Assembly: GCA_951812955.1 (NCBI GenBank)
Contig: OX638340.1
Location: 928,001 to 992,000 of the forward strand
Reading direction: 5' to 3'
From: an uncultured Gemmatimonadota bacterium
GTDB taxonomy: Bacteria; JAAXHH01
DNA: 64,000 nucleotides
Below the pieces are notes generated by a model. The model searched no databases. It saw only the letters and a list, made by a program, of their open reading frames with translations, and was not told the DNA's origin. This document shows, piece after piece, positions 1 through 64,000 of this stretch. Positions within the stretch are counted from its first letter, which is position 1; the number at the start of each line of letters is the position of its first letter. Position numbers and translations under genes: made by a program.

Positions 1-1388
1 AGGAAATCACCGTCGAAATCGATCCCGACCTGGAGATCAGCGCCATCGCGGACCGCGTGGTCAAACGGAACGGTCCCGCGTTGTTGTTCACCAACGTCAA
101 GGGCCATGCTGGTATTCCCGTGCTGATCAATACCTTCGGGTCGAAGCGCCGCATGGAACTGGCGCTGGGCGCGGAAGACCTCGACGACATCGCGGCCGAG
201 ATCGCCGAACTGATCAATCCCCGGATGCCGGCCTCGCTCGCGGGAAAGCTGCAGATGCTGCCCCGGCTTGCCCGGTTGAAGGACACCCAGACGCGGACCG
301 TCCGCAACGGCCCCTGCCAGGAGGTAGTGGAGACGGACACAGCGTCCTTCGAAACCCTTCCGGTCATCAAATGCTGGCCCGGCGACGGCGGGAAGTACAT
401 CACCTTCCCCCAGGTCATTACGAAGCATCCCGAAAAGGGGACGCGCAACGTGGGTATGTACCGGCTGCAGGTCTTCGACGACAAGACGCTGGGACTGCAC
501 TGGCAGCGTCACAAGGGTGGGGCCCACCACTACCACGTCGCGGAACAGGCCGGTAAGCGGCTGGAAGTCGCCGTCGTCCTCGGCCCCGATCCGGAGACCA
601 TGTACGCCGCGACGGCGCCCCTGCCCGACGAGATCGACGAATACATGCTGGCCGGGTTTCTCCGCAGGCGGCCGGTGGAGCTAGTAAAGTGCCGGACGGT
701 GGACCTGGAGGTGCCGGCCAACGCCCAGATCGTGCTGGAAGGCTACGCCGAGCCCCGCGAACGGCGTGTCGAGGGTCCCTTCGGCGATCACCAGGGTTAT
801 TACTCGCTGACCGACGAATACCCGGTATTTCACCTTACGGCCATCACGCGAAGAAAAGAACCCATCTATCCCACGATCATCGTCGGGCCGCCTCCGCAGG
901 AAGACGGTTGGCTCGGGAAGGCCACCGAACGCATTTTCCTGCCGCTCCTCAAGACCACGCTACCGGAGATCGTGGACATCGACCTGCCCATCGAAGGCAT
1001 TTTTCACAACCTGGCCATCGTATCTATCGACAAACGCTATCCGGGCCACGCCCGGAAGGTGATGCATGCCCTCTGGGGCCTGGGCCAGATGATGTTCACC
1101 AAGGTGATTATCGTTGTGGACAAGGACGTGGACGTGCATAATATGAGGGAGGTCGCCTGGCGGGTCGGGGTATCCATCGATCCGAAACGGGATCTGTTGA
1201 TCAGCGAGGGACCTTGTGACGTCCTGGATTTCGCCGCGCAGACCGCGGATGTAAGTGGCAAGCTGGGCATCGACGCCACCGAGAAATGGCCGGACGAAGG
1301 GTTCGACCGGGGATGGCCGGAAATCCTGCGCATGCCCGACGAGGTCGACCGGCGCATCGATGCGCTATGGCCGAAGCTGGATCTTTGA
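1..1388 (+). CDS. UbiD-family decarboxylase; 5' partial, reading frame enters at the window start (EITVEIDPDLEISAIADRVVKRNGPALLF...)
   Basis: Full-length similarity to UbiD / 3-octaprenyl-4-hydroxybenzoate carboxy-lyase (LLFTNVKG, GGKYITFP motifs). It sits directly upstream of mqn genes, so it is probably the futalosine-pathway UbiD homolog. Confidence 0.8.
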   Translation, partial: EITVEIDPDLEISAIADRVVKRNGPALLFTNVKGHAGIPVLINTFGSKRRMELALGAEDLDDIAAEIAELINPRMPASLAGKLQMLPRLARLKDTQTRTVRNGPCQEVVETDTASFETLPVIKCWPGDGGKYITFPQVITKHPEKGTRNVGMYRLQVFDDKTLGLHWQRHKGGAHHYHVAEQAGKRLEVAVVLGPDPETMYAATAPLPDEIDEYMLAGFLRRRPVELVKCRTVDLEVPANAQIVLEGYAEPRERRVEGPFGDHQGYYSLTDEYPVFHLTAITRRKEPIYPTIIVGPPPQEDGWLGKATERIFLPLLKTTLPEIVDIDLPIEGIFHNLAIVSIDKRYPGHARKVMHALWGLGQMMFTKVIIVVDKDVDVHNMREVAWRVGVSIDPKRDLLISEGPCDVLDFAAQTADVSGKLGIDATEKWPDEGFDRGWPEILRMPDEVDRRIDALWPKLDL

Positions 1389-1403
1389 TTCAGGGAGAAT
1401 CGG

Positions 1404-2570
1404 ATGTTTGAAGCACTGATCGCCGAAGCAGGCCTTGAGGACATACACGGGAAAGTCGTGGCGGGCGAGCGGCTTTCTGCCGATGACGGGAGAAGGCTGT
1501 ACCGGCACGGTAACCTGCCGGCCGTCGGCTACCTGGCTAATCTCGTTCGCGAGCGCATGCACGGCGAACGGGTCTACTTCGTGCGTAACCAGCACCTGAA
1601 CTACACCAACATCTGCAACAAAAGCTGCCTCTTCTGTTCCTTTTACGCCCTGCCTAAAGATCCGGAAGGATACGTGCTTTCGCCCGACGACATCAGGACG
1701 CGGATGGAGACCTACTCGGACATGCCGATCTCCGAGATCCACATGGTCGGCGGAGTGAACCCCAGGTTGCCCTACGCCTATTACCTGGATATCGTCCGGG
1801 CGATCAAGGAAATGCGGCCTGGCGTGTCGCTCAAGGCCTTCACCATGATCGAGCTTGAGCAGATCCGTAGAATCGCCAAAAAACCCATGGACGAGACCCT
1901 GGCGGACCTGAAAGAGGCCGGGGTGGACGCGCTGCCTGGAGGCGGCGCCGAGGTTTTCAGCGAAAGGGTGCACGAGGAATTGTTCCAGGCCAAATCGGAC
2001 TCCGATAAATGGCTGGAAACCGCGCGCGTAGCACACGAGGTGGGTCTGCCCTCCAACGCGACCATGCTGTACGGCCACGTGGAGCAGACGGAGGAAAAGG
2101 TCTATCACCTCATGAAACTTCGGGAATTGCAGGATGAAACGAACGGGTTCCTGGCCTTCATTCCCCTTTCGTGGCACCCGGAGCGCACGGCTATCGAACA
2201 CCTGCCCGGACCGACGGGTCAGATGGACCTTCGGGAGATCGCGGTCGCACGGCTCATGCTGGACAACGTGCCCCATATCAAGTCGTTCTGGATCATGAAC
2301 ACCCCCGCGGTAACTCAGGTGGGACTGTGGTACGGCGCGGACGACATGGACGGCAGCGTCCTGGAGTACGAAATCACCCGCGATCCCGTTACCGACCGTG
2401 TGCAGGCCCTGACCCATCCCCAGATGCTCGACATGATCAGCGAGTCGGGCCGGCAGCCCGTCGAGCGCGACGCGCTCTACAACGTCGTGGACCGGCCGGA
2501 ATCGATTCGGCCGGCCTATCTGGATCCGGTCGGCGGTGCCACGGCCGACGCCCTCGCGAGCGCAGGATGA
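1404..2570 (+). CDS. mqnE: Radical SAM enzyme of the MqnE/MqnC family (aminofutalosine synthase-like)
   Basis: CNKSCLFCSF radical-SAM cysteine triad at the N-terminus. Its overall architecture matches MqnC/MqnE and it is a paralog of the next gene. Which paralog is MqnE and which is MqnC cannot be settled by eye. Confidence 0.6.
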   Translation: MFEALIAEAGLEDIHGKVVAGERLSADDGRRLYRHGNLPAVGYLANLVRERMHGERVYFVRNQHLNYTNICNKSCLFCSFYALPKDPEGYVLSPDDIRTRMETYSDMPISEIHMVGGVNPRLPYAYYLDIVRAIKEMRPGVSLKAFTMIELEQIRRIAKKPMDETLADLKEAGVDALPGGGAEVFSERVHEELFQAKSDSDKWLETARVAHEVGLPSNATMLYGHVEQTEEKVYHLMKLRELQDETNGFLAFIPLSWHPERTAIEHLPGPTGQMDLREIAVARLMLDNVPHIKSFWIMNTPAVTQVGLWYGADDMDGSVLEYEITRDPVTDRVQALTHPQMLDMISESGRQPVERDALYNVVDRPESIRPAYLDPVGGATADALASAG

Positions 2571-2600
2571 CTCCATGCATCACGAGCGCAGGATGACTTC

Positions 2601-3725
2601 ATGATTGCAGATATCGCAGAAAAGGTCCTGGCCGGCGCCCGCCTGAGCGCCAACGACGGACGCCGTCTGTTCCGGCACCCGAACGTTACAGAACTGGGCA
2701 TGTTGGCCGACCACGTGCGTCGACGGAAGCACCCCGAACCGGTAGTGACATACAATATCGGCCGTAACATCAATTACACCAACGTGTGCTGGGTGCGGTG
2801 CAAGTTTTGCGCTTTCTACCGCCCGCCGGGCGATGGCGAAGGATACACGCTCCCAGACGAGGAGATTTTCGCCAAGGTCGAGGAACTGATCGACGTCGGG
2901 GGTGACGCGGGGGAGTCCTGCGAGATCCTCATGCAGGGCGGACTCAATCCCAGGCTGAAGATCGACTATTATGAAACCCTCTTCTCGGAAATCACCCGTC
3001 GCTATCCCGCGGCCTATCTCCATTCGCTTTCCGTAGCGGAAATCGTTTACCTCGCCCATATCTCCCGGATCTCGGTCGAAGAAGCGCTGGTCCGTCTGCG
3101 CGCGGCTGGATTGAAGTCCCTCCCGGGCGCCGGCGCCGAAATCCTAGACACCGAAGTCCGCGACGCCATCGCCTTCCGTAAGGAAACGGTTCAGGAGTGG
3201 TTGGACGTACACAGCCTGACCCATCGGCTGGGCATGAAATCGACGGCGACCATGATGTTCGGATCGGTGGAAACCGTCGAGCACCGATTGAATCACCTCC
3301 TCCGTGTTCGCGAAGTACAGGACGAGTCGCTCGCACGCCACGACGGTTACTTCACGGCATTTATCGCCTGGAGCTTCCAACCCGAAGGCACCGAACTGCC
3401 CGATACGCGAAAGGCTACGGGATACGATTACCTGCGGACAGTAGCCATTGCCAGGCTTATGTTGGACAACATAGAGAACATCCAGGCTTCCTACGTAACG
3501 CAGGGACCGAAGATCGCGCAGATCGCTCTCGGTTACGGCGTGAACGATTTCGGCAGCACCATGATGGAAGAAAACGTCATCAGCGCCGGCGGCACGAGTT
3601 TCGTGATGCCCACCCCGGAGATCGAGCGGCTGATCGGCGACGCGGGGTTTATTCCGCGCCGGCGCAACACGCGGTATGAATTCGTAGAAAACGGCACTCC
3701 CGCAAATCATGAATCCGCAGTATAG
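2601..3725 (+). CDS. mqnC: Radical SAM cyclic dehypoxanthinyl futalosine synthase-like (MqnC/MqnE family)
   Basis: NINYTNVCWVRCKFCAFY motif. It is the second paralog of a radical-SAM pair in a futalosine-pathway context. Confidence 0.6.
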   Translation: MIADIAEKVLAGARLSANDGRRLFRHPNVTELGMLADHVRRRKHPEPVVTYNIGRNINYTNVCWVRCKFCAFYRPPGDGEGYTLPDEEIFAKVEELIDVGGDAGESCEILMQGGLNPRLKIDYYETLFSEITRRYPAAYLHSLSVAEIVYLAHISRISVEEALVRLRAAGLKSLPGAGAEILDTEVRDAIAFRKETVQEWLDVHSLTHRLGMKSTATMMFGSVETVEHRLNHLLRVREVQDESLARHDGYFTAFIAWSFQPEGTELPDTRKATGYDYLRTVAIARLMLDNIENIQASYVTQGPKIAQIALGYGVNDFGSTMMEENVISAGGTSFVMPTPEIERLIGDAGFIPRRRNTRYEFVENGTPANHESAV

Positions 3726-3859
3726 GCGAACGTACGCCCGGGCCCAACCCGCTCGTCCCGCCCAACCTGGCGGATTCGCCAATACCGCGACCACCTGGAT
3801 GAACAGGCTGTAATCACCGCCGGAAGGCGTTGACGGAGCAACCGGCGGACGATTGAAGC

Positions 3860-4675
3860 ATGGTCTCTAAAACCCGTCTTAACGCCGTGAGTTTTCTGAA
3901 TACCAGGCCCTTGACCTATGGCCTGGAACGCGGAGGCCGGGATCACGGATTCGAAATCCTCTATGATATCCCCTCCGTATGCGCCAGGCAGGTGAGGACG
4001 GGCGAAGCCTCGGCGGGCGTCATTCCCAGCATCGAATACGCACGCAGTGCGGTACCTTACTCAATCGTTCCCGAGGTATCCATCGCATCCAACGGTCCAG
4101 TCGCCAGCATTCTACTGTTCCACAGGGTGCCGGTCCGGGGCATCCGAAAGGTCGCGATGGATGTGAGTTCCCGGACAGCCGCGGCCCTGGTCCATATCGT
4201 CCTGTATGAGCGGTACGGCCTGGAAATCGAATCGGTCGACCACCCGCCGGACGTATCTGCGATGCTTGAACGGGCGGACGCGGCCCTGGTCATCGGCGAT
4301 CCTGCCCTGGAGAATACGAACCGGCCCGAACCCCGTCTGGACCTGGGGCAGGCATGGCGGGAACTGACCGGGTTGCCTTTTGTGTACGCCTTCTGGGCGG
4401 GGAAGGATGGTGGTCTCACGCCCGGCGAGGTCGAACTGCTGATCGCGTCGAAGAACCAGGGGATGTCCGCCTTCGACGAGATCGCCGAAGTTCACGCGAG
4501 GGACCGCTCACATCCGACTTCGTACTACGCGTCGTACCTCAGCGATAACCTGGTTTACGACCTGGGAGAAGAGGAACAACGAGGACTCATGGAGTTTTAC
4601 GGGATGGCCCATGTTCGCGGCCTGATCCCGTACGTACCGGAATTGCGTTTTTATCCGCGTCAAGGAAGGAGATGA
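3860..4675 (+). CDS. mqnA: Chorismate dehydratase / futalosine synthase MqnA
   Basis: N-terminal VSFLNTRPL motif and a periplasmic-binding-protein-like fold typical of MqnA. Neighbouring mqnC/mqnE genes give cluster context. Confidence 0.72.
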   Translation: MVSKTRLNAVSFLNTRPLTYGLERGGRDHGFEILYDIPSVCARQVRTGEASAGVIPSIEYARSAVPYSIVPEVSIASNGPVASILLFHRVPVRGIRKVAMDVSSRTAAALVHIVLYERYGLEIESVDHPPDVSAMLERADAALVIGDPALENTNRPEPRLDLGQAWRELTGLPFVYAFWAGKDGGLTPGEVELLIASKNQGMSAFDEIAEVHARDRSHPTSYYASYLSDNLVYDLGEEEQRGLMEFYGMAHVRGLIPYVPELRFYPRQGRR

Positions 4676-5637
4676 TCATGGCATCGGCAACAACGGTCGG
4701 CATCGGCACGGGAAGCAACCGCCGCGAGAACGTGCGCGTGGCGGTGGAACGCTCCGCCCCGCAATTGGCCTCCCTCATGGGGGAAGAGGTCATGCTCAAG
4801 CCTAATTTCCTCTCCGGCACCAACCCGGTGGTATGCACCCACCCGGACGCGGTCCGCGGCGTGCTGGACGTCATCATGACCCTGCCGGAGAAACCGCGCC
4901 GGGTACTGATCGCAGAGGGCGGCAATGAATCCGTGCCGGGAGAGTGCTTCCGTCACATGGGATACACCGACATCCCGGACGAATACGACATCCCCATCGA
5001 ACTGGTGGACCTGAACCAGGAGACCAGGTGGCGAAATACCCGGGTGTACATGGTCGACGGCACCTGGACTACGGTCAGGATGCCGCGTACCGTGCTGGAC
5101 TGTCCCTGCGTTATCTCGGTCGCCGTGGCCAAGACCCATGACGGCGCCATGGTTACCCTGGCGCTGAAGAATCTCATCATGGGTACGATATTGAAGAAAG
5201 ACCGAATCAAGGTCCATGGCTATACGACCCACCACGACCGGCGCCATCCTCCGGAAGCCCGGGCGCTCAGCAGGAACCTGATCCGCCTCGCCCGCCACCT
5301 CTACCCCCACTACAGCGTGGTGGACGGTACGGTCGGCATACAGGGTAACGGTCCAGGGGGAACTGACACCGTGCCGCTGGGCCTGGCGGCGGCCGGGGAG
5401 GACACCATCGCCGTGGACGCCGTCATTTCAAAGGCCATGGGATTCGAACCATTGGAGGTGGGAACGGTATTCTACGGGGACGCAATCGGCCTGGGCGTGG
5501 GCGATCTGGAACGCATCTGCGTGAACGGCGGACGGCTGGATGAACTTGCCCTGTCCTTCAAGGGGCATGAATCCATCGATCTGCAGCGTCAGTGGGCTTT
5601 CGAAGGCGCGTGGGAATCGGCGGCGGTCGGCGGTTGA
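4672..5637 (+). CDS. DUF362 domain protein
   Basis: The start codon overlaps the mqnA stop (ATGA), which suggests translational coupling. DUF362-like composition (KPNF..., VVDG, GNGPGGTD). Its stop codon lies inside the first unit of a 22-bp tandem repeat. Confidence 0.55.
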   Translation: MIMASATTVGIGTGSNRRENVRVAVERSAPQLASLMGEEVMLKPNFLSGTNPVVCTHPDAVRGVLDVIMTLPEKPRRVLIAEGGNESVPGECFRHMGYTDIPDEYDIPIELVDLNQETRWRNTRVYMVDGTWTTVRMPRTVLDCPCVISVAVAKTHDGAMVTLALKNLIMGTILKKDRIKVHGYTTHHDRRHPPEARALSRNLIRLARHLYPHYSVVDGTVGIQGNGPGGTDTVPLGLAAAGEDTIAVDAVISKAMGFEPLEVGTVFYGDAIGLGVGDLERICVNGGRLDELALSFKGHESIDLQRQWAFEGAWESAAVGG

Positions 5638-5706
5638 AACGGCGGCGGTCGGCGGTTGAAACGGCGGCGGTCGACGGTTGAAACGGCGGCGGTCGACGGT
5701 TGAAAC
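5619..5706. repeat. Four tandem copies of the 22-bp unit ggcggcggtcg(g/a)cggttgaaac, plus a partial fifth
   Basis: Read directly from the sequence. Each unit repeats the last codons of the DUF362 gene (AAVGG) together with the TGA stop. It lies in a convergent intergenic region. Confidence 0.9.
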
Positions 5707-5737
5707 GGCGGGGACACAGGCATCTACAGGTTTGAGA

Positions 5738-7006
5738 TCAATGCCCCGGCAGGACATCTGGGACGCGCAGCACCTCTTCTTCCGTGTTGTAGAAGTGCGG
5801 TGAAATGCGAATGCCACCCCCGCGGCGGGCGCCGATAATCTGGTGGCTTCGCAACGTTCGATGCAGGTCTTCGGTCTCGTGGACCGGGCTGTCGAAGGTC
5901 ACGATACCCGACCATTCGGACTCGCCCCGTGGACTCAGGACGCGGAAGCCCGAGTCGCACAGGGCTTCGGCCAGTCGGTCGGTCAACTGGCGCAGCCTCT
6001 CCTGTACAACGTCGATACCCACCTCCAGCAGCAGTTCCAGCGAAGCCCCCAGCGCGTGTATGCCCAGCGTGTTGTGGGATCCGCATTCGAAGCGGCGCGC
6101 CGTCGGCGCCGGGGTCGGATCGTAGACGTCGTAGTTGCCCGCATTAGCCACCGAATTCCAACCCACCTCGTAGAGCCTCAACTGCTCGGTCATGTGTGGC
6201 GCGCAGTAGAAGATGCCGATCCCTTCGGGACTCAGAAGCCATTTGTGTCCATCGGCCGTGAGGATGTCGATATTCATCGCATCCACGTCAACCGGAGTCT
6301 GACCGAGGGATTGTATGGCGTCGACGACGAAACAGACGCCCTTTTCCCGGCATAGAGCGCCGATCGCAGCAATGTCGTTGCGGAATCCGTTACCGTACTC
6401 GACGTGGCTGATGGAGACTGCGCGCGTCCTGGAATCGATCCTGTCCGAGATCGCATCCACCGTGAGACGGCCGTCCACGGACTTGACCATCCGCGTTTCC
6501 ACTCCGTCTCGCGAGAGATTAAGCCACGGATATACGTTGGATGGAAATTCGAGGTCGTTCAGGACCACGTTGTCGCCCCTGCGCCAGTCGATGCCGTTGG
6601 CGGCAAAACAGAGCCCTTCCGTGGTATTCTTGACAAATGCGATCTGACTGGGATCGGCGTTGATCAGCCTGGCCGACCGGGACCGGGCGGTCTCGATAGC
6701 CGATTCCCAGTCGCGGTAGTTGGAGGCGGCGTACTCGCTGAAATCCGCTGCATAGGCTCGCACGGCCTCGAAGGCGCGGCCGGGCAACGTGCCGACCGCA
6801 GCGTGGTTCAGGTAGGTACAGTGGTGGACAACAGGAAATTCCTGGCGGATGCGGTCCAGGTTCAATAGAGGCCGTTCCGGTTCTGCGGGAAGGAGCAGGT
6901 TGGTGACTGCCGCCGATTGATGCGAAGCCGGGATCGATTCGAAAGCGGTCCGATCAGAAACTTGCCGCGGCGTCCTCCGTCGAGTCGAAAATATTGAATA
7001 CGGCAT
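5738..7006 (-). CDS. Class V PLP-dependent aminotransferase / cysteine-desulfurase-like; start uncertain, probably internal near 6865-6898
   Basis: ADGHKW PLP-lysine motif and class V fold. The listed ORF 5' end overlaps the upstream STAS gene by 52 nt, so a later CTG or TTG start is likely. Confidence 0.7.
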   Translation of the reverse strand: MPYSIFSTRRRTPRQVSDRTAFESIPASHQSAAVTNLLLPAEPERPLLNLDRIRQEFPVVHHCTYLNHAAVGTLPGRAFEAVRAYAADFSEYAASNYRDWESAIETARSRSARLINADPSQIAFVKNTTEGLCFAANGIDWRRGDNVVLNDLEFPSNVYPWLNLSRDGVETRMVKSVDGRLTVDAISDRIDSRTRAVSISHVEYGNGFRNDIAAIGALCREKGVCFVVDAIQSLGQTPVDVDAMNIDILTADGHKWLLSPEGIGIFYCAPHMTEQLRLYEVGWNSVANAGNYDVYDPTPAPTARRFECGSHNTLGIHALGASLELLLEVGIDVVQERLRQLTDRLAEALCDSGFRVLSPRGESEWSGIVTFDSPVHETEDLHRTLRSHQIIGARRGGGIRISPHFYNTEEEVLRVPDVLPGH

Positions 7007-7286
7007 CCAGTCGGGTTACGACGACGAGCACGTTGTGCGTGCGTTCGCTCAGGTTGGCCAGCCTCAGGTCGCCTCCGGCCTCGCGGAGGGTCTTGGCGCT
7101 GCCTACGAGCGCGCCGACACCGGAACTGCTGATGAGGTTCAACCTGCCGAGATCTACTACGGCTCCGGTCGTACCTTCGGACTTCAACGCCCTTACACGA
7201 TCGTGGAAGGCGGTCACTTCGGGATCGCCCAGGAAGCTGCCAACGAGTTCGATAACCGGTACTCCGTTAATCCTGCGTTCGTTCAT
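6954..7286 (-). CDS. STAS-domain anti-sigma factor antagonist (SpoIIAA-like)
   Basis: 110-aa protein MNERRINGVPVIELVGSFLGD...LISSSGVGAL with a conserved phosphorylatable Ser motif. The ATG is at 7284-7286 on the minus strand. Confidence 0.7.
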   Translation of the reverse strand: MNERRINGVPVIELVGSFLGDPEVTAFHDRVRALKSEGTTGAVVDLGRLNLISSSGVGALVGSAKTLREAGGDLRLANLSERTHNVLVVVTRLDAVFNIFDSTEDAAASF

Positions 7287-7504
7287 TACACGTCCCCTTC
7301 GTCTGTACGCTGCTGAAGCGAAAACCGGCCTTTTGAATGTGCCATCATTAAACACCTCGTATTCGGTTTCCGCAAGGATAAATTGCGCGGGGGCAGGTAG
7401 ACCCGTCCGGGGCATTGGTGCGGCAGGGACGCGGCAGAGCAGCGGCACGGCAGGGACGCGGTGTGCACGACGGCCGTCCGTCCATTTCCTGCACCTGCCG
7501 ATGG

Positions 7505-9199
7505 TCACGGATTCGACGCGAAAACGGCGGTCTCGGCGCCCGCGGCGCTGTATCCCGGGCAGAACCCCGCCTCGATGTAGGGACAGGGACTCCGGGCGAT
7601 GATCACGCGGATACCTGCCTGGCGCAGGCCCTTGCCGATCACGTCTCGTGTCCGGACTTCGTCCCACGGATCGACGGTTTCGTTCAGCGAGACCGGACAG
7701 GCTCCCACGATATCGTCTATACTAAGCGCCGTCGTCTCGTGGCCCAGTTCGGTTCCGCCCAGGTTGGGTGTACCCTGGAACCCGGACAGGGCCGTCGTGG
7801 CGTTGTCCAGTATGAGGATGAGCAGATCCGACCCCTGGTGGACCACATTGAACAGCGCGTTTGCGCTCAGGTGGAAGAAGTCGGAATCCCCGACGACGGC
7901 AATCACCGGGTCGGTCACGCCGGACAGAACGAGACCCGATGCGATTCCGATGCTCGAACCCATGGAATACTTCACGTCGAGCATCTCGAAGGGCGGCGTA
8001 TTGATCTTGATCGCGCAACCGGGATCGACCACGTACACCGGCGACATGCCGTATCGCGCACTCAAATCGCGCAGGATTTCGAAAACCGGTGTATAGGGGC
8101 AGTTCGACGGCAGTCCGGCCTCGCTGGGCAGGTACTTCTGTTCGTCTTCCGGCGAGAAGTCTCGGTCGGGTTTATAACCGGGGACGAAACCGGCCAGGGA
8201 CTCCGCGATCTGCCAGCGGAACAACTCCCCTTCCCGCGGCACGGCCCGGTCGTGCTTGCCGCTGACCGGCGTCGATATCTTCGCATCATAGGCAACCGAC
8301 TTGATCAACGTTTCCAGAAAGGGCTCGTTCTCTTCCAGTACCAGGGTTTTCTCCGTCGAACGTAGAAATCCGGTGATCTGGTCGGCGGGCAGCGGCCACA
8401 GGGTGGACAGCTTGAGGATGGACAGACCGGAAGTGTCCGCCCCATGAAGCACGTCCATCAACTTGGTGTGAATTACGCCCGCGGCGATTATGCCGGTCTT
8501 TCCCGTGCCGGTTACGGTGTTGAAATCCGCCCGTTCGAAATGCCGCGCGATCGATTCGAGCCGGTCGTGCAGACGCCTGTGCAATCGGACGGCGTTTCCG
8601 GGAACCGAAATCCACCGCATGGGATGCCGTTCGAAGGCATGGGGCCGCACGTAAGTCGTACGAGGAATCTCTGGTCGTTCCAGTTCTTCTTCCATCGTGC
8701 CGAAGGATTTCGTGATCCGCACGATGAAGGGCATCTGCGTTTCGCGGGAAAGCCGGAACGCCTCCCGCGTCATTGCGATCCCTTCCGAGGGTGTCGCCGG
8801 TTCCAGCATGGGCAGTTCGCTACCCCAGGCGATCGGACGGGTATCCTGGTCGTTCTGGGAGGCCCATGCGCCCGGATCGTCCCCGAGCAGGATGACCAGC
8901 CCCGCGCCCACGTCCGTCAGGTTGGCCACCATGACGGCGTCGAGTGCGACGTTGAACCCGACGCCCTTGCACCCCATCAGGGCCGGCACCCCTCCGATGG
9001 ACGCGCCGACCGCCGTCTCAAAGGCGACCTTTTCGTTGGCGGACCATTCAACGTGCAGACCGTGACTGTCCACGAAGCCGCGCAGGAACTCGATGGTGCT
9101 GCTGCTCGGCGAACCAGGATAGCTTGTCGCCACCGCGACACCCGACTGCAGTGCGCCGTAGGCGATGGCCTGGTCACCGGTGATTCGCATCCCGGCCAC
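7505..9199 (-). CDS. Indolepyruvate/2-oxoacid:ferredoxin oxidoreductase alpha-subunit-like TPP enzyme (IorA-like)
   Basis: Full-length IorA-like N-terminal and TPP-binding regions. The C-terminal ferredoxin domain is short or absent, and there is no adjacent iorB. Confidence 0.6.
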   Translation of the reverse strand: MAGMRITGDQAIAYGALQSGVAVATSYPGSPSSSTIEFLRGFVDSHGLHVEWSANEKVAFETAVGASIGGVPALMGCKGVGFNVALDAVMVANLTDVGAGLVILLGDDPGAWASQNDQDTRPIAWGSELPMLEPATPSEGIAMTREAFRLSRETQMPFIVRITKSFGTMEEELERPEIPRTTYVRPHAFERHPMRWISVPGNAVRLHRRLHDRLESIARHFERADFNTVTGTGKTGIIAAGVIHTKLMDVLHGADTSGLSILKLSTLWPLPADQITGFLRSTEKTLVLEENEPFLETLIKSVAYDAKISTPVSGKHDRAVPREGELFRWQIAESLAGFVPGYKPDRDFSPEDEQKYLPSEAGLPSNCPYTPVFEILRDLSARYGMSPVYVVDPGCAIKINTPPFEMLDVKYSMGSSIGIASGLVLSGVTDPVIAVVGDSDFFHLSANALFNVVHQGSDLLILILDNATTALSGFQGTPNLGGTELGHETTALSIDDIVGACPVSLNETVDPWDEVRTRDVIGKGLRQAGIRVIIARSPCPYIEAGFCPGYSAAGAETAVFASNP

Positions 9200-9454
9200 G
9201 AAACGCTCCTGTTAAATGTAAAACAGCCTGTGAATGAACGGGTGAATATAGACTTTCACCCCATCCCGGTCAAGCGATTACCATCGTGGAGAACCGGTCA
9301 GAAACCGCTTGCGACCGTTTCGCTGTCCGGCTATATTTGACCCGTTTCCTCTTAAGGTATGGCAACAGGATTCGGATGGCGCGCGCATTTCCACGGCGGT
9401 CGTTCGTTCCACGCTTTCCGCTCCGAATATCCTCTCAATCGACGGAGTATTGGA

Positions 9455-10744
9455 ATGGCCAGAAAAAAGCAAGCTGCCAGAAAAAAGCAAGCTGAAGGAA
9501 GTAAAAAAGCAGCAGTTAAAAACAATCGAGCCATCGGGATGGCGGACACCATAGACGAATTGAAAAAGACGCTCGGTAGCACCGGTCCGGCCGAGGTGGA
9601 CAACGAGGAATACTGGCGCGCCGTGCGGGCCCAGTTTCCGTACAATGGTTCGATACGATACACCAATAACGGGACGATAGGCATCCTGCCCCACATGGTC
9701 CTGCAGGCCCAGATCGCCACCCTGAAGGAGGCGGAGGTTCAGGATGGGGATACCGGGGGCGTCGCCTATCCCGCTCCCCACGAAGCCCACGGGAAGCTGG
9801 CCGCGCTGATCAACGCGGATCCCAGCGAGGTCGCCATTACGCGGAATTCGACCGAGAGCATGAACATCATCGCCCTCGGACTCGACCTGAAACCGGAAGA
9901 CGAGATCCTGACCACGACGCACGAGCATTACGGCGGCTGGTCCTGCTGGCAGCATCGGCACGCCCTCTTCGGAAACCCGATCCGGAAACTCGACCTATAC
10001 GATCCGCCTGAAGACGAAGACGAGATCGTGGGGCTGATCGAAGAAGCCATTCGGCCGGAAACCCGCGTGCTCAGTTTCTGCCATGTCACCTGCACCACGG
10101 CCTGGCGCCTGCCCGTCAAGAAGATCTGCGCGATGGCCCGCAAGCGGGGGCTTATTACGGTCGTCGACGGCGCCCAGTCTGTGGGCATGATCGCGGTCGA
10201 CGTGAAGGACCTAGGCGGTGATTTCTACGTAAGCAGCACGCACAAATGGCTTTTTACGCCCAAAGGTACGGGCCTGTTGTACGTGGATGAGGCGGCACAG
10301 GACACGATCACGCTGGGTTACTACTCCGGAGGCGGCCGGCTGACGGCGAGGCGTTTCGAGAACAACGCGAGCCAGAGCTACGCGCCGTTCGTGGGGTTCG
10401 CCTTGGCCGTGGATTTCCACAACGCCATCGGTACCAGTCTGATCGAGGACCGCGGCGCGGCCATGGCGAAGTGGCTCAAGACCCGTCTTTCCGATATACC
10501 CGGCGTCCGTGTGTGGACACCCATGAGCCGCGGGCTGTCCGCATCCATGGTTTCCTTCTCCATCGCCGGCATGACCTCCTCCGACGTGGGTACGCCGCTC
10601 AGGGAACGGTACCGTATACACAGCCGCGGCCTGCACGAAGGCGGATATCACGGCGCCCGCATTTCCTGCGCCATGCACAACAGTTATGATGAGATGGAGC
10701 AAGTCGTTAGCGCCGTGCAAGAAATCGCGGCGAACCGGTGCTGA
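9455..10744 (+). CDS. Class V PLP-dependent aminotransferase with a lysine-rich N-terminal extension
   Basis: SSTHKW PLP-lysine motif. A GGAG Shine-Dalgarno lies 9 nt upstream of the ATG at 9455; alternative start at 9539. The N-terminus carries an in-frame 18-bp duplication (ARKKQA x2). Confidence 0.7.
   Translation: MARKKQAARKKQAEGSKKAAVKNNRAIGMADTIDELKKTLGSTGPAEVDNEEYWRAVRAQFPYNGSIRYTNNGTIGILPHMVLQAQIATLKEAEVQDGDTGGVAYPAPHEAHGKLAALINADPSEVAITRNSTESMNIIALGLDLKPEDEILTTTHEHYGGWSCWQHRHALFGNPIRKLDLYDPPEDEDEIVGLIEEAIRPETRVLSFCHVTCTTAWRLPVKKICAMARKRGLITVVDGAQSVGMIAVDVKDLGGDFYVSSTHKWLFTPKGTGLLYVDEAAQDTITLGYYSGGGRLTARRFENNASQSYAPFVGFALAVDFHNAIGTSLIEDRGAAMAKWLKTRLSDIPGVRVWTPMSRGLSASMVSFSIAGMTSSDVGTPLRERYRIHSRGLHEGGYHGARISCAMHNSYDEMEQVVSAVQEIAANRC
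9459..9494 (+). repeat. Perfect 18-bp tandem duplication ccagaaaaaagcaagctg x2 inside coding sequence
   Basis: Read from the sequence. It encodes a duplicated RKKQAA segment. Confidence 0.9.
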
Positions 10745-10808
10745 ATCCGAGTTCATTCCAGAACCCGCGGCTATCCATACGCGGGCTCACTCAGCGGGAG
10801 AACGGATC

Positions 10809-12518
10809 ATGTCCGATACTGTACTTACCATAAAAGCACTGAAGGATCAATTGGGCGAGAAGTTCGCGGAGAACGTCGTCCTTCGGATTAAGCGCGACGG
10901 AGAATACGTTGAATTCACTGGAGGAGAAGCGGCTCGACGTGCCGACGCGCTCGCCGGACTGCTGTCCTCCCTCGGGTTGCAGCCCGGCGACCGGGTCGCG
11001 CTGCTGGCGGACAACCAGCCCGAGTGGGGCGTCACCTACCTGGCCATCGTGGGACACGGGATGACGGCCGTTCCCATCGACCGCCTGTTGAAACCCGGTG
11101 AATACCAGCGGATTCTCGAGGATTCCGGGACCCGGGCGATCGTCGTGTCGGACGCCTTCCGCGATGAGTTCCATTCCATTGCGGGCTCGCTGCCCGAGCT
11201 GAAGCACGTGCTGAGTCTTGAAGAAGTCATGGCCAGCGAGACAGGTGCTCCTGCGCCGGACAACCCGGTCAGCCCGGACGATCTGGCCGTTCTGATCTAT
11301 ACCTCGGGCACTACCGGACAGCCCAAGGGCGTGATGCTTTCCCACCGGAATATCATGTCCAACGTGGTGGCCGCCAGCCAGGTCATCTCCATTTCATCCG
11401 ACGACAGCTTCGTTTCGGTACTCCCCCTTCACCACACTTTCGAATGCACCGCCGGGTTCCTCGCGCCGATATACAACGGCGCCATGGTTTCCTACGTGGG
11501 CAGCCTCAAGTCACGGGACATCGTCGATACGATGAAGGACTCCAAGGCGACCATCATGCTGGCGGTCCCGCTGCTTTACGAGAAGATGTTCCAGGGAATC
11601 ATGCGCAAGGTAGGCTCACAGCCCGCCGTCACGCGGACGGTGTTCAATCTTTTGATGGGCGCGGTGAAACTGGGCGAGAAGTTCAACAAGCGCATGGGGA
11701 CGGCCCTGTTCAGAAGCCTGCGCGACAAGGGCGGACTCGGGACCATCCGGTTCTTCGTGTCCGGCGCCGCCGCGCTTCCGCCTGAAGTGGCCACGGGATT
11801 CGATCGCCTGGGCCTTCGCATCCTGCAGGGTTACGGACTCACGGAAACCTCGCCGGTCGTTTCGGTACATCGCGTGGAGCAACCACCCAAACCCGATTCC
11901 GTCGGACCGCCCCTAAACGGCGTGGAAGTGGAAGTCGTGGACCCGGACGAAACGGGCGTGGGTGAACTCATCGTCCGGGGAGACAACGTGATGCTGGGCT
12001 ATTACAACAACCCGGAGGCCACGGCGGAGGTGCTCAAGGACGGAGCGCTGTACACCGGCGATTCGGGATGGATCGACGAGGAAGGACACCTGCACATTGC
12101 GGGGCGCCTGAAGAACGTGATCGTTACCCGGGCAGGCAAGAACATCTATCCCGAAGAAATCGAGGGGGAACTCGTCCTCAGTCCCTATATCGCCGAGGTG
12201 CTCGTCTTCGGCGCCGAAGTCCCGGACACAGGGGAAGAATACGTACGGGCGGTCGTTGTCCCCGATTTCGAGTACCTGGAAGAGGAAGGCACGCCGAACG
12301 ACGACGAAACCCTGAACACGCTCATAAACAAGGAAGTGCGGGACCGGTGCGGAAACCTTGCGGACTACAAGCGGGTCCGGGAAGTGGAGATCCGCAGGGA
12401 GGAGTTCTCCAAGACCTCGACACGCAAGATCAAGCGGTTTCTCTTCCAATCCGGACAGTCCGCACAGTCCGAGCAGTCCGGACAGGCGGCCCCGTCAGAA
12501 GAAGCTGACGGCCAATAG
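10809..12518 (+). CDS. Long-chain fatty acid-CoA ligase (AMP-dependent synthetase/ligase)
   Basis: YTSGTTGQPKGV AMP-binding motif and full-length FadD-like architecture. The C-terminal QSGQSAQSEQSGQ tail is encoded by a short tandem repeat. Confidence 0.8.
   Translation: MSDTVLTIKALKDQLGEKFAENVVLRIKRDGEYVEFTGGEAARRADALAGLLSSLGLQPGDRVALLADNQPEWGVTYLAIVGHGMTAVPIDRLLKPGEYQRILEDSGTRAIVVSDAFRDEFHSIAGSLPELKHVLSLEEVMASETGAPAPDNPVSPDDLAVLIYTSGTTGQPKGVMLSHRNIMSNVVAASQVISISSDDSFVSVLPLHHTFECTAGFLAPIYNGAMVSYVGSLKSRDIVDTMKDSKATIMLAVPLLYEKMFQGIMRKVGSQPAVTRTVFNLLMGAVKLGEKFNKRMGTALFRSLRDKGGLGTIRFFVSGAAALPPEVATGFDRLGLRILQGYGLTETSPVVSVHRVEQPPKPDSVGPPLNGVEVEVVDPDETGVGELIVRGDNVMLGYYNNPEATAEVLKDGALYTGDSGWIDEEGHLHIAGRLKNVIVTRAGKNIYPEEIEGELVLSPYIAEVLVFGAEVPDTGEEYVRAVVVPDFEYLEEEGTPNDDETLNTLINKEVRDRCGNLADYKRVREVEIRREEFSKTSTRKIKRFLFQSGQSAQSEQSGQAAPSEEADGQ
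12453..12486 (+). repeat. Short tandem repeat (cagtccg-type units) encoding the low-complexity C-terminal tail of the acyl-CoA ligase
   Basis: Read from the sequence: ggacagtccgcacagtccgagcagtccggacag. Confidence 0.8.
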
Positions 12519-12552
12519 GAGACACCGCGACGGCAGGGCGGAATCGCGATCG

Positions 12553-13554
12553 ATGGATAAAATGGAGCAATCAGGTTCAGATCCGGTGCCGCCTTCCCCG
12601 AAGGACGCGCTCTCTGATACCCCGTTACGTATCGATGCGGGACAGCAGAGAACGCATTGGCGACGCCCTGCCATCCTTTTCGCCTGTACCTTCCTTACCA
12701 CCCTTGTTTCCGGTACGATCATGGAGCACCCCGCCGTGCCGCCGCTGGTGGTGCTTTTCACCCTGTTGAGCGTCCCGTCGCTTCTCCTGGACGGCCTGCC
12801 CTTTTCCCTGTCGGTACTCGGTATACTCATGGCCCACGAGATGGGCCACTATCTCTACGCCAGGTGGTATGGCGTCCATACCTCCCTCCCCCATTTCATC
12901 CCCTCGCCCTTCGTCTTCATCACGCCGAATCCGGGCACCTTCGGCGCCGTCATCGTCACGAAGGCGCCTTACCCGAACAGGCAAGCGCTGATGGACATCG
13001 GCGCCGCCGGACCTATCGCCGGTTTCATCGTGGCCGTCCCGATCATGGCCTACAGTCTCGTCGGAGCCAGGGTGGATCTCGTCCCCGGCGAGGGAGAGGG
13101 CCTTTACCTTGGCGAACCCCTGGTGTTTCAGGCGCTCGCATACCTGATACACGGCCCGCTGCCCGAGAACTATACCATTTACCTTGATTCCGTTGGCCTT
13201 GCGGCATGGTTCGGCTGCCTGGTGACCATGCTCAACCTGCTGCCGGTGGGACAATTGGACGGCGGCCATATTCTGTACGCGTTCACGGGTGGCGCGGTCC
13301 GGAGCAGGCGTCTCCAGCGGAACCTTACGATCGCGAGTTTCCTGGCACTGGCGGTGCTAGGTATGTATTCGCCGGGTTGGTGGGTTTTCGGGGCGCTGCT
13401 GCTGCTCATGGGCAGGTTCAGCGGCTTCAGGCACCCCGCGCCGATCGACGATGCCGCGCCGCTTCCCAGGCACAGCAAGTGGCTGGGCTGGCTCGCGGTC
13501 CTGGTCTTTATTCAGACCTGCATGCCGGTGCCGATCTCGTTTACGGGACCGTAG
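12553..13554 (+). CDS. M50 family site-2 protease (membrane zinc metalloprotease)
   Basis: HEMGH zinc motif within a TM helix plus an LDGG motif; multi-pass membrane composition. Confidence 0.75.
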   Translation: MDKMEQSGSDPVPPSPKDALSDTPLRIDAGQQRTHWRRPAILFACTFLTTLVSGTIMEHPAVPPLVVLFTLLSVPSLLLDGLPFSLSVLGILMAHEMGHYLYARWYGVHTSLPHFIPSPFVFITPNPGTFGAVIVTKAPYPNRQALMDIGAAGPIAGFIVAVPIMAYSLVGARVDLVPGEGEGLYLGEPLVFQALAYLIHGPLPENYTIYLDSVGLAAWFGCLVTMLNLLPVGQLDGGHILYAFTGGAVRSRRLQRNLTIASFLALAVLGMYSPGWWVFGALLLLMGRFSGFRHPAPIDDAAPLPRHSKWLGWLAVLVFIQTCMPVPISFTGP

Positions 13555-13609
13555 GATGATCGTCGCGTCGCGGGACGGCGTTGAGGTGGGTAGGGGATCG
13601 GCGCGGGGA

Positions 13610-14383
13610 TCAACTGATCAGTAGCCGTTCCAGTTTCTTGTGGATTCGTTCGTCGTCCCCGTCGATACGATGGGCCTTGAGCAATTCGTCGATCGCCCGG
13701 GCGTTTTCCCCCATGATCTCGAAAATGGATCCCAGTGCGTAGTGGGCCGCGAAATTGGTAGCGTCGAGTTCGAGGGCCTTCTGGTACTCACCGATCGCGA
13801 AGTCCCATTTCTCCTGACGGACGTAGATTTCCGCGAGACTCATATGGACTTCCGAAACATCACCATCCCAGCGTAACGCTTCCCGGTATGAGACGACGGC
13901 TTCATCGTACATCGTGCGCCGTTTGTACACCATGCCCAGGAGTTTGTATGCGTCGCCGTTCCGAGGTGATCTGCGGATGACTTCCCGGAAGCAGTTGGTC
14001 GCTTTTTCGAATTCGCCGAGATAGCAGTAGATTCTACCAAGATCCTGAAAAAGGACATCGGTGCGATACCCGCCTTCGAGGGCGTTCAGCATGTATCCGC
14101 GGGCTTCGCTGTAGCATTCCTGCTTCATGTAGATCAGGCCGATATCATACTGTACCGCAACTTTCTTCGGATACTCCCTGGCACACTTGCTGAGCCACTC
14201 GAAGGCCTCACTCGTGCGGCCGGTATACATGAGCCCAAGGCCAAGGCCCCGCAGGGTCCAGTAGTCGGTCTGGTGTTGCTCCAGGCGCTCGAAGCAAAGG
14301 CGCACAATGGTTTCGTAGTCCTTCTTCGCCAGGAGGAGCTTGAGCTTATGAGACCAAAACCACATATTTGTTTTCTCTTCCAA
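13610..14383 (-). CDS. Tetratricopeptide (TPR) repeat protein
   Basis: Repeated 34-residue A/Y/L-rich helical motifs (AxxYxxLGxxY...). Confidence 0.7.
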   Translation of the reverse strand: MEEKTNMWFWSHKLKLLLAKKDYETIVRLCFERLEQHQTDYWTLRGLGLGLMYTGRTSEAFEWLSKCAREYPKKVAVQYDIGLIYMKQECYSEARGYMLNALEGGYRTDVLFQDLGRIYCYLGEFEKATNCFREVIRRSPRNGDAYKLLGMVYKRRTMYDEAVVSYREALRWDGDVSEVHMSLAEIYVRQEKWDFAIGEYQKALELDATNFAAHYALGSIFEIMGENARAIDELLKAHRIDGDDERIHKKLERLLIS

Positions 14384-14575
14384 AAACGGCCGGTACCTTC
14401 GAGGGGATTAGATCCCGGGGTATCGGGCCGAGCGAAATCCTCGTCCCGACACTTTAAATATACGGCCGGCGGCCAGGGGTGTCAAGCGGTGGGGACGGAC
14501 CGGAACCTGGGTGACTTCATGGTACGAACAGGTGGATTCACCCACCCTGAAACCTGGTTGGGGAGCACTGGATAA

Positions 14576-15193
14576 ATGACCGATAGAGATGAGGTTACGG
14601 GCGTCATCCTCGCGGGAGGAATGAGCAGCCGATTCGGTTCCAACAAGGCGCTGAGCAGGTTTGATGGAGAACGGTTGATCCTCCGGCTGTGCAAGAGGGT
14701 GGGCGCAGTGACGGACCGGATGGCACTGATCACAAATACGCCGGAAGAATACGCCTTTCTGAACCTGGATTCCCGGAAGGACCTGGTACCCCGATGTGGT
14801 CCTATCGGCGGCATCTACACCGCGCTCAAAACGGCTGAAACTCCACTGTGCCTGTGTGTCGCGTGCGACATGCCCTTCATCAGGCCGGCACTGCTGGAGT
14901 ACATGGTCGAAAGGTCGCCAGGGTACGACGTGATCGTCCCCGTACAAGACGGCCGCGAGGAACCGCTGTGTGCGGTTTACCGGAACACCTGCGTCCCGGC
15001 GATCGACAACCGGATCCAGGCAGGGAAGTACAGGATTACCGGGTTTTTCAACGAGGTTCGCGTCCTTCGCGTCGCTTTGGAAGACGCGGGGATCCATGAT
15101 GCGGATATGTTCTTCAACATCAACCGGCCGGAGGACTATGACGAGGCGTTGAAACGGCTGAACCGGCCGGAGGATCGGCGGTCGTCGCAGTGA
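14576..15193 (+). CDS. mobA: Molybdenum cofactor guanylyltransferase MobA
   Basis: GVILAGGMSSRFG nucleotide-binding motif; about 200 aa, MobA-like. Confidence 0.72.
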   Translation: MTDRDEVTGVILAGGMSSRFGSNKALSRFDGERLILRLCKRVGAVTDRMALITNTPEEYAFLNLDSRKDLVPRCGPIGGIYTALKTAETPLCLCVACDMPFIRPALLEYMVERSPGYDVIVPVQDGREEPLCAVYRNTCVPAIDNRIQAGKYRITGFFNEVRVLRVALEDAGIHDADMFFNINRPEDYDEALKRLNRPEDRRSSQ

Positions 15194-15311
15194 TCGCAGG
15201 GACCCGGGCACGGTGCGGAGGATTGCCGACGGACAGACCGGCACGGCCTTTCAAGGCGGATAGGCCGGAGTACCGGCCATTCCGGGCGGATAGGCTACCC
15301 GCCGGATCCGT

Positions 15312-15983
15312 CTACCCGCCCGATCGGCCCTCGATCAACAGGATGAATTCTCCCCTGAGCCGCCGGTCGCGGGTCTCCTCCAGCAGCCGGGACAGTGAAT
15401 GCCGGTCGATTTTCTCGTGAAGCTTCGTCAGTTCGTTCGCCAGAACCGCCCTGCGGTCTCCGAATACCTCCAGGGCGGCGGCGATGAGCGCGGGTACCCG
15501 GTGGGGACTCTCGAAATAGATCAGCGTATCTTCCCGTTCCACGTCCACTTCGAGATAGCGTCGCCGGGCTCCGGGTTTTCGGGGAGGAAATCCGCAGAAG
15601 GCGAAGCGATGCACGGGCAGGCCCGACAGGACCAGCGCCATAATCAACGCGCTCGGTCCCGGAGCCATGCTCACGGGGATTTCGGCCTGTACCGCAGCCC
15701 GTACCAGACGGTAACCAGGATCGGCGATTCCGGGCGTGCCCGCATCCGTGACCAGGGCAAGTTCCCGGCCCTTTTCAAGGAGCGAAAGCGCCCTGGTTAC
15801 GGCCCGTTGTTCGTTGTGTTCGTGATAGGCCATCTGCCGGGCGTTGATCCCGAAATGCTTGAGCAGGCGTCCGGTCCTGCGCGTATCTTCGCTGAGAACG
15901 ATATCCACGCCGCGCAGGATCTCCAGCGCCCTGAGCGTGATGTCGTCAAGATGGCCGATCGGCGTGGCTACAAGGTAGAGCAT
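15312..15983 (-). CDS. rsmI: 16S rRNA (cytidine1402-2'-O)-methyltransferase RsmI
   Basis: [23 protein letters not shown] tetrapyrrole-methylase-fold N-terminus characteristic of RsmI. Confidence 0.8.
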
Positions 15984-15986
15984 GAA

Positions 15987-17033
15987 TCAGTTCGACTGTT
16001 CGGGAAACGGCGCGCGTATGTCGTAGCGTCCGTGTATCTCCACGGGAAGTGTCCCCTCCTCTACCATGATGTCCAGTGGATTGTCTCCCGTCCGGAGCGG
16101 CAATTCGACCGCGTCGCGGATTCGCGCCGACTCGTAGATCGCCATCATGAGTTCCATGGTCAGGCGGGCCGTTCCGCCCTCGTTGCGGTGCGCATCGATG
16201 CGGCCGTCCAGCCAGGATATGAACTCGTCGTACTGGTCGGCCTCCACCGGCGGTGGCTGGATGGACTGCCAGTCGCTGGAATGCCGGTTCAACAACAGTA
16301 GGCTGCCCTCCGGACCGCGCTTCAAAATCCCCTCCGTCCCGTAAATGACGTCGCCCTGAAGGCCCGGTTCGGGCAGATCGCTTTCGTAGGTTCCCCTTAT
16401 CCCACCCTCGAAGGCGATGATCGCCGCGCACCGGTCCTCGCACCGCACCCGACGCTCCCACCGGTCCGTCTTGCGCGTCACCTGGCCGATCACCCAGATC
16501 GGTCTGGGGTCGCCCAGCACATACATCATTTCATCGAGTTCGTGGGTACCCCTGTTGAGCAGGCCGTGGGCGTCCCTGCGCAGCATGGCCGTGGGCGTTC
16601 CGATCGCGCCTTCCAGCACGAGGCGTCGCGCTTCCACGTTCTGCGGGGTGAACCGGCGCTGGTGACCGATTGCCAGCTTGACACCGTGTTCCGCGCAGGC
16701 TTCCAGCATGCGGTCGGCCTCGCCCAGACTGGACGCCATGGGCTTTTCGCCCAGGATTCCTACCACGCCCGACTCCGCCGCCGTCACGGTGATCTCGGCC
16801 CGGACGTTCTGCCATGTGGTGACGCTGACGATGTCACACGCCTCGCTCTCCAGCATGTGCTCGTAATCCGTGTAGGACTTCGCGCCGAATTCGCCGGCCA
16901 GTTTACGGGCGCTTCGCTCGTTGACGTCAGCGACCGCGACCACCTCGGTGTGCGTCTTCTGCGTCCAGTGGCGCGCATGAGAACCGCCCATGCCCCCGCT
17001 GCCTATGATGCCGACCCGATATGACCCGGTCAT
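15987..17033 (-). CDS. Gfo/Idh/MocA family NAD(P)-dependent oxidoreductase
   Basis: N-terminal Rossmann GIIGSGGMG motif and Gfo/Idh/MocA C-terminal domain. Confidence 0.8.
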   Translation of the reverse strand: MTGSYRVGIIGSGGMGGSHARHWTQKTHTEVVAVADVNERSARKLAGEFGAKSYTDYEHMLESEACDIVSVTTWQNVRAEITVTAAESGVVGILGEKPMASSLGEADRMLEACAEHGVKLAIGHQRRFTPQNVEARRLVLEGAIGTPTAMLRRDAHGLLNRGTHELDEMMYVLGDPRPIWVIGQVTRKTDRWERRVRCEDRCAAIIAFEGGIRGTYESDLPEPGLQGDVIYGTEGILKRGPEGSLLLLNRHSSDWQSIQPPPVEADQYDEFISWLDGRIDAHRNEGGTARLTMELMMAIYESARIRDAVELPLRTGDNPLDIMVEEGTLPVEIHGRYDIRAPFPEQSN

Positions 17034-17173
17034 GTATACTCCTTGAATACGGTCAGTTTCATGATCTCACGGCTCGACAGCGCGCCGTCCCGCGCAATTT
17101 ACTCCTTTCGCGACCGACCCGCAACCCCTGATTAGTAACGCCCGCGAGGTGGAATTCACGCCAACTTATTGTA

Positions 17174-17202
17174 TTGCACCGTGTCTGTATCGTCTGTATG
17201 AT
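17174..17202 (+). promoter_or_regulatory. Putative sigma70 promoter: TTGCAC, 17-nt spacer, TATGAT
   Basis: Near-consensus -35/-10 hexamers with a 17-nt spacer, about 24 nt upstream of the hemE-fusion start, in a divergent intergenic region. Confidence 0.4.
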
Positions 17203-17225
17203 AGATCTGGTCATCATGAGAAAGG

Positions 17226-18737
17226 ATGGACATGGACTATAATGGATTGCAGGTCGCGACGCTCGATGAGTCTCTGAGCGACGCCATTGCCGCGCGCGGT
17301 GGCAAACCTGTGGTATCCAGGGCGGACGACACGGAGAGCCTGGATTCCTTTCTTGAAAACCTGGCACGGGACGACATCGCCGTACTGTTACTGACAGAAC
17401 CTGAACATGTCCGTGCGTTGTTCGGTCGCGCGTCCGCAACAGGGCGCGTCGAGCCCCTGCTGGATGCAGTCAGGCAAATTGCCGTGGGTTCGGCGGGACC
17501 CGCGTGCACGAAAATCTGGAGAAACCACCATCTTTCCGTCGATTTCGAACCTGACGGGACCGGCGGAGAAGCACTCGTGTCGGGCATGGCGCGCCTCGCC
17601 GCATACCTGGTCAACAAGAAACGCACCGCCGTGGACAGTGGGGTGGACACCTCGCACTGGCAACGCATCGACATGCGGTGGCATTTCGAAAGCGATCCCT
17701 ACGGAACCCGGGGCGAGTCTGCCTTCCTCCGGGCGTGCCGCCGGGAACCGACGGAATATACGCCCGTATGGCTGCTGCGTCAGGCGGGCCGATACCAGCG
17801 GGCCTATCGGGAACTGAAATCCGACCTGGATTTCCTGGACATGTGCAAGACCCCGGAACTCACCGCCGAGATCACGTTGATGGCCGTAGAACGCCTGGGG
17901 GTGGACGCCGCCATCCTATTCGCAGACATCCTCCCGCTGCTGCAACCGATGGGCTTCCACCTGGAATACGTCAAGGGACAGGGACCCGTCATTCGCAATC
18001 CGATTCGGTCGGACCGGGCCGTGGATCAACTCGAGGAGGAAGGACCGGAATCCCAGCATTTCGTTTACGAGGCCATCCGCATGGCATTGCCGGCGCTTCC
18101 ACCCCATATCCCGCTCATCGGTTTTTCCGGCGCTCCATTCACCCTGGCCGCCTATGCCATCGAGGGGCAGAGTTCGCGGGACTTCAGGCGCGTCAAGACC
18201 TTCATGTATTCCGAACCGAGGGCCTGGCATGCCTTGATGGCGAAACTGGCGAGAACCGTCACGGCCTACCTCAACGAACAGATCGAGGCGGGCGTTCATG
18301 CCGTACAGTTATTCGACAGCTGGGCAGGCTGCCTTTCGCCCGATGATTACAGGACATTCGTCCTTCCCCATACCGGGTACGTCTTCTCCAATCTGCGCCC
18401 CGGCGTTCCTTCCATACATTTCGGGGTCTGCACCGGTTCTCTGCTCGATTTGATGCGGGAGGCGGGTGGTGAGGTCATCGGGCTGGATTGGCGCGTGGAC
18501 CTGTCCGAAGCATGGCAGGACCTTGAACACGAGGTGGCGGTCCAGGGAAACCTGGATCCCATGGTCCTCTTTTCGTCCCCCGATGTAATCCGCCAGCATG
18601 CGGCGACCGTCCTGCACAAGGCCGGGGGACGTCCCGGACATGTCTTCAACCTGGGTCACGGCATACTGCCCGGCACACCGGAAGACCACGTCATCGCGCT
18701 CGTGGACGCCGTGCATGAATTGGGAATCGCTCGATGA
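17226..18737 (+). CDS. hemE: Uroporphyrinogen decarboxylase HemE with an N-terminal extension of about 160 aa
   Basis: Residues from about 165 onward match HemE (FLRACRREPTEYTPVWLLRQAGRYQ...). The N-terminal 160 aa is an extra domain with weak HemD-like resemblance. Confidence 0.8.
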   Translation: MDMDYNGLQVATLDESLSDAIAARGGKPVVSRADDTESLDSFLENLARDDIAVLLLTEPEHVRALFGRASATGRVEPLLDAVRQIAVGSAGPACTKIWRNHHLSVDFEPDGTGGEALVSGMARLAAYLVNKKRTAVDSGVDTSHWQRIDMRWHFESDPYGTRGESAFLRACRREPTEYTPVWLLRQAGRYQRAYRELKSDLDFLDMCKTPELTAEITLMAVERLGVDAAILFADILPLLQPMGFHLEYVKGQGPVIRNPIRSDRAVDQLEEEGPESQHFVYEAIRMALPALPPHIPLIGFSGAPFTLAAYAIEGQSSRDFRRVKTFMYSEPRAWHALMAKLARTVTAYLNEQIEAGVHAVQLFDSWAGCLSPDDYRTFVLPHTGYVFSNLRPGVPSIHFGVCTGSLLDLMREAGGEVIGLDWRVDLSEAWQDLEHEVAVQGNLDPMVLFSSPDVIRQHAATVLHKAGGRPGHVFNLGHGILPGTPEDHVIALVDAVHELGIAR

Positions 18738-20155
18738 AAGTCGTCGTGGTCGGCGGGGGCATAGCCGGGTTGAGCGCCGCGCACCGGCTGGCGGAAACGA
18801 AACGTCACGACCTGGAAGTGACGCTGCTGGAGCGGACGGACCGATTCGGTGGCACGATACGCACGATCGAGCTCGGCGGATGTCTGGTCGAACTGGGTCC
18901 GGATTCCTTTCTTTCGTCCAAGCCCTGGTTGACGCAACTGGCTGAGCGATTGGGCGTGGCTGATCGGATCATCGCCACTGCAACCACCCATCGCAGGTCC
19001 CACGTCGTCCATCGCGGCAAGCTGCACCCGTTGCCCGACGGGTTCCTGATGATGGCGCCTACCCGCCTCTGGCCCATGGTGACCACTTCGCTTTTTTCGT
19101 GGACGGGCAAGATCCGGTGCGCTTTGGACCTGGTACTGCCACGTTCGCGTGCAACCGGAGACGAGAGTCTGGGCGCGTTCGTCCGCCGGCGTTTCGGCGG
19201 AGAGGTGCTCGAGCGCGTCGTACAACCGCTCATCGGGGGCATCTATGCGGGAGACCCCGATAGGCTCAGCCTGAAGGCCACCATCCCGCGGTTCCTCGAG
19301 ATGGAAACCCGATACCGCAGTGTCATACGGGCCATGGTCGCACAGCGGCGCGCGGCCGCCCGGCGCGGAGGCGGTCCCACGGCCGGCAGCGGCGCGCGCT
19401 ACGGTGAACTGGTCACCTTCGACCATGGCATGAAAACCATCGTGCAGGCGTTGATGGAAAGCCTTCCGGAAGAAACGATGCGCACGCATTCCGACGTCGT
19501 GAGCCTGAGCCGCGAAGGGGACCTCTGGCGTCTGGCATGCGGCGACGGACAGCATATCGATGCGGATGCGGTCATTCTTGCCCTGCCTGCCCGAAAGGCC
19601 GCGGATCTGCTTCGCGGCATCGAAACGGGCCTTCATGATGAACTGTCGGCCATCCCCCACGCGTCGACGGCCGTCCTGAACCTCGTGTACCGGCGTTCGG
19701 ATGTGCCCCATCCCATGGACTGCTTCGGGTTTGTGGTTCCCGCGGTAGAGGAACGGGATATCATCGCCTGCACCTTCAGCAGCGTTAAGTTCCCGAACCG
19801 GGCGCCGGAGGACCACGTGCTGTTGCGCGCTTTCATCGGCGGCGCCCGGCAGCGGCACATGCTCGGTTTCGATGACGGGGAGCTGAACCGGATCGTCCGG
19901 GCGGAGCTGAAAGACCTCATGGGCATCGAAGCCGCTCCTCTTCACACCGCGCTTGCCCGGTACCCGGACGCCATGCCCCAGTACCTCGTCGGCCATAGCC
20001 GGCGCGTTGAGCGGATCGAATCACTGCTCGATCGGTATCCCGGACTTGCGTTGGCAGGCAATGCCTATGGCGGCGTGGGCCTGCCCGATTGCGTGCGTTC
20101 GGGTGAACAGGCAGCGGAGCGGGTACTGGAGATGGAGGAGAACGGCTCCCGTTAG
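18734..20155 (+). CDS. hemY: FAD-dependent protoporphyrinogen/coproporphyrinogen III oxidase (HemY/HemG family)
   Basis: MKVVVVGGGIAGLSAAHRL FAD-binding N-terminus and HemY-like length. A 4-nt ATGA overlap with hemE indicates translational coupling. Confidence 0.75.
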   Translation: MKVVVVGGGIAGLSAAHRLAETKRHDLEVTLLERTDRFGGTIRTIELGGCLVELGPDSFLSSKPWLTQLAERLGVADRIIATATTHRRSHVVHRGKLHPLPDGFLMMAPTRLWPMVTTSLFSWTGKIRCALDLVLPRSRATGDESLGAFVRRRFGGEVLERVVQPLIGGIYAGDPDRLSLKATIPRFLEMETRYRSVIRAMVAQRRAAARRGGGPTAGSGARYGELVTFDHGMKTIVQALMESLPEETMRTHSDVVSLSREGDLWRLACGDGQHIDADAVILALPARKAADLLRGIETGLHDELSAIPHASTAVLNLVYRRSDVPHPMDCFGFVVPAVEERDIIACTFSSVKFPNRAPEDHVLLRAFIGGARQRHMLGFDDGELNRIVRAELKDLMGIEAAPLHTALARYPDAMPQYLVGHSRRVERIESLLDRYPGLALAGNAYGGVGLPDCVRSGEQAAERVLEMEENGSR

Positions 20156-20236
20156 CAGATGGAGAAGGGCGACTTTCGCTAGCAGTTGAAGGAGCACGAC
20201 TCCTGTTCGGAGATGGAGCAGGGCGACTCTTGTTGA
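20129..20236 (+). repeat. Three in-frame tandem copies of the hemY 3' terminus, each ending in a stop codon (EMEENGSR*, QMEKGDFR*, then EMEQGDSC*)
   Basis: Read codon-by-codon from the sequence: TAG at 20153-20155, TAG at 20180-20182 and TGA at 20234-20236 are all in the hemY frame. Confidence 0.85.
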
Positions 20237-20276
20237 CCGACGCCGCCCGCGGGATTCATGCGTCGTGTTCCCGTTC

Positions 20277-20369
20277 TCCGGATGACATTCAATCCGTCCC
20301 CCGGTCCCGCAGCATCGTGTTCCAGCTCGCCGGATGCCATTCAAGCAGTCCCCTGGTCCCGCAGCATCG
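20277..20369 (-). repeat. Duplicated sulP 3' terminus: two imperfect copies of about 40 bp, one encoding the real C-terminus MLRDQGTA* and the other MLRDRGTD* just downstream
   Basis: Read from the sequence on the minus strand. The second copy is frame-shifted relative to sulP. Confidence 0.8.
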
Positions 20370-21969
20370 CAATCGCCGTCTTCCGGGCTTCCTCCATGCT
20401 TCCGACCAGGCGCCAATCGGGGATGCTCCTTACGATGTCGAAGGACTTCAGTGTTTTAGATGCTGCGCCCGAGAGTCCCATCACGATCGTACCGGTTTTC
20501 TGTTCTTCGGCGACCTCAAACAGCCGTTGAATCACAAGGGCCGCACTGTCGTCCACATACTGGGTGTCAGAAAAATCGAAGATGACCACCTGGTGTTCCT
20601 TGATGTCTTCACCAATGGCCATGACCAGTTTCCTTGATGAAGCGATGGTAAAGCTACCCCTGAGAGAGACCAGACCCACCCGAGCTGTATGGGGTTCCAC
20701 ACCGGCCTGGATTCCTTCGGTGGAGAAAAACTCGCGGTCCAACAGGGGCACTGAGACCACGTTGTCGAGCTCCAGGTGTTCCAGCTGCCGGGCGTGGACC
20801 ATCCCGGCGGCGATCAGCCCGATGGCCACTGCCGTGATCAGATCGATGAAAACCGTGAGGCCCAGCGTGAGCGCCATCACCAGCAGATGTTCCCGCTGGA
20901 GACGATGAATCCGGGCGAGTACCCGCCAGTCGATGATGTTCCATCCGACCACAATGAGGATACCGGCCAGGACGGCATGGGGAACCGGCTCGACAAACCT
21001 GCCCAACCCGAGTAGAATCAACAGCAGGAACACGGCGCGCAGAACGCCTGAGACCGGAGTCTGTCCTCCCGAACGGATATTCGCCACGGTACTGACGGTG
21101 GCACCTGATCCAGGAAGACCGCCAAACAGCCCTGCCGCCATGTTGCCTATACCCTGACCCACCAGTTCCCGGTCAGGATTATGGCTTGATCCCGTGAGCG
21201 AATCCGCGATGAGGCAGGCGAGCAGACTGTCCACGGAGCCCAAAAGGGCGATAATCAGCGCGGGTTGGACCGCATACAGCAGAAACGACCAGGAAGGCAA
21301 CTGGAACTGTAGCGCGGGCAGTCCGGCCGGTATCTCTCCAATAACCGGCACGTCACTCAGCCAGAATACGCCCACCATCGTGCCGGCCAGCAAAGCCAGC
21401 AAGGGCGCGGGCACGTACCGGCTCAGCTGCCGAGGCCAGAAAACCGCCAGGACAAGGGTGACCACGGCGATGGCTACTGCGCTGAAGTTCGTGCTGTTCA
21501 ATGCATCGGGAAGGGATCGGATCGCGGCAAGTGCGCCCCCAGGGGCGACAGGCGTGCCGAGAAACGGAAGGGCCTGCATGAGGATGATGATGATGCCGAT
21601 ACCGGACATGAATCCGGATACAACCACATGGGGGGTGTAGGCGATGTATCGGCCCAAATTGGAAATACCCAGCAGCACCTGGATCGCTCCGGCGAGCATG
21701 ACAACGATCAGCGCCTCCGAGAGCGTGCTCACCTGGCTGGTGACGATTAACGCCATCGCGATCGTGACGGATGGCGCAGGACCGGAAACCACCGTCCGCG
21801 TGCCGCCGAACACTGAAGCAAAGAAACCTACCGCGATCGCGCCGTACATGCCCGCGGCCGCACCCATGCCGGACGCAACGCCAAAGGCCAGTGCGAAAGG
21901 CAATGACACCACGGCGGAGGTGAGTCCGCCGGTAAAATCACCTCTGAATGTACCCGGATCATACTTCAA
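20341..21969 (-). CDS. SulP family anion permease with a C-terminal STAS domain
   Basis: Multi-TM SulP core (GIGNMAAGLFGGLPGSGA) and a C-terminal STAS domain. Confidence 0.8.
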   Translation of the reverse strand: MKYDPGTFRGDFTGGLTSAVVSLPFALAFGVASGMGAAAGMYGAIAVGFFASVFGGTRTVVSGPAPSVTIAMALIVTSQVSTLSEALIVVMLAGAIQVLLGISNLGRYIAYTPHVVVSGFMSGIGIIIILMQALPFLGTPVAPGGALAAIRSLPDALNSTNFSAVAIAVVTLVLAVFWPRQLSRYVPAPLLALLAGTMVGVFWLSDVPVIGEIPAGLPALQFQLPSWSFLLYAVQPALIIALLGSVDSLLACLIADSLTGSSHNPDRELVGQGIGNMAAGLFGGLPGSGATVSTVANIRSGGQTPVSGVLRAVFLLLILLGLGRFVEPVPHAVLAGILIVVGWNIIDWRVLARIHRLQREHLLVMALTLGLTVFIDLITAVAIGLIAAGMVHARQLEHLELDNVVSVPLLDREFFSTEGIQAGVEPHTARVGLVSLRGSFTIASSRKLVMAIGEDIKEHQVVIFDFSDTQYVDDSAALVIQRLFEVAEEQKTGTIVMGLSGAASKTLKSFDIVRSIPDWRLVGSMEEARKTAIAMLRDQGTA

Positions 21970-22021
21970 TGACAGGTATCCCTTGCAGATTACGACCGAT
22001 TACACGACGAGACCGCCCATA

Positions 22022-23359
22022 TCATCTTACCAGCCTTCTGAAGGGTTCTTTCTTCAGATCGCATTCCAGCAATTCCGCCAGGTTGCCACGGTCCAGGCCC
22101 GACTTGATGAGGCCGAAGACCTCCGACGCGGCTTCGCCGAGCTGCCGGATGTCTTCCTCCGTGTGGGCCATGGTTACCCGGAACGAGGTCGGGGTGAAAA
22201 CGCCCCGCCGCGACATCTCCTGGACGAATAGCGTGGAGACGACGGGCAGTAGTTCTGGATCGGGCAGGTCGAAGGAAAGGCCGGGATTGTAGGACAGGCC
22301 CACGCAGGCGCCCGGAAGCCCCGCGCTCGCCAGGGCGTCGTTTATCGTGGCTTTGACCAATGTACCCATGGATTCGAAGAAGGTTTCTGAATCCCGTCGT
22401 TTCAACTCGCGAATCGTGGTCAGCGCGGCGGCCAGACCCACGTTGTCGCTCCAGTAGGAACTGGAAACGAACATCGAAGCGGCCGGCGCCATGGCTTCGC
22501 GGGATCCCACGACGGCGCCCATGGCGTATCCGTTCGACATGGCTTTGGCCAGGGTCGTCACGTCGGGCGTCACCCCGGTATACTCCTGAAATCCCCCGAT
22601 GCGAAAGCGCCATCCGCAGGACACCTCGTCGAACACCAGCAGCGCGTCGTGTTCATGGGCCAGCCGCTTCACGGATTCCAGGTATCCGGGAGGCGGAAGC
22701 TCGGACCGCGCGGGTTCCATCATGACCGCCGCGACCTGTCCGTCGTACTGCTTGAGCAGGTCCGAGAGCATGTCCAGGTCACCGTACGTGAAGGGTATGG
22801 CCGTCCCCGCCAGTACGCGCGGCACGCCGATGGGCTCGATGCCCGCGAAGGGATATTCGCCGCTTTCGGGATCGACGAGGTAGTTGGCGGACTGGTACCA
22901 GTCGTGCCAGCCATGGTATCCGCAGAAGAGGATAATGTCCTTCCCGGTCGTACCCCGCACGATACGCACCGCCAGGGCGCAGGTCTCGCCGCCCGCCTTG
23001 GCGTACCGCACCATCTCGGCGCTGGGGATGGTATCGACGAGTTCCTCGGCGAGTTCGATTTCGAGCGCGCTGTTCAGCGTGTAGATGCTGCCCCGGTCGA
23101 TCTGTTCCTTCACCGCCTGGTCCACAACGTCATCGGCATGGCCCAGGATGATGGCGCTGACGGCGTTCATCATGTCCAGGTACTCGTTGCCGTCCACGTC
23201 TGTGAACCGCGCGCCCTTGGCCCGTTCCGCGTACACGGGGCTCACCCCGTTTGCGAACTGGCTGGCCCGCCTGCTGATCAGTTGCGTCCAGCCAGGGATC
23301 AATTGCTCGGCCCGTCTGTACATGCTCATGGACTGTTCTACGGAACGGATGACGGTCAT
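22022..23359 (-). CDS. Class III PLP-dependent aminotransferase, glutamate-1-semialdehyde aminomutase-like (not canonical HemL)
   Basis: FDEVSCGWRF and TLAKAMSNGYAMG (PLP lysine) motifs; GSA-aminomutase-family architecture with divergent motifs. Confidence 0.72.
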   Translation of the reverse strand: MTVIRSVEQSMSMYRRAEQLIPGWTQLISRRASQFANGVSPVYAERAKGARFTDVDGNEYLDMMNAVSAIILGHADDVVDQAVKEQIDRGSIYTLNSALEIELAEELVDTIPSAEMVRYAKAGGETCALAVRIVRGTTGKDIILFCGYHGWHDWYQSANYLVDPESGEYPFAGIEPIGVPRVLAGTAIPFTYGDLDMLSDLLKQYDGQVAAVMMEPARSELPPPGYLESVKRLAHEHDALLVFDEVSCGWRFRIGGFQEYTGVTPDVTTLAKAMSNGYAMGAVVGSREAMAPAASMFVSSSYWSDNVGLAAALTTIRELKRRDSETFFESMGTLVKATINDALASAGLPGACVGLSYNPGLSFDLPDPELLPVVSTLFVQEMSRRGVFTPTSFRVTMAHTEEDIRQLGEAASEVFGLIKSGLDRGNLAELLECDLKKEPFRRLVR

Positions 23360-23401
23360 GCCTTCCTTCCTTTCACAATGTAAGTACGTCGTCGCGGCGC
23401 A

Positions 23402-24232
23402 TCAGCCGCGCGTCCGGTGCCAGGGTTTGAACAGCGCGCGCTGGTCGTCGTCCCAGCGCTTGAAAGTCGATTCGGTTATGTACTGCGCTTCGTCCATGGT
23501 GGCCTGATTCTGCGAAAGCATCCAGTAGGGACCGTATCCTACGTGGATGGTCTTCCGGACCTGGACGGACCGGTTGGTAATGCCGCCGTGCCTCAGGTTT
23601 TCCGTGAACAGAATGGCGTCGCCGGCCTTGACTTCCAGGGCGATCATGCCGGGTTCCTCGTCCGGATTGCCGCCATGGGGGCAGGGAAGGTTCGTCTTGT
23701 GGGTGCCGGGGACAACGGAAAAAGCGCCCTGGTCCCGGGAAACATCGTGAATGAAGTAGATCATGCGCACCATCATGCAGTCGATTCCGCCCGCGTTGAA
23801 CGCGTATCGGTACTTCTGATTCTCCGGACGCATGCCGCCGTGGGAGCCCGACTGGTTGCCGCGGTAGCGTATCCGGATCTCCGAGTTGTTAATCGTGGCC
23901 CTGCCCTGGACGATCCCGCCGATATACGCCATCGTGCGCGGGTCGTTCACCAGTACGTCGAATCGCTCGTCGGCATTCCAGAAATCCTCTATGATAATGG
24001 TTCTTCCTTCTTCATTCGATCCATCGGCGTGGTATCCCAGTTCGGGATTGCGGTGATAGTCCGGTCCCCACGGGCTGGCCTTTCGGGGCGGTTCATCGAG
24101 GTGCCGCAAAGCATGGACTTCCAGTTCGTCCACGGCGGACGCAAGCGAGGACACGGTATCGGAATCCAGCATGTCCTCGATCACGATATAGCCCTGTCGG
24201 TCGAATTCGTAGCGTTCGACATCGTTCATCAC
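23402..24232 (-). CDS. Phytanoyl-CoA dioxygenase (PhyH) family Fe(II)/2-oxoglutarate oxygenase
   Basis: PhyH-like length and His/Asp facial-triad context (VVPGTHK...H). One of five paralogs in this window. Confidence 0.7.
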   Translation of the reverse strand: MMNDVERYEFDRQGYIVIEDMLDSDTVSSLASAVDELEVHALRHLDEPPRKASPWGPDYHRNPELGYHADGSNEEGRTIIIEDFWNADERFDVLVNDPRTMAYIGGIVQGRATINNSEIRIRYRGNQSGSHGGMRPENQKYRYAFNAGGIDCMMVRMIYFIHDVSRDQGAFSVVPGTHKTNLPCPHGGNPDEEPGMIALEVKAGDAILFTENLRHGGITNRSVQVRKTIHVGYGPYWMLSQNQATMDEAQYITESTFKRWDDDQRALFKPWHRTRG

Positions 24233-24238
24233 GACTCC

Positions 24239-25072
24239 TTAGCTGCCGGGTTCCCAGAGTGGAACGTAACCCGCCCGTTCGACGACGGCCTGACCCTCGT
24301 CGCTCAGTATCCAATCGACGAAGGACTTGATGGCGCCACGCGGCGAATGGGCGATGTAGAAATACAGGTACCTGTTCAGAGGATAGGTGCCGTCCCGCAC
24401 GGTGGCGGCCGTGGGAAACACACCGTTGATGCTGCAGGGCACAGTCCCCTCGCCAGATCGGATCCCTCCGTATCCGATCGCGTTGGGCCAGCGCGCCACG
24501 GTCTCGACCACGGCCCTGGAAGTGGGCACGATCCGCGCTTGCGGAGTAAAATCCAACTCCTGAAGCACGAATTGGTCGAAATACACGCGCGTGCCCGAGT
24601 TCGGGGGACGGTTTACCACGAGGATAGGTGCTTGCGGTCCATTAACCTGGCGCCAGTTATCGATCTTTCCCGAGAAAATCGCCCTGACCTGGTCGATGGA
24701 GAGATCGCGAACGGTATTCTCGCGATGGACATATATGCTCAGCGCGTCCCGTGCTGTCAGAATGCTCATGCCGAGCGAACCGCGCTTCTCCAGCAACCGC
24801 TTGACTTCATCGGCAAGCATGGTCCGCGAGGCTGCCCCAATATCGGTTTTCCCGGAGATCAACGACTCGATGCCAAAACGGCTGCTTCCGCTTTCGGTTT
24901 CGATGAACACCCCGGGGTGGGCGTCCATGTATGCGAACGCCCACTGCTGCACCAACCGGTTCATCGTGGTCGACCCGGTGATTTTGAATCGTACGGGTCC
25001 ATCCATCACGGGCGGCGCCGCGATACCGCACGATAAAAGAAACAGGCCCGCTATCCCAATGAGTCGCTTCAT
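24239..25072 (-). CDS. PstS-family periplasmic substrate-binding protein (phosphate/oxyanion-binding-like); an orphan with no adjacent permease or ATPase
   Basis: Signal peptide/lipobox-like N-terminus (LLSCG); GSTTM...SGSSRFGIESL...DIGAASR motifs typical of the PstS family. Confidence 0.62.
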   Translation of the reverse strand: MKRLIGIAGLFLLSCGIAAPPVMDGPVRFKITGSTTMNRLVQQWAFAYMDAHPGVFIETESGSSRFGIESLISGKTDIGAASRTMLADEVKRLLEKRGSLGMSILTARDALSIYVHRENTVRDLSIDQVRAIFSGKIDNWRQVNGPQAPILVVNRPPNSGTRVYFDQFVLQELDFTPQARIVPTSRAVVETVARWPNAIGYGGIRSGEGTVPCSINGVFPTAATVRDGTYPLNRYLYFYIAHSPRGAIKSFVDWILSDEGQAVVERAGYVPLWEPGS

Positions 25073-25092
25073 TTCTCAATCCGCGCCGGCAT

Positions 25093-26751
25093 CTACCGGC
25101 TTTCGATGATGGACCGCAGCCGCGCCACGTTGTACCGTGACTGCGAAACCCATTGCACAGGCCGAAAGGTATCGGCCAGGGCGCCGACGTAGGCGAGCAG
25201 CACCTGGACGTGCTGCCGGACTGCGGCGCGGTTGAACGGCTGTTCGAGATCGTCGAAGGGCGTGTGGTACCGGAGCCGGCCCCAATTAACGAAGATCTCG
25301 ATGCCCGCCTCGCTCGAAAGGTTCTTGAACTGTATCCCTTCCATGAGCAGTATCGCAGGAATGCCTGCCTGGGCAAAAGCGAACTGGTCAGACAGAGCGA
25401 AGGGGTCCAGACCCTGGAACATCAGGGGAATCTGCGAGACCGTCATGTCCAGTTCACCGGCGACTGTTTGCAGCAGTTCTCCCAGGGTGGACAGTTCGGC
25501 GCCGACCCCAATGATATCCCTGAAGGTGTCGACGATGGCGAGTCCATCCACGTTAACCGCCGCCATCGTCCGATGCAGCGGTACGGCCGGGTGGTCCAGG
25601 TAGAATCGGCTGCCGAGCATGCCCTTCTCTTCTCCCGTTACGAAAAGAAAGACCAGAGACCTCCTCGGCGGCTCGGGCATGGCCGCGATCCCGCGGGCTA
25701 TCTCCAGCACACCGGAACACCCCAACGCGTTATCGACCACGCCGTTGTATATGGAATCCGCCAAGACTGGAGGGCCGACTCCCAGGTGGTCGTAATGGGC
25801 CGAGACGATCACGTACTCGTTCCGAAGTATCGGATCGCTGCCCGGCAGGACGCCAATGACATTGGACGAGAAGAACTCGCGCTCCCGGAATCTTCCCACG
25901 AAGCGTAGCTGCGTTTCGAGCGGAAAACTGCGCATTTCGTAATTCAGGTCCATTTCATACACGTCACCCAGACTGTAGGAGGCTCCTTCAAAAAAAACGG
26001 AGGCCCGGGCCGGGTTCACCAGCATGGTCAGGTTCGCGGGCTCACCGTAAAGCAGCGTGACATGCTCGAAGGCGAACATATCCCGCCATTCGCTCCACGT
26101 ACGTCCACCATGTTCCCGGTATGAAGGAATCATGATGCTGCCCACCGCGCCCCTGGACAGGGCCTGGCGCTGCTTCATCCCGGGAATGGAATGGACGGTC
26201 GGTCGTACCCCCTTGAAATAGTCTGTCACTTCCGAGTAGGGTTCGCCCGATAGAAAAACCACGACCGCTCCCTCTACCTGGAGGTCCTGGTAATCGTCGT
26301 AGTCGTATTCCGGCGCGATGATACCATAGCCGACGAACACGATAGGCACCGGCTGGGGTATGATGGTATAGTCCCCAGTGTCGTACAGGAGATAGTCCTG
26401 GACCAATTCGAGTTGATAGACCGTGTCAGCGACAATGACCTGTAACAGGCTACCTGAAAGCGCGTGGCTGCCATGTAGCGGTACACGTTGCAGGTATGAT
26501 CCGTCTTCCGCACCTGGCCTGATTTTCAGGTGCCGCAGTTGGTCTGCAAGGTATTGCGCCGCGGTATCAGCACCCGCGGTGCCCACGGCCCTTCCCATCA
26601 ACCGATCATTGCCCAGGTACTCCGTATGGGACCATATCCGTTCGATGGATACCGATTCCATTGCCATCCGCACCCTGGGGGATAGGGCCTGCTGCGCATG
26701 GCAGGGCGCAACAAGGAGCAATTGCAGCAGCATCAGTGCGTAACGCGGCAT
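25093..26751 (-). CDS. M28 family secreted aminopeptidase with a PA domain
   Basis: Signal peptide; FLFVTGEEKGMLGSRFY M28 metal-binding region. Confidence 0.7.
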   Translation of the reverse strand: MPRYALMLLQLLLVAPCHAQQALSPRVRMAMESVSIERIWSHTEYLGNDRLMGRAVGTAGADTAAQYLADQLRHLKIRPGAEDGSYLQRVPLHGSHALSGSLLQVIVADTVYQLELVQDYLLYDTGDYTIIPQPVPIVFVGYGIIAPEYDYDDYQDLQVEGAVVVFLSGEPYSEVTDYFKGVRPTVHSIPGMKQRQALSRGAVGSIMIPSYREHGGRTWSEWRDMFAFEHVTLLYGEPANLTMLVNPARASVFFEGASYSLGDVYEMDLNYEMRSFPLETQLRFVGRFREREFFSSNVIGVLPGSDPILRNEYVIVSAHYDHLGVGPPVLADSIYNGVVDNALGCSGVLEIARGIAAMPEPPRRSLVFLFVTGEEKGMLGSRFYLDHPAVPLHRTMAAVNVDGLAIVDTFRDIIGVGAELSTLGELLQTVAGELDMTVSQIPLMFQGLDPFALSDQFAFAQAGIPAILLMEGIQFKNLSSEAGIEIFVNWGRLRYHTPFDDLEQPFNRAAVRQHVQVLLAYVGALADTFRPVQWVSQSRYNVARLRSIIESR

Positions 26752-26994
26752 AAGACCGGTTTCTCGTTTGTGGCTGCGGGTGGCGACCCACTGCCGGTCT
26801 GTTCATCGTAACCTGTTCTTTAGGAAGCGATCCTTCAGCATGCTTCGATCCGATGGCTAGTTCAGCAGGTGGAAAACCAAACCAGGACCACGTATCCTCG
26901 TGATTCAAAATAACGCAAGAACGGGAGCCTGACAATATGCGCGTGGACCGTATGGTTTATTTTCCAGTGGCGGTCGTCTACGCCAATCTGAGAG

Positions 26995-27023
26995 TTGACG
27001 CGTCTCACGGGAATCTTTATATA
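26995..27023 (+). promoter_or_regulatory. Putative sigma70 promoter: TTGACG, 17-nt spacer, TATATA, upstream of pntAA
   Basis: Hexamers and spacing read from the sequence in the 400-bp divergent intergenic region. Confidence 0.35.
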
Positions 27024-27153
27024 TAGAACTCGGCCGGCCAGGATCCGGCAGTCGCCAATTAAGCAGCGCTTCATGGGCGGGGCCGGACAAGACGACGGGC
27101 CGTTGCCTCCAGGCGTCCTCGATTACCGAGCAAGCATCCAGTCGGAGCACTAA

Positions 27154-28311
27154 ATGACCATCGGCGTCCCTACTGAAACCAGTCCGGGCGAGCGGCGCGT
27201 ATCCATCGTTCCGGCCGGGGTTTCCAACCTGGTGAAGGCGGGATGCGCCGTCCGGGTCTCCGCGGGCGCGGGCCGGGAGGCGGGCATCTCGGACGCAGAA
27301 TACGAAGAAGCCGGCGCCACAGTCGTGCAGGAGCGCGGATCCGTATTCGACGAGTCCGACGTGATCGTGCAGGTAAGAGGCGGCGGCGCGAATCCCGACT
27401 CAGGCATGGCGGACGTGGAGCGATTGCGCGAGGGACAGGTGCTGATCAGTTTCCTGGAACCGTTGTCGGCCCCGGCGGAGATCAAGGCGCTCTCCAACCG
27501 GCGGGTGACCGCCTGCGCCATGGAATTCATACCGCGGACATCCCGTGCGCAAAGCATGGACGCCCTTTCTTCCCAGGCCAACATCGGGGGGTACAAGGCC
27601 GCGCTGGTAGCGGCCGAATACCTGCCCAGACTTTTCCCCATGATGATGACCGCGGCCGGGACCATAACGCCCGCCCACATTTTCGTGGTCGGCGTCGGTG
27701 TGGCCGGGCTGCAGGCCATCGCCACGTGCAAGCGGCTGGGCGCCGTGATCCAGGCCTACGACGTGCGTCCCGCCGTCAAGGAGCAGGTCCAGAGCGTCGG
27801 GGCCCGGTTCGTGGAGCTGGAACTGGATACGGCCGATTCGGAAGGATCGGGTGGGTACGCCCAGGCCATGGACGAGCAGTTCTATGCAAAACAACGCGAG
27901 ATGATGGCCCGCGTCGTATCTGAAAACGACGTCGTGATCACCACGGCCGCCGTACCCGGCAAGCCAGCGCCCGTGCTGGTTACAGAAGACATGATTAAAA
28001 GCATGCGGCCCGGCTCGGTCGTGATCGATCTCGCTGCGGAGCGGGGGGGAAACTGCGAAATCACCGAACCCGGCAGGACCGTCGTCAAGCACGGCGTGAC
28101 GCTCGTGGGCGAGGTGAATCTTCCTTCAACCGTGCCCTTTCATGCCAGCCAGATGTATTCCAACAACATCGTGAATTTCCTTAAGCTGATGATAAACGAC
28201 GGTACGCTTGACGTGGGCATCGACGACGACATCGTGCAAGGCGCAACGGTAACCCGCGACGGCGAGATCGTCAACGAGCAGGTGAGCGCCCTGCTTACCG
28301 AAGCCGGGTGA
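27154..28311 (+). CDS. pntA: NAD(P) transhydrogenase alpha subunit part 1 (PntAA)
   Basis: Alanine-dehydrogenase-like dI domain and a GVGVAGLQA NAD-binding motif. Confidence 0.85.
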   Translation: MTIGVPTETSPGERRVSIVPAGVSNLVKAGCAVRVSAGAGREAGISDAEYEEAGATVVQERGSVFDESDVIVQVRGGGANPDSGMADVERLREGQVLISFLEPLSAPAEIKALSNRRVTACAMEFIPRTSRAQSMDALSSQANIGGYKAALVAAEYLPRLFPMMMTAAGTITPAHIFVVGVGVAGLQAIATCKRLGAVIQAYDVRPAVKEQVQSVGARFVELELDTADSEGSGGYAQAMDEQFYAKQREMMARVVSENDVVITTAAVPGKPAPVLVTEDMIKSMRPGSVVIDLAAERGGNCEITEPGRTVVKHGVTLVGEVNLPSTVPFHASQMYSNNIVNFLKLMINDGTLDVGIDDDIVQGATVTRDGEIVNEQVSALLTEAG

Positions 28312-28379
28312 CGGGCGGAGCGACTGCGATCGAAGCCGGGTGACGAGCGGAGCACCATCGAACGAAGCGAGGAGTTCCC

Positions 28380-28661
28380 ATGGGTGAAACCATTGCCATT
28401 CTGACTATATTCGTCCTGGCGGTATTCGTCGGATTCGAAGTCATAACCAAGGTGCCGCCCATATTGCATACGCCGCTCATGTCGGGCTCGAACGCCATAT
28501 CGGGCATCACGATCATTGGCGCCATCCTGTCGGCCGGGGCACAGTACAGCACGCTGACAACCGTCCTCGGCTTCGCCGCGGTGGTCTTCGCGACCATCAA
28601 CGTGGTCGGCGGCTACCTCGTTACCAACCGCATGCTGGACATGTTCAAGGGAAAGGAGTAG
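28380..28661 (+). CDS. NAD(P) transhydrogenase alpha subunit part 2 (PntAB, membrane)
   Basis: 93-aa, 3-TM protein ending ...VTNRMLDMFKGKE, typical of PntAB. Confidence 0.8.
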   Translation: MGETIAILTIFVLAVFVGFEVITKVPPILHTPLMSGSNAISGITIIGAILSAGAQYSTLTTVLGFAAVVFATINVVGGYLVTNRMLDMFKGKE

Positions 28662-28665
28662 GCGG

Positions 28666-30066
<1,401 letters not shown>

Positions 30067-30118
30067 CCTCGGCGCCCGCGAATGTGGGAATCAGAAAATA
30101 CACCGGAAGGACCGTCCG

Positions 30119-31300
30119 ATGAGCGCGATAGGAACGCCGTTATCCCCTTCGGCGACCCGGGTTCTGATGTGCGGTTCGGGCGAGCTGGGCAAGGAAGTAG
30201 CCATCGAGTTTCAACGCCTCGGCGTCGAAGTGATCGCGGTGGACCGCTACCCCAACGCGCCGGCCATGCAGGTAGCCCACCGCTCCCATGTCGTGGATAT
30301 GCTGGACCCATCCGCCCTGCGCGCGGTGATCGAGAAAGAAAAACCGGATTATATCGTACCCGAAATAGAAGCCATTGCCACAGACGCCCTGGTGGACCTG
30401 GAATCGGAAGGCTTCAACGTCGTTCCCACCGCGCGGGCCGTACACCTTACGATGAACCGGGAGGGGATACGCAGGCTCGCCGCGGAGCAGCTCGGCCTTC
30501 CCACGTCGCCCTATCGCTTCGCCGGGACCAGCAATGAATACGATCGGGCGGTGAGAGAAATCGGGCTTCCCTGCGTGATCAAACCGGTCATGAGTTCCTC
30601 CGGTAAGGGACAGAGTACGGTCAGAGAAAGATCGGAAGTGTCCGGCGCCTGGCGGAGGGCGCACGACGAGACCCGCGGCGGCGCAGGCAAGGTGATCGTC
30701 GAGGGGTTCGTCGAATTCGACTACGAAATCACGCTGCTGACCGTTCGCCACGCGGGAGGCACGGGTTTCTGCCAGCCCATCGGGCACCAGCAGATCGACG
30801 GCGATTACAGGTACTCCTGGCAGCCCCAGCCCATGAGCGAAAGGGCGTGGGAACGCGCCAGGCGGACCGCGGAGAAGATAACCGAAGCTCTGGGCGGGTA
30901 CGGCGTCTTCGGCGTAGAACTGTTCGTCAAGGGCGACGACGTGGTTTTCAGCGAGGTGTCGCCCCGACCCCACGATACCGGCATGGTAACGCTCATTTCG
31001 CAGGATCTTTCCGAATTTGCCCTGCACGCGCGGGCAGTGCTGGGACTCCCGATCCCCGGGATCCGACAGCATGGTCCTTCCGCCTCGGCGGCGCTCGTCG
31101 TGGAAGGCGAGTCCAACCGGATGAAATTCGACAATCTCGGCGCCGCTGTCTCCCAGCCTGACACGGGCCTGTACCTATTCGGCAAGCCCGAAGTTTCTGG
31201 TCACCGGCGTCTCGGCGTATCCGTCGCCCGTGGACCCAACATCGAATCGGCCCGCGCGAAGGCGGTCCGGGCCATGGAAGCCGTTCGCGTCGTATTGTAA
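30119..31300 (+). CDS. purT: Formate-dependent phosphoribosylglycinamide formyltransferase PurT
   Basis: ATP-grasp PurT architecture ([17 protein letters not shown]...). Confidence 0.85.
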
Positions 31301-31370
31301 CGCCCCGCGCGCATGATCAGTGGGAGAACGCCCGCCACCCGCGGCGCCTGCATCACCGGCGAAAGGAGGG

Positions 31371-32252
31371 ATGATGCAATCGCAGAAGGCAGATGAGATC
31401 AACGTGGACGACCGGGACTGGCGCGCGTTGACCCGGGGCGAGCGTATCCGGATGATCGAAGAGGAGGGCTATCTGATCATACCGGACTGGATCCCGCCCG
31501 GCTATCTGGCGGAACTGAAAGCGGAATGCAGAAAACTCGAAACGGTCGGACGGGACTACAGCGAAAAGCAACGGGGCTGCAGGGATCCCCACCTGAGCAG
31601 CCGGAAACTGGCCGAACTCATCGCCTACGAACCCACTGTCGCATTCCTGGAAGCGTTGTTCGGCGACCGACTCGTTTTTATTCACTATACCTACGACCGG
31701 TCCGAGCCCGGCACCCCTGGCATCAGTCTACATACCGACGGTCAGCCCTACGGATCCAAGATATTCGGTTACGAAGGGAGTTGTCCCATCACCGTGCGGG
31801 TACTCTACTATCTCGACGACCTGACGATGGACGTATCACCTTTCCGGGTGGTTCCAAGGTCCCATCTCTGCATGCACGCGGACGCCCATCCGTACAAAAG
31901 GTACGACGGGCATCCCGAAGAGGTCGTCGTACCGTGCACCGCGGGTTCGGCGCTGTTTCTCAACCACCGGACGTTTCACGGCACCCTGCCCAACAGGGGA
32001 AACCGCTCGCGCGCCATGCTTGCGGTGGCTTACCGACCGGCCTGGGCCGGTCCGATCGTGGACGTTGCGCCGCGGGACCCGGCTGACCTGGAACGGATGC
32101 CCGATTCCGTCCGTCCCTTCCTGGGCGACCCGAGCATGCGATCTTACGAGTTCGGTGTTGGCAACAAACCCGAGGGGATGTCGGCCGGCGCGCCGGGGAT
32201 GAACCCAAGCAGGTGGGAAAGCCCGCGTGAGGGACGCGCGCGGAAAGCGTAA
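31371..32252 (+). CDS. PhyH family Fe(II)/2OG dioxygenase
   Basis: PhyH-like core with the His-x-Asp...His triad context. An AGGAGG Shine-Dalgarno lies immediately upstream of the ATGATG start. Confidence 0.68.
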   Translation: MMQSQKADEINVDDRDWRALTRGERIRMIEEEGYLIIPDWIPPGYLAELKAECRKLETVGRDYSEKQRGCRDPHLSSRKLAELIAYEPTVAFLEALFGDRLVFIHYTYDRSEPGTPGISLHTDGQPYGSKIFGYEGSCPITVRVLYYLDDLTMDVSPFRVVPRSHLCMHADAHPYKRYDGHPEEVVVPCTAGSALFLNHRTFHGTLPNRGNRSRAMLAVAYRPAWAGPIVDVAPRDPADLERMPDSVRPFLGDPSMRSYEFGVGNKPEGMSAGAPGMNPSRWESPREGRARKA

Positions 32253-32394
32253 GCCCCGCATGAGGGACGCGTTGAGGGACGCGCGCGGGACGAGTGAGGG
32301 ATACGAACGCTAAAACGCGGTATCTTCGCGGACCAATCGGTTTTCAATCGGCCACATTATCTAAAGATCGACATGCAACCATAGGAGAAAGCAC

Positions 32395-33039
32395 ATGCCG
32401 AAGGCCCTGTTCGTCTGGGGTGGCTGGGAAGGACACGAACCCAGGCAGTCCCAGGACATCTTCGTCCCGCTGCTCGAGGCGGAAGGATACGAAATCGCGC
32501 AGCACGACTCGCTTGACGCCTACCTGGACGCCGAAGCCATGCCCACGTACGATCTCATCGTACAGACCGTGACCATGAGCACGATCACCGGCGCGCAGGA
32601 GAAAGCGCTCCTGGATACGGTCGCCGCCGGCGCCGGGTTCGGGGGATGGCACGGCGGCCAGGCGGACGCCTTCCGCAACAACACGAACTACCAGTACATG
32701 GTGGGAGGGCAGTGGGTGTCCCACCCCGGCGGTATCATCGACTACGAAGTCAACATCATCGATCACGAGGATCCCATCACGGCCGGGTTGAACGACTTCG
32801 CCATGCGCTCGGAGCAGTATTACATGCACGTCGATCCGGGCAACCAGGTGCTTGCGACCACGACCTTCAGCGGGGAACACGACGCGTGGATCGAGGGAAC
32901 CGTCATGCCCGCCGCATGGAAGAGACCGTGGGGAAAAGGCAAGGTATTCCACTGCACGCTGGGTCACGTCGCCGCCGATTTCCACGTGCCGGAAGCGCGG
33001 GAAATCGTCCGGCGCGGGCTGATCTGGTGCACCCGTTGA
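32395..33039 (+). CDS. ThuA-like protein with a type-1 glutamine-amidotransferase-like fold
   Basis: ThuA family length and motifs ([18 protein letters not shown]). Confidence 0.55.
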
Positions 33040-33157
33040 TATTATTCTTTACTTTGTTGATTCAGATATATATATTATCGGGAACAGCACGGAGGATCAG
33101 GCTACTGATCGCAAACCGCAACTATCCCTACAGCAAGCCATTTGCAGGAGGAATGTC

Positions 33158-33790
33158 ATGGCGTTACGTTTAATGGACGAAGCCCCGGATTTCACAGCCG
33201 AAACCACCGAGGGAACGATTCGTTTTCACGAATGGCTCGGTGACAACTGGGGCATTCTCTTTTCCCATCCCGCGGATTATACGCCGGTCTGTACCACGGA
33301 ACTGGGTTACATGGCCAACATCGCGCACGAGTTCGCCAAACGCAATGTCAAGGTCCTGGCCATCAGCGTGGATCCCCTCGATTCCCATCGTGGCTGGATC
33401 GGCGACATCAACGAGACGCAGAACGCGAACGTAAGCTATCCGCTGATCGCGGACCCCGACCAGGAAGTCGCCCAGCTGTATGATATGATCCACCCGAACG
33501 CGAACGACAAGATGACCGTGCGGTCGGTATTCGTCATCGGGCCGGACAAGAAGATCAAGCTGATGCTGACCTACCCCGCGTCCACCGGCCGGAACTTCGA
33601 CGAGATCCTGCGGGTTGTGGATTCCCTGCAGTTGACGGCCAATCACAAGCTGGCCACGCCGGTGAACTGGACCAGTGGGGAAGACTGCATCATCGTGCCG
33701 GCAGTGACCGACGAAGAAGCGGACCAGACCTACTCCGACATCCGTCGCGTGAAGCCCTACCTGCGTTACGTGAAGCAGCCCCAGGACTGA
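33158..33790 (+). CDS. 1-Cys peroxiredoxin (Prx6 subfamily)
   Basis: DFTPVCTTE peroxidatic cysteine motif and Prx6-like length. Confidence 0.85.
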   Translation: MALRLMDEAPDFTAETTEGTIRFHEWLGDNWGILFSHPADYTPVCTTELGYMANIAHEFAKRNVKVLAISVDPLDSHRGWIGDINETQNANVSYPLIADPDQEVAQLYDMIHPNANDKMTVRSVFVIGPDKKIKLMLTYPASTGRNFDEILRVVDSLQLTANHKLATPVNWTSGEDCIIVPAVTDEEADQTYSDIRRVKPYLRYVKQPQD

Positions 33791-33821
33791 TTGCGGTCGA
33801 GAAGGGCCGTTGCAATACGAT

Positions 33822-33855
33822 AAAAGGCGCCTCAACCGGGGCGCCTTTTTTATTT
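33822..33855 (+). terminator. Rho-independent terminator: GC-rich hairpin (aaaaGGCGCC, loop, GGCGCCtttt) followed by a T-run
   Basis: Read from the sequence, 30 nt downstream of the peroxiredoxin stop. Confidence 0.6.
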
Positions 33856-33867
33856 GGTAATATATGC

Positions 33868-33896
33868 TTGACTGGCGCTCCGTTATCCCGTATGAT
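33868..33896 (+). promoter_or_regulatory. Near-consensus sigma70 promoter: TTGACT, 17-nt spacer, TATGAT, driving the SPFH gene
   Basis: Exact hexamers and spacing read from the sequence. A GGAGGG Shine-Dalgarno precedes the ATG at 33953. Confidence 0.5.
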
Positions 33897-33952
33897 ATCA
33901 TAATGATATTATTTTGTTACCCATCTTACCAGTGTTTCAAGGAGGGGAAGTA

Positions 33953-34855
33953 ATGATAACGGAACGAATACCGTTGAAATTCAACGGCTGGAGAGCGTTG
34001 GCCTGGCTGATCGTCCTGTTTCCTTTGACGATGGTTGCTATGGATTTGGTCATTACGTTCAACCCACCAGTTCTGGAGCAGGAAATGAGCGTCAGAGACA
34101 TTCTTCTGCTGGTGTTTTTCTTCATACCGGCGCTCGTCGCATTGGGATTTTGCTTCAAGGGATTCTTCACGCTGGAACCGAACGAAGCCAGTGTGCTAAC
34201 GCTGTTCGGCAAGTACACCGGAACGGTAAGGGAACAGGGATTCTGGTGGGTGAATCCCCTCAACGGCAAAAAGAAGATCTCCCTTCGAGCCAGAAATTTC
34301 GACAGTGAGCGATTGAAGGTGAACGACAAAAACGGCAACCCGATCGAAATCTCGGCCGTCGTGGTCTGGCGCGTGGAAGATACCGCCCAGGCGAGTTTCG
34401 AGGTGGACGATTTTATCGAATACATCCAGGTTCAGTCCGAATCGGCAATCCGCCATCTGGCCACCAGCTACCCGTACGATCTGACCGAGGGGGAGACCGC
34501 CAGCCTGAGGTCATCCATCGAAGAAGTTTCCGAAGCGCTCGGCAACGAAATACAGGAACGGGTCGGCGCGGCCGGAGTTTCGGTCACTGAGGCACGGATC
34601 AACCACCTGGCTTATGCCCCGGAAATCGCGCAGGTGATGCTGCAGCGGCAGCAGGCCGATGCCATCATCGCCGCCCGTCAGAAGATTGTGGACGGCGCGG
34701 TGGGCATGGTGGAAATGGCCCTTGAAAGACTCAAGGAACAGCAAGTGGTCGATCTGGATGAAGAACGCAAGGCGGCCATGGTGAGCAATCTTCTCACGGT
34801 GCTCTGCAGCGAATCGTCCACGCAGCCTATCGTCAATACCGGTTCGCTGTACTGA
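33953..34855 (+). CDS. SPFH/band-7 (stomatin/prohibitin-like) membrane protein with two N-terminal TM helices
   Basis: Two N-terminal TM helices followed by an SPFH domain and a coiled-coil-like C-terminal region. GC is markedly lower than the flanking genes. Confidence 0.7.
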
Positions 34856-34893
34856 CGGGATCGACTGTTCTTTCAACGGTGGAAGCCCGAGGG

Positions 34894-34960
34894 CCTCAAA
34901 CGCGCGCCGGATCCCCCATCTCATGCCCGGATGCTCGGAGGCGGCGCGCAGCGTTTGAGG
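34894..34960. repeat. Imperfect inverted repeat (about 16-19-bp arms, about 33-nt loop) immediately downstream of the SPFH gene
   Basis: cctcaaacgcgcgccg ... cggcgcgcagcgtttgagg, read from the sequence. Confidence 0.6.
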
Positions 34961-34993
34961 AAATTGACGCGAGAATCCAGGTAACCTGTTATC

Positions 34994-35161
34994 GTGCCGG
35001 ATAAGAAGAAATCCCTGCTGTTGCGAATCAACACCGAGCTCTGGAATGACCTCAATGCCTGGGCGAAGGATGAATTGCGTAGCGTGAACGCGCAGATCGA
35101 GTATATTCTTCGGGAGGAAGTGCACAGACGGAAGAAACGACGGCGACGCGAGGAAGATTGA
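34994..35161 (+). CDS. 55-aa ribbon-helix-helix (Arc/MetJ-like) DNA-binding protein with a basic C-terminal tail
   Basis: GTG start. SLLLRINTELWNDLNAWAKDELRSVNAQIEYILREEV matches the Arc-type RHH pattern. Not in the ORF track (<60 aa). Confidence 0.45.
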   Translation: MPDKKKSLLLRINTELWNDLNAWAKDELRSVNAQIEYILREEVHRRKKRRRREED

Positions 35162-35241
35162 AGAGATCGAAACGTGTGCAGGTATACTTGTACGGGTGTT
35201 AATGTACACGCGTGGCCAAGCACGGGGTAGCTGTCATGGGT

Positions 35242-35289
35242 GGCGGACCGGCGGACCGGCGGACCGGCGGACCGGCGGACCGGCGAACC
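35242..35289. repeat. Octamer microsatellite (ggcggacc) x5 plus a variant copy
   Basis: Read from the sequence, between the RHH gene and the next PhyH gene. Confidence 0.9.
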
Positions 35290-35329
35290 GGCAAATCAGC
35301 GGTCGCGTATTTGATCCGGAGACATTGAA

Positions 35330-36190
35330 GTGGCGGTGGAAACGAACACGGACCTGGACCGATACGAGACTACGGGATTTGTGATTCTGAAGGGATTCTA
35401 TCCCGACACGGTCGTAGCGGCGGCCCGGGACGCCGCGGCCGAGCTCGTCGAACGGTTCGCGAAACGGCTTATGTCGTCGGGCACGGTCTCCCGGGATCAT
35501 GCCGAGGCATCGTTTGAAACGCGCCTGGCCCGGCTCTGTGAGGATGCCCCGGACGAAGCGCCCCACATATTTCGTAAGGAACTCCACCTGGCGGGTATGT
35601 ACGACGTGTTTTTCTACCCGCCCCTGCTCGATATCGTGGAATCCCTGATGGGCGAGGAACTTCGTCTTTATCCCAACTATTCCATCCGTCCCAAGCTGCC
35701 CGACCACGCCCCCACGCTCGTCCTCTGGCACCAGGACGGCGGGTATACCTACAAGGTCCACCGAGACGGGGACCACAGCGCGGAGACGGTCGATGCCCTG
35801 CGCATGATCAACGTATGGTCGCCGCTGGTCCCCGCCCGCGAGGACAACGGCTGCATGCAATTCATCCCCGGCACTCACCGAATCGGCATGGCCCGGCACG
35901 AAGACCGCGAATTCTACCTCGAGATATCGCAGGAGGACCTGGCGCCCTACGTGGACCAGGCCGTGTCCATCGAACTCGATCCGGGCGACATCGTCCTCTT
36001 CCACAACATGCTCTACCACCAGGGTCTGCCCAATCGCACCGACCAGGTAAGGTGGAGCATGGACTGGCGCTATCAGGACGCAAGGCAGTCCACGCTGCGC
36101 AGTACGCGGGGCCATCTTGCCCGCAGCCGCCAGTGTCCCGATGAGGTAGTACGTGACGCCAATGACTGGACCAGCCGTGTTTTTCAGTAG
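35330..36190 (+). CDS. PhyH family Fe(II)/2OG dioxygenase
   Basis: PhyH-like core (WHQDGGY...H...). GTG start with GGAG Shine-Dalgarno. The stop is followed by a 2x direct repeat of cggccgcgcagact. Confidence 0.72.
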   Translation: MAVETNTDLDRYETTGFVILKGFYPDTVVAAARDAAAELVERFAKRLMSSGTVSRDHAEASFETRLARLCEDAPDEAPHIFRKELHLAGMYDVFFYPPLLDIVESLMGEELRLYPNYSIRPKLPDHAPTLVLWHQDGGYTYKVHRDGDHSAETVDALRMINVWSPLVPAREDNGCMQFIPGTHRIGMARHEDREFYLEISQEDLAPYVDQAVSIELDPGDIVLFHNMLYHQGLPNRTDQVRWSMDWRYQDARQSTLRSTRGHLARSRQCPDEVVRDANDWTSRVFQ

Positions 36191-36313
36191 CAATCCGGCC
36201 GCGCAGACTTCGGCCGCGCAGACTCAGGCCGCCGAGGCCCTTTCTGGCGGCATGGCCACCCAATCCGTCCTCATCACCCAACCCGGCCCCATCGTCTTAT
36301 ACCGGTATTTCCT

Positions 36314-37564
36314 TTGATCCGTTTTCCAGATATACGGCTTGTCTTCCTTCGTGAACTCCGCGGCGCCCTGCGGGAACGTTCCATCGTCATCAACGTCGTG
36401 CTGGTTCCTTTGTTCATGTATCCTATCCTCCTGTGGATGGTCTACACGGGACTGTCCTTCGTCATCGGTCAGACGGAGAACTTCACGGCCCGGGTAATGA
36501 TCGCCGGCGACACCGAAGCGGGCGGGGCGCTCGTTCAAAAAATCAAAGCGGCGGATCGCGTTACAATCACCACCGTGGATACACCGCGTGACGCGATTCG
36601 CGACGGACGGCTGGATCTCCTGGTTGAACTCGCCCCCCGGGACGGTGGCTACGCGGATGACTTCGAGGTTCGGTTTACCGGTGATTCCTCCAAGGACCGG
36701 AGCCGGATCGCCACGAGTCGGGTCGAGGATCTGGTCACCCGGCACCGAACGGCCTATTTGGAAGCAGCTGGGAGGAACCGGGGACTGTCCGGCCCGGAAT
36801 ACCAGATGATCTGGATCGAACGGGAGAACATATCCTCCGAACGGGACATGGGAAGATTCATCCTCGGCATGGCGGTTCCCGTGCTGGTCATCATCATGGT
36901 GATCGTCGGCGGTATGTATCCCGCGCTGGACGCGACGGCAGGAGAAAGGGAACGGTCCACCTGGGAGACCACGCTGACGGCGGCGACGGATCGCGTGAAC
37001 GTCCTCGCGGGCAAGTACCTGTACGTGGCCGCCCTCTCCACAACGGCCGGCTTGCTGAATTTCGCGGCCATGAGCCTTTCCATGCGGACCCTCATGGCGC
37101 CGCTCCTGGGAGACCGTCTCGAAAGCGTGGCCTTTACGATCCCGTGGGCGTCCGTACCCCTGATCGTCGTCGTAACGGTACTGCTTGCCCTGTTCGTATC
37201 GGCGCTGCTCATGATTGTGGCCAGTTTCGCCCGAACTTTCAAAGACGCCCAGTCCCTGGCAGGTCCCTTCGTCACCGTCATGATCCTGGTACCCGCGGTC
37301 TTCATGCAGTTTCCCGGCCTGGAACTCACGACGTGGCTGGCCTGCGTGCCCATCATCAATGTCTGCCTGGTGTTCCGGGAAGCCATAGGCGGAGTCTATC
37401 AATGGCCCCAGATCGGCCTGACCCTGCTTATGGAAGGCCTGTACATCTGGATCGTTTTGCGGCTCGCTTCGGCGATCACCCGCTACGAAGACATCATGAC
37501 CGGCAGTTATGAAGGCGGCCTCACCGGTTTCCTGAAACACCGCCTCCTGCGCCGTACCTCCTGA
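36314..37564 (+). CDS. ABC-2 family exporter permease (NatB-like)
   Basis: Multi-TM ABC-2 permease architecture with a long extracytoplasmic loop after TM1. Confidence 0.68.
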   Translation: MIRFPDIRLVFLRELRGALRERSIVINVVLVPLFMYPILLWMVYTGLSFVIGQTENFTARVMIAGDTEAGGALVQKIKAADRVTITTVDTPRDAIRDGRLDLLVELAPRDGGYADDFEVRFTGDSSKDRSRIATSRVEDLVTRHRTAYLEAAGRNRGLSGPEYQMIWIERENISSERDMGRFILGMAVPVLVIIMVIVGGMYPALDATAGERERSTWETTLTAATDRVNVLAGKYLYVAALSTTAGLLNFAAMSLSMRTLMAPLLGDRLESVAFTIPWASVPLIVVVTVLLALFVSALLMIVASFARTFKDAQSLAGPFVTVMILVPAVFMQFPGLELTTWLACVPIINVCLVFREAIGGVYQWPQIGLTLLMEGLYIWIVLRLASAITRYEDIMTGSYEGGLTGFLKHRLLRRTS

Positions 37565-37578
37565 GAGGAACAACAACC

Positions 37579-38325
37579 GTGGCCGAACCCGTGTTCGTGA
37601 AGGACCTGACCAAGACCTACTACGATGAATCCCGCGGTCCCGTACACGCAGTAAGGCAGATCGGCTTTGACTGCCGCCCCGGCGAGATATTCGGGCTCCT
37701 CGGGGCTAACGGCGCCGGCAAGACCACTACCCTGCGCATGCTGACCACGATCCTCAAGCCCACCGCCGGCACCGCGAAGATCATGGGATACGACGTGGCG
37801 GAGGAACCCGTGGAGGTACGCCGACGCCTGGGGTTCTATTCGGCCACGACCGCATTGTATCCAAGGCTTTCCGCCAGGGAAACCATCGAGTTTTTTGCAC
37901 GGATCAACGGGTACCCCGCCTCCGGGACCCCTGCCCGGGTCGATGAGCTGATCGAACGATTCGGAATCGGAGAATATGCCCGCACCCGCATAGACAAACT
38001 CTCCAGCGGCATGAAGCAGAAAGTGGCGATCGCACGGACCGTGGCCCACGATCCGCCGATCCTGGTCTTCGACGAACCCACCGTCGGCCTGGACGTGCTC
38101 AATGCCCTGGAAATGCAGGGCATATTGGCCGAGTTGAAAGCGCAGGGGAAGACCATCCTGTTCTCTACCCATATCATGAGCGAAGCCGAGAAACTGTGCG
38201 ACCGGATTGCCATCATCCACGAGGGCCGGATCCTGGCCTGCGGCACCCTGGAATCGCTTCGTGAACGGACCGGGGCCCATTACCTGGAAGACGTTTTCGT
38301 CTCCTGCATCACAGAGGTCTCATGA
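37579..38325 (+). CDS. ABC transporter ATP-binding protein (NatA-like)
   Basis: Walker A GANGAGKTT, signature LSSGMKQKV, Walker B ILVFDEPT. Confidence 0.85.
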   Translation: MAEPVFVKDLTKTYYDESRGPVHAVRQIGFDCRPGEIFGLLGANGAGKTTTLRMLTTILKPTAGTAKIMGYDVAEEPVEVRRRLGFYSATTALYPRLSARETIEFFARINGYPASGTPARVDELIERFGIGEYARTRIDKLSSGMKQKVAIARTVAHDPPILVFDEPTVGLDVLNALEMQGILAELKAQGKTILFSTHIMSEAEKLCDRIAIIHEGRILACGTLESLRERTGAHYLEDVFVSCITEVS

Positions 38326-40454
38326 ACCGCGCGACGATCGGACTGCTGGTAAAACACGAAATGCGCATGCTCTTGCGGGACCGGCGGACCGTGGTGCTGA
38401 GTATTCTCCTGCCGCTCGTCGTTTTGCCGCTGATACTCTTCGGCTTCAAATTCATGAGCGAATGGCGCAGTGAGCAACTGGACGCAACGACGTATCGCTA
38501 TGCCGTGACCGGCGCCTATGCCGACTCGGTACGGGCACTCATAGGAAGGGGAGCGCGTCTCGCGGAAAAGGACGCGGAGGAAGGCCGGCAACCGGCCTCA
38601 TTCGTCGAGGTGGAGGTGGCCGAACCCGATTCGAGCCTATCCGCCGGCGACCTGGATTTCTACCTGGTAACCCAGACCGGCGCGGAGGCCGATTTGCTCG
38701 ATCTGGCTGTTGCGGGAACAGACTCGGCGATGCGCGCGGACGCGGAAATCGACCGGGCGGGTGAAGATATCGCCGACGTGACCGTGGCGGACGAGCGGTA
38801 TCCGGGCGTGCCCGTGGTCACGGTCTACTTTCGCGCCAACCGGGACGAATCCAGGACGGGCAGCGGCCTGCTGGTGGATCGCCTGGTGGACGCCAGGAAA
38901 CAGGACCGTACCGATGAGCTGCGCAGGCGGGGTTTCGCGGCGGATCCGGAGGAGGCCATAGAGCTTTCGAGGGTGGACGTGGCGACGCCGGAACAGGCAG
39001 CAGGATTCTATTTCGGACGTATCCTGCCGCTTTTTCTCGTATTCCTGACCCTAACCGGCGCTTCGGTGGCGGCCATGGACAGTGTCGCGGGGGAAAAGGA
39101 ACGCGGCTCCCTGGAAACCCTCCTGACCACTTCAGTCAGCCGGTTCGAAATCATTACCGCGAAGCAGTTGACGATCCTGTCGGTCGCGCTCTTCATCACC
39201 CTGGCCCAGGCCGGAAACCTTTTCGTCTATCTTGCCCTCGGATTCATCGAATTCTCCGCGGACCTGGAAATCGACGTGTCACCCGGCGCCGTGCTGGTAT
39301 TGCTTGCCCTTTACGTCCCCGTGGCCGTCGTGGTTTCGTCCCTGCTCCTCCTGGTGTCGGCCTATGCGAAGACTTACCGGGAGACGCAGCTGTACCTCCT
39401 GCCTGTTTTCTTCGGACTCATGATCCTGACGGCGGCGGGCCTGTTGCCGGGTGTTTCCCTCCGCTCGCTGATCGCCGTCGTTCCCGTAGCGAACGTCAGC
39501 GTGGCCGTACGTGAGATCATGGTCGGCCATTACGATATCCCCATGCTCCTGGTAACCTGTGCGGCCATGCTCGCAGCAGCCTTCATGATGCTCAGGTTGT
39601 CGTCGCGCATGCTGGGCATGGAAAGGCTCATCACCGCGCAGGACACGGACGCGGCGGATCTGGAGGGAGGCGCCGCGCTGTTTCCCAGGAGGGTGCTCCT
39701 GTGGTTTGTCGGCATGTGGGCGCTGATTATCATCGCGCCGGCGAACGTCGAGGCGTTGACGCGTCTGGAGGGACAGTGGGCCTTCAATATGTTCGTCATC
39801 TTTTTCGGCGGTTCTTTGCTCATGATCCGTTTACACCGGCTCGACTGGCGGCAGGCCCTGGCGCTCCGTCCGGTGCGTCCGCAGGTCTGGCTGGCGGTAC
39901 TCCTCCTGGTGCCTTCGACCTTGTTGACCGGTATCTTCATTGTAGGACTGTCCAGCGTATTCCTGCCCTTCCCGGAAGAAATGCTGGAGAAATTCGCCAG
40001 CCAACTCATTCCCGAAGACTTCCCGATGTGGCAGATCCTGCTCATGCTGGCCCTCACGCCCGGGATCGTGGAGGAAATGGCCTTCCGGGGACTGTTGCTT
40101 CACGGGCTTCACCGCCGGCTCAGGCCGCTGGCGCTCATCCTGGTGGTCGGCCTGATTTTCGGACTGTTTCACCAGGCCCTTTTCCGGATCATCCCCACGG
40201 CCTACCTGGGTATGGTGCTGACCGCCGTGGCCGTGCTCACGGGTTCGATCCTTCCGTGCATACTACTCCACGCCGGCAACAACGCCTTCGCCTTCCTGCT
40301 CTACCGTTCTGGTACCGAAGTCGAAAATTGGCCCCCGGAACTGCTCCTGTTGAACATCCCCGTTTTTGTGTTCGCGATCTATCTGCTGTATCGATATCGA
40401 ACGCCCTATCCTGGCCTGTTGCCCTTCCGGAAAAAGGTTCCTGAAGACGCGTAG
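38322..40454 (+). CDS. Fusion of an ABC-2 exporter permease with a C-terminal CPBP (CAAX protease / Abi) intramembrane metalloprotease domain
   Basis: N-terminal half resembles the upstream ABC-2 permease. The C-terminal half carries CPBP motifs EEMAFRG, FGLFH and HAGNNAF. A 4-nt overlap with the ATPase gene. Confidence 0.68.
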   Translation: MNRATIGLLVKHEMRMLLRDRRTVVLSILLPLVVLPLILFGFKFMSEWRSEQLDATTYRYAVTGAYADSVRALIGRGARLAEKDAEEGRQPASFVEVEVAEPDSSLSAGDLDFYLVTQTGAEADLLDLAVAGTDSAMRADAEIDRAGEDIADVTVADERYPGVPVVTVYFRANRDESRTGSGLLVDRLVDARKQDRTDELRRRGFAADPEEAIELSRVDVATPEQAAGFYFGRILPLFLVFLTLTGASVAAMDSVAGEKERGSLETLLTTSVSRFEIITAKQLTILSVALFITLAQAGNLFVYLALGFIEFSADLEIDVSPGAVLVLLALYVPVAVVVSSLLLLVSAYAKTYRETQLYLLPVFFGLMILTAAGLLPGVSLRSLIAVVPVANVSVAVREIMVGHYDIPMLLVTCAAMLAAAFMMLRLSSRMLGMERLITAQDTDAADLEGGAALFPRRVLLWFVGMWALIIIAPANVEALTRLEGQWAFNMFVIFFGGSLLMIRLHRLDWRQALALRPVRPQVWLAVLLLVPSTLLTGIFIVGLSSVFLPFPEEMLEKFASQLIPEDFPMWQILLMLALTPGIVEEMAFRGLLLHGLHRRLRPLALILVVGLIFGLFHQALFRIIPTAYLGMVLTAVAVLTGSILPCILLHAGNNAFAFLLYRSGTEVENWPPELLLLNIPVFVFAIYLLYRYRTPYPGLLPFRKKVPEDA

Positions 40455-40583
40455 GACGATCGCAAATCGCGATAGCCGATTGATATTGCCTCGCGTAGCC
40501 TGCAACCTTATATTGCGAACTGTTTTCCGGGAATCCCCGCGTAATCGCGCCTACTCTGGACTGCCGTTATATCCATTCCATAC

Positions 40584-41177
40584 ATGTCCCGTCTTTCCAA
40601 ACATCCGCTAGCACTATTCATCCGAGTCATGCTAAAAAGCCCGACGAGCGTGTGTGCCGTGGCGCCGAGTTCGCGGACGCTCGCCCGGGCGATGGCGAAA
40701 GGGCTGACGATCGGTGACGACGAGTCCGTCGTGGAGCTGGGGCCCGGTACGGGCGCTATCACGGACCAGATCCGCCACATTTTGCCCCATGACGGCGGAT
40801 ACCTGGGCATCGAAATCGAGCCGCGGTTCGTCGACCTGCTGCGGAAACGATATCCCGGTCTTCGATTTGAACAGAACACTGTAGCGAAGGCCTTCCAGCT
40901 GCACGCGAACACGGGAACCCCTCCGGTCAGGGCCGTGATCTCCGGGCTGCCGATCTCGACCATGCCGGTCCAGGTCATTGACGAAATCATCGCGAATCTC
41001 GACCGGCTTATGAAACCCGGTACTGTTTTCCGCATGTTCCAGTATATACACGCCTACTACCTTCCAGCGTCGATTCAGTTCAGACGGCGGATGGCGCCGT
41101 TCTTCTCCTGTTACCGGGTTGAATCAGTTGTCCTCAAGAACCTGCCTCCGGCCCTCGTGATTACCTGGACGCGCTAG
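40584..41177 (+). CDS. Class I SAM-dependent methyltransferase
   Basis: VVELGPGTGAIT SAM-binding motif I. Confidence 0.55.
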   Translation: MSRLSKHPLALFIRVMLKSPTSVCAVAPSSRTLARAMAKGLTIGDDESVVELGPGTGAITDQIRHILPHDGGYLGIEIEPRFVDLLRKRYPGLRFEQNTVAKAFQLHANTGTPPVRAVISGLPISTMPVQVIDEIIANLDRLMKPGTVFRMFQYIHAYYLPASIQFRRRMAPFFSCYRVESVVLKNLPPALVITWTR

Positions 41178-41382
41178 CGCTCCGCGACGCGTGTCTGCCG
41201 GAATTTTAAAGTATTTCAGGTGTTCGGTTGTAATATATGAAGATTCCCGACGATCAACGGCGGGGAAACGGGGGCCCGTCGCGCCGGCCAGGCGTCTACC
41301 TGACGCCGGTCCTGACTGAATGGCAGTACGTCGAACTCCCTTCGTTCCAATTTGCCCAAGCCAGGAAAGAACATAGGTTTTC

Positions 41383-44082
41383 ATGCGTCTGAAACCCCTC
41401 GCCTTTTCCGTTCTCACCGTGATTTCCATATCCACGTTGACATTTGATACCGTGACGGCCCAGTCCGAAAGTGACGAACCCGCCCTGCCCGCAATGGAGG
41501 CGGCGGAGCGCACCGGGCACATCGAGATCGACGGAAGGCTGGATGAAGCGGCCTGGACGGCGGCCATTCCGGCTACACAGTTCGTCCAGCGGGAGCCGGT
41601 CGAAGGGGCCAATCCCGACAAGGCCACCGAAGTACGGGTGCTCTACGACGCCGACGCCATCTACATCGGCGCGCGGATGTTCGACGATCATCCGGAGCAT
41701 ATCGGCCGGCAACTCGTCCGGCGAGACGAGCGCGGCGCTTTCGACCTGTTCTCCGTTTCCATCGATCCGAACAACGACAGGCTTACCGGGTATCAGTTCC
41801 GCGTCAGTGCTGCAGGGGCGCAGCGGGACGCGTACCTGTATGACGACGTGCGGCAGGACGATGCGTGGGACGCCGTATGGGAATCGGGCGTGGTGATCGA
41901 CGAACTGGGCTGGGCCGCCGAGATGCGGATTCCCCTTTCCCAGATGCGATACGAGACGACGGACGGCGCCCAGTCCTGGGGCGTGAACTTCATGCGGCGG
42001 TGCCTTGCCACGAACGAGGTCATCGACTTCGCTCTCCAGTCCCGGCTGCGGTATGGGAGGGTGAGCGTCCTGGGCAGGCTGAACGGACTGGTCTTGCCGT
42101 CGGACGCCCGCCGCCTGGAGGTCAGGCCCTATACCCTCGGCAGCGCCCGGACCGCGCAGGCCGAACAGGGGAATCCCTTCTTCGACGGATCCGATTACAA
42201 TGCACGGGCGGGCCTTGACGTACGGTACGGCCTCGGTTCGTCCTACCACCTCGACATGACGATCAATCCCGACTTCGGGCAGGTGGAAGTAGATCCGGCC
42301 GTCGTAAATCTCTCGGCCTTTGAAACGTTTTTCCGGGAACAACGCCCCTTTTTCGTCGAGGATGCCCAGGTTTTCGAATTCGGCCTGTCGGGCCGGGACG
42401 AACTGTATTACAGCCGACGGATCGGGCGGCAACCCCGGGGCGGCACGCCGGACGACGCGGATTTCTCCGATATTCCCACGGAGACTAGCATTCTCGGCGC
42501 CGCCAAGATCACCGGCCGATCGCAGGGTGGCGTTTCCATCGGTGCCCTGGCCGCGGTTACGGGAAGGGAAACGGGGAAGGCCTATTCCCTGGTTGACAGG
42601 CGAACAGAGGAGTTCACGGTGGAACCCCGGGCGGGATTCAGTGTCTTCCGGATCCGCCGGGATTTCAGGAACGGCGCCAGCCAGTTCGGGGCAGTGGGCT
42701 CGCTAATGCACCGGGCCCTGCCCGATGACGGCGCCTTCGATTATCTCACATCGGGGGCCTTTACCGGAGGAGTGGACTTCGAACACAACTGGGGGGGAGC
42801 GAGAGAGAGAGACTGGGCAGTCTACGGGTACCTGGCGGGTAGCCGCGTCCAGGGAAGCACGGAAGCGCTGACCCGGCTGCAGCGGGCCAGCAACCACTAC
42901 TTCCAGCGTCCGGACGCCACGCGTTTCGCCGTGGATTCAACCGCCACGTCCATGAACGGGTACAATTGGCGGTTGCAGTTCGCCAGGCGAGACTCGCAGA
43001 ACTGGTCCGGAGCGGTCTGGTTCGCCCAGATTTCGCCCGGGTTCGAAGTCAACGACCTGGGATTCTCCCGATCGAACGAACGCCTCGACGGCGGCGCGCG
43101 GATCGAATACCAGAACATCACGCCGGGACGGTTCTTCCGCAACTATGAGTTCCGTTTCTTCACGTTCTACAACTTCCGGCACGAGGCCCTCGACGACCCG
43201 TGGTCCTGGTCGTCCTGGCGGAACAACTATAAGAACGGACGTTTCTTCGCGGGGGGCAATTTCGAACTCAACAACTACTGGGAGGTCTTTCTCGGCTCCA
43301 GTTACAGCCCCACCCAGTTCAGCGATACGCGGACCCGGGGCGGTCCGGTGATGGAGGATCCCGGATCCTATTCCTTCGATCTCGGCATCAGGTCGGACCG
43401 GAGGAAACGGATCTCCCTGGAGACGGAATTCGACTACGAGCGATTCCAGCGGGGTGGCCACGAGTTTGAAACGGAAATCGAAGCCACGATTCGTCCGTCT
43501 CCCAACTGGGAACTGGAACTTGCGCCAAATTTCAGCTGGGAGCGCAACGCCGCCCAGTACGTTACGCAGACCGACGCCCTGGCCTTCGAGCCCACCTACG
43601 GCAGCCGGTACGTGTTTTCGGACCTGCAGAGGCGGTCCTTTTCCCTCGAAACCCGTTTGAACGTGGCCTTTTCGCCCGATTTGACCCTGCAGCTGTACGC
43701 CCAGCCCCTGCTGTCCTCGGGCGATTACCTCAACTACAAGCAATTGCTCCGTGGCAACAGTTTCGATTTCGACGTGCTGGACGAGGGTACGCGGTCCTTC
43801 ATCGATCCGGTCGACGGTTACCGTTACCTGGACTTCAACGGGGACGGTATGCCCGATATCAATTTCTCGGACCGGGACTTCAACATCCAGTCTCTGCGCA
43901 TGAACATCGTGCTGCGCTGGGAATACCGGCCCGGTTCCCGGGTATTCCTCGTCTGGCAGCAGACCCGCAGCGAAAGGGACGAAAACGGGACGCTTGACAT
44001 CGGCAGAGACTTCGGCAACCTGTTCGGCGGGGAATCGGAGAACATCTTCATCGTCAAGTTCAACTACTGGTTCGGCGTGTGA
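41383..44082 (+). CDS. Large secreted DUF5916-type protein with an N-terminal CBM9-like domain; probable outer-membrane beta-barrel
   Basis: Signal peptide, N-terminal CBM9-like region, and a C-terminal Y/F/W/N/R-rich alternating beta-strand composition ending in an aromatic residue. Confidence 0.55.
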   Translation: MRLKPLAFSVLTVISISTLTFDTVTAQSESDEPALPAMEAAERTGHIEIDGRLDEAAWTAAIPATQFVQREPVEGANPDKATEVRVLYDADAIYIGARMFDDHPEHIGRQLVRRDERGAFDLFSVSIDPNNDRLTGYQFRVSAAGAQRDAYLYDDVRQDDAWDAVWESGVVIDELGWAAEMRIPLSQMRYETTDGAQSWGVNFMRRCLATNEVIDFALQSRLRYGRVSVLGRLNGLVLPSDARRLEVRPYTLGSARTAQAEQGNPFFDGSDYNARAGLDVRYGLGSSYHLDMTINPDFGQVEVDPAVVNLSAFETFFREQRPFFVEDAQVFEFGLSGRDELYYSRRIGRQPRGGTPDDADFSDIPTETSILGAAKITGRSQGGVSIGALAAVTGRETGKAYSLVDRRTEEFTVEPRAGFSVFRIRRDFRNGASQFGAVGSLMHRALPDDGAFDYLTSGAFTGGVDFEHNWGGARERDWAVYGYLAGSRVQGSTEALTRLQRASNHYFQRPDATRFAVDSTATSMNGYNWRLQFARRDSQNWSGAVWFAQISPGFEVNDLGFSRSNERLDGGARIEYQNITPGRFFRNYEFRFFTFYNFRHEALDDPWSWSSWRNNYKNGRFFAGGNFELNNYWEVFLGSSYSPTQFSDTRTRGGPVMEDPGSYSFDLGIRSDRRKRISLETEFDYERFQRGGHEFETEIEATIRPSPNWELELAPNFSWERNAAQYVTQTDALAFEPTYGSRYVFSDLQRRSFSLETRLNVAFSPDLTLQLYAQPLLSSGDYLNYKQLLRGNSFDFDVLDEGTRSFIDPVDGYRYLDFNGDGMPDINFSDRDFNIQSLRMNIVLRWEYRPGSRVFLVWQQTRSERDENGTLDIGRDFGNLFGGESENIFIVKFNYWFGV

Positions 44083-44294
44083 CCGCGGGCGGGTTCGGCG
44101 TGTGACCGCGGCTGGACAGCCCCGCGCGGCCTCGATTGCGCCTTGACAGAAAAGGGCCGGGACGCCCATATTGAAATTGTAAAAGTATGCCGGCGCTTAG
44201 GGGTATCCGGTTCGATCCGGCCGGCCGGAATTTCTGTAAGGAAGTAACGGTCAAGTGGCAACGGGACACACCGCCGAAGGACATAGACCCTATC

Positions 44295-46535
44295 ATGAAA
44301 ATCATGAAACCGATTCTAAAATCCATTCTGTTGCTCATAACTATGTGCGCATTCGGCCTTGCGACCCGGTCCGTCCAGGGACAGGCGGTTCGCACCGATT
44401 ACATGGAAACGGAACTGGTCGTGGAGACGACGTCCATCAAGCCCGGGCAGCCTTTCTGGGCCGGCCTGCGGATGAAGATGGACGAGCACTGGCATACGTA
44501 TTGGCGCAACCCGGCCGATTCGGGTCTTCCTACCGAGATTGACTGGGCGCTTCCCGATGGTTTCCAGGCTGGAGAGATCAACTGGCCCTATCCCCAGAAG
44601 ATTGTGCTCGACATCCTGGCCAGCTACGGGTACGAGGGCGAGACGCTGCTGCTCGTGGAGATCACACCCCCGGCGGATCTGGAGACCGGCGGCACGGCCG
44701 ACATTGGGGCCTTCGCCTCCTGGCTGGTCTGCGCGGATATCTGCCTACCGGGAGAATCGGGATACCAGGTAACGCTCCCCGTAACCGATGAGGCGCCTCA
44801 GGCCGACGAAAGATGGACGGATCTGTTTACCCGCACCCGGGAGCAGCTTGCGGTCCCGGTACCGGGGTGGCAGGTCGAGGCCGTCATATCCGATTCCACC
44901 GTGGCGTTGCACGCGTCCACGCCCGAGTGGTACCGCGGATCGCTTACCCGCGTCGAATTCTATCCGTACAACGAAGACCTGATCGACTACGTATCGCCCC
45001 AGAGACTGGAGAAGACCGAAACCGGGTACCTGTTGACTATGCGCCGGTCGGGCTTCTACACTGGCAGGCCCGATGAAATCACGGGCGTGCTGGTATCCGC
45101 GGAAGGATGGCGCGGCGCCGGATCGGAGCGTGCCCTGGCCGTTGCCGCAGTCTACGCGGATGAGCTTCCGGCGGCGGTCGCCGCCATCGGACCGGCGGTT
45201 GCGGGTGAAACGGCGGGCGCCCTTGCGCCGGTCTCCGGCGATCTGGTTGCCGGCCTGTGGCAGGCCCTGCTTTTCGCCCTCATCGGCGGCCTGATTCTCA
45301 ACCTGATGCCCTGCGTGCTCCCCGTGCTGTCCATCAAGGTCCTCGGATTCATACACCAGGCGGGCGACGATCCTGCCAAGGCCCGGCGGCACGGATTGGT
45401 ATTTACCGCGGGCGTCCTGATTTCCTTTCTCGCGCTGGCGGCGGTGCTGATTGCCCTGCGTGCCGGGGGAGAACAATTGGGCTGGGGATTCCAGCTTCAG
45501 TCGCCGGCCTTTCTCGTCATCCTGTCGGTCATCATATTCGTGTTCGGCCTCAGTCTATTCGGCGTCTTCGAAATCGGTACGTCCCTTGTCGGCCTTGGCG
45601 GCAGGGCTGATTCGGGCAGCGGACTCGGTGGCTCCTTCATGAGCGGCGTCCTGGCCACGGTCGTGGCCACGCCGTGCACCGCGCCTTTCATGGGCGTGGC
45701 CCTGGGATACGCATTGACGCAATCGGCGGCGCAATCGCTGGCGATCTTCGGATTCCTGGGCCTGGGCATGGCCCTGCCCTACCTGACCCTGTCTTCCGTG
45801 CCCGCCCTGCTGAAATATGTACCAAAACCTGGCGCCTGGATGGAGTCGTTCAAGCAGTTCATGGGATTCCTGATGATGGCCACCGTGGTCTGGCTGCTCT
45901 GGGTGCTGAACCTTCAGACGGACCCAAACCTCGTCGCCCTCGTGATGGTCCTGCTGGTGATGGTGAGCCTGGGAAGCTGGATACTCGGCCGCTGGGGAGG
46001 GATCTCCGCCGGAAGCAGGACCCGGATCGCGGCCAGGTCCGTCGCAACGGTAATCGTTTTCGCGAGCCTCGCGGCGGTATTGAGCCAGGTACCCGCCCCG
46101 GCCAAGGCCGAGCGGGCCGCGATGACGCCGGTGAACAGCGCGGGGCTGGAGTGGCAACCCTTCTCCCGGCAACTTGTACAGGATCTGCGTGCAACGGGCA
46201 AACCGGTGTTCGTGGACTTCACCGCTGCCTGGTGCCTTAGTTGCCAGGTGAACAAGCGCGTAGCACTGAATGACAGCCGCGTGGTGGAACGGTTCGAGAC
46301 GCTGGGTGTGGCGACTGTCCAGGCCGACTGGACGTCACGGGACCCCGAGATCACGCGGGCACTCGCCGAATTCGGACGCAACAGCGTCCCGCTGTACGTG
46401 CTGTACTCGGGCGGACCCGATTCCGAACCGGCAATTCTACCGGAACTGCTCACGCCCGGTCTGGTGCTGGACGCCCTGAAGCAGGCCGAAACAGGTAGTG
46501 CCGCGAGCGGACGGACTGTCGGCATGATCGATTGA
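44295..46535 (+). CDS. dsbD: Thiol:disulfide interchange protein DsbD
   Basis: Signal peptide plus DsbD-alpha-like region, a central CcdA/DsbD TM core (LNLMPCVLPVLS) and a C-terminal thioredoxin domain with a WCLSC active site. Confidence 0.8.
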   Translation: MKIMKPILKSILLLITMCAFGLATRSVQGQAVRTDYMETELVVETTSIKPGQPFWAGLRMKMDEHWHTYWRNPADSGLPTEIDWALPDGFQAGEINWPYPQKIVLDILASYGYEGETLLLVEITPPADLETGGTADIGAFASWLVCADICLPGESGYQVTLPVTDEAPQADERWTDLFTRTREQLAVPVPGWQVEAVISDSTVALHASTPEWYRGSLTRVEFYPYNEDLIDYVSPQRLEKTETGYLLTMRRSGFYTGRPDEITGVLVSAEGWRGAGSERALAVAAVYADELPAAVAAIGPAVAGETAGALAPVSGDLVAGLWQALLFALIGGLILNLMPCVLPVLSIKVLGFIHQAGDDPAKARRHGLVFTAGVLISFLALAAVLIALRAGGEQLGWGFQLQSPAFLVILSVIIFVFGLSLFGVFEIGTSLVGLGGRADSGSGLGGSFMSGVLATVVATPCTAPFMGVALGYALTQSAAQSLAIFGFLGLGMALPYLTLSSVPALLKYVPKPGAWMESFKQFMGFLMMATVVWLLWVLNLQTDPNLVALVMVLLVMVSLGSWILGRWGGISAGSRTRIAARSVATVIVFASLAAVLSQVPAPAKAERAAMTPVNSAGLEWQPFSRQLVQDLRATGKPVFVDFTAAWCLSCQVNKRVALNDSRVVERFETLGVATVQADWTSRDPEITRALAEFGRNSVPLYVLYSGGPDSEPAILPELLTPGLVLDALKQAETGSAASGRTVGMID

Positions 46536-46560
46536 CAGCGAAATTCAATCGACTTTTTTA
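46528..46560 (+). terminator. Rho-independent terminator: 8-bp stem (tcgattga / tcaatcga) overlapping the dsbD stop, followed by a T-run
   Basis: Read from the sequence. Confidence 0.55.
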
Positions 46561-46602
46561 ACGCAGTTGTAGATTCTCTATCCAAAGCCAAGGAGGAAAT
46601 CC

Positions 46603-47229
46603 ATGAAGAAGATCCTGATACCGATAGCCGTGGTGGCCGTTGCCGCCGCCTATTTACTCGGCAACTACGGTACGCCGATGGCCGCAGGGGAAGCCCAGGT
46701 GGGCAACCCGGCGCCGGATTTCACGCTGATGGACACCAACGGCAACAACGTGGCGCTTTCGGATTACAGCGGCAAGTACATAGTCCTGGAGTGGATCAAC
46801 TACGACTGTCCCTTCGTGGCCAAGCACTACAACGCCAAGAATATGCAGAGTCTGCAGGACAAGTACCGCGAGCAGGGCGTGGTCTGGCTGGCCATCAACT
46901 CGTCCGCCGAGGGCAAGCAGGGCCAGTTCTCGAACGATGAAATCCACACGCGCCTGAAGAAGCACGCGTCGACCGTGGATGCCTACCTGCTCGATGGCAA
47001 TGGCGAGGTCGGCAGAAAGTACGGCGCCACCCATACGCCACACATGTACATCATCAACCCCGAAGGCACGCTGGTCTACATGGGCGCCATCGACAGCATC
47101 AACTCGGCGAACGTCGCGGATATCCCCAAGGCCGACAATTACGTCGTGATGGCCTTCGACGCGATTTTTGCCGGCAATGATGTGCCGGTCGGGATGACCC
47201 GGGCGTACGGCTGCACGGTGAAGTACTAG
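46603..47229 (+). CDS. Secreted thioredoxin-fold redoxin family protein (TlpA/AhpC-like, single Cys)
   Basis: Signal peptide and a redoxin-like core (YIVLEWINYDCPFV). It sits adjacent to dsbD. Confidence 0.6.
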   Translation: MKKILIPIAVVAVAAAYLLGNYGTPMAAGEAQVGNPAPDFTLMDTNGNNVALSDYSGKYIVLEWINYDCPFVAKHYNAKNMQSLQDKYREQGVVWLAINSSAEGKQGQFSNDEIHTRLKKHASTVDAYLLDGNGEVGRKYGATHTPHMYIINPEGTLVYMGAIDSINSANVADIPKADNYVVMAFDAIFAGNDVPVGMTRAYGCTVKY

Positions 47230-47469
47230 AGGGATTGAGTCCGGGGGAGGCCACAACGCGCGCGCGAAGTGCTCCCCCGGACCGTTGCAGGATATGATCC
47301 GTATGGCCAAAGATTATGTAAGTATGCTGTACGACCTCGCACGCCCATAATCACGTAAAACAATGATTGTTTACGAGATTATCCCGGTTTCTCCGACTAT
47401 ACATTTCAACATGCACTTCACTTCCGGTTTCGCCGCGGCGCAGGTATGTATGGTTGAGGGTCCTCGATT

Positions 47470-47790
47470 ATGGAACTCGCCCACCTGTTGTTAACGCCGG
47501 CCACGCTATTGACGGCCTTCATCTTCTTCTGGAATCAGGCAAAGACCGGAAGGGACGAACTCCGGCGGGAACTCAATACGGATATCGGGGAATTTAAAGA
47601 GGAATTGAAGGAGGAAATCATGGCCTTTCGCCGGGAAGTCGCCGCGGTCCGCGACGAAATGAAGGCCGAGATGAGGGAGGAAATCTCCCCCCTGCGGACG
47701 GAAGTGGCCGCCATCCGTACGGAAATGCACGACATGAATGGTCGCCTCGGACGTGTCGAAGGTCTGCTCAGAACGTCGGACGCCGGCTGA
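47470..47790 (+). CDS. Small membrane-anchored coiled-coil protein of unknown function
   Basis: One N-terminal TM helix then a charged heptad-like region (EFKEELKEEIMAFRREVAAVRDEMKAEMREEI). Its stop lies within a 2x 20-bp tandem duplication. Lower-GC context. Confidence 0.4.
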   Translation: MELAHLLLTPATLLTAFIFFWNQAKTGRDELRRELNTDIGEFKEELKEEIMAFRREVAAVRDEMKAEMREEISPLRTEVAAIRTEMHDMNGRLGRVEGLLRTSDAG

Positions 47791-47813
47791 TTTCATCGGA
47801 CGTCGGCTGATTT
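47776..47813 (+). repeat. Tandem duplication (period 20) of the stop-containing 3' end of the small protein: tcggacg(c/t)cggctgattt x2
   Basis: Read from the sequence. Confidence 0.85.
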
Positions 47814-47975
47814 AAGCGGGCGGTCCGGGTAGTACGCGCGGTCCGGGCTGTCCAGGCGGTCCGTGTAAACCTCTCCTGCGGTTCGTTCGTCGTGCGCCAG
47901 TTTACCTTCCATCCTGCTCCTGTCAGACAGAACGTCCGCAATCATACGATTCTTCATCTGTCGTATACGTAGTCT

Positions 47976-48003
47976 TTGACTAAGTCCCTCCGTTTTCTAT
48001 ATT
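47976..48003 (+). promoter_or_regulatory. Near-consensus sigma70 promoter: TTGACT, 16-nt spacer, TATATT, upstream of the tandem PhyH genes
   Basis: Read from the sequence in an AT-rich intergenic region. Confidence 0.45.
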
Positions 48004-48039
48004 CCTAAACAAGATATCTACTCATCCAGCAACGCCGGA

Positions 48040-48990
48040 ATGGGCTGTTTCCGTTTTGAGGCGACTGGATACCCGGTTTATTACGCAATGCGCCTGGAGA
48101 CCGCCATGGCCATGTTCGGCGACCCTGAAGCGTTCGTCATGATGAGCGAACGCGAGAAGTATCTCTACGATCTCCAGGGGTTCCTCGTGGTGCGCGACCT
48201 GCTTTCCACCGATGAGGTCCGGGCACTGAACGATGCCCTGGACGCCAATCCGGACCGGACCGCCGAACACGGACCGGGCGGCGCGCTGGACGGCACGCCA
48301 CTGGCCGGACCATATTCGCAATACATCCACTACGAGGGCATGCTGACCTGGGACCGGCCCTGGTGCCAGCCCTTCCGCGAACTCCTCGCCCACCCGAAGC
48401 TGATCCCCTATCTCAACACCATGATGGGACGAGGCTGGAAACTGGATCACAATATCGACGTGCTCACTTCGAAACCGGGCGCCCAGGGTACGCCCTTCCA
48501 TGGCAACAGCACGGGTACGTTCGCCGGTTCGACCTATTACACGTACGACGACGGCCGGATGCGCAGCGGCCTGATCGTCTGCCAGTTCTACCTGACCGAC
48601 GTGAATCCGGGAGATGGCGGGCTCACCGTGATTCCCGGCAGTCACAAGGCCAATTTTCCCATGCCGGGATACGTCCGCAATTACGAGGACCACCAGGAGA
48701 TCTTCCATCATATCGCCGTCAAGGCCGGCGACCTGGTCATCTTCAACGAGGCGACGACGCACGGTGCCTTGCCGTGGAAGGGAGTGGGCGAGCGCCGCTG
48801 CGTGCTCCACCGGTACATCCCGAAATACATGCACTACGATGGCGGAGTCTACGAAACGCGCATGCCCGAATGGACGCATGAGCTCACCGATGCCCAGCGG
48901 GCCGTGCTGGAACCACCGTACATCTACAACCGCCCCCTGATCGAGGACGACGGCGAATCGATCGCGCGTCCCCGCAGGGAAGGCATCTGA
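48040..48990 (+). CDS. PhyH family Fe(II)/2OG dioxygenase, tandem paralog 1; the true start is possibly at 48103 or 48139
   Basis: Roughly 60% identical to the next gene (YLYDLQGF, WDRPWC, NPGDGGL, VIPGSHK, FNEATTHG motifs). Confidence 0.75.
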   Translation: MGCFRFEATGYPVYYAMRLETAMAMFGDPEAFVMMSEREKYLYDLQGFLVVRDLLSTDEVRALNDALDANPDRTAEHGPGGALDGTPLAGPYSQYIHYEGMLTWDRPWCQPFRELLAHPKLIPYLNTMMGRGWKLDHNIDVLTSKPGAQGTPFHGNSTGTFAGSTYYTYDDGRMRSGLIVCQFYLTDVNPGDGGLTVIPGSHKANFPMPGYVRNYEDHQEIFHHIAVKAGDLVIFNEATTHGALPWKGVGERRCVLHRYIPKYMHYDGGVYETRMPEWTHELTDAQRAVLEPPYIYNRPLIEDDGESIARPRREGI

Positions 48991-49042
48991 ATCCAACCGG
49001 CACGGGAAGGCCCCGTTCTCCGGCTGCACGGGATCTAAACGC

Positions 49043-49975
49043 GTGTCCGGGCCTACTTCCGACTACCCCGCCGACTACTTGCTACATGCGAAAGTGCAGA
49101 CCGGTATGAACCCGACATCCGAATCCTTCGCCACCATGGCGCCCCATGAGCAGTACCTCTTCGATCTGCAGGGGTTTATCGTGGTGCGCAATGCCCTTGC
49201 GCCCGAACAGGTCGATGCCCTGAACGCGGCGCTGGACGCCAATCACGACAAACGTAAGGAAGACGTGGTCACCCAGACGAGCGAGGCGCTGAAGGGCAAG
49301 CAGTACCGCGGTCTCTACGACGGCATGCTGACGTGGGATCGGCCCTGGTGCCTGCCCTTTCGCGAAGTGCTTGCCAATCCGAAGATCATACCGTACCTGA
49401 ACACGCTGCTGGGCCGGGGGTGGAAGCTGGACCACGATCCGTTCATCTACACATCGAGCGTGGGGACCGAGGGCCTGAACCTCCACGGTTACGGACTGGC
49501 CGAGTTCAACGGTTCCCGGTTCTACCACTACCAGAACGGCGCCATGCGTTGCGGATTGATCAACTGCCAGTACCAGCTGAACGACGTGAACCCTGGCGAC
49601 GGCGGGCTGTGCGTCATCCCGGGCAGCCACAAGGCGAATTTCACCCTGCCCGGCGACATTTCCCGTTACGAAGCCCACCAGGAGATCGTCCGCCACGTGT
49701 CCATGAAAGCGGGCGACCTGGTCATCTTCAACGAGGCGACGACCCACGGGACGCTGCCCTGGAGGGGCGAAGGCGAACGTCGCTCTCTGTTCTACCGGTA
49801 TACCCCCAAGTACATGCATTACACCGGCGGCGTATACGAAACCGGCCTGCCGGAGTGGACGAGAGAGCTTACGGACGCCCAGCGCGCCGTGCTCGAACCG
49901 CCCTATGTCTATCAACGGCCGATGATCGACGACGACGGACAGACGCTGTCGACCCCGCGGCGCGAAGGAGAGTGA
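49043..49975 (+). CDS. PhyH family Fe(II)/2OG dioxygenase, tandem paralog 2; the start is possibly at 49106 or 49136
   Basis: Paralog of the preceding gene with the same motif set. Confidence 0.75.
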   Translation: MSGPTSDYPADYLLHAKVQTGMNPTSESFATMAPHEQYLFDLQGFIVVRNALAPEQVDALNAALDANHDKRKEDVVTQTSEALKGKQYRGLYDGMLTWDRPWCLPFREVLANPKIIPYLNTLLGRGWKLDHDPFIYTSSVGTEGLNLHGYGLAEFNGSRFYHYQNGAMRCGLINCQYQLNDVNPGDGGLCVIPGSHKANFTLPGDISRYEAHQEIVRHVSMKAGDLVIFNEATTHGTLPWRGEGERRSLFYRYTPKYMHYTGGVYETGLPEWTRELTDAQRAVLEPPYVYQRPMIDDDGQTLSTPRREGE

Positions 49976-49985
49976 AGGAAGCCAA

Positions 49986-51620
49986 ATGACTGGAAACGAA
50001 GCTATTGCGAAGATCCTGAAAGCCGAGGGGCTGGACTGGTTCAGCTGTTTTCCGCATCACCCGCTCATCGATGCCTGTGCGATCGAGGGCATGCGTCCCA
50101 TTCTTTGCCGCCAGGAACGGGCGGGTGTGAATATCGCCGATGGATTCAGCCGGATCCGGAACGGGAATACCATAGGAGTATTCATGATGCAGATGGGCCC
50201 GGGCGCGGAGAACGCCTTTGGCGGCGTCGCCCAGGCCTACGCGGATTCGGTGCCCATCCTCCTGTTGCCCGGCGGTCCACCGCGATCCCGCACGGGCGCC
50301 GGTCTGGCCTTCGAATCTATGGAGAACTACCGCGGCATCACCAAGTGGGTATCGAACATCAACTCGGCCGCACGTATACCGGAGATGATGGGACGGGCAT
50401 ACAGCCTGCTGAAACAGGGCAAGCCGGGACCGGTCATGTTGGAAATCCCCGGGGACGTGGGAGAGGAGGAGATACCGGACGAGGCCTTTGACTATACCCC
50501 TGTGAAACCTTTCAAGAGCGGCGCCGCTCCCGAGGACGTGCGAGATCTCGTGTCTGCGCTGCTCAAGTCGGACTGTCCGGTAATCAGCGCCGGCCAGGGC
50601 GTGCTGTACGCCGAGGCTACGGAAACGTTGATTGAATTCGCGGAATGGACCAAGACCCCGGTCATGACCACGCTGGCCGGCAAGAGCGCGTTCCCGGAAA
50701 CCCACCCCCTGTCCCTGGGCACCGGCGCCGCCTCCCACTCCCTGATGGTGGCGGAATACCTCAAGAAAACAGATTTCTTCTTCGGCATCGGTACGAGCAT
50801 GACCTCCGGGTTCAAGTCGGAGGTGCCGGCGGACGCGGCGCTCGCACAGTGTGTCATCGGCCATGGGGATATCAACAGGGAGCACCGCATCGACTACGGG
50901 GCTGTGGGGGATGCGGGTGTCGTGCTGCGGCAGATGGTCGAGGAAGCAAAACGCCAACTCGGAGGCCGTCCCCGAACCGACGAGCGCGGCGACATCGTGG
51001 AAATCGCCCGGCTTAAGAAGATCTGGCTGGCCGAATGGGAACCGCAATTCCAATCGGACGAGGTCCCATTGAGTCCTTACCGCGTATTTCGTGAGATCGC
51101 CGGGGTGGTGGATGGCAGACACACAATCATTACCCACGACTCCGGTTATCCCAGGGAGCAGCTCGCGCCTTTCTGGGAAACGGTGACGCCGAGAAGCTAC
51201 ATCGGCTGGGGCGCTTCCACGCAGTTGGGATACGGACTCGGACTGGCGATCGGCGCAAAGATCGCCGACCCGGAGAAGCAGGTCGTCAACATCATGGGCG
51301 ACGCGGCATTCGGCATGTCGGGACTGGACGTGGAGACCGCCGTGCGGTCGGAGATCCCCATAATTACTGTGGTACTAAACAACGGGGTCATGACCCATTA
51401 CGATCACCACATGGCCTACGCTTCGGAGCGGTGGGGCAGCAACCGGTTGGGCGGTGACTACGCCGCAGTGGGCGCCGGCCTGGGCGCCTATGCCGAGAAA
51501 GTGACAGAACCGGAACAAATCGCTCCGGCCATCCGGCGGGCCGTCGAGGCCAATCTCGAAGGCAGGCCGGCGGTCATCGAGACGATCACCAAGGTGGAAG
51601 AACACACGTCGAGATATTGA
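49986..51620 (+). CDS. Thiamine-pyrophosphate-dependent enzyme of the acetolactate synthase / sulfoacetaldehyde acetyltransferase / benzoylformate decarboxylase superfamily
   Basis: Three-domain TPP enzyme architecture with a GDAAFGMSGLD...NNG TPP-binding motif. Confidence 0.8.
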   Translation: MTGNEAIAKILKAEGLDWFSCFPHHPLIDACAIEGMRPILCRQERAGVNIADGFSRIRNGNTIGVFMMQMGPGAENAFGGVAQAYADSVPILLLPGGPPRSRTGAGLAFESMENYRGITKWVSNINSAARIPEMMGRAYSLLKQGKPGPVMLEIPGDVGEEEIPDEAFDYTPVKPFKSGAAPEDVRDLVSALLKSDCPVISAGQGVLYAEATETLIEFAEWTKTPVMTTLAGKSAFPETHPLSLGTGAASHSLMVAEYLKKTDFFFGIGTSMTSGFKSEVPADAALAQCVIGHGDINREHRIDYGAVGDAGVVLRQMVEEAKRQLGGRPRTDERGDIVEIARLKKIWLAEWEPQFQSDEVPLSPYRVFREIAGVVDGRHTIITHDSGYPREQLAPFWETVTPRSYIGWGASTQLGYGLGLAIGAKIADPEKQVVNIMGDAAFGMSGLDVETAVRSEIPIITVVLNNGVMTHYDHHMAYASERWGSNRLGGDYAAVGAGLGAYAEKVTEPEQIAPAIRRAVEANLEGRPAVIETITKVEEHTSRY

Positions 51621-51721
51621 GCACAATACGAAGACGCGATGATGGTGAAGTGAATGCGATGCGGACGTACGCGTAAATTACAGTTCGCCGAAGTTTTCAG
51701 GTGGAATTCCACCGGAGCGCC

Positions 51722-53161
51722 ATGCCCAGGATCCTGATCGGCACCTTTTTCCAGGAAACCAACGATTTCCATCCCAACGATACGGTCTACGAAGATTTCG
51801 GTATCTCGCGGGGCGAAGAGATGCTGGAGGAACCGAGCGGCGTGGTCGGGGGTGCCGTAGATACACTCGCCGCCCGGCCAGGCATGGAAATCGTGCCTAC
51901 CTACAGCGCCGCGATGGGGGCGGGGGGCACGATAACGCAGGCGTGTTTCGAGCGTACCACGTCGGAATTGCTTGACGCAATAGCCCGGGAGAGATCCGGG
52001 ACCGACGGGGTGTACCTGAATCTCCACGGCGCAATGGCCGCGGAAGTCGAAAAAGACCCGGAGGGGTTCGTTCTGCAGGAAGTACGGCGTATTGTAGGGC
52101 CTCACGTGCCCGTGGTCGCCTCCTTCGACATGCACGGCACGATCACCCGGCGCATGCTGTCCCACATGGATGGGTGCAGCATCCTGCATACCTATCCACA
52201 CATCGACTGGTACGAGACGGGCGCCAGGGCCGCCGGGGTACTGCTGCGTATACTCGACGGAGCGCGGCCGGTTATAGGAACCGTGTACACGCCCACCATG
52301 GTTCGTGGCGACGAACTCAAGACCGCCTCCGGGGTCCACGGCACGTTCATCCGGTACCTGGAGCGCCTGGAAGAGCGTAATGACGTCCTCGCCGGAGGCA
52401 TCATGCTCGGACATCCGCCGACGGACTGTCCGGAGCAGGGTTCTCGCGTCGTCGTGATTACGGACGGGAACCGGGACCTGGCGGAACGTGAAGCGTTGCA
52501 TATCGGCCGGAGCTTCTGGAACATGCGGTCTCACATGCAGTGCGTGCTGCACAGCGTGGAAGAAGGCATCCGGATCGCGGCGAATGCCGCGGGAACGGTT
52601 GTGTTCGCCGACGCCGCCGACGCCACCAGTTCCGGCGCGCCGGGCACCAGCAATACCATGCTGAAGGGGTTCCTCGAAAGCGACTACAGGGGGAGCGTAC
52701 TGTTCCCCATCCGTGACGACCCCGCCGTAGAGCGGGCCATGGAAGCGGGTGTCGGCCAGACGATTACTGTTCCCCTCGGCGGTACGCTTGACCCACGCTT
52801 CACCCCCGTGGCGGTTACCGCGACGGTGGAGGTACTGGGCCGGCGGGACGATACACCGGTCGCTGTGCTGAAATGCCGAAATATCACGATCTTTCTCGCG
52901 GCTTCCGGCCCCCTGCTGTGCGACCGTTGGATGTATCCCGCCTTCGGGCAGGACCCGAAAAACTTCGACGTCGTCGTCAAGAAACTGCCCCACACGCCGG
53001 ATGAGTGGTACGACGACTGGGCGGAGCGTACCATAACCATCGATTCCCCCGGCGCCGCGAGTCCGAACATTCCCACGCTCGGCCACCGGTTCGTCCCCCG
53101 GCCGATCTATCCCCTCGACCCCGCTATGACCTTCACGCCGGAAGTGGAGGTGTACGAATAA
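51722..53161 (+). CDS. M81 family metallopeptidase (MlrC-like; DUF1485/DUF1446)
   Basis: N-terminus MPRILIGTFFQETNDFHP matches the MlrC N-terminal pattern; length about 480 aa. GGAG Shine-Dalgarno upstream. Confidence 0.65.
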   Translation: MPRILIGTFFQETNDFHPNDTVYEDFGISRGEEMLEEPSGVVGGAVDTLAARPGMEIVPTYSAAMGAGGTITQACFERTTSELLDAIARERSGTDGVYLNLHGAMAAEVEKDPEGFVLQEVRRIVGPHVPVVASFDMHGTITRRMLSHMDGCSILHTYPHIDWYETGARAAGVLLRILDGARPVIGTVYTPTMVRGDELKTASGVHGTFIRYLERLEERNDVLAGGIMLGHPPTDCPEQGSRVVVITDGNRDLAEREALHIGRSFWNMRSHMQCVLHSVEEGIRIAANAAGTVVFADAADATSSGAPGTSNTMLKGFLESDYRGSVLFPIRDDPAVERAMEAGVGQTITVPLGGTLDPRFTPVAVTATVEVLGRRDDTPVAVLKCRNITIFLAASGPLLCDRWMYPAFGQDPKNFDVVVKKLPHTPDEWYDDWAERTITIDSPGAASPNIPTLGHRFVPRPIYPLDPAMTFTPEVEVYE

Positions 53162-53279
53162 ACCCGCGCGGCTGTCCTCCCGTACCGGTACTTCCCGAAG
53201 GGTCATTGACGGCCGGACCTGACCGGAGCGTTGGCCAGCGTATCGGCAGTTTCCTTCCCTTTATCCTCCCGGGTGTTGC

Positions 53280-54212
53280 ATGAACCGGCACGTTACCAGC
53301 GGCCGCTGGGGCCTGGGGCTTGTCCTGAGCCTGTTCACGATTTTCGTGTGGGGCGGGCTGCCCATCGTCCTGAAAATCATGCTGATCAGCCTGGACGCGT
53401 TCACGATGACCTGGTACCGTTTCGTCGTCGCGGCCGTGCTGATGGCGCTGATCGTGCAACGGCAAGGTCATTTTCCCCTGATCCGTCAGCTGCGGGGCGG
53501 TTATTTGCTGGTCTTCCTCGCGGCGGTTATGGGCTTCAGTTGCGCGTACGTATTCTATCCCCAGAGCCTGCAGTACATCTCGCCCAGCGCCGCCCAGGTA
53601 GTCAACCAGATCTCGCTGCTGTTCCTCCTGCTGGGCGCCATGCTGCTGTTCAAAGAGCGGATGACGCGTATACAGGTATTCGGACTCATGCTGCTCACGG
53701 GCGGCATCGTCCTGTTCTTCAACGAGCAGTTGTCGGAACTTCTGTCCGGGGACAGCGCCATGATCCCGGGCATTCTCTGGGTAACCGTCGCGGCGCTCGC
53801 GCTCTCCACGTACACGCTGACCCAGAAGCAACTGCTACAGGTCCTGCCCACTTCCGTCATCCTGTTCCTGATCTACTCGGCCGGATCAATCCTGATCCTA
53901 CCCTTCGTTCGGTTCGACTCGCTGCTGGCGCAGGACTCCTCTCAGATGATCCTGCTGAACGTATCGGCGGTGATTTCCCTCGTGGCATTCGTAACCCTGG
54001 TGGAGTCCCTGAAACACCTCGAGGTCTTCAGAGTCAGCATGGTCCTGTCGGCCGCGCCCCTGGTTACCGTCGTCGACATGATGATAGCCGCTCCGCTCGT
54101 ACCCGGCCTGCTCCAGCCGGAAAACCTCAACTTCCTCAGCGTATCCGGCGCCGTGCTGGTCGTCGTCGGTTCCATACTCGGTAACCTGAGGCGGACAGCG
54201 AAAACCAAGTGA
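53280..54212 (+). CDS. DMT superfamily (EamA-like) transporter
   Basis: 10-TM duplicated EamA architecture. Confidence 0.75.
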   Translation: MNRHVTSGRWGLGLVLSLFTIFVWGGLPIVLKIMLISLDAFTMTWYRFVVAAVLMALIVQRQGHFPLIRQLRGGYLLVFLAAVMGFSCAYVFYPQSLQYISPSAAQVVNQISLLFLLLGAMLLFKERMTRIQVFGLMLLTGGIVLFFNEQLSELLSGDSAMIPGILWVTVAALALSTYTLTQKQLLQVLPTSVILFLIYSAGSILILPFVRFDSLLAQDSSQMILLNVSAVISLVAFVTLVESLKHLEVFRVSMVLSAAPLVTVVDMMIAAPLVPGLLQPENLNFLSVSGAVLVVVGSILGNLRRTAKTK

Positions 54213-54294
54213 GCGCTGGCGCATTCGTCCTGAAGCGGGTTTACTGAAGATCCACGCAACAGGAATTGGCGGAACGGGATCTGGCGGAAGGATT

Positions 54295-54810
54295 ATGACA
54301 ATGAGACCACTCGTGGTCATGGGTTTACGGACCCTGGCTAATCTGGACGCGAAAGAAACCATGTACGAGCAGATCGACCGGAACGAAATCCGGGCGACGG
54401 GGCGGTTCGCAGGGGATCACCTGGAGACCATTGCATCGGGGGGGTTCGCCCTCGGCATCCTGTCCAGCCACAGCGTTGCGCGCATCGAGCGGGTGATCGA
54501 TCACCTGGGATGGTCCCACCTGTTTCGGTCGGATCATCTGATCTCTTCGGATCCACTGGTCCGGAAAGACGCCTCGAACTGGGAGGGATGGCGCAGGGAA
54601 TACCAGGCGCGCGGGCTTTCGCTCCACACGGTGGTCGATATCGGGGAAACGCTGATCAGGAATCTCGCCGGGTCGAGTGCATTCGACGAAATAGACAAGT
54701 ACTACATCACCGATGACGCGAGCGTGCGTATCGAAGGAGCGACACGCATAACGGCCCTGGACCGAACGCTGGCTTATCGACAGGCGTCCCGGTCATCACA
54801 GGACCGGTGA
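54295..54810 (+). CDS. Hypothetical protein, possibly a degenerate HAD-like hydrolase lacking the N-terminal DxD nucleophile motif
   Basis: Weak resemblance of the C-terminal half to HAD motifs II-IV (GILSSHS, VRKD, VVDIGETLIRNL). The N-terminus has no DxDG. The stop-containing 3' end is duplicated (ccggtgaacaac x2, period 20). Confidence 0.35.
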   Translation: MTMRPLVVMGLRTLANLDAKETMYEQIDRNEIRATGRFAGDHLETIASGGFALGILSSHSVARIERVIDHLGWSHLFRSDHLISSDPLVRKDASNWEGWRREYQARGLSLHTVVDIGETLIRNLAGSSAFDEIDKYYITDDASVRIEGATRITALDRTLAYRQASRSSQDR

Positions 54811-54893
54811 ACAACCCCGGGCGCCGGTGAACAACGACACGGGCCAGGCAAAAAAGGTTGACATTACCTGGCAGGCTTCGCGGAACCTGGCGA

Positions 54894-54983
54894 GTCGTTT
54901 AGCCGCACGTAGTCGTTGGGGCGCGGGTCGTTTAGCCGTACGTAGTGTTTGTGACACGAGTCGTTTAGCCGCACGTAGTCGTT
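54894..54983. repeat. Three copies of the 24-bp unit gtcgtttagccg(c/t)acgtagt(c/g)(g/t)tt, separated by 9-bp spacers (period 33)
   Basis: Read from the sequence in a convergent intergenic region downstream of the M20 gene. Too short and too few units to be a CRISPR array; no cas genes. Confidence 0.85.
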
Positions 54984-54994
54984 TTGGCGCGCGG

Positions 54995-56320
54995 CTACTG
55001 GTTGGGCTGTAGTGCTCTTGCGTTCAAAAACTCCAGCACCAGGTGGGTCATCGCGCGCATGCCCACCGTGACCGATTCGCTGTCCGCCGTCATGGTCGGG
55101 GTATGCAGGCCGCCGGAGGGCTGGCCGGGCCTGGTGACGCCGAGCCGATAGAAGAAACCTGGAATAACGTTGGAGAAATAGGCGAAATCCTCGCCGCCCA
55201 TCGTCGGGGGCAGCTCCAGCACCTGGTCTACGCCGGGCGCTCCGGCCAGGTAACCGGCCATTTCGCGGGACAGTTCGGGGTTGTTGATCACGGAAGGCGT
55301 GCCGCGGTCGTAGTTCAGTTCGAAGGCACCGCCATAGGCCCCGGTAATGCCTTCCAGGATGGTATTCATCCGGCTTTCCACCCGGTCCCGGACATCGGGA
55401 TTGTAGGTGCGCACCGTTCCCTCCAGGTGGACTTCCCGCGGTATGATGTTGAAGCGTTCTCCGCCGCGGAAGATACCCACGGTGACCACGCTGGGTTCCA
55501 GCGGCGACAGGGTGCGGGACCGGATCGTCTGCAGGGCGAGTACGATTTCGGACGCCATAACGATGGGATCGATGCCCTCTTCGGGACGGGCGCCATGAGC
55601 CTGTTTGCCCCGTACCTTGATATAGAAATGGTCCACGGCGGCCATGGCCGGACCAATGGTATAACCGACCGTGCCCACCTCGAGGGAAGGCAGTGCGTGG
55701 AGGCCGAAGATAGCCTCGGGCGCGGGGTCTTCGAGGACTTTCTCCCGCACCATCAGGTCCGCTCCACCCTCTTCGCCCGGGGGAGGCCCTTCCTCTGCCG
55801 GCTGGAATATGAATTTGACCGTGCCCGGCAGGTCGGCCTTCATATCGGCCAGCACGGAAGCCACGCCCAGTTGAACGGCGGTATGCACGTCGTGGCCGCA
55901 GGCGTGCATGACGCCCACTTCCTTCCCGAGATAGGACGTCCGCACGGTCGATTTGAAGGGTAGCACCGTCTCCTCCGTCACCGGCAGGGCGTCCATGTCC
56001 GCCCGGATGGCTACCACCGGACCGGGCCGTCCGCCTTTCAACACACCGACCACGCCCGTATGGGCGACACCGGTCTGAATCTCGATGCCCAGTGCGGTGA
56101 GATGCTCCGCGACCAGTTCCGCAGTCTTGAATTCCCGATTGCCCAGTTCCGGGTTCTGGTGGATATGCTCGCGCTTGCGGATGGCTTCCGCCCGGTGCTT
56201 TTCCACGAGCGCGGTCACGCTATCCTGTTGGGCAACCGCGTTTCCCGTCAACACGTGGAGACCCAGACCGAGTGCCGTGACCGACATGGCCTTCAGCGCC
56301 CAAATCACGCTTCTTTGCAT
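54995..56320 (-). CDS. Secreted M20D family amidohydrolase (N-acyl-amino acid amidohydrolase / hippurate hydrolase-like)
   Basis: Signal peptide and M20 metal-binding motifs (HACGHDVH, GGED). Confidence 0.8.
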   Translation of the reverse strand: MQRSVIWALKAMSVTALGLGLHVLTGNAVAQQDSVTALVEKHRAEAIRKREHIHQNPELGNREFKTAELVAEHLTALGIEIQTGVAHTGVVGVLKGGRPGPVVAIRADMDALPVTEETVLPFKSTVRTSYLGKEVGVMHACGHDVHTAVQLGVASVLADMKADLPGTVKFIFQPAEEGPPPGEEGGADLMVREKVLEDPAPEAIFGLHALPSLEVGTVGYTIGPAMAAVDHFYIKVRGKQAHGARPEEGIDPIVMASEIVLALQTIRSRTLSPLEPSVVTVGIFRGGERFNIIPREVHLEGTVRTYNPDVRDRVESRMNTILEGITGAYGGAFELNYDRGTPSVINNPELSREMAGYLAGAPGVDQVLELPPTMGGEDFAYFSNVIPGFFYRLGVTRPGQPSGGLHTPTMTADSESVTVGMRAMTHLVLEFLNARALQPNQ

Positions 56321-56329
56321 ACGGTGCGC

Positions 56330-58093
56330 CTACCTTTCCCAGGGAAAAGCGAAGGACGGCCGGTTGGCGTAGCGATCCATGGCCACGCGCAGCCTGCTGC
56401 CGCACCCGGGTTCGAGGGTCACCGAAAAGCTGGCGCCGTCGACCACGGTAGACCCGTTTTCATCACTGACTTCCAGGATCTGGTGTTCACCGTAAGCGCC
56501 GCCCTGGACGGTCACGGTCCGGGGGGACACCTGGTTGGTATTCACCAGCGTAACCACGGCGCTGTCGTCATGGAGTTCCTCCACGAGTGCGGCCACGTCC
56601 TCGGGCATGCCGGGGCGCACCCTGACGGGATCGAAATACCGGAAACGGCAGTGCAGGGGATGGCCGAAGTGCTCCGTGGGTATGCCACCGAGCATGAGCC
56701 GGATCAGGGCGTCCACCTCGGCGGGATTCGTGCCGTTCATGTCGTCCGAAAGGCGGGTATCCGGCGAGGTAAGGTCGTTTCGCAACCGCTCCATTTTCGA
56801 TCGAACCGACGAGATGTCCTCCTGCAGGGCTTCTTCCGGATAGTCCGGGTTCTGCCCTTCCAGGTAAGCGATCCAGCCTTCCATGGGCAGCCGTTCCAGG
56901 TCGCGGCGGTCCATGGACCAGTAGTAGACATGCTCCGCGCCACCAGAGAAGGGTTCGGGCTGGTAGTCGTACCAGCCGTCGTCGCCGTGCATGCGGGGAT
57001 AGAGCGTCTGGCCGTTCTCGACCTTGCTGTGGGCGTTGACCCCGTCGATGACGCCGCGCCAGGTGTCCACGTATTTCTGATCGCCCGTCAGCAGCAGCCC
57101 GTTGCCGAAACTCCAGTGGACGCGGATCAGGAAGTAGGGACGGTGCGCTATTTCCCCGGTCTGGGGCACTATGGTCGAGAATCCCCACCCGTACGCCCCG
57201 CCGTACCATCTTCCGCCGCACTCCCCGCCGATGCTCCCGTCCAGCCCGATATTCGTGGGTATGATGCCGTTGTTCTTCTCGGTCCGTTCCACCCAGGCGT
57301 CCAGGTAGTTCTTCGTCCACTCGCCGTAGGTCTCGTCTCCGTCGATCATGTAGGCGTTCAGCGTCATCGTGGTCACGCCCATGTTCAACGGATGGTCGCC
57401 GGCCACGTCGTTGTAGTCCTTGAAATGAGCGACCATCTCTTCGTAGTTCCGTTCTCCGTGCCCCAGCCTGAAACGGCCCTCGACCTCAATGGAATCGCCG
57501 GCCCAGTCGAGCCCCGTTGCCTTGCGCAACATCGGACCCCGGCTGCCGTTGAACATGCTCTTGATCACGCGGTGCTCGGGGATGTAGTTGTCCGCGATGG
57601 GATCGTTGCCCATGTAGAACCCGCAGAAGCGACGCGTACGGTCGATGAACTTCTTGTCCTGCGGATCGCACAGTCCCTGGAGAAAAAAGGCGGTGAAGCC
57701 CTCACCGTTGTGCATCCAGTCGAACATCGTGGGGAATTCCCTGAAATACATGCCGTCCCGGGCGAATTCGACCTCGGTGGTCTTCGCCTCCGTATACTGC
57801 AGCAGGTGACCGTCCCAGGCCTTCTTATACAATTCGTATACGCGTTCCGAAGCGCCAATCGCATAGAGCTCCGGCCAGTTCGCGAAGTTTTCCGCCGCGT
57901 CGTCCGGTCCGTCGTCACCGCCCCAGCGAGGGACGCACTGCAGGTACCCGCGTTCGTCGAAGTATTGGTCGTAGAACGCTTCCACGGCCTCTTCCTGCTG
58001 TTTGATCAGGTTCAATTCGAGCAAGGCCCAGGATGGAGGCGACATGGGTGACGCGACGCGCAAGCTACGCGCCCCCGTCGAGACGGACGGCAT
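56330..58093 (-). CDS. Uncharacterised 587-aa protein (no family recognised)
   Basis: Normal coding composition (W/Y/D/E/K-rich), in contrast to the antisense ORF. No motifs that I can assign. The start is possibly internal (MSPPSW at 58045). Confidence 0.5.
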   Translation of the reverse strand: MPSVSTGARSLRVASPMSPPSWALLELNLIKQQEEAVEAFYDQYFDERGYLQCVPRWGGDDGPDDAAENFANWPELYAIGASERVYELYKKAWDGHLLQYTEAKTTEVEFARDGMYFREFPTMFDWMHNGEGFTAFFLQGLCDPQDKKFIDRTRRFCGFYMGNDPIADNYIPEHRVIKSMFNGSRGPMLRKATGLDWAGDSIEVEGRFRLGHGERNYEEMVAHFKDYNDVAGDHPLNMGVTTMTLNAYMIDGDETYGEWTKNYLDAWVERTEKNNGIIPTNIGLDGSIGGECGGRWYGGAYGWGFSTIVPQTGEIAHRPYFLIRVHWSFGNGLLLTGDQKYVDTWRGVIDGVNAHSKVENGQTLYPRMHGDDGWYDYQPEPFSGGAEHVYYWSMDRRDLERLPMEGWIAYLEGQNPDYPEEALQEDISSVRSKMERLRNDLTSPDTRLSDDMNGTNPAEVDALIRLMLGGIPTEHFGHPLHCRFRYFDPVRVRPGMPEDVAALVEELHDDSAVVTLVNTNQVSPRTVTVQGGAYGEHQILEVSDENGSTVVDGASFSVTLEPGCGSRLRVAMDRYANRPSFAFPWER

Positions 58094-58177
58094 AGGACAG
58101 TTCCTTTCTTTTTTACATTGGGGATGGTGTAAGAAAAGGGATCAGCAGTAAGGTTCCCGGCGAGTTGCCATGTTTAG

Positions 58178-58990
58178 TCAGGAAGTCAGGCCACGACCGT
58201 GCCGCTTGCTACGCTCGGCGCTTTCCCGAATGAATGCGAGCAGGTACTCGACTTCTACGGTCCGTTCCACTTCATCCACAACCGCTTGAACCGCCTGAGA
58301 AACATTGAGCGAAGACCGGTGGAGCAGACGATAGACCTCTTTGAGCGTGCGGATGGCCTCATCGGAGAACCCGCTGCGTTTCAGACCGATGGTGTTGAGT
58401 GATACAGGTTTCAGCGGGTCGTGGGCGTACTTGATGTACGGACAGATGTCCTTGGTAACCATGCCGCCCCCGCTGATGAAAGCGTTGCGGCCAATTCGGA
58501 CGAACTGGTGTACCGCGACGAGTCCGCCGGTTATGGCGAAATCTTCGATTTCCACGTGGCCTCCCAATTGCGTCCCGTTGGCGAGAATCACGCGGTTGCC
58601 GATCACGCAGTCGTGGGCGACGTGCACGTAGGCCATGACCAGGGTATCGCTTCCGATCACCGTCTTCCCCAGGGCGCTGGTCCCGCGGTTCAGCGTGGTG
58701 AATTCGCGGATCGAAGTCCGGTCGCCGATTTCCAGTATGGACTGTTCACCAATGAATTTCTGATCCTGGGGTATGGACCCCACCACGGCTCCGTGATAGA
58801 TCCTGCACTCCGCGCCGATGCGCGTATGGGCGCCGATCAGCGCGCCGGATGCGATCTGCGTACCCGCTCCGATGATCACATTGGGTTCCACGATCGTATA
58901 CGGACCGATGCTGCACCCGGAACCCAACTCCGCGTCAGGATGGACGATGGCTGTCGGATGGACCTTGGTTTCGGTGGTTATGTCCGTCAC
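58178..58990 (-). CDS. lpxA: Acyl-ACP--UDP-N-acetylglucosamine O-acyltransferase LpxA
   Basis: Left-handed beta-helix hexapeptide repeats and an LpxA C-terminal helical domain. Confidence 0.85.
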   Translation of the reverse strand: MTDITTETKVHPTAIVHPDAELGSGCSIGPYTIVEPNVIIGAGTQIASGALIGAHTRIGAECRIYHGAVVGSIPQDQKFIGEQSILEIGDRTSIREFTTLNRGTSALGKTVIGSDTLVMAYVHVAHDCVIGNRVILANGTQLGGHVEIEDFAITGGLVAVHQFVRIGRNAFISGGGMVTKDICPYIKYAHDPLKPVSLNTIGLKRSGFSDEAIRTLKEVYRLLHRSSLNVSQAVQAVVDEVERTVEVEYLLAFIRESAERSKRHGRGLTS

Positions 58991-60486
58991 TGCGGCGTCT
59001 CCTGGACTGCCTGGTCTGCCTGGACTGCCTGGTCTGCCTGGTCTGCCTGGTCTGTCCGGTCTCCCTGTTCTGCCCGGTCTGCCCGGTCCGTAACCATTGC
59101 CATCAGGGTCGCTTCGGCGACGAGTTCATCGTTCACGTATGCCTTCCCTTCCATCTTGCAGGCGTGCATGCGCATTCGTTTCAGTTCCAATTCGAAGCGG
59201 ATCTGGTCGCCGGGTTTTACCAGTCTTCGAAACCTGGCATGATCGATGCCCATGAAATACGCCATTTTGCTCTTCGGTTCTTCAATCGTATTGAGCAGTA
59301 GCAGACCTCCGGCCTGTGCCATGGCCTCAACGATCAGGACGCCCGGCATGACGGGATGGCCAGGGAAGTGGCCCGCGAAAAAGGGCTCGTTGATAGTCAC
59401 GTTCTTGAGCGCTACCACGCGTTTCCCCGGTTCCATCTGGATTACCCGGTCGATGAGCAGAAAGGGATATCGATGGGGGAGAATGCGCAGGATGTCCTCG
59501 ATTTCGAGGACCGCTTCGGGTGCCGGCGCCGGTGAATCCATATTCCCTTTTTCCGGTTTCCTCTTAACGCCCGCATCGCGAATCCTTCGCACGAGCTCGA
59601 CGTTGGCGGAGTGGGAGGACCGCGCTCCGAACACCTGAGCCCTGAGCGGCGCTCCGAGCAGGGCCAGGTCGCCGATCAAGTCGAGCGCCTTGTGCCGGCA
59701 CGGTTCGTTGTCGAAGCGCAGCGGCCGGGTGCCCACAATTCCGTTCTCGCCGATGACCACCCTGTCCTCCACGCCGAACAGATCCTTCAACTCATCCAGT
59801 TCCTCCTCGGACAGGTCCATGTCCGCGATGACCACCGCGCTTTCCAGGCTGCCGCCCTTGATCAGCCCCTTTTCACGCAGGGCCTTGATGTCACTGAGGA
59901 AGGTCCAGGTCCGTGCCGGCGCGAATTCGGTTACGAACTCGTCTTCCAGGGAATAGAGCACGGTGTGCTGGCTGGCGAGATTTGATTTCTGGTAGTCGAC
60001 CATGTAAGTGAGATGGAAATCATCGGAAGGCATGACGACGAGTTCCTTCAACAGGCCGTTTTCCCGCTCCGAATAGAGCACGGGATTTTCCAGTTCCAGG
60101 TATTCCCTGGGCGCGTCTTGTTCGACGATTCCGGCTTCGATCAACGCGTTCACGAAAGGAATGGCGCTGCCGTCGCAAATCGGTGGCTCATCGCCGTCCA
60201 GCTCGATCCGGATGTTGTCCAGTCCCAGGCCCGCGACGGCGGCCAGGACGTGTTCCACGGTGTGTATCCGTACCCCGTCCCGTGCCAGGTTCGTCCCCCT
60301 GGTGGTATCGACCACGTAGTCGATATCCGCAGGGATTTCCAACCGGTCGGGATGGTCGACGCGTATAAACCGGATCCCGTCGTTAACGGTACCCGGCCTG
60401 AAAGTCAGCGTCGCCTGCCCGCCGGTATGCAAGCCTATTCCCTCAACGGATCTGGTGGATCCAATGGTACGTTGATTTTTAAGCAT
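58987..60486 (-). CDS. lpxC-fabZ: Bifunctional UDP-3-O-acyl-GlcNAc deacetylase / 3-hydroxyacyl-ACP dehydratase (LpxC-FabZ fusion)
   Basis: N-terminal LpxC domain (GIGLHTG, HTVEHVLAA) and a C-terminal FabZ hot-dog domain (PHRYPFLLIDRV, FFAGHFP). A 4-nt overlap with lpxA. A repeat-encoded (QAD)n C-terminal tail. Confidence 0.85.
   Translation of the reverse strand: MLKNQRTIGSTRSVEGIGLHTGGQATLTFRPGTVNDGIRFIRVDHPDRLEIPADIDYVVDTTRGTNLARDGVRIHTVEHVLAAVAGLGLDNIRIELDGDEPPICDGSAIPFVNALIEAGIVEQDAPREYLELENPVLYSERENGLLKELVVMPSDDFHLTYMVDYQKSNLASQHTVLYSLEDEFVTEFAPARTWTFLSDIKALREKGLIKGGSLESAVVIADMDLSEEELDELKDLFGVEDRVVIGENGIVGTRPLRFDNEPCRHKALDLIGDLALLGAPLRAQVFGARSSHSANVELVRRIRDAGVKRKPEKGNMDSPAPAPEAVLEIEDILRILPHRYPFLLIDRVIQMEPGKRVVALKNVTINEPFFAGHFPGHPVMPGVLIVEAMAQAGGLLLLNTIEEPKSKMAYFMGIDHARFRRLVKPGDQIRFELELKRMRMHACKMEGKAYVNDELVAEATLMAMVTDRADRAEQGDRTDQADQADQAVQADQAVQETPQ
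59001..59090 (-). repeat. Ten tandem copies of a 9-bp unit (cctggtctg and variants) encoding the low-complexity DQADQADQAVQADQAVQ tail of LpxC-FabZ
   Basis: Read from the sequence; in-frame (3-codon) repeat. Confidence 0.85.
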
Positions 60487-60492
60487 GTGCCG

Positions 60493-61554
60493 CTACTTTC
60501 CAGTTTCCTGTGGGTTCCGTTCTCCCCGCCCCGGGCTTTCGAGCGCCTTGACCCGCGTCTCCAGGGTCTGGATCTGTTGCAGCAGGTCCGGCAGACGCTT
60601 GATGGCCGCCTCTATTCTCCTGGCCTGGTTGTGCGGACGGGCGGGATAGCCCGACACGGTCGATCCGGAGGGGATGGACTTGGTCACACCGGCCTGGCCG
60701 CCGATCCTGGAGCCGGCGCCGACATGGATGTGATCCGAGAGTCCGGCCTGCCCACCGATGAGGGTCCCCGATTCAACCACCGTGCTTCCCGCGATACCCA
60801 CCTGGGCGCATATCGTGACGTGATCGCCGATCACGACGTTATGGCCGATCTGAACCAGGTTGTCGATCTTGGTGCCGCGGCCGATGCGGGTCATGCCCAT
60901 TGTCGCTCGGTCGATCGTCGAATTCGCTCCGATCTCCACGTCGTCACCGATTTCAACGCCGCCGACCTGCGGAATCTTGATCGCTCCTTTATCGCCCTGG
61001 AAATAGCCGAAGCCATCACTCCCGATTACGACGCCGCCGTGGACGATAACACCATTGCCCAGTGAAACCAGGTCGTAAAGTGTCGCGTTGGCGAATATCC
61101 ACGTGCCTTCGCCGATCCTGCATCGGGCGCCGATCGCCACATTCGTGCCGATACAGGCCCGTTTGCCCACCGTGGTGTGCGGACCTATCGACGCATGGGG
61201 GCCGATGTCCGCCTCGTCATCGACGTCCGCCGAAGGATGGATGCTGGCCGTCGGGTGAATCCCGCCTTCCGCGGGACGATGTCCGACGAAATAGGTCGTC
61301 AGCAAGGTAGCCAGGGCGACCTCGGGAGACGCCACGCGTATGATCGGGACCGGAGCGCGATCGATTTCACGGGAGACGATGACCGCCGTAGCCTCCGTCG
61401 ACTCAAGACGCCGGCTTTGCCGTGCGTTGATCAGTACGGAGATTGAACCCTTGCCGGCCTCGTCAAGCGGCGCCACGCTTTCGATGATGCACGATCCGTC
61501 ACCGATGAGCTCGCCCTGGACCTGCGTCGCGATATCTGCCAGCTTCTGTCGCAT
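60493..61554 (-). CDS. lpxD: UDP-3-O-(3-hydroxyacyl)glucosamine N-acyltransferase LpxD
   Basis: N-terminal LpxD domain plus hexapeptide-repeat beta-helix. Confidence 0.85.
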   Translation of the reverse strand: MRQKLADIATQVQGELIGDGSCIIESVAPLDEAGKGSISVLINARQSRRLESTEATAVIVSREIDRAPVPIIRVASPEVALATLLTTYFVGHRPAEGGIHPTASIHPSADVDDEADIGPHASIGPHTTVGKRACIGTNVAIGARCRIGEGTWIFANATLYDLVSLGNGVIVHGGVVIGSDGFGYFQGDKGAIKIPQVGGVEIGDDVEIGANSTIDRATMGMTRIGRGTKIDNLVQIGHNVVIGDHVTICAQVGIAGSTVVESGTLIGGQAGLSDHIHVGAGSRIGGQAGVTKSIPSGSTVSGYPARPHNQARRIEAAIKRLPDLLQQIQTLETRVKALESPGRGERNPQETGK

Positions 61555-61560
61555 CAGTGG

Positions 61561-62091
61561 TTAATTGGCTTCCTTTTGCAGTTCTTCCAGGACCTGTCCG
61601 GTAAGGTCCTGCGCTCTCAGCGGATCCACGTAAATAAGCGACCCGGCATCGAAGATATACGTATAGTTTTCCGCCTTGGCCAGGGTCTGCACCACATTGA
61701 AAATGGACTCCTGCAAAGGCCGGGTCAATTCCATTTCCTGTTGTGCGAGTTGCATTTGCGAAGTCTGAGCGAACTGCATGAGTTCCTGTTCCTTCTGCTG
61801 GATATTCTGCTCGTCCTGCTGCCGCCTGGCCGCGGTCAGCATGGTCTTGCGGGCTTCGTACTGCTGCTTGAGCATTTCAACTTCCTGCTGCCTGCTCTGC
61901 ACCTGTTCCTGCATGTCCATCGCTACCTTCTGGTAGGCTTCTTCGGCATCCCTGAACCCCTGGTACGACTGGCGCAGACGCTCCATATCGAGATAGCCGA
62001 TTTTCAGTTCCTGGCCCTGGGCCATAGCCGGCAGCAGCATAGCGACGGCGAGAATGGCCGCAGCGCGAATCATTCCTTTCATTGAAACCAT
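61561..62091 (-). CDS. skp: OmpH/Skp family periplasmic chaperone
   Basis: Signal peptide plus a Q/E-rich coiled-coil. AGGAGG Shine-Dalgarno 6 nt upstream of the ATG at 62091. Conserved bamA-skp-lpxD order. Confidence 0.7.
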   Translation of the reverse strand: MVSMKGMIRAAAILAVAMLLPAMAQGQELKIGYLDMERLRQSYQGFRDAEEAYQKVAMDMQEQVQSRQQEVEMLKQQYEARKTMLTAARRQQDEQNIQQKEQELMQFAQTSQMQLAQQEMELTRPLQESIFNVVQTLAKAENYTYIFDAGSLIYVDPLRAQDLTGQVLEELQKEAN

Positions 62092-62140
62092 GAATTTCCT
62101 CCTCGAAGGCCGGATCGCTCCGGTAAACTGGGCGAACGGA

Positions 62141-64000
62141 TCAGAACATCTGTCCAAGCTGAAAATGCGTATTCCAGCCGCTTCGCTTTTTCTGAAGGGC
62201 CTGGATCGGGTCCGACGGTTTGTCGAATCCGTAACCGACGTCGAAGCCCAGCAGTCCCACCAAAGGCATGATTACGCGGATACCGAGCCCCACCGATTTC
62301 TTCATATTGCCCAGCGTTGGCGTGGCGTCCGAAAGCTTCGCCCATGAATTACCGGCCTCGATGAACGCCACGGCATATACCGGCTGTTGTGACCTGAGCT
62401 GATCGATGATCGGAACCTGGTACTCCAGGGTGAAGATGCTCATCGCCCGTCCTCCGTCCCGGTTGCTGGTTCCATCGCCCAGTTCGGTATAGGGACCGAC
62501 GGAGTTATTGCCGTACCCGCGGATCATGCCATCGAAACTGACCCCTCCCGGAAAGAACCTCTCGAAAAACGGGACCTCCCGGTCGTTGAATGGGTTCACG
62601 GCCAGGGCATACCTCCCCCTGAGAGATATGGACGTGCCCTTGAACAGGGGTAAGTAGAAATCCGATTCCAAGGTCTGCTTGAGGAATTTCACGTCGCCTC
62701 CAACACCGGCTACATCGCTGCGGTACGTTTGACGCATGCCGCTCGTGGCAAACTGGGGGAAATCGCGGCTGTCGCGCGTAACGGTGAAGGTAACCTGGCT
62801 GGTCAGGCCGCTGTTGGATTCGTAGGATTCCCGCTGGCGGATATTAGAGTTGATGGCCGAGATTTGTGTTTCCGCCAGGGAGGAGTCCTCCAGGGCCGAC
62901 GCGTAGTAGCGCTCGCTGAAACCGGTGTACGCCAGGTCGAAAAACCGATAGGCTCCGTTAATGCGCCAGTACGTGCCACGGAAGCGGCGCCCGACGGACA
63001 GCCCGAATCCCTTCTGAATGATATTGAATTCCCGGAACCACTGCCTGTTCGTTCGGAAGACGTCGATGCCGGCGCTGGTCGGCGTATCGAACAGCCAGGG
63101 CTCGACGAAACTCGTCGAAATGGAATTGCGCCTGGCGCCGAATTCCCAGTTGAAATTCAGGTTCTGGCCGTTGCCCAGGAAGTTCGGAACGATCATGGAT
63201 ATCGTACCCACGAGCCCGTCGAACCCGCTGTAGCCGGCGCCGGCGTTTGCCGTCCCCGTCGGCTTCTCCAGGACGGTGAAGGTGACGTCCACGTTTCCGT
63301 CCGGAAGGGGTTGCAAAGCGGGCTGGACGTCCTGGAAGTAATTCAACTGGAACACGTCCCGCTGGCTTCTGAGCAGCACCGAACGGCGAAAGAACTGGCC
63401 GGGCTTGATCAACAGTTCCCGCCGTATGACTTTGTCCTTCGTCTTGGTGTTTCCCACGATGTCGATACGATGAACCTTGGCCGGTTCCCCTTCGTTGACC
63501 GCGAAGTTCAGGTCAATCGTGGAGTCATTGGCCGCCGATTCCCGGGCGATGGGGGTGGCGTACAGATAGCCGAGTTCGCCGTACGCCTCGTATATGGTCG
63601 ACACGCTTTCCTGGTATTCTTCTTCATTGAACGGTTTACCCGCGTCGATCTTGATGAGACTGGTCAGTTGTTCATTGGTAAACTTCGTGTTCCCCTCGAA
63701 TGCGACGTCCCCAAGGTAATACCGTTTTCCTTCGTTGATCCCCACCTTGAGGTACATTCGCTTTTTGTCCGCACTGAACCAGAGCGTATCCTCCACGACT
63801 TCCGCGTCTCTGAATCCGTGCTTGCGGTATTCCTGGACGATTTTCTCGAATTGGTCCAGCAGGCGTTCCCGGCGCAGGTCGCCCTCTTTCCAGAAATGCT
63901 CTTCCTCCATGTCCGATTTCTTGCGAAACGCCTCCTGCAACTGCTTTTCCGGGACGGACACATTGTTTTCGATAAAGATCTCGCCCAGCTTCACCTTTTC
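62141..64000 (-). CDS. bamA: Outer membrane protein assembly factor BamA (5' partial; the gene continues beyond the window end)
   Basis: C-terminal Omp85 beta-barrel ending ...GWNTHFQLGQMF, with POTRA-like upstream regions. The reading frame is open at position 64000. Confidence 0.8.
   Translation of the reverse strand, partial: EKVKLGEIFIENNVSVPEKQLQEAFRKKSDMEEEHFWKEGDLRRERLLDQFEKIVQEYRKHGFRDAEVVEDTLWFSADKKRMYLKVGINEGKRYYLGDVAFEGNTKFTNEQLTSLIKIDAGKPFNEEEYQESVSTIYEAYGELGYLYATPIARESAANDSTIDLNFAVNEGEPAKVHRIDIVGNTKTKDKVIRRELLIKPGQFFRRSVLLRSQRDVFQLNYFQDVQPALQPLPDGNVDVTFTVLEKPTGTANAGAGYSGFDGLVGTISMIVPNFLGNGQNLNFNWEFGARRNSISTSFVEPWLFDTPTSAGIDVFRTNRQWFREFNIIQKGFGLSVGRRFRGTYWRINGAYRFFDLAYTGFSERYYASALEDSSLAETQISAINSNIRQRESYESNSGLTSQVTFTVTRDSRDFPQFATSGMRQTYRSDVAGVGGDVKFLKQTLESDFYLPLFKGTSISLRGRYALAVNPFNDREVPFFERFFPGGVSFDGMIRGYGNNSVGPYTELGDGTSNRDGGRAMSIFTLEYQVPIIDQLRSQQPVYAVAFIEAGNSWAKLSDATPTLGNMKKSVGLGIRVIMPLVGLLGFDVGYGFDKPSDPIQALQKKRSGWNTHFQLGQMF

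Follow-up and report, generated by a model that had tools for sequence, protein, structure and literature searches.

A gene for an SPFH/Band-7 membrane protein and a very small reading frame lie side by side between a 1-Cys peroxiredoxin (prx) gene and a PhyH gene in an uncultured Gemmatimonadota bacterium, and the locus raises the question of what these two genes do together and whether they arrived recently in the genome that carries them. The window analysed here is a stretch of 64,000 nucleotides, in which the local order is prx-SPFH-RHH-PhyH; the genes adjoining the pair are metabolic, as judged from a profile scan of seven neighbouring proteins. Sequence comparisons indicate that the two genes make up an operon of their own, conserved and self-contained, in which an SPFH6-type gene is followed by a gene for an Arc-like ribbon-helix-helix (RHH) protein of about 55 aa. 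The sequence features that an earlier note had listed for this DNA were all found where it had placed them; the features of the region are collected in Table 1.

Table 1. Features of the SPFH-RHH region, with positions given in the window
Feature	Position	Strand	Basis and details
Intrinsic terminator of the upstream 1-Cys peroxiredoxin (prx) gene	33822..33849	+	12-bp stem, 7 GC pairs, then T-run
Sigma70-type promoter	33868..33896	+	TTGACT (33868-33873), 17-nt spacer, TATGAT (33891-33896); 10/12 consensus positions
Putative operator	33894..33911	.	Comparative; box 1 GATATCA 33894-33900 on the -10, box 2 GATATTA 33905-33911, 11 bp apart
Shine-Dalgarno AGGAGG	33940..33945	+	Read from sequence; 7 nt before the SPFH ATG at 33953
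SPFH/Band-7 membrane protein, 300 aa, SPFH6-type	33953..34855	+	Pfam Band_7 match
GC-rich imperfect inverted repeat, hairpin without U-tract, SPFH-RHH spacer	34894..34960	+	Two inverted-repeat pairs; fold z -1.4
Arc-like ribbon-helix-helix protein, 55 aa, GTG start, proposed autorepressor	34994..35161	+	Family profiles, conservation in relatives
Hairpin, 8 + 6 bp, just past the RHH stop, no T-run	35173..35210	+	-24.2 kcal/mol, z -1.3
Microsatellite (GGCGGACC), 6.4 copies, RHH-PhyH spacer	35242..35292	.	TRF score 95

The two proteins and their pairing

The SPFH protein of the window matches Pfam Band_7 with 92.7 bits vs a cut-off of 23.6 (E 3.6e-26, residues 73-244) and is composed of an N-terminal two-helix membrane hairpin, the SPFH domain, a long helix and a conserved C-terminal tail. 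The AlphaFold model (pLDDT 69) has helices at residues 12-35 and 47-70, strands at 96-141 and a further helix at 223-262; its best Foldseek matches are stomatin (E 4e-10), HflK/C, prohibitin and QmcA. The positive-inside rule predicts that the two-helix hairpin anchors the protein and leaves the SPFH domain in the cytoplasm; a large oligomeric cage on the membrane would be the expected assembly, by analogy with stomatin, HflK/C and QmcA. More than 8000 homologues were found, and their mean column identity of 71% across phyla points to strong purifying selection; identity between phyla is 60-65%.

In the classification of Hinderhofer et al. 2009 (PMC2636767), the SPFH6 column of Additional file 1 holds YP_593931 (D. 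geothermalis), ZP_00739991 and NP_842851, and the table also lists the B. anthracis/thuringiensis group, B. thetaiotaomicron, Algoriphagus and Planctomyces maris. YP_593931 is the only SPFH protein in the D. geothermalis plasmid accession range; tblastn recovered SPFH copies of 50-65% identity in the SPFH6-listed taxa, and the window protein is 65% identical to the SPFH of D. geothermalis pDGEO01 and 51% identical to that of B. thuringiensis. We infer that it belongs to the SPFH6 subfamily, and the accessions were mapped to loci in the same way.

The second gene codes for a protein with a conserved core, KKSLLLRI...WAKDELRSVNAQIEYILRE, followed by a basic tail, which past a short basic patch is variable and of low complexity, without a conserved C-terminal toxin-binding extension. 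Taken alone, the window protein scores below the Pfam gathering threshold (ParD_like 17.5 bits vs 23; RHH_5 16.4 bits); among 70 members of the family, matches were obtained to RHH_5 in 56 (best E 7e-9), ParD_like in 38, Arc in 20 and HicB in 18. Comparison of the family with P22 Arc by hhalign gave E 1.8e-4 over 44 columns, in register, with the strand FLLRI facing FNLRW and the helix-B cap RSVN.QIE facing RSVNSEI, while PDB sequences, searched with a profile built from the family alignment, gave sub-threshold matches only, pArc (E 0.37) being in the correct register. The AlphaFold model of the monomer is a single long helix and does not confirm the RHH fold. These family-level RHH_5 and Arc profiles indicate that the small reading frame is a real Arc-like RHH protein, as the earlier note had proposed; its description as unannotated does not hold everywhere, since an identical protein, MCY4544573.1, is annotated as 'Arc family DNA-binding protein'. 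Some NCBI homologues carry the name 'HicB family antitoxin'.

The pairing of the two genes is observed directly and in both directions. Exactly one RHH homologue is present in 81 of the 89 SPFH-anchored loci, always downstream and on the same strand; starting from the RHH gene, SPFH is found upstream in 57 of 59 metagenome loci, counting those whose upstream sequence is 1 kb or longer. The pair occurs in Planctomycetota, Verrucomicrobiota, Bacteroidota, Acidobacteriota, Proteobacteria, Bacillota and Deinococcota, and the genes around it vary from phylum to phylum. The gap between the two genes is at most 30 nt in 36 of the 83 paired loci, a number that includes the window; in the window lineage the spacer is 138 nt long and contains a hairpin, and translational coupling is lost there. 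The terminal G[ST][LI]Y motif of SPFH is present in all of the RHH-linked loci (82/82) and in none of the six loci that lack both the RHH gene and the operator described below; these six, without RHH, operator and G[ST]LY tail, represent two independent clades. Such comparisons support the view that the SPFH and RHH genes are a functional pair.

Promoter, operator and proposed autoregulation

The terminator of the prx gene is the 5' boundary of the module and separates the SPFH promoter from prx transcription. The near-consensus promoter and the strong Shine-Dalgarno described by the earlier note are both present, with the spacings given in Table 1; four promoter-like sites were found in 2.6 kb vs 1.3 expected. 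An internal promoter for the RHH gene (TTGACG-17-TGTTAT, 34966-34993) was rejected because its -10 has no A as the second base and stops 1 nt short of the GTG, so that a transcript starting from it could not include the start codon.

Two GATATC-type boxes lie on the SPFH promoter, and a third one is degenerate in the window (GTTACCC, 33916-33922). This operator is the sole site in the 64 kb with at most one mismatch to GATATCA-N4-GATATCA; for sites with at most two mismatches the chance expectation in the 64-kb window is 0.23. A scan of the window for further members of the regulon turned up only one operator-like site with two mismatches, at 14130. Upstream of SPFH (at most two mismatches, -200 to +60 of the start) the GATATCA-N4-GATATCA sequence is found in 68 of 87 loci, vs 5 sites in 552 kb elsewhere, and its consensus is a 28-bp palindrome of three boxes, gATATCAatATGATATCATAtTGATATCa; the same GATATC array is also found in Deinococcus, Bacillus and Parabacteroides. 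Related loci have equivalent promoters, with the -10 overlapping the strongest operator box, and among 35 strong promoters, 27 have a -10 hexamer beginning at -6, -3 or +2 of the central box. Thirteen RHH-positive loci fall outside the strict operator definition, and 12 of these have a TGATATC box farther upstream or with three mismatches. Every RHH-less locus also lacks the operator (Fisher p 2.6e-4, a value that ignores kinship and covers two independent clades). Conservation of the operator, its position on the promoter and its absence together with the RHH gene are direct observations; that the operator, with its boxes 11 bp apart on the promoter, co-varies with the RHH protein comes entirely from comparative genomics.

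Negative autoregulation of the SPFH-RHH operon by the co-transcribed RHH protein is the best explanation of this arrangement and is considered probable. The sigma70 promoter would drive one transcript covering SPFH and the downstream RHH gene; RHH dimers would then bind cooperatively to two or three of the palindromic GATATC boxes, one helical turn (11 bp) apart. The boxes lie over the -10 and the transcription start, and bound RHH would block RNA polymerase, resulting in negative feedback on both genes of the operon. If recognition follows the Arc pattern, the outer G of each GATATC half-site may be read by the invariant Arg11 of the beta-strand, and the RSVN motif may clamp the phosphate backbone. 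DNA binding by RHH, repression and the inducing signal are the parts of this model that we infer; for derepression, our preferred guess is that the small repressor would be lost or sequestered under membrane stress.

The same operator could also belong to a toxin-antitoxin-like pair, in which an SPFH protein harmful when unchecked would be neutralised by binding of the RHH protein, which would repress the operon as well. The operator is of the autoregulatory type, the RHH family matches the ParD_like and HicB profiles, the 'HicB family antitoxin' name is in use for some homologues, and the C-terminal tail of SPFH co-varies with the presence of RHH; moreover, a toxin-first gene order is known in some toxin-antitoxin families, such as higBA and hicAB. 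However, the conserved toxin-binding extension is missing from the RHH protein, SPFH is not among the known toxin families and had no meaningful match in PADLOC, the pair is not patchy but highly conserved, with a single copy and kept synteny, and SPFH is present without RHH in two clades. This reading is very unlikely.

A further explanation, also unlikely, is that the small protein acts as a partner in the structure or assembly of the SPFH cage, replacing NfeD in function, and is not primarily a DNA-binding repressor, with the GATATC boxes bound by another factor. Such a role would suit the single long helix of the monomer model, the tight translational coupling of many loci, which suggests stoichiometric co-production, and the loss of the SPFH G[ST]LY tail exactly where the small protein is absent; other SPFH subfamilies also have obligate operon partners (PMC2636767). 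On the other side, profile matches assign the family to the RHH clan, and its members show both the RS-x-N helix-cap motif and a strand that resembles that of Arc and aligns with it in register, while a palindromic array with 11-bp spacing is typical of RHH proteins and here vanishes with the protein; the roles of repressor and partner, furthermore, are not mutually exclusive.

The autoregulation model can be extended, as a tentative and rather doubtful proposal, to a membrane-to-DNA switch made of the SPFH6 cage and the Arc-like repressor, where a ring of conserved cytoplasmic C-terminal tails (...N-T-G-[ST]-L-Y) would capture or release RHH dimers. The lead behind it is the co-variation of the G[ST][LI]Y tail of SPFH with RHH and operator; if it were true, operon transcription would serve as a read-out of how the membrane scaffold is assembled or loaded. 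In the PspA-PspF system, binding to a membrane protein or to the membrane determines how active the regulator is, and PutA, which has an N-terminal RHH domain, is likewise controlled by membrane association; these families are unrelated to SPFH-RHH and provide an analogy only for the speculative sequestration step.

Composition, repeats and origin of the region

The earlier note had read the region as a low-GC islet of recent horizontal origin, flanked by structured repeats and carrying a small stress or defence-type module. The dip in GC content is real, although it is smaller than the drop from roughly 65% to roughly 50% that had been reported, since the region 33800-35330 has a GC content of 0.549 vs a window mean of 0.608. 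Segments of 300 nt below 0.50 occur here only at 33701-34200, the deepest dip in the 64 kb, and a single other segment of this kind is found in the window, at 47301. The 33701-34200 stretch comprises the promoter/operator and the coding region of the transmembrane hairpin, whose GC2 is 0.32-0.37; the low GC is thus due to the AT-rich promoter/operator and to the amino-acid composition of the hairpin. Total GC of the SPFH gene (0.551) is among the lowest of 50 window ORFs. An atypical codon composition was not found, SPFH having a GC3 of 0.70 vs 0.756 +/- 0.072 for the 50 window ORFs.

The two hairpins that were taken for flanking structured repeats fold no better than shuffled sequences (z in Table 1). 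The inverted repeat in the SPFH-RHH spacer is present in the window and in locus L010 only, and is absent from L011-L013, whose spacers measure 14-68 nt. This lineage-specific insertion is no part of the conserved module, and is not an intrinsic terminator because it has no T-run. Its identification as a REP/MITE element or a known RNA was rejected, as it is single-copy in the window, has no Rfam match and is absent in close relatives. The 5' half of the hairpin past the RHH stop (gaaacgtgtgcaggta) is kept in L010, L001, L011 and L013, and this hairpin is possibly the 3' end of the transcript. The microsatellite had been counted at five copies; the repeat is there, with the higher copy number of Table 1. 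It has about three copies in L010, a strain with 98% identity, and is absent or different in L001, L011-L013 and L003; it is hypervariable and lies outside the module.

Recent horizontal acquisition of a low-GC islet with a small stress or defence module is extremely unlikely. It would accommodate the deepest 300-nt GC dip of the window and the low GC of SPFH, and the occurrence of the pair in different neighbourhoods in different phyla, with a high identity of 60-65%, fits an ancient lateral spread, of the kind argued for SPFH genes generally (Hinderhofer et al. 2009; PMC2636767). However, relatives whose SPFH is 94%, 84% and 80% identical have both genes, in the same order, at this prx-PhyH junction; absence of the module at this junction was the test named by the earlier note, and it is present there in L001, L003, L004 and L010-L013. 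Moreover, SPFH GC3 is within one standard deviation of the mean, no tRNA genes are located between 28 and 40 kb of the window, and no integrase or bracketing direct repeats were found around the module. In PADLOC-DB v2 there was no meaningful match, none below E 0.005: SPFH gave only partial spurious ones (E 0.005 and 0.015) and RHH none. IMG/VR contains no relative, and copies in the plasmid collection are only on non-mobilizable megaplasmids or chromosome-like records; strong purifying selection is also unlike that of defence genes. 'Phage' matches to SPFH come from short records without annotation, whose names refer to Enterococcus, Listeria or faecal samples, and are putatively host DNA. 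The region is not a recently acquired island. Of the functional reading proposed by the earlier note, the defence part found no support in the PADLOC and IMG/VR searches; SPFH proteins are generally linked to membrane stress, and by analogy a stress-type module is possible.

Relation to known systems and significance

The text of the 2009 classification states that subfamilies 6-12 'contain no documented member proteins' and that their accompanying genes are without identifiable conservation; a COG4877 neighbour for SPFH6 appears only in Additional file 1, where remarks of the type 'COG4877 not detected' imply the expectation of a small conserved neighbour (PMC2636767). This COG4877 neighbour is a candidate for the RHH protein described here; in that work the neighbour was not identified as RHH and no operator or regulation was described. 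Literature searches on SPFH with ribbon-helix-helix, Arc, HicB or CopG, on COG4877 and on SPFH6 found nothing relevant beyond Hinderhofer 2009, and no published description of the RHH identity or of an operator for SPFH6.

Besides strand and helix-B cap, the RHH protein shares its small size with P22 Arc and Mnt and with the MetJ/Arc superfamily (CopG, omega, ParD and the HicB RHH domain), and its putative operator resembles those of Arc and Mnt in having repeated palindromic boxes one helical turn apart that overlap the promoter. The Arc operator spans 21 bp, with half-sites 11 bp apart, and is bound by an Arc tetramer. Differently from Arc and Mnt, the window protein is not borne by a phage or plasmid and its family is obligately linked to a membrane-scaffold gene; the boxes are three rather than two, and the residue before RS, usually Gly, is Leu.

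The pair also resembles the SPFH-NfeD operons (QmcA-YbbJ, YqiK-YqiJ, FloT-YuaF/NfeD2, FloA-YqeZ and PH1511-PH1510), which combine a predicted cage-type architecture with a small, dedicated, co-evolving and co-transcribed partner. Here, however, the partner is a soluble protein of the DNA-binding type and not a membrane OB-fold NfeD, and it is encoded downstream instead of upstream; no NfeD domain was found in the seven neighbouring proteins scanned, nor among the called genes of L001-L009.

Bacterial SPFH proteins, among them flotillins, stomatins and HflK/C, have received wide study, yet for most subfamilies neither function nor regulation is known, and 6-12 were undocumented in the 2009 classification. 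With the operon described here, SPFH6 would gain a testable regulatory circuit, whose three parts are a promoter, a defined operator and an Arc-like repressor of its own, in hundreds of species of many phyla, including Akkermansia, Bacteroides/Parabacteroides, the Bacillus cereus group and Deinococcus. For annotators, these results are grounds to drop the 'HicB family antitoxin' label and to stop leaving the small gene uncalled. Finally, the proposed repressor and its operator sequence are conserved from Bacillota to Planctomycetota, which is unusual among RHH regulators.

The conserved SPFH-RHH pair

The conserved unit at this locus is the pair formed by the gene for a 300-aa SPFH6-type membrane protein (SPFH) and the 55-aa Arc-like ribbon-helix-helix ORF downstream of it (RHH). 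Gene order was established by reading positions 33000-36200 together with the ORF list, and all the features listed by the earlier note at the locus are real; its observation is largely right. Two PhyH-family dioxygenase paralogues, the first at 31320-32252, flank the ThuA-Prx-SPFH-RHH block, an arrangement kept in the related loci L001, L003 and L004. A tandem repeat of 11/22 nt (CGCGTGAGGGA, about 7 copies, 64% matches; 32224-32301) runs from the 3' end of the first PhyH gene into the spacer ahead of ThuA; other tandem repeats of the window are found at 5614-5711 (22 nt x 4.5 copies, 97% matches), 20263-20369 (52 nt x 2.1), 54890-54991 (33 nt x 3.1) and 58997-59088 (9 nt x 10.3).

Features of the SPFH-RHH locus (window coordinates)
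Feature	Position	Strand	Remarks
1-Cys peroxiredoxin gene	33158-33790	+	AhpC-TSA and 1-cysPrx_C domains
Intrinsic terminator of peroxiredoxin gene	33822-33849	+	
Promoter TTGACT-17-TATGAT	33868-33896	+	10/12 consensus positions
AGGAGG	7 nt 5' of SPFH ATG at 33953	+	
SPFH/Band_7 protein, 300 aa	33953-34855	+	E 3.6e-26
SPFH-RHH spacer, 138 nt, with GC-rich inverted repeat	34894-34960 (repeat)	+	
55-aa ORF, GTG start	34994-35161	+	weak ParD_like, RHH_5 and HicB matches
Hairpin 3' of RHH ORF	35173-35210	+	
Microsatellite (GGCGGACC), 6.4 copies	35242-35292		
PhyH gene	35330-36190	+	

The SPFH neighbourhoods of Ignavibacteriales, Calditrichota, Latescibacterota and an unclassified 5.9-Mb genome are unrelated, yet in all four a 51-57-aa ORF aligning with the window RHH starts 2-20 nt after SPFH. 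A scan anchored on the SPFH alignment, with one genome per species, provided 80 loci, and RHH genes were searched in all six frames with a five-seed RHH HMM. Exactly one RHH homologue is present in 81 of the 89 SPFH-anchored loci, always downstream and on the same strand, and the gap is 30 nt or less in 36 of the 83 paired loci, a set that includes the window. Conversely, in an RHH-anchored metagenome scan a same-strand SPFH gene lies upstream in 57/59 loci, counting only those in which the sequence extends 1 kb or more upstream. The pairing is rarely broken: at two metagenome loci, L098 (2447-2677) and L155 (2492-2659), the RHH homologue is solitary, and the roughly 2.4 kb ahead of it contain no SPFH gene. 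Deinococcus geothermalis (small gene 'hypothetical protein' in RefSeq), Bacillus thuringiensis ('HicB family antitoxin') and Parabacteroides distasonis ('Arc family DNA-binding protein') also have the pair; the RHH family comprises 1710 representatives (50%-identity clusters, E <= 1e-10).

RHH proteins share a core, M..KKSFLLRI(D/N)P.LW.EL..WA.DELRSVNGQIEYLLR.AV.KRK, followed by a variable tail. Among 70 family members, Pfam matches are to RHH_5 (56/70), ParD_like (38), Arc (20) and HicB (18), and hhalign places 44 columns in register with P22 Arc (E 1.8e-4), pairing FLLRI with FNLRW and RSVN with RSVN; a protein identical to the window RHH, MCY4544573.1, is named 'Arc family DNA-binding protein'. 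The AlphaFold monomer (pLDDT 87.5) is one long helix with structural matches only to coiled coils, so that the putative ribbon-helix-helix fold draws its support from sequence profiles and operator architecture, not from the model. SPFH is highly conserved across phyla (71% mean column identity), and at the sequence level it resembles HflK, stomatin and QmcA only distantly (about E 1e-4). Its model comprises two N-terminal helices, the SPFH domain and a long helix; structural matches are to stomatin, HflK/C, prohibitin and QmcA. Since the N-terminus is basic and the inter-helix loop acidic, the positive-inside rule would place the SPFH domain in the cytoplasm.

Operator and probable autoregulation

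GATATCA boxes 11 nt apart were first seen when the upstream regions were aligned by eye. The pattern GATATCA-N4-GATATCA, with up to two mismatches, occurs on the coding strand between -200 and +60 of the SPFH start in 68/87 loci, and elsewhere at 5 sites in 552 kb on both strands. The consensus obtained as a frequency matrix from 70 loci, gATATCAatATGATATCATAtTGATATCa, consists of three GATATC palindromes, each a helical turn from the next, the whole being a 28-bp palindrome. The only window site with at most one mismatch is 33894-33911; across the 64 kb a single further match, weak and operator-like (TAGATCAGGCCGATATCA, 14130-14147; two mismatches), could be due to chance, 0.23 being expected at up to two mismatches.

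The operator lies on the promoter. Of 35 loci whose promoter scores at least 9/12, 27 have a -10 hexamer beginning at -6, -3 or +2 from the central box, and the box GATATCAT includes TATCAT within its own sequence; in the window, the -10 TATGAT shares bases with box 1 (33894-33900), and transcription is expected to start inside box 2 (33905-33911). RHH and operator are also absent together: the operator is present in 67 and absent in 13 of the loci with RHH, and present in 0 and absent in 5 of those that lack it (Fisher p 2.6e-4, phylogeny ignored). Twelve of the 13 misses do have a TGATATC box, either at a greater distance upstream or with three mismatches.

Negative autoregulation of the operon by RHH is the reading with the best support. 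RHH dimers would bind the two or three boxes cooperatively and, once bound, would occlude the -10 and the start site of their own operon; Arg11 may contact the outer G of each half-site, with RSVN as a putative phosphate clamp. Occlusion of its own promoter by an operator-bound protein is the arrangement of Arc, Mnt, CopG and RHH antitoxins.

The SPFH C-terminus may also take part. G[ST][LI]Y closes all the 82 RHH-linked proteins with a readable C-terminus, in some cases with a single residue after it (34823-34852 in the window); at the six loci devoid of RHH and operator, SPFH always ends otherwise (..SAGQQ, ..NAGGSVS, ..NAGTV, ..NAGNA). These six belong to two clades, Latescibacterota (L029, L031, L038) and Pirellulaceae (L045, L046, L069), and suggest that the SPFH assembly, at its cytoplasmic tip, is functionally linked to the putative repressor, two independent events being too few for proof. 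Because the tail co-varies with RHH and operator, an SPFH cage sequestering the repressor can be envisaged, a reading that we consider unlikely.

Genomic stability and lineage-specific elements

The earlier note had read the locus as a low-GC islet, suggestive of horizontal acquisition and possibly a stress or defence module, a reading that is not supported. The order PNT - PurT - PhyH - ThuA - Prx - SPFH - (RHH) - PhyH - ABC2 is common to the contigs encoding SPFH relatives 94%, 84% and 80% identical, in each of which the small RHH ORF, often left uncalled by the gene finder, was found; shared synteny of both genes was what the earlier note itself had set against recent acquisition. No tRNA genes occur in 28-40 kb of the window, and no bracketing direct repeats were found around the locus. 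A defence function is disfavoured by the absence of meaningful matches in PADLOC and of relatives in IMG/VR; plasmid-collection copies occur only on non-mobilizable megaplasmids or chromosome-like records. SPFH homologues number more than 8000. Seven phage-collection matches, H1-H7 (e.g. PQ520051.1, OR846799.1), encode about 50%-identical SPFH6 proteins; the 'phage' records in question are short, lack annotation and bear the names of Enterococcus, Listeria or faecal samples, and they are probably host DNA because IMG/VR has no SPFH6 relative. The records show that the SPFH6 family is present in Enterococcus and Listeria.

The GC dip is real, but its size was overstated: the region has 54.9% GC where the window averages 60.8%, and in 300-nt windows values below 50% are confined here to 33701-34200, the sole other such stretch being 47301-47600 (0.49). 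SPFH GC3 is 0.70, against 0.756 +/- 0.072 for 50 ORFs of the window, and GC2 is 0.32 in its hydrophobic N-terminus; the dip is due to the AT-rich promoter and operator and to second-codon positions of this N-terminus.

In a subset of Opitutae-type Verrucomicrobiota (L036, L040, L054, L055, L059, L063, L070, L082, L083) the module has three genes, with a bPH_5 protein of about 180 aa (two TM helices, bacterial PH domain, E 6e-11) encoded between SPFH and RHH; in Planctomycetota L032, L039 and L061 other genes, without Pfam matches, occupy this position. In the window's clade the spacer is a hot spot of insertion: it measures 14-68 nt in the relatives L011-L013, holds in the window a 67-nt inverted repeat restricted to it and to the 98%-identical L010, and in L001 and L002 carries, at the equivalent of 34856-34993, a 1.3-kb insertion with a DUF805 gene (in the 94%-identical L001, a DUF805 membrane-protein gene and a 74-aa ORF at 6904-8222). 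The microsatellite (GGCGGACC)n counts about 6 copies in the window against about 3 in L010, some 170-230 nt 3' of the RHH stop; elsewhere it is absent or different, with unrelated short repeats in L013. This hypervariable tract, about 40 nt 5' of the PhyH start, could affect PhyH expression. Neither hairpin at the locus folds better than shuffled sequence, and Rfam gave no match. Inverted repeat, DUF805 insertion, microsatellite and the hairpin 3' of RHH are lineage-specific and lie outside the conserved module.

Relation to known SPFH families

Prokaryotic SPFH proteins were divided into 12 subfamilies, of which 6-12 are said to 'contain no documented member proteins' and to have neighbours without identifiable conservation (Hinderhofer et al. 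2009, PMC2636767). The taxa in the SPFH6 column of its Additional file 1 (D. geothermalis, B. anthracis/thuringiensis, B. thetaiotaomicron, Algoriphagus, P. maris) are those where the present family was found. Exceptions are marked there 'COG4877 not detected'; therefore, a small conserved neighbour was recorded in 2009 and never interpreted. Our literature search found COG4877 in no paper, SPFH6 in none besides Hinderhofer et al. 2009, and no link of ribbon-helix-helix, Arc, HicB or CopG to a bacterial SPFH protein. The only partners mentioned in a survey from 2026 of SPFH proteins in P. aeruginosa are NfeD ones.

The locus is an ordinary-looking, chromosomally stable operon, and SPFH6, the Arc-like RHH and the GATATC operator of two to three boxes form a widespread, apparently undescribed regulatory module. 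It joins two known things, an SPFH operon with a dedicated partner and RHH autoregulation, and would be more interesting if the coupling between SPFH tail and repressor were true.

What the first reader, a model, noticed from the sequence alone, without database searches (positions are those of the whole stretch)
36314..40454. ABC-2 exporter operon in which the second permease is fused to a CPBP (CAAX / Abi) intramembrane protease domain
Three overlapping or tightly spaced genes: an ABC-2 permease, an ATPase, and a 710-aa protein. The N-terminal half of the third protein is a second ABC-2 permease. Its C-terminal half carries the three CPBP motifs (EEMAFRG, FGLFH, HAGNNAF). CPBP/Abi domains are associated with bacteriocin self-immunity, abortive infection and membrane protein processing. 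Covalent fusion to an exporter permease suggests coupled export and proteolysis, or an immunity-type module. A SAM methyltransferase lies immediately downstream.
Basis: partly seen in the sequence, partly recalled or inferred. Interest (0 to 1): 0.65.

Follow-up and report, generated by a model that had tools for sequence, protein, structure and literature searches.

The report
ABC-2 exporter with fused CPBP protease
This is a real three-gene membrane pump in which one of the two channel subunits carries a built-in, apparently active membrane-embedded protease, but the fusion already has a curated family name, is widespread in bacteria, and has no experimentally known job.

Summary
Window 36314-40454 (+) holds an ABC-2 permease (416 aa), an ABC ATPase (248 aa) and a 710-aa protein. 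That protein is an ABC-2 permease (residues 1-433) joined by a 16-residue linker to an 8-helix CPBP/Rce1-like domain. Its EExxxR, FxxxH and HxxxN motifs are invariant in 50 homologues.

The fusion is not an artefact. It is continuous in 21 independent genomes, and most of the 150 nearest 50%-identity representatives are fusion-length proteins.

It is not new. [quoted passage not shown] Named members occur in Clostridioides difficile, Romboutsia and Paraclostridium.

The window belongs to a clade labelled Gemmatimonadetes, Latescibacterota, Acidobacteriota and Zixibacteria. This clade always has three genes: a CPBP-less paralogous permease, the ATPase and the fusion. The Firmicute loci examined have two genes.

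The downstream methyltransferase is not part of the module. No peptide or bacteriocin gene is linked in any locus of the window's clade. One Paraclostridium plasmid copy ends a lantibiotic operon.

Topology suggests the protease cavity faces the periplasm. Best guess at modest confidence: the pump extracts membrane-embedded peptides and the protease cleaves them, as resistance or immunity.

Interest is low to moderate.

The parts
36191..36313 (+). Upstream intergenic region of the operon, with two short tandem repeats: 15 nt x2 at 36196-36225 and 18 nt x2 at 36257-36292. This is the presumed promoter/leader region. No function was shown.
   Evidence: Repeats found. In the alignment with 7 related loci a similar repeated unit recurs in several relatives; its copy number appears to vary by eye (not counted). 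A more conserved ~25-nt block lies just before the start codon. No Rfam match. No sigma-70-like site was found here.
36314..37564 (+). PermA: ABC-2 (type V) permease, 416 aa. It is a paralogue of the N-terminal half of PermB and has no CPBP domain. It is the presumed heterodimer partner.
   Evidence: Pfam ABC2_membrane_3 and ABC2_membrane_2. It matches positions 2-411 of the 636-position NF041647 model at 303.6 bits. It is 28% identical to PermB residues 171-460, with similarity running into the PermB linker. A CPBP-less permease of 420-456 aa occupies this position in every distant locus examined.
37579..38325 (+). ABC ATPase (nucleotide-binding subunit), 248 aa. Walker A GANGAGKTT is at residue 42, signature LSSGM at 141, Walker B ILVFDEP at 161 and the H-loop at 196-198.
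   Evidence: Pfam ABC_tran 1.8e-31. The best NCBIfam subfamily is drrA-type. Motifs were read from the translation. There is a purine-rich RBS-like stretch (GAGAGGAA) upstream of the GTG start, and a 4-nt ATGA overlap with the next gene.
38322..39620 (+). PermB, permease half (residues 1-433). It has six transmembrane helices, N-in and C-in. The invariant cytoplasmic motif GEKERGSLETLLTT sits after TM2.
38457..38996 (+). Large acidic extracytoplasmic (periplasmic) alpha/beta domain between TM1 and TM2 of PermB (residues 46-225). It is the most variable part of the protein.
   Evidence: 180 residues with D+E 39 against K+R 21. AF2 secondary structure is mixed strands and helices, with a disordered insert at 134-156. 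Identity to distant homologues is 34%, against 54-64% elsewhere.
39621..39668 (+). Cytoplasmic linker between the permease and CPBP halves (residues 434-449). The model confidence is low but the sequence is conserved and gap-free.
   Evidence: pLDDT is below 50 at residues 435-446. Mean identity to distant homologues is 65%, with no gaps.
39669..40394 (+). CPBP / Rce1-like glutamic intramembrane endopeptidase half (residues 450-691, eight helices). Catalytic motifs: EExxxR (E584 E585 R589, nt 40071-40091), FxxxH (H617, nt 40158-40172) and HxxxN (H650 N654, nt 40269-40289).

Best explanation
What it is (shown). This is a self-contained chromosomal three-gene operon for a heterodimeric ABC-2 / type V ABC exporter. 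The parts are PermA (416 aa), the ATPase (248 aa, presumably two copies per complex) and PermB (710 aa). PermB carries an 8-helix CPBP (Rce1-like) glutamic intramembrane endopeptidase fused in cis to its C-terminus. All catalytic residues are intact and under strong purifying selection. [quoted passage not shown]

How it most likely works (inferred).
1. Both ends of the CPBP half lie in the cytoplasm. In the solved homologue MmRce1 the termini lie on the side opposite the mouth of the catalytic cavity. The active site here should therefore open towards the periplasm and outer leaflet.
2. Type V exporters act on lipids and hydrophobic or amphipathic molecules embedded in the membrane. I propose that ATP hydrolysis drives the PermA/PermB dimer to extract or expel a membrane-inserted hydrophobic or amphipathic peptide.
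3. The fused protease then cleaves that peptide at the outer face of the membrane. One protease domain serves each transporter.

Most likely physiological role. Intrinsic protection (resistance or immunity) against membrane-active peptides. The downstream methyltransferase is only a neighbour.
For: Architecture and integrity.

Full-length collinear match to NF041647 (residues 4-661 to model positions 3-634, 428.9 bits).

End-to-end homology (23% identity over 668 residues, E 2e-47) to a PGAP-named Paraclostridium member that scores 704.5 bits.

Catalytic E584, E585, R589, H617, H650 and N654 are invariant in 50 homologues, and the CPBP core is the most conserved region. Known non-proteolytic CPBP-fold proteins (SpdC, LnsB, APH-1) have lost these residues (PMC7387801).

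The gene order PermA-ATPase-PermB is kept in 7 distinct distant or remote loci whose flanks differ. This makes it an autonomous module.

The CPBP domain's 150 nearest representatives out of 1.84 billion are mostly 630-760 aa proteins with the domain at the C-terminus. The one short hit that was checked (P0125, 296 aa) is a fragment on a 1-kb contig whose cluster holds a 671-aa member.

Topology: 14 helices, K+R 19 per 102 residues in the predicted cytoplasmic loops against 5 per 87 outside. The MmRce1 termini lie opposite the cavity opening (PMC5874806).

Link to peptide immunity: in P. sordellii plasmid NZ_CP080292 the ATPase and fusion are the last genes of a co-directional lichenicidin-A2-type lantibiotic operon. 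That operon already has its own peptidase-containing exporter (LanT) and shows no LanFEG.

The same parts occur unfused in the streptolysin S operon: SagE is a CPBP suspected to be the leader protease, and SagGHI is an ABC transporter (PMC4513790).
Against: No substrate is identified. No experiment on any family member was found.

The lantibiotic linkage is a single case. Five other Firmicute contexts are stand-alone, including the two closest relatives of that plasmid copy. So are all loci of the window's clade.

Fewer than 1% of Abi/CPBP proteins lie in bacteriocin loci (PMC3578759).

The outward orientation of the cavity rests on a predicted topology plus an analogy to one archaeal structure. 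I could not inspect model coordinates. The relative placement of the two halves is uncertain (pTM 0.64, linker pLDDT below 50).

A deeply conserved, single, stand-alone operon in many phyla fits a housekeeping envelope role as well as a resistance role.

The whole-protein score is 6 bits below the NF041647 cutoff.
Confidence: 0.4

Rival explanations
1. Maturation-and-export (or sorting) machine for a substrate encoded elsewhere in the genome. The CPBP domain would remove a leader or a C-terminal membrane anchor from a peptide or a lipid-anchored surface protein. The ABC-2 dimer would then export or extract the product. This would resemble SagE plus SagGHI, myxosortase-type sorting, or peptidase-containing ABC transporters.
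For: SagE (CPBP) and SagGHI (ATPase plus two ABC-2 permeases) have the same parts list, unfused (PMC4513790). There are weak SagH-model hits: 19 bits for the window protein and 47.6 bits for the Firmicute member. CPBP proteases are proven sorting enzymes for lipidated C-terminal signals (MrtX, PMC11980579). The best sub-threshold CPBP subfamily hits are the sorting proteases MrtS and MrtJ. The catalytic residues are conserved.
Against: No precursor peptide, modification enzyme or tagged target gene is linked to the module in the window or in any distant locus. RiPP and sorting systems are normally linked to such genes. No ORF in the window ends in a hydrophobic helix plus basic tail, other than PermB itself and unrelated membrane proteins. 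The MrtS, MrtJ and MroQ scores are far below their cutoffs. In the one lantibiotic cluster, a dedicated LanT peptidase-exporter already does that job.
Confidence: 0.25
2. Membrane housekeeping. The protease would cleave remnant signal peptides or mis-inserted or damaged membrane proteins, and the ABC-2 pump would clear the fragments from the bilayer. This would be a fused counterpart of the functional coupling between the Ecs ABC transporter and intramembrane proteolysis in Firmicutes.
For: The operon is stand-alone, has variable flanks and is deeply conserved in both monoderm and diderm phyla. Inactivating the B. subtilis Ecs ABC transporter inhibits intramembrane proteolysis (PMC2996298 abstract). 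The window is otherwise ordinary housekeeping chromosome.
Against: There is no direct evidence. The Ecs-RasP precedent involves a site-2 metalloprotease, not a CPBP. This reading does not explain why a second copy was recruited to the end of a lantibiotic operon.
Confidence: 0.2
3. A NatAB-type sodium (or other small-solute) efflux pump, as JGI/KEGG-style annotation says ('sodium transport system permease protein'). The CPBP half would be a non-proteolytic scaffold or regulatory domain.
For: JGI names many homologues 'sodium transport system permease protein' or 'ABC-type Na+ efflux pump permease subunit/membrane protease YdiL'. CPBP-fold proteins can be non-catalytic scaffolds, as in SpdC and APH-1.
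Against: The name is an automatic orthology transfer, not a test. The catalytic residues are invariant and the CPBP core is the best-conserved part, unlike known scaffold CPBPs. The structural neighbours of the permease half move lipids, polymers and peptides.
Confidence: 0.05
4. The fusion is an artefact: a frameshift, a mis-assembly or a wrongly merged ORF joining separate permease and CPBP genes.
For: None was found. The hypothesis was raised only because the window is a single unverified sequence.
Against: The same continuous ORF occurs in 21 independent genome assemblies, in all 120 listed homologues, in most of the 150 nearest 50%-identity representative clusters and in cultured Firmicutes. 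The linker is conserved and gap-free. The short 'stand-alone' hit that was checked is a fragment on a 1-kb contig whose cluster holds a 671-aa member.
Confidence: 0.01

Closest known systems
[quoted passage not shown]
   Same: The fused architecture is the same from end to end: a NatB-like ABC-2 permease with a large extracytoplasmic loop, a conserved linker and an 8-helix CPBP with all catalytic motifs. An ABC ATPase gene lies immediately upstream and is translationally coupled.
   Different: The window protein scores 428.9 bits against the 435-bit cutoff; its clade ranges from 401 to 452. It is only 23% identical to a core member. The window's clade has a third gene, a CPBP-less paralogous permease, which implies a heterodimer with one protease. 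The Firmicute loci examined have two genes, which implies a homodimer with two proteases (versus 62, 73, 74, 87, 88).
Streptolysin S operon SagE (CPBP) plus SagGHI (ABC ATPase and two ABC-2 permeases)
   Same: The component list is the same: one CPBP membrane protease, one ATPase and two ABC-2 permeases. The proposed logic is leader cleavage followed by export (PMC4513790).
   Different: There the protease is a separate gene, and the set lies inside a RiPP cluster with a precursor and cyclodehydratase genes. Here the protease is fused and no precursor or modification genes are nearby. Matches to the SagH model are far below its cutoff.
Lantibiotic immunity ABC-2 transporters (LanFEG) and Abi/CPBP bacteriocin immunity proteins
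   Same: Both component types are individually associated with self-protection from membrane-active peptides (LanFEG from my own knowledge; Abi proteins in PMC3578759). One family member sits in the immunity position of a lantibiotic operon.
   Different: No bacteriocin locus is present in the window or its clade. The association was seen in 1 of 6 Firmicute contexts. No immunity assay exists for any member.
Peptidase-containing ABC transporters (PCAT / LanT, C39 peptidase fused to an ABC exporter)
   Same: Concept: a protease covalently fused to an ABC exporter subunit, so that cleavage and transport are coupled.
   Different: PCATs have a soluble cytoplasmic cysteine peptidase fused N-terminally to a different class of exporter that also carries its own ATPase domain (own knowledge, not tested here). 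Here an intramembrane glutamic protease is fused C-terminally to a type V (ABC-2) permease. Its cavity is predicted to face outwards, and the ATPase is a separate gene.
MmRce1 (PDB 4CAD) and bacterial CPBP proteases MrtX and MroQ
   Different: Those are stand-alone proteins with known lipidated or peptide substrates. The window domain is not a member of the MrtS, MrtJ or MroQ equivalogs: 30, 20 and 15 bits against cutoffs of 130, 75 and 270.
Bacillus subtilis NatAB sodium-extruding ABC transporter (source of the 'sodium transport system permease' label)
   Same: The permease half belongs to the ABC-2 families Pfam ABC2_membrane_2 and ABC2_membrane_3 and has a large extracytoplasmic loop between TM1 and TM2. 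That NatB shares this class and layout is from my own knowledge, not tested here. Both have an ABC ATPase partner.
   Different: NatB has no CPBP domain (own knowledge). Orthology was not tested here. The label is automatic.

Membership tests
CPBP / Rce1-like glutamic intramembrane endopeptidases (Pfam PF02517) | Profile match above the curated threshold | tested here: met
   PF02517 scores 65.7 bits against a cutoff of 22.4, E 4.7e-18, residues 570-656.
CPBP / Rce1-like glutamic intramembrane endopeptidases (Pfam PF02517) | Catalytic motifs EExxxR, FxxxH and HxxxN present and conserved | tested here: met
   EEMAFRG at 584, FGLFH at 613 and HAGNNAF at 650. E584, E585, R589, H617, H650 and N654 are invariant in 50 homologues.
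CPBP / Rce1-like glutamic intramembrane endopeptidases (Pfam PF02517) | Rce1 fold (multi-helix bundle superposable on a solved CPBP) | tested here: met
   [not shown]
CPBP / Rce1-like glutamic intramembrane endopeptidases (Pfam PF02517) | Endopeptidase activity | not testable with these tools
   This needs biochemistry. It is inferred only from the conserved catalytic residues.
ABC-2 / type V ABC exporter permease | Profile match above the curated threshold, for both permeases | tested here: met
   PermB: ABC2_membrane_2 79.4 bits (cutoff 27.2) and ABC2_membrane_3 61.9 bits (cutoff 31.6). PermA: 55.3 and 66.2 bits.
ABC-2 / type V ABC exporter permease | Six-helix transmembrane domain with cytoplasmic N- and C-termini, and the type V fold | tested here: met
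   [not shown]
ABC-2 / type V ABC exporter permease | Adjacent cognate ABC ATPase with intact Walker A, signature, Walker B and H-loop | tested here: met
   Gene at 37579-38325. PF00005 1.8e-31. Motifs read directly from the translation. ATGA overlap with PermB.
NCBIfam NF041647 ABC_perm_CPBP (equivalog) | Whole-protein score at or above the curated cutoff (435 bits) | tested here: not met
   428.9 bits, 6 bits short. Clade relatives straddle the cutoff: 401.4, 430.6, 442.1 and 451.8. NCBI already gives this name to a 48%-identity Acidobacteriota homologue (P0067).
NCBIfam NF041647 ABC_perm_CPBP (equivalog) | Full-length collinear alignment to the model and to a core member | tested here: met
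   Residues 4-661 align to model positions 3-634 of 636. BLASTP to the P. sordellii member covers residues 11-659, E 2e-47.
Bacteriocin / lantibiotic immunity or maturation module | Location within or next to a bacteriocin/RiPP gene cluster (precursor peptide, modification enzymes) | tested here: not met
   No such genes in the scanned ORFs of the window (positions 13610-58990) or in 7 distinct distant loci. The feature is met only for one distant Firmicute plasmid copy.
Bacteriocin / lantibiotic immunity or maturation module | Confers protection against, or processes, a specific peptide | not testable with these tools
   This needs genetics and biochemistry.
Abortive-infection / anti-phage defence system | Match to a known defence-system protein model, or a defence-island or prophage context | tested here: not met
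   PADLOC gives no hit for the fusion protein and only generic ATPase and methyltransferase similarities for the neighbours. The flanks are housekeeping genes.
C-terminal sorting proteases MrtS / MrtJ, and the AgrD-processing protease MroQ | Score above the equivalog cutoffs | tested here: not met
   MrtS 30.1 bits against 130, MrtJ 20.3 against 75, MroQ 15.4 against 270.
NatAB sodium efflux transporter | Orthology to B. subtilis NatB and a sodium-related phenotype | not tested
   Only an automatic JGI label is available.

The most novel reading that the evidence does not exclude
The family would be a previously unrecognised kind of machine in which an ABC-2 exporter and an intramembrane protease act as one unit on membrane-embedded peptides or lipid-anchored proteins. 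One possibility is a 'pump-and-shred' resistance device that destroys antimicrobial peptides as it expels them. Another is a Lol-like extraction machine with a built-in sorting protease. The clade containing the window would have evolved an asymmetric form, with one protease per heterodimer, that serves a core envelope function in several poorly studied phyla (labelled Gemmatimonadetes, Latescibacterota, Acidobacteriota and Zixibacteria).
Probability: 0.2. Interest if true: 0.7.

Novelty: new member of a known kind. Interest (0 to 1): 0.3.

Why it matters
The fused exporter-protease family is widespread. It occurs in Clostridioides difficile and other Peptostreptococcaceae, and in uncultured lineages labelled Acidobacteriota, Gemmatimonadetes, Latescibacterota and Zixibacteria. 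In the library I could search, no member has a published function.

If the coupling of ATP-driven extraction to intramembrane proteolysis were shown, it would add a mechanism for peptide resistance, immunity or protein sorting. It would also give prokaryotic CPBP proteases, which are still largely unexplored (PMC11980579), a defined partner.

This particular window instance adds little beyond another member. Its main contribution is to show that the clade containing the window uses a conserved three-gene heterodimeric version.

Tried and rejected
1. Assembly or frameshift artefact. Rejected: the ORF is continuous in 21 genomes and in most of the nearest representative clusters.

2. The methyltransferase as a functional partner, by analogy with Rce1 followed by ICMT in eukaryotic CAAX processing. 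Rejected for these reasons:
- It is a soluble class I enzyme that weakly resembles the lipid N-methyltransferases OlsG and PmtA.
- It is separated by 129 nt that contain a promoter-like site.
- It is absent downstream of the module in Acidobacteria-type and remote loci.

3. Synteny among the 21 close genomes. It is complete from ThuA to DsbD, so it says nothing about functional linkage.

4. Abortive infection or phage defence. No PADLOC hit for the fusion.

5. Riboswitch or leader RNA. No Rfam match at 35000-41500.

6. C-terminal sorting-signal candidates in the window. None were found. A 64-kb window is a weak test.

7. Solved relatives by sequence. None.

8. The AlphaFold-database fold library was unavailable. 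The taxonomic spread among UniProt entries could not be read that way.

9. Literature. Nine full-text searches found no functional study of the fusion (the relevant ones are). A search inside the Haft myxosortase preprint found no mention of it. Pei et al. 2011, Manolaridis et al. 2013 and Maxson et al. 2015 are not held.

10. Generalising the lantibiotic link. The two closest relatives of the plasmid copy (about 65% identity), and the C. difficile and Romboutsia copies, are stand-alone. The link is a single case.

11. A rough neighbour-joining tree of the permease halves. It groups the PermB proteins together and puts the PermA proteins on long separate branches. It is too crude to date the duplication.

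Full report

Yes. One search lists three same-strand ORFs at exactly the stated coordinates:
- 36314-37564 (TTG start, 416 aa)
- 37579-38325 (GTG start, 248 aa)
- 38322-40454 (ATG start, 710 aa)

A 14-nt gap separates the first two genes. The second and third share an ATGA overlap. RBS-like purine runs precede both of the latter starts.

Pfam gives the following:
- Gene 1: ABC2_membrane_3 and ABC2_membrane_2.
- Gene 2: ABC_tran, 1.8e-31. Walker A, signature, Walker B and H-loop are readable in the translation.
- Gene 3: ABC2_membrane_2 and ABC2_membrane_3 over residues 9-424, plus PF02517 (Rce1-like/CPBP) over residues 570-656, E 4.7e-18.

The three quoted motifs sit at residues 584-590 (EEMAFRG), 613-617 (FGLFH) and 650-656 (HAGNNAF). 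A class I SAM methyltransferase ORF lies 129 nt downstream, at 40584-41177.

**2. Is the fusion genuine?**

Yes. The same uninterrupted ORF is found in 21 independently assembled genomes at 75-95% identity. These MAGs are labelled Gemmatimonadetes, Latescibacterota or unnamed.

All 120 listed homologues have the architecture PF12679 + PF02517 + PF12698. Those down to 46% identity include proteins labelled Zixibacteria and Acidobacteriota.

I searched the C-terminal 275 residues alone against 1.84 billion representative proteins. Most of the 150 best hits were 630-760 aa proteins with the match at their C-terminus. The shorter hits were not all examined. The one I checked, P0125 (296 aa), is a fragment on a 1-kb contig, and its cluster contains a 671-aa member.

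The 16-residue linker is poorly modelled but conserved and gap-free.

**3. Anatomy of the 710-aa protein**

An AlphaFold2 model built on 50 homologues (pLDDT 80, pTM 0.64) shows:
- an N-terminal cytoplasmic stub
- TM1
- a 180-residue acidic alpha/beta extracytoplasmic domain (residues 46-225)
- five more transmembrane helices
- a cytoplasmic linker (residues 434-449)
- eight further helices

Counting K+R in the loops gives 19 per 102 residues on the predicted cytoplasmic side and 5 per 87 outside. This supports a 14-helix, N-in/C-in topology.

**4. Is the protease likely to be active?**

In a 50-sequence alignment spanning 46-97% identity, E584, E585, R589, H617, H650 and N654 are all invariant. 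These correspond to the MmRce1 residues E140, E141, R145, H173, H227 and N231, described as critical or essential in PMC5874806.

The CPBP core (residues 569-662) is the best-conserved segment of the protein. It is 64% identical to distant homologues, against 54% for the permease helices and 34% for the periplasmic domain.

CPBP-fold proteins known or thought to be non-proteolytic (SpdC, LnsB, APH-1) have lost these residues (PMC7387801). An active glutamic endopeptidase is therefore the parsimonious reading. Activity itself was not testable here.

**5. What is the conserved unit?**

Close relatives are syntenic over the whole ThuA-to-DsbD stretch. That says nothing about linkage.

I looked at 7 distinct loci of distant relatives (46-57% identity) and remote relatives (CPBP domain about 30-35% identical). 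All keep the same three genes in the same order:
- a CPBP-less permease of 420-456 aa
- an ATPase of 246-250 aa
- the fusion protein of 640-751 aa

The flanks differ: TrbI, alanine dehydrogenase, sulfatase, a LysR regulator, a phage integrase, a histidine kinase, small heat-shock proteins and others.

The methyltransferase recurs only in the window's near relatives and one 57%-identity lineage. It has its own promoter-like site. It weakly resembles the lipid N-methyltransferases OlsG and PmtA. It is a neighbour, not a component.

No small-peptide, bacteriocin or RiPP gene is conserved next to the module. The window's scanned ORFs are ordinary housekeeping genes.

PermA is a paralogue of the PermB permease half. 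It is 28% identical and scores 303.6 bits against positions 2-411 of the fusion-family model. It ends about where the first CPBP helix of PermB begins. The complex is therefore probably a PermA/PermB heterodimer carrying a single protease domain.

**6. Comparison with what is known**

[quoted passage not shown] The window protein aligns to it end to end but scores 428.9 bits against a cutoff of 435. Relatives in the same clade score 401-452. NCBI already gives this name to a 48%-identity Acidobacteriota homologue, and JGI calls others 'ABC-type Na+ efflux pump permease subunit/membrane protease YdiL'.

Core members are Firmicute proteins. A tblastn search of plasmids found one in Paraclostridium sordellii (704.5 bits). 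It aligns with the window protein over 668 residues at 23% identity, E 2e-47. A search seeded with it returned named members in C. difficile (one cluster of 633 sequences), Romboutsia, Paraclostridium and relatives.

In all Firmicute loci examined the module has two genes, the ATPase and the fusion, with no PermA.

I found no functional study of any member.

**7. Clues to function**

(a) On the P. sordellii plasmid the pair forms the last two genes of a co-directional array. The array runs: agr-like regulators, LanM, two lichenicidin-A2-family precursors, a flavodoxin, a peptidase-containing ABC exporter (LanT), an HTH regulator and a hypothetical protein. There is no LanFEG. Leader cleavage and export are already provided by LanT, so this position suggests self-immunity.

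(b) That is a single case. The two closest relatives of the plasmid copy, and the C. difficile and Romboutsia copies, are stand-alone. Fewer than 1% of Abi/CPBP proteins lie in bacteriocin loci (PMC3578759).

(c) The streptolysin S operon carries the same parts unfused. SagE is a CPBP suspected to be the leader protease. SagGHI comprises an ATPase and two ABC-2 permeases (PMC4513790).

(d) In MmRce1 the termini point to the side opposite the cavity opening (PMC5874806). With both ends of the CPBP half in the cytoplasm, the cavity should open to the periplasmic leaflet. This step is an inference, because I could not inspect model coordinates.

(e) The structural neighbours of the permease half handle lipids, lipid-linked polymers and amphipathic peptides.

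**8. Most likely mechanism**

The shown part is a three-gene ABC-2 exporter with an intact CPBP protease fused in cis.

The inferred part is as follows. ATP hydrolysis drives the PermA/PermB dimer to extract or expel a membrane-embedded hydrophobic or amphipathic peptide. The fused protease cleaves it at the outer face. The physiological role is protection against membrane-active peptides.

I put this at about 0.4. The rivals are:
- a maturation/export or sorting machine for a substrate encoded elsewhere (0.25)
- membrane housekeeping analogous to the Ecs-RasP coupling (0.2; PMC2996298)
- a NatAB-like ion pump with a scaffold domain (0.05)
- an artefact (0.01)

**9. Novelty and score**

The instance is a new, borderline-scoring member of a known, already-named but uncharacterised family. 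The only mildly new point is that its clade consistently uses a three-gene heterodimeric form.

A specialist would not be surprised by the fusion, since it is in annotation pipelines. The family's function is nevertheless an open and testable question, with tractable members in C. difficile and its relatives.

Interest is 0.3.

Noticed in passing
window 36191-36313 (and L001-L019 upstream of the PermA orthologues): The intergenic region before the operon holds short tandem repeats: 15 nt x2 at 36196-36225 and 18 nt x2 at 36257-36292. In the alignment with relatives a similar ~15-nt unit recurs, apparently in differing copy number (judged by eye, not counted). A better-conserved ~25-nt block, with a small palindrome CCTGAAACAGG in several relatives, lies directly before the TTG start. 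No sigma-70-like promoter was found there. It could be an operator, an unusual promoter or a leaderless start.
   Followed up: partly
window 40584-41177 (+): The 197-aa SAM methyltransferase downstream gives its best NCBIfam hits, far below cutoff, to the ornithine-lipid N-methyltransferase OlsG (72.6 bits) and the phospholipid N-methyltransferase PmtA (56.2 bits). It may be a membrane-lipid head-group methylase. It is not conserved with the ABC module outside the near lineage.
   Followed up: partly
window 31320-32252, 35330-36190, 48040-48990, 49043-49975 (all +): There are four separate PhyH (phytanoyl-CoA dioxygenase family) paralogues within 64 kb. PhyH genes also flank the module in two distant loci (L024, L026).
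   Followed up: no
window 38322-40454, residues 434-449; and PermA residues ~389-412 (window 37478-37549): The linker between the permease and protease halves is modelled with very low confidence. It is nevertheless among the most conserved, gap-free segments (65% identity to distant homologues). Its sequence pattern (…YED/ERL.TG/A…GG…F.K/RR.LL) is echoed at the C-terminal tail of PermA. This suggests a functional cytoplasmic element, perhaps for ATPase docking or regulation, rather than a passive tether.
   Followed up: partly
[not shown]
   Followed up: no
window 41383-44082 and 44187-46535 (+): A DUF5916/CBM9 protein (899 aa) and a DsbD-type thiol:disulfide interchange protein (782 aa) follow the methyltransferase. 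The block methyltransferase-DUF5916-DsbD-peroxiredoxin is also kept in the 57%-identity lineage (L026, L027).
   Followed up: no
window 56330-58093 (-), 23417-25036 (+), 14408-15244 (-), 54295-54810 (+): These sizeable ORFs (587, 539, 278 and 171 aa) have no Pfam match at E 1e-5. The 539-aa ORF has a noticeably lower third-position GC (0.59, against about 0.75-0.8 for its neighbours).
   Followed up: no
window 17226-18737 (+): The uroporphyrinogen decarboxylase ORF is 503 aa, but the URO-D domain starts at residue 165. Either the true start is further downstream or there is an unexplained N-terminal extension.
   Followed up: no
L033 / L037 (Paraclostridium sordellii plasmid NZ_CP080292.1, 13.6-28.4 kb): This is a compact plasmid-borne lanthipeptide locus. 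It holds agr-like quorum-sensing genes, LanM, two identical lichenicidin-A2-family precursors, a flavodoxin and LanT. It ends with an ATPase and an ABC_perm_CPBP fusion instead of LanFEG. A separate BceAB-like module and an S8 peptidase lie nearby. It is a good experimental entry point for the family.
   Followed up: partly

Follow-up and report, generated by a model that had tools for sequence, protein, structure and literature searches.

Do the eight open reading frames lying between positions 48040 and 58093 of the window (the whole stretch of 64,000 nucleotides analysed, from a sponge-type Gemmatimonadota genome) encode a single pathway? The sequence-only reading had treated the interval as one cluster. 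All eight frames are present at these coordinates and seven of the eight family assignments hold, but the genes form two converging groups, with the M20 gene and the 587-aa frame on the − strand. As had been suggested, we found no described pathway of such composition. The cluster is nevertheless a lineage-specific accessory one, since the grouping is kept in close relatives only, and not a demonstrably new pathway; that all eight genes serve a single pathway is only partly supported. The features are:

47976-48003, + strand: candidate sigma-70-like promoter match, TTGACT-16 nt-TATATT (10 of 12 matches)
48040-48990 (frame; probable start 48106), + strand: PhyH1, a PhyH-family Fe(II)/2OG oxygenase (PF05721, 69.6 bits)
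49043-49975 (frame; probable start 49106), + strand: PhyH2, tandem paralogue of PhyH1 (Pfam PF05721, 63.1 bits)
49986-51620, + strand: ThDP-dependent enzyme with all three TPP domains, a member of NCBIfam NF004807 (PRK06154), an uncharacterised family
51701-53161 (probable start 51722), + strand: M81 (MlrC-like) zinc hydrolase (DUF1485, 247.8 bits; MlrC_C, 95.3 bits)
53280-54212, + strand: DMT/EamA-family permease (two EamA repeats, 99.9 bits)
54295-54810, + strand: conserved protein of 171 aa, no family assigned
54995-56320, − strand: M20D-type amidohydrolase (Peptidase_M20 and M20_dimer; TIGR01891, 355 bits against a cut-off of 153.75)
56330-58093, − strand: DUF8034 (PF26099) protein of 587 aa, assigned through the precomputed annotation of its orthologues
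58178-58990, − strand: lpxA, with which the recognisable part of the bamA-skp-lpxD-lpxC/fabZ-lpxA run ends; border of the finding

The six genes from PhyH1 to the 171-aa frame are co-oriented over ~48.0-54.8 kb. The spacing between PhyH2 and the ThDP enzyme gene, 10 bp here, is 9-10 bp in every relative. The remaining gaps are 15-118 bp long, and no terminator-like sites were found in any of the gaps between these genes. From the uniform strand, the constant spacing and the terminator-free gaps, the six genes look like an operon-like accessory unit, although several gaps here, at 100-118 bp, leave room for internal promoters. The single strong promoter proposed earlier does exist as a sequence match upstream of PhyH1, but the region contains five such matches compared with 3.5 ± 1.6 in shuffled sequence, and so is not enriched. 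The stretch from this match to the PhyH1 start codon contains neither an Rfam family nor a stable leader structure, and at the cluster we found no regulator, riboswitch or substrate-binding protein that would point to a ligand.

The two oxygenases are a tandem pair sharing 59% identity across 309 residues, in agreement with the earlier estimate of roughly 60%. Their homologues are only 289-294 aa long, and translation therefore probably starts at 48106 and 49106; a GGAG lies 6 nt upstream of the former. We compared the metal-binding motif with canonical paralogues and with HygX, an Fe(II)/2OG oxygenase that forms the orthoester when hygromycin B is made (PDB 4XC9, 4XCA, 4XCB and 4ZPI). The carboxylate of the canonical H-x-D is missing from both copies, which have a HygX-type E-x3-H instead. 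In PhyH1 the residues, invariant in the homologue alignment, are H132-G-N ... E215-x3-H219 and R230, and PhyH2 has the same variant type of motif, H-G-Y ... E-x3-H. HygX is the best match of the pair in sequence (E ~1e-9) and in structure, where an AF2 model of PhyH1 (pLDDT 79.5) finds it as the best Foldseek PDB match with E 3e-15. HygX and the pair have GSHKANFP and NEAxxHG blocks in common, and in all of them the metal carboxylate has moved to E-x3-H and the position two beyond the first histidine is not acidic. The identity is, however, just 21-23%, that position is Gly in HygX and Asn or Tyr here, and unlike HygX these genes are a tandem pair lying outside any aminoglycoside or orthosomycin biosynthetic context. 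The closest structural relatives (HygX, AndA, SptF, OkaE and SnoK/SnoN) are all natural-product tailoring enzymes, while human PHYH is distant (E 4.5e-5, 26 bits). The subfamily has hundreds of environmental members, none with a functional name.

The ThDP enzyme scores 680.9 bits against NF004807/PRK06154 and so passes the cut-off of 607. It had been described as an acetolactate-synthase-like TPP enzyme. All three TPP domains are present; the protein falls below the cut-off of every named acetolactate synthase (ALS), glyoxylate carboligase (Gcl), Xsc and HACL model. With glyoxylate carboligase, acetolactate synthase and sulfoacetaldehyde acetyltransferase it shares the three domains, the ThDP motif and full-length similarity at the 25-30% level, yet it lies below each of their curated cut-offs and within NF004807. 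Among solved structures glyoxylate carboligase is closest (E 1.7e-54), ahead of OXC/HACL (~1e-43 to 1e-41); BbmA and CsmA are also among the PDB matches. The family alignment shows no variation at the canonical Glu44 or at G438-D-A...N465-N466. E. coli Gcl reportedly lacks the canonical activating Glu, and in keeping Glu44 the present enzyme differs from it.

The assignment of the next gene to the MlrC-like M81 peptidases was sound, both Pfam domains being present. In MlrC the catalytic residues around the zinc are E56, H150, D184, H186 and H208, and the enzyme is reported to be cytoplasmic (PMC12474180). Their counterparts here, E12, H102, D136, H138 and H160, are invariant and have nearly the same spacing, and with all five kept the hydrolase is predicted to be catalytically intact. 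Its N-terminus has no hydrophobic stretch and it was assigned to the cytoplasm, again like MlrC. The likeness stops short of equivalence: the MlrC equivalog model, whose cut-off is 999 bits, gives only 116, and there are no mlrA, mlrB or mlrD neighbours. The PDB matches are 3IUU and 7YLQ.

The permease has ~10 hydrophobic, putatively transmembrane segments by hydropathy, and no specific NCBIfam model was passed. It does belong to the EamA family, but its description as an exporter was an assumption, because the direction of DMT transport is not readable from sequence. The 171-aa protein had been taken for a HAD-like remnant. It has no Pfam or NCBIfam match at E 0.01, and HAD_2 (E 0.04-0.07) and HAD proteins in the PDB (E 0.03-0.9) fall short of statistical support for that call. 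By eye, an invariant 'MGLRTL' occupies the place where HAD proteins show DxDGT, and the protein may adopt a HAD-type fold that lacks the catalytic DxD. A decaying fragment is ruled out, for the gene is full-length and conserved in all relatives (53-95% identity).

On the − strand (58.1-55.0 kb), DUF8034 and then M20 lie downstream of the bamA-skp-lpxD-lpxC/fabZ-lpxA run and converge on the oxygenase side; DUF8034 begins 84 bp beyond lpxA, and 9 bp separate its end from M20. The TIGR01891 score confirms the M20 amidohydrolase, which is below the cut-off of the CpsA equivalog. Its N-terminal extension of ~35 residues is signal-peptide-like, and the alignments with the PDB homologues YxeP, SAPEP and ILR1-like do not begin until residue ~40; the protein is probably exported. 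The 587-aa frame had been called unknown. The frame is real, but a family exists: our local Pfam copy gave no match, and PF26099/DUF8034 was taken from the precomputed annotation of orthologues with 84-89% identity. It is modelled as a cytoplasmic (alpha/alpha)6 barrel with a C-terminal beta-sandwich, a predicted fold that resembles carbohydrate-active enzymes (GH88, GH76, GH105, GH127 and sugar epimerases).

Beyond this genome the whole arrangement is shared by only about five closely related lineages of Gemmatimonadota (L001/L002, L003/L004, L007, L008 and L091); in four of these all eight genes adjoin. Each has the six-gene block intact, and both of its borders vary: M78/DUF6338 is inserted upstream in L001, and M20, which is dispensable, is missing in L003/L004 with the block still intact. 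The strand switch, this absence and the signal-peptide-like N-terminus of M20 set the second unit apart from the first, and the DUF8034-M20 unit need not belong to the + strand pathway. In L003, the most distant relative, the cluster genes (ThDP enzyme 81%, PhyH1 80%, M81 77%) match the housekeeping neighbours (LpxA 74%, DsbD 62%) in conservation. Flanking genes (DUF5916, DsbD, AhpC and lpx) are also collinear in the clade, and for that reason shared recent ancestry alone could account for the synteny.

Outside these lineages conserved synteny is largely lacking, which the sequence-only reading had named as evidence against its own proposal. At 78 loci of the ThDP enzyme from seven other lineages (48-65% identity), no orthologue of the PhyH pair, M81, EamA, M20 or DUF8034 lies within 10 kb, and an NHL-repeat gene precedes the enzyme in 20. 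One orthologue with 69% identity adjoins two family-III CoA-transferase genes. Neither the ThDP enzyme nor DUF8034 occurs at 80 M81 loci (40-76% identity), where the usual neighbour is an MR/MLE enolase-superfamily gene directly after M81 (32 of the 80); there is none in the window. PhyH homologues of 60-79% identity occur in other gene contexts, the 79%-identical homologue of PhyH1 adjoining a heparinase II/III-like gene, Aminotran_5 and DHDPS. DUF8034, of which four contexts were examined, is accompanied elsewhere by sulfatases and a class-V aminotransferase; in other phyla it belongs to arrays of the order Aminotran_5 - DUF8034 - sulfatase - luciferase-like - PhyH - GFO_IDH_MocA, or adjoins a PhyH gene. 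There are two weak independent echoes of the grouping. In L038 (Latescibacterota) PhyH, the ThDP orthologue, MatE and a GFO oxidoreductase follow one another on one strand, and in L104 and L114 a HygX-type PhyH lies 1.2-1.9 kb downstream of an M81 homologue, the order in L104 being sulfatase - M81 - HygX-type PhyH - GFO - sulfatase - MR/MLE.

The + strand block is real and is probably a functional, clade-specific catabolic operon. That there are two convergent units, the six-gene one encoding oxidative catabolism of a single imported organic compound, we put at about an even chance. The data show to which families the proteins belong, that their catalytic residues are intact, how the genes are ordered and that they are conserved in the clade; for the order of steps, the chemistry and the substrate we reason by analogy with the known behaviour of the families. 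Membrane transport, of the compound or of a product, would fall to the DMT permease, and M81 would open an amide bond. The two oxygenases might then oxidise unactivated C-H positions to give a 2-hydroxy or 2-oxo function, beside whose carbonyl the ThDP enzyme could cleave or decarboxylate.

It is unlikely that all eight genes, with the permease as exporter, process a small molecule that is N-acylated or peptide-like. In favour of this, the assignments of both hydrolases hold, M20D relatives in the PDB include N-acyl-amino-acid hydrolases (ILR1-like and N-acyl-glutamine aminoacylase) and the eight genes usually adjoin in the clade. Yet such a substrate had been read solely from the family names of the two hydrolases, and it is a poor match for the carbohydrate-enzyme-like fold of DUF8034. 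M20 and DUF8034 are encoded on the other strand, M20 is lost where the block is intact, and no relative outside the clade combines the families. The signal-peptide-like extension of M20 has no counterpart in M81, the two oxygenases or the ThDP enzyme, and M20 probably works in a different compartment from them. Another reading is a loose island acting on host-derived, sulfated or amino-sugar glycans, in which DUF8034, the HygX-type oxygenases and M81 handle carbohydrate-derived substrates; both strands would then be functionally linked. The carbohydrate-enzyme-like fold of DUF8034, its sulfatase-containing arrays and its occurrence beside PhyH in other phyla, the heparinase-like neighbour of the PhyH1 homologue, the sulfatases flanking M81 - HygX-type PhyH - GFO in L104 and the oxidation of a sugar by HygX all point this way. 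We consider it doubtful, however: no sulfatase, glycoside hydrolase or sugar transporter was seen among the scanned frames (most of those of at least 230 aa), and the DUF8034 contexts number only four. The PhyH genes next to DUF8034 elsewhere are of unrelated subfamilies (~22% identical, canonical H-x-D), and in such PhyH-rich genomes adjacency by chance is likely.

Peroxisomal alpha-oxidation pairs the PhyH-family PHYH with the ThDP enzyme HACL1. In a bacterial counterpart PhyH would 2-hydroxylate an acyl-CoA and a HACL-type enzyme remove C1 as formyl-CoA; a PhyH gene adjoining, at 10 bp, one for an ALS-superfamily ThDP enzyme, hydroxylation followed by ThDP-dependent C-C cleavage, the OXC/HACL structural matches and the CoA-transferase genes beside one orthologue would agree with this. 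We regard it as very unlikely. Neither protein is orthologous to its peroxisomal counterpart, the pair being far from human PHYH, nearest to the sugar-acting HygX and variant in its metal motif; the ThDP enzyme reaches 172.8 bits against a HACL equivalog cut-off of 600 and matches glyoxylate carboligase better; and the cluster has no acyl-CoA ligase, CoA-transferase or other CoA-activating enzyme. A small biosynthetic or tailoring cluster, with HygX-like oxygenases, a ThDP carboligase and an EamA exporter for the metabolite, would suit the tailoring enzymes to which the PhyH pair is structurally closest, as well as the BbmA and CsmA matches. It is extremely unlikely, as no scaffold-forming gene (NRPS, PKS, terpene synthase, glycosyltransferase) occurs in the cluster or the scanned frames of the window, and PhyH and ThDP families abound in heterotrophic symbionts in diverse catabolic-looking contexts (ABC importers, dehydrogenases, sulfatases). 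Finally, the genes may be independent accessory enzymes, side by side because the few carrier genomes are closely related. Collinearity that extends into unrelated flanks, habitual partners that differ elsewhere for each family, and scattered PhyH genes typical of sponge symbionts are consistent with this. We think it rather unlikely, since constant spacing, common orientation, terminator-free gaps and an intact block between variable borders argue for at least partial co-transcription.

Five PhyH genes are scattered through the 64-kb window. In this it recalls the Poribacteria, sponge symbionts in which PhyH is reported to account for >1.9% of genes; the study proposed a single function, phnY/phnZ phosphonate use (Kamke et al. 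2014, PMC3909097). That role does not apply here because no HD phosphohydrolase adjoins the PhyH genes. A further likeness is that Poribacteria, together with Latescibacterota, Chloroflexota and similar lineages, supply the homologues; the host, a gemmatimonadote, is different.

The genes that the sequence-only reading named are all present, as the ORF listing and profile searches confirm. They had been taken as a single cluster at 48040-58093. The DUF8034 gene (the 587-aa ORF) and the M20 gene lie on the - strand, opposed to six genes on the + strand, and there are therefore two convergent units instead of one cluster. The run bamA-skp-lpxD-lpxC/fabZ-lpxA borders the region on the - strand, with 84 bp between lpxA and DUF8034 and 9 bp between DUF8034 and M20. 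Within this run LpxC and FabZ are fused, with LpxC and FabA-like domains in one 499-aa ORF (58987-60486, - strand).

Features of the two units and the candidate promoter
47976-48003, upstream of PhyH1: candidate promoter, 10-of-12 match
48040-48990, + strand: PhyH1, PF05721; likely start 48106
49043-49975, + strand: PhyH2, PF05721; likely start 49106
49986-51620, + strand: ThDP enzyme, three TPP domains; NCBIfam NF004807/PRK06154
51701-53161, + strand: M81/MlrC-like protein, DUF1485 and MlrC_C; likely start 51722
53280-54212, + strand: EamA/DMT permease, two EamA repeats, ~10 hydrophobic segments
54995-56320, - strand: M20D amidohydrolase, TIGR01891; Peptidase_M20 and M20_dimer
56330-58093, - strand: 587-aa ORF (DUF8034), PF26099 precomputed on orthologues

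A 171-aa ORF completes the + strand unit. The likely start sites of PhyH1, PhyH2 and M81 were placed from the lengths of homologues and, for PhyH1, from a GGAG six nt upstream. A strong promoter had been proposed before the PhyH pair; the 10-of-12 match is there, but promoter-like matches in the region are no more frequent than in shuffled sequence. A search for a riboswitch or leader upstream of PhyH1 found none.

The two PhyH proteins score 69.6 (PhyH1) and 63.1 bits (PhyH2) in the PF05721 profile search, against a cut-off of 22, and are 59% identical, in agreement with the tandem of roughly 60% identity described earlier. The pair falls in a large unnamed environmental PhyH family (577 matches); a database look-up for the exact PhyH1 sequence returned no record. 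The canonical H-x-D/E ... H facial triad is absent. After the first His come G-N in PhyH1 and G-Y in PhyH2, in an alignment column where canonical paralogues have H-T-D, H-Q-D, H-S-D or H-A-D. Asn or Tyr thus stands two residues beyond this His, and a Glu lies four residues before the distal His. In the family alignments H132, E215, H219 and R230 are invariant. R230 lies ~11 residues after the distal His and is kept across eight very diverse PhyH proteins; by analogy it may be the Arg that binds the C5 carboxylate of 2OG.

The segment E215-A-T-T-H219 does not vary among 27 family members, and aligns with NEALMHG of HygX, the Fe(II)/2OG oxygenase of hygromycin B biosynthesis, which has the variant metal motif H-x-G ... 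E-x3-H (PMC13374393). In this alignment the Glu of the PhyH pair corresponds to the relocated carboxylate of HygX, and the residue two after the first His is non-acidic, but is N or Y where the HygX motif has G. HygX is the best sequence match of the pair (E about 1e-9), at an identity of only 21-23%, and also ranks first by structure, where a predicted model with pLDDT 79.5 matches it at Foldseek E 3e-15. The alignment suggests that the variant motif may ligate the metal. The missing carboxylate could also be read as the mark of a halogenase; this is unlikely because the Glu of E-x3-H is invariant, as in HygX. Unlike HygX, the pair does not lie in an orthosomycin or aminoglycoside biosynthetic context, and neither the cluster nor the scanned ORFs of the window include a glycosyltransferase or aminoglycoside gene.

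The ThDP enzyme scores 680.9 bits against NF004807 (PRK06154), above the curated cut-off of 607. This family, named 'thiamine pyrophosphate-requiring protein', has no assigned reaction. The activating Glu44, G438-D439 (GDA) and N465-N466 are invariant in the family alignment. The enzyme, earlier described as an acetolactate-synthase-like TPP enzyme, has the three-domain ThDP architecture but falls short of the acetolactate synthase model (271 bits against a cut-off of 538). The models for glyoxylate carboligase (Gcl; 239 against 791) and sulfoacetaldehyde acetyltransferase (Xsc; 194 against 676) are likewise not reached. The enzyme is about equally far from the structures of glyoxylate carboligase and of OXC/HACL. 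At this gene the closest genome records are the MAG chromosome OY762445.1 (98% identity) and the Gemmatimonadetes MAG IRC1_bin_16 (92%).

Both amide hydrolase families assigned from the sequence were upheld. The M81 protein contains DUF1485 and MlrC_C, with E12, H102, D136, H138 and H160 invariant. These five residues match those of the zinc site of the microcystinase MlrC (E56, H150, D184, H186 and H208; PMC12474180), and because they are kept at almost the same spacing the protein is probably an active hydrolase. It differs from MlrC proper in its equivalog score (116 against 999 bits) and in its neighbours, which are the ThDP enzyme and EamA and not mlrABD. The specific NCBIfam models for microcystin, taurine, phosphonate and ectoine functions each scored far below cut-off, and the earlier statement that the combination matches no described pathway stands. 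The permease belongs to the DMT/EamA family, with two EamA repeats and ~10 transmembrane segments.

The 171-aa ORF had been called a HAD-like remnant, a label with no statistical support. Searches of PDB and Pfam, with single sequence and profile, gave best E values of 0.03-0.07 (ranging to 0.9) for HAD, and M-G-L-R-T-L occupies the would-be motif I, the site of the DxD nucleophile, in all six orthologues. The ORF is conserved as a full-length gene in all relatives. In one 98%-identical genome (L007) a stop codon lies inside the range matching the ORF (14310-14822), and the listed ORF is shorter (164 aa, 14316-14810).

On the opposite strand, M20 scores 355 bits against TIGR01891 (cut-off 153.75), placing it in M20D, and does not reach the CpsA equivalog (346.8 against 500). 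It carries an N-terminal extension of ~35 residues (MQRSVIWALKAMSVTALGLGLHVLTGNAVA|QQ) that is absent from solved homologues and, judged by eye, is a probable signal peptide. A search of the 587-aa ORF against a Pfam copy that presumably lacks this family gave no match; PF26099 is precomputed on all 120 listed homologues, one of them 98% identical. A literature search found no functional account of DUF8034. From a predicted model we propose its first fold assignment, a putative (alpha/alpha)6 barrel like those of carbohydrate enzymes such as the GH88/GH105 unsaturated uronyl hydrolases. In other phyla DUF8034 occurs in arrays of the type SBP_bac_5/permease - Aminotran_5 - DUF8034 - sulfatase - luciferase-like - (PhyH) - GFO_IDH_MocA - DAO with an ABC importer. 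We examined four foreign contexts (L092 8001-9764; L093 8001-9749; L177 8001-9764; L178 8001-9767). PhyH adjoins DUF8034 in three, and these PhyH partners come from mutually unrelated subfamilies; in a Zixibacteria MAG DUF8034 directly follows a PhyH gene.

The full arrangement recurs in close Gemmatimonadota relatives (L001/L002, L003/L004, L007, L008 and L091), whose ThDP enzymes are 81-98% identical. The flanking DUF5916, DsbD, AhpC and lpx genes are also collinear across the clade. The six-gene block is unbroken in every member even though both borders vary: L001 has an M78 peptidase and DUF6338 at the upstream border, and L003/L004 lack M20. The gap between PhyH2 and the ThDP gene is 9-10 bp throughout, and the cluster genes of the most distant member match their housekeeping neighbours in conservation. 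The AhpC-PhyH1 spacer (47230-48040 in the window, 7401-9382 in L001) differs among relatives. It holds a 106-aa coiled-coil ORF in the window (47470-47790) and L007, the M78 peptidase and DUF6338 genes in L001/L002, and nothing in L003.

The association does not extend beyond the clade. We surveyed 80 genome loci anchored on the ThDP gene, using tblastn, ORF clustering and profile HMMs, and found no conserved partner shared with the window. Within 10 kb, none of the 78 distant loci (48-65% identity) has an orthologue of the PhyH pair, M81, EamA, M20 or DUF8034; they come from Dehalococcoidia/SAR202, Latescibacterota, Poribacteria, Entotheonella, Acidobacteriota, Spirochaetia and another Gemmatimonadota MAG. 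By profile HMMs some PhyH gene lies within 10 kb in seven of the 78, a frequency compatible with chance in PhyH-rich genomes. PhyH and ThDP genes are directly adjacent in one (L038 9016-14380, on a Latescibacterota chromosome), where a canonical PhyH upstream, the ThDP orthologue (59%), MatE and GFO_IDH_MocA follow on one strand. Neither a ThDP enzyme nor DUF8034 was found in 80 M81-anchored metagenome loci (40-76% identity). PhyH homologues at 60-79% identity lie in contexts that all differ from the window, beside an amidohydrolase, or an SDR with a GFO oxidoreductase, or a heparinase II/III-like protein with a class-V aminotransferase and DHDPS.

The ThDP, M81 and DUF8034 families have different habitual partners, none present in the window. 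An NHL-repeat beta-propeller gene precedes the PRK06154 ThDP orthologue on the same strand in 19 of the 78 loci, within 250 bp in 13 (L009-L054, mostly Dehalococcoidia/SAR202), and in a twentieth is well downstream and on the opposite strand. The two genes look like a conserved pair. M81 plus MR/MLE looks like a conserved two-gene module: phmmer found an MR/MLE enolase-superfamily gene in 37 of the 80 M81 loci (L094-L173), directly after M81 in 32, usually on the same strand with a gap of 9-108 bp. It is also found at the closest non-syntenic M81 relatives (L094, 76%, adjacent on the opposite strand; L095, 61%); the window has no MR/MLE gene. The M81 locus L104 (6579-16084) reads sulfatase - M81 homologue - HygX-type PhyH - GFO_IDH_MocA - sulfatase - MR/MLE, and so does L114. 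The L104 PhyH has the motif H-N-G ... E-x3-H. M81 and a variant-triad PhyH look to be set there within a sulfated-carbohydrate context. The component families have homologues in Poribacteria, Latescibacterota, Dehalococcoidia/SAR202, Entotheonella and similar lineages, an assemblage typical of sponge symbionts, and we therefore call the source sponge-type.

Our leading reading, at about even odds, is that the + strand block is a genuine accessory operon, specific to the clade, through which one imported compound is broken down oxidatively. The data show only family membership, the catalytic residues, the layout and the conservation within the clade; the chemistry is drawn from what is known of the families. 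In this scheme M81 would hydrolyse an amide bond and the two PhyH oxygenases would add hydroxyl or oxo groups. The ThDP enzyme would act beside the new carbonyl, by cleavage or decarboxylation, and transport of substrate or product would fall to the DMT protein. Loci L038 and L104 are weak echoes of such coupling in other lineages. The eight genes had earlier been read together as processing an N-acylated or peptide-like molecule. That reading is weakened by the strand switch before M20 and DUF8034, by an M20 that is dispensable and probably exported, by the predicted fold of DUF8034 and by the loss of synteny outside the clade.

An analogy with peroxisomal alpha-oxidation, in which PHYH is paired with HACL1, is chemically attractive but fails every membership test. 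PHYH matches the PhyH pair only at E 4.5e-5, the ThDP enzyme falls short of the 2-hydroxyacyl-CoA lyase (HACL) equivalog (172.8 against 600 bits), and the cluster has no CoA ligase or CoA-transferase. The adjacency of DUF8034 and PhyH elsewhere hints at a carbohydrate or sulfated-glycan theme, against which stand the unrelated subfamilies of its PhyH partners and the very high frequency of PhyH genes in sponge-symbiont-type genomes (PMC3909097). It is conceivable, though we think it improbable, that the HygX-type PhyH pair and the PRK06154 ThDP enzyme together hydroxylate and then cleave a host-derived acid, amide-linked or sugar-derived, in a manner like alpha-oxidation but independent of CoA, with HygX-type PhyH a large uncharacterised class in sponge symbionts. 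Part of the symbiont PhyH expansion, noted long ago, would thereby gain its first functional explanation.

Returning to the accessory operon, present evidence supports only an ordinary lineage-specific one. All the proteins are new members of known superfamilies, and there is no sign of a system beyond the narrow lineage. Were the six-gene block one pathway, it would provide a first reaction for the HygX-type PhyH, PRK06154 ThDP and M81-branch subfamilies, which are large, unnamed and abundant among heterotrophs of sponges and the deep ocean. It would also open a way to explain the many PhyH genes of sponge symbionts, a question standing since 2014 (PMC3909097); our literature search found no functional account of PhyH in these organisms. 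The occurrence of the HygX-type motif in a large PhyH family of symbionts, and the fold assignment of DUF8034, are useful but modest observations. What is gained in practice is a small set of well-defined enzymes suited to expression, together with some testable substrate classes.

Three more PhyH genes lie in the window, making five in 64 kb. That at 23402-24232 (- strand) has the E-x3-H variant and no H-x-D; those at 31320-32252 and 35330-36190 (both + strand) are canonical. The variant gene has as neighbours a class-III aminotransferase (22022-23359) on one side and a PBP_like_2 binding protein (24239-25072) on the other, with a SulP/STAS sulfate permease (20341-21969) nearby. Within 5738-12518, two class-V aminotransferases and an AMP-binding enzyme flank a second ThDP-type protein (7505-9199, - strand; POR_N and TPP_enzyme_C). 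Futalosine-type menaquinone genes, one UbiD-like and two encoding CofH/MqnC-like radical SAM proteins, are found at 57-3725.
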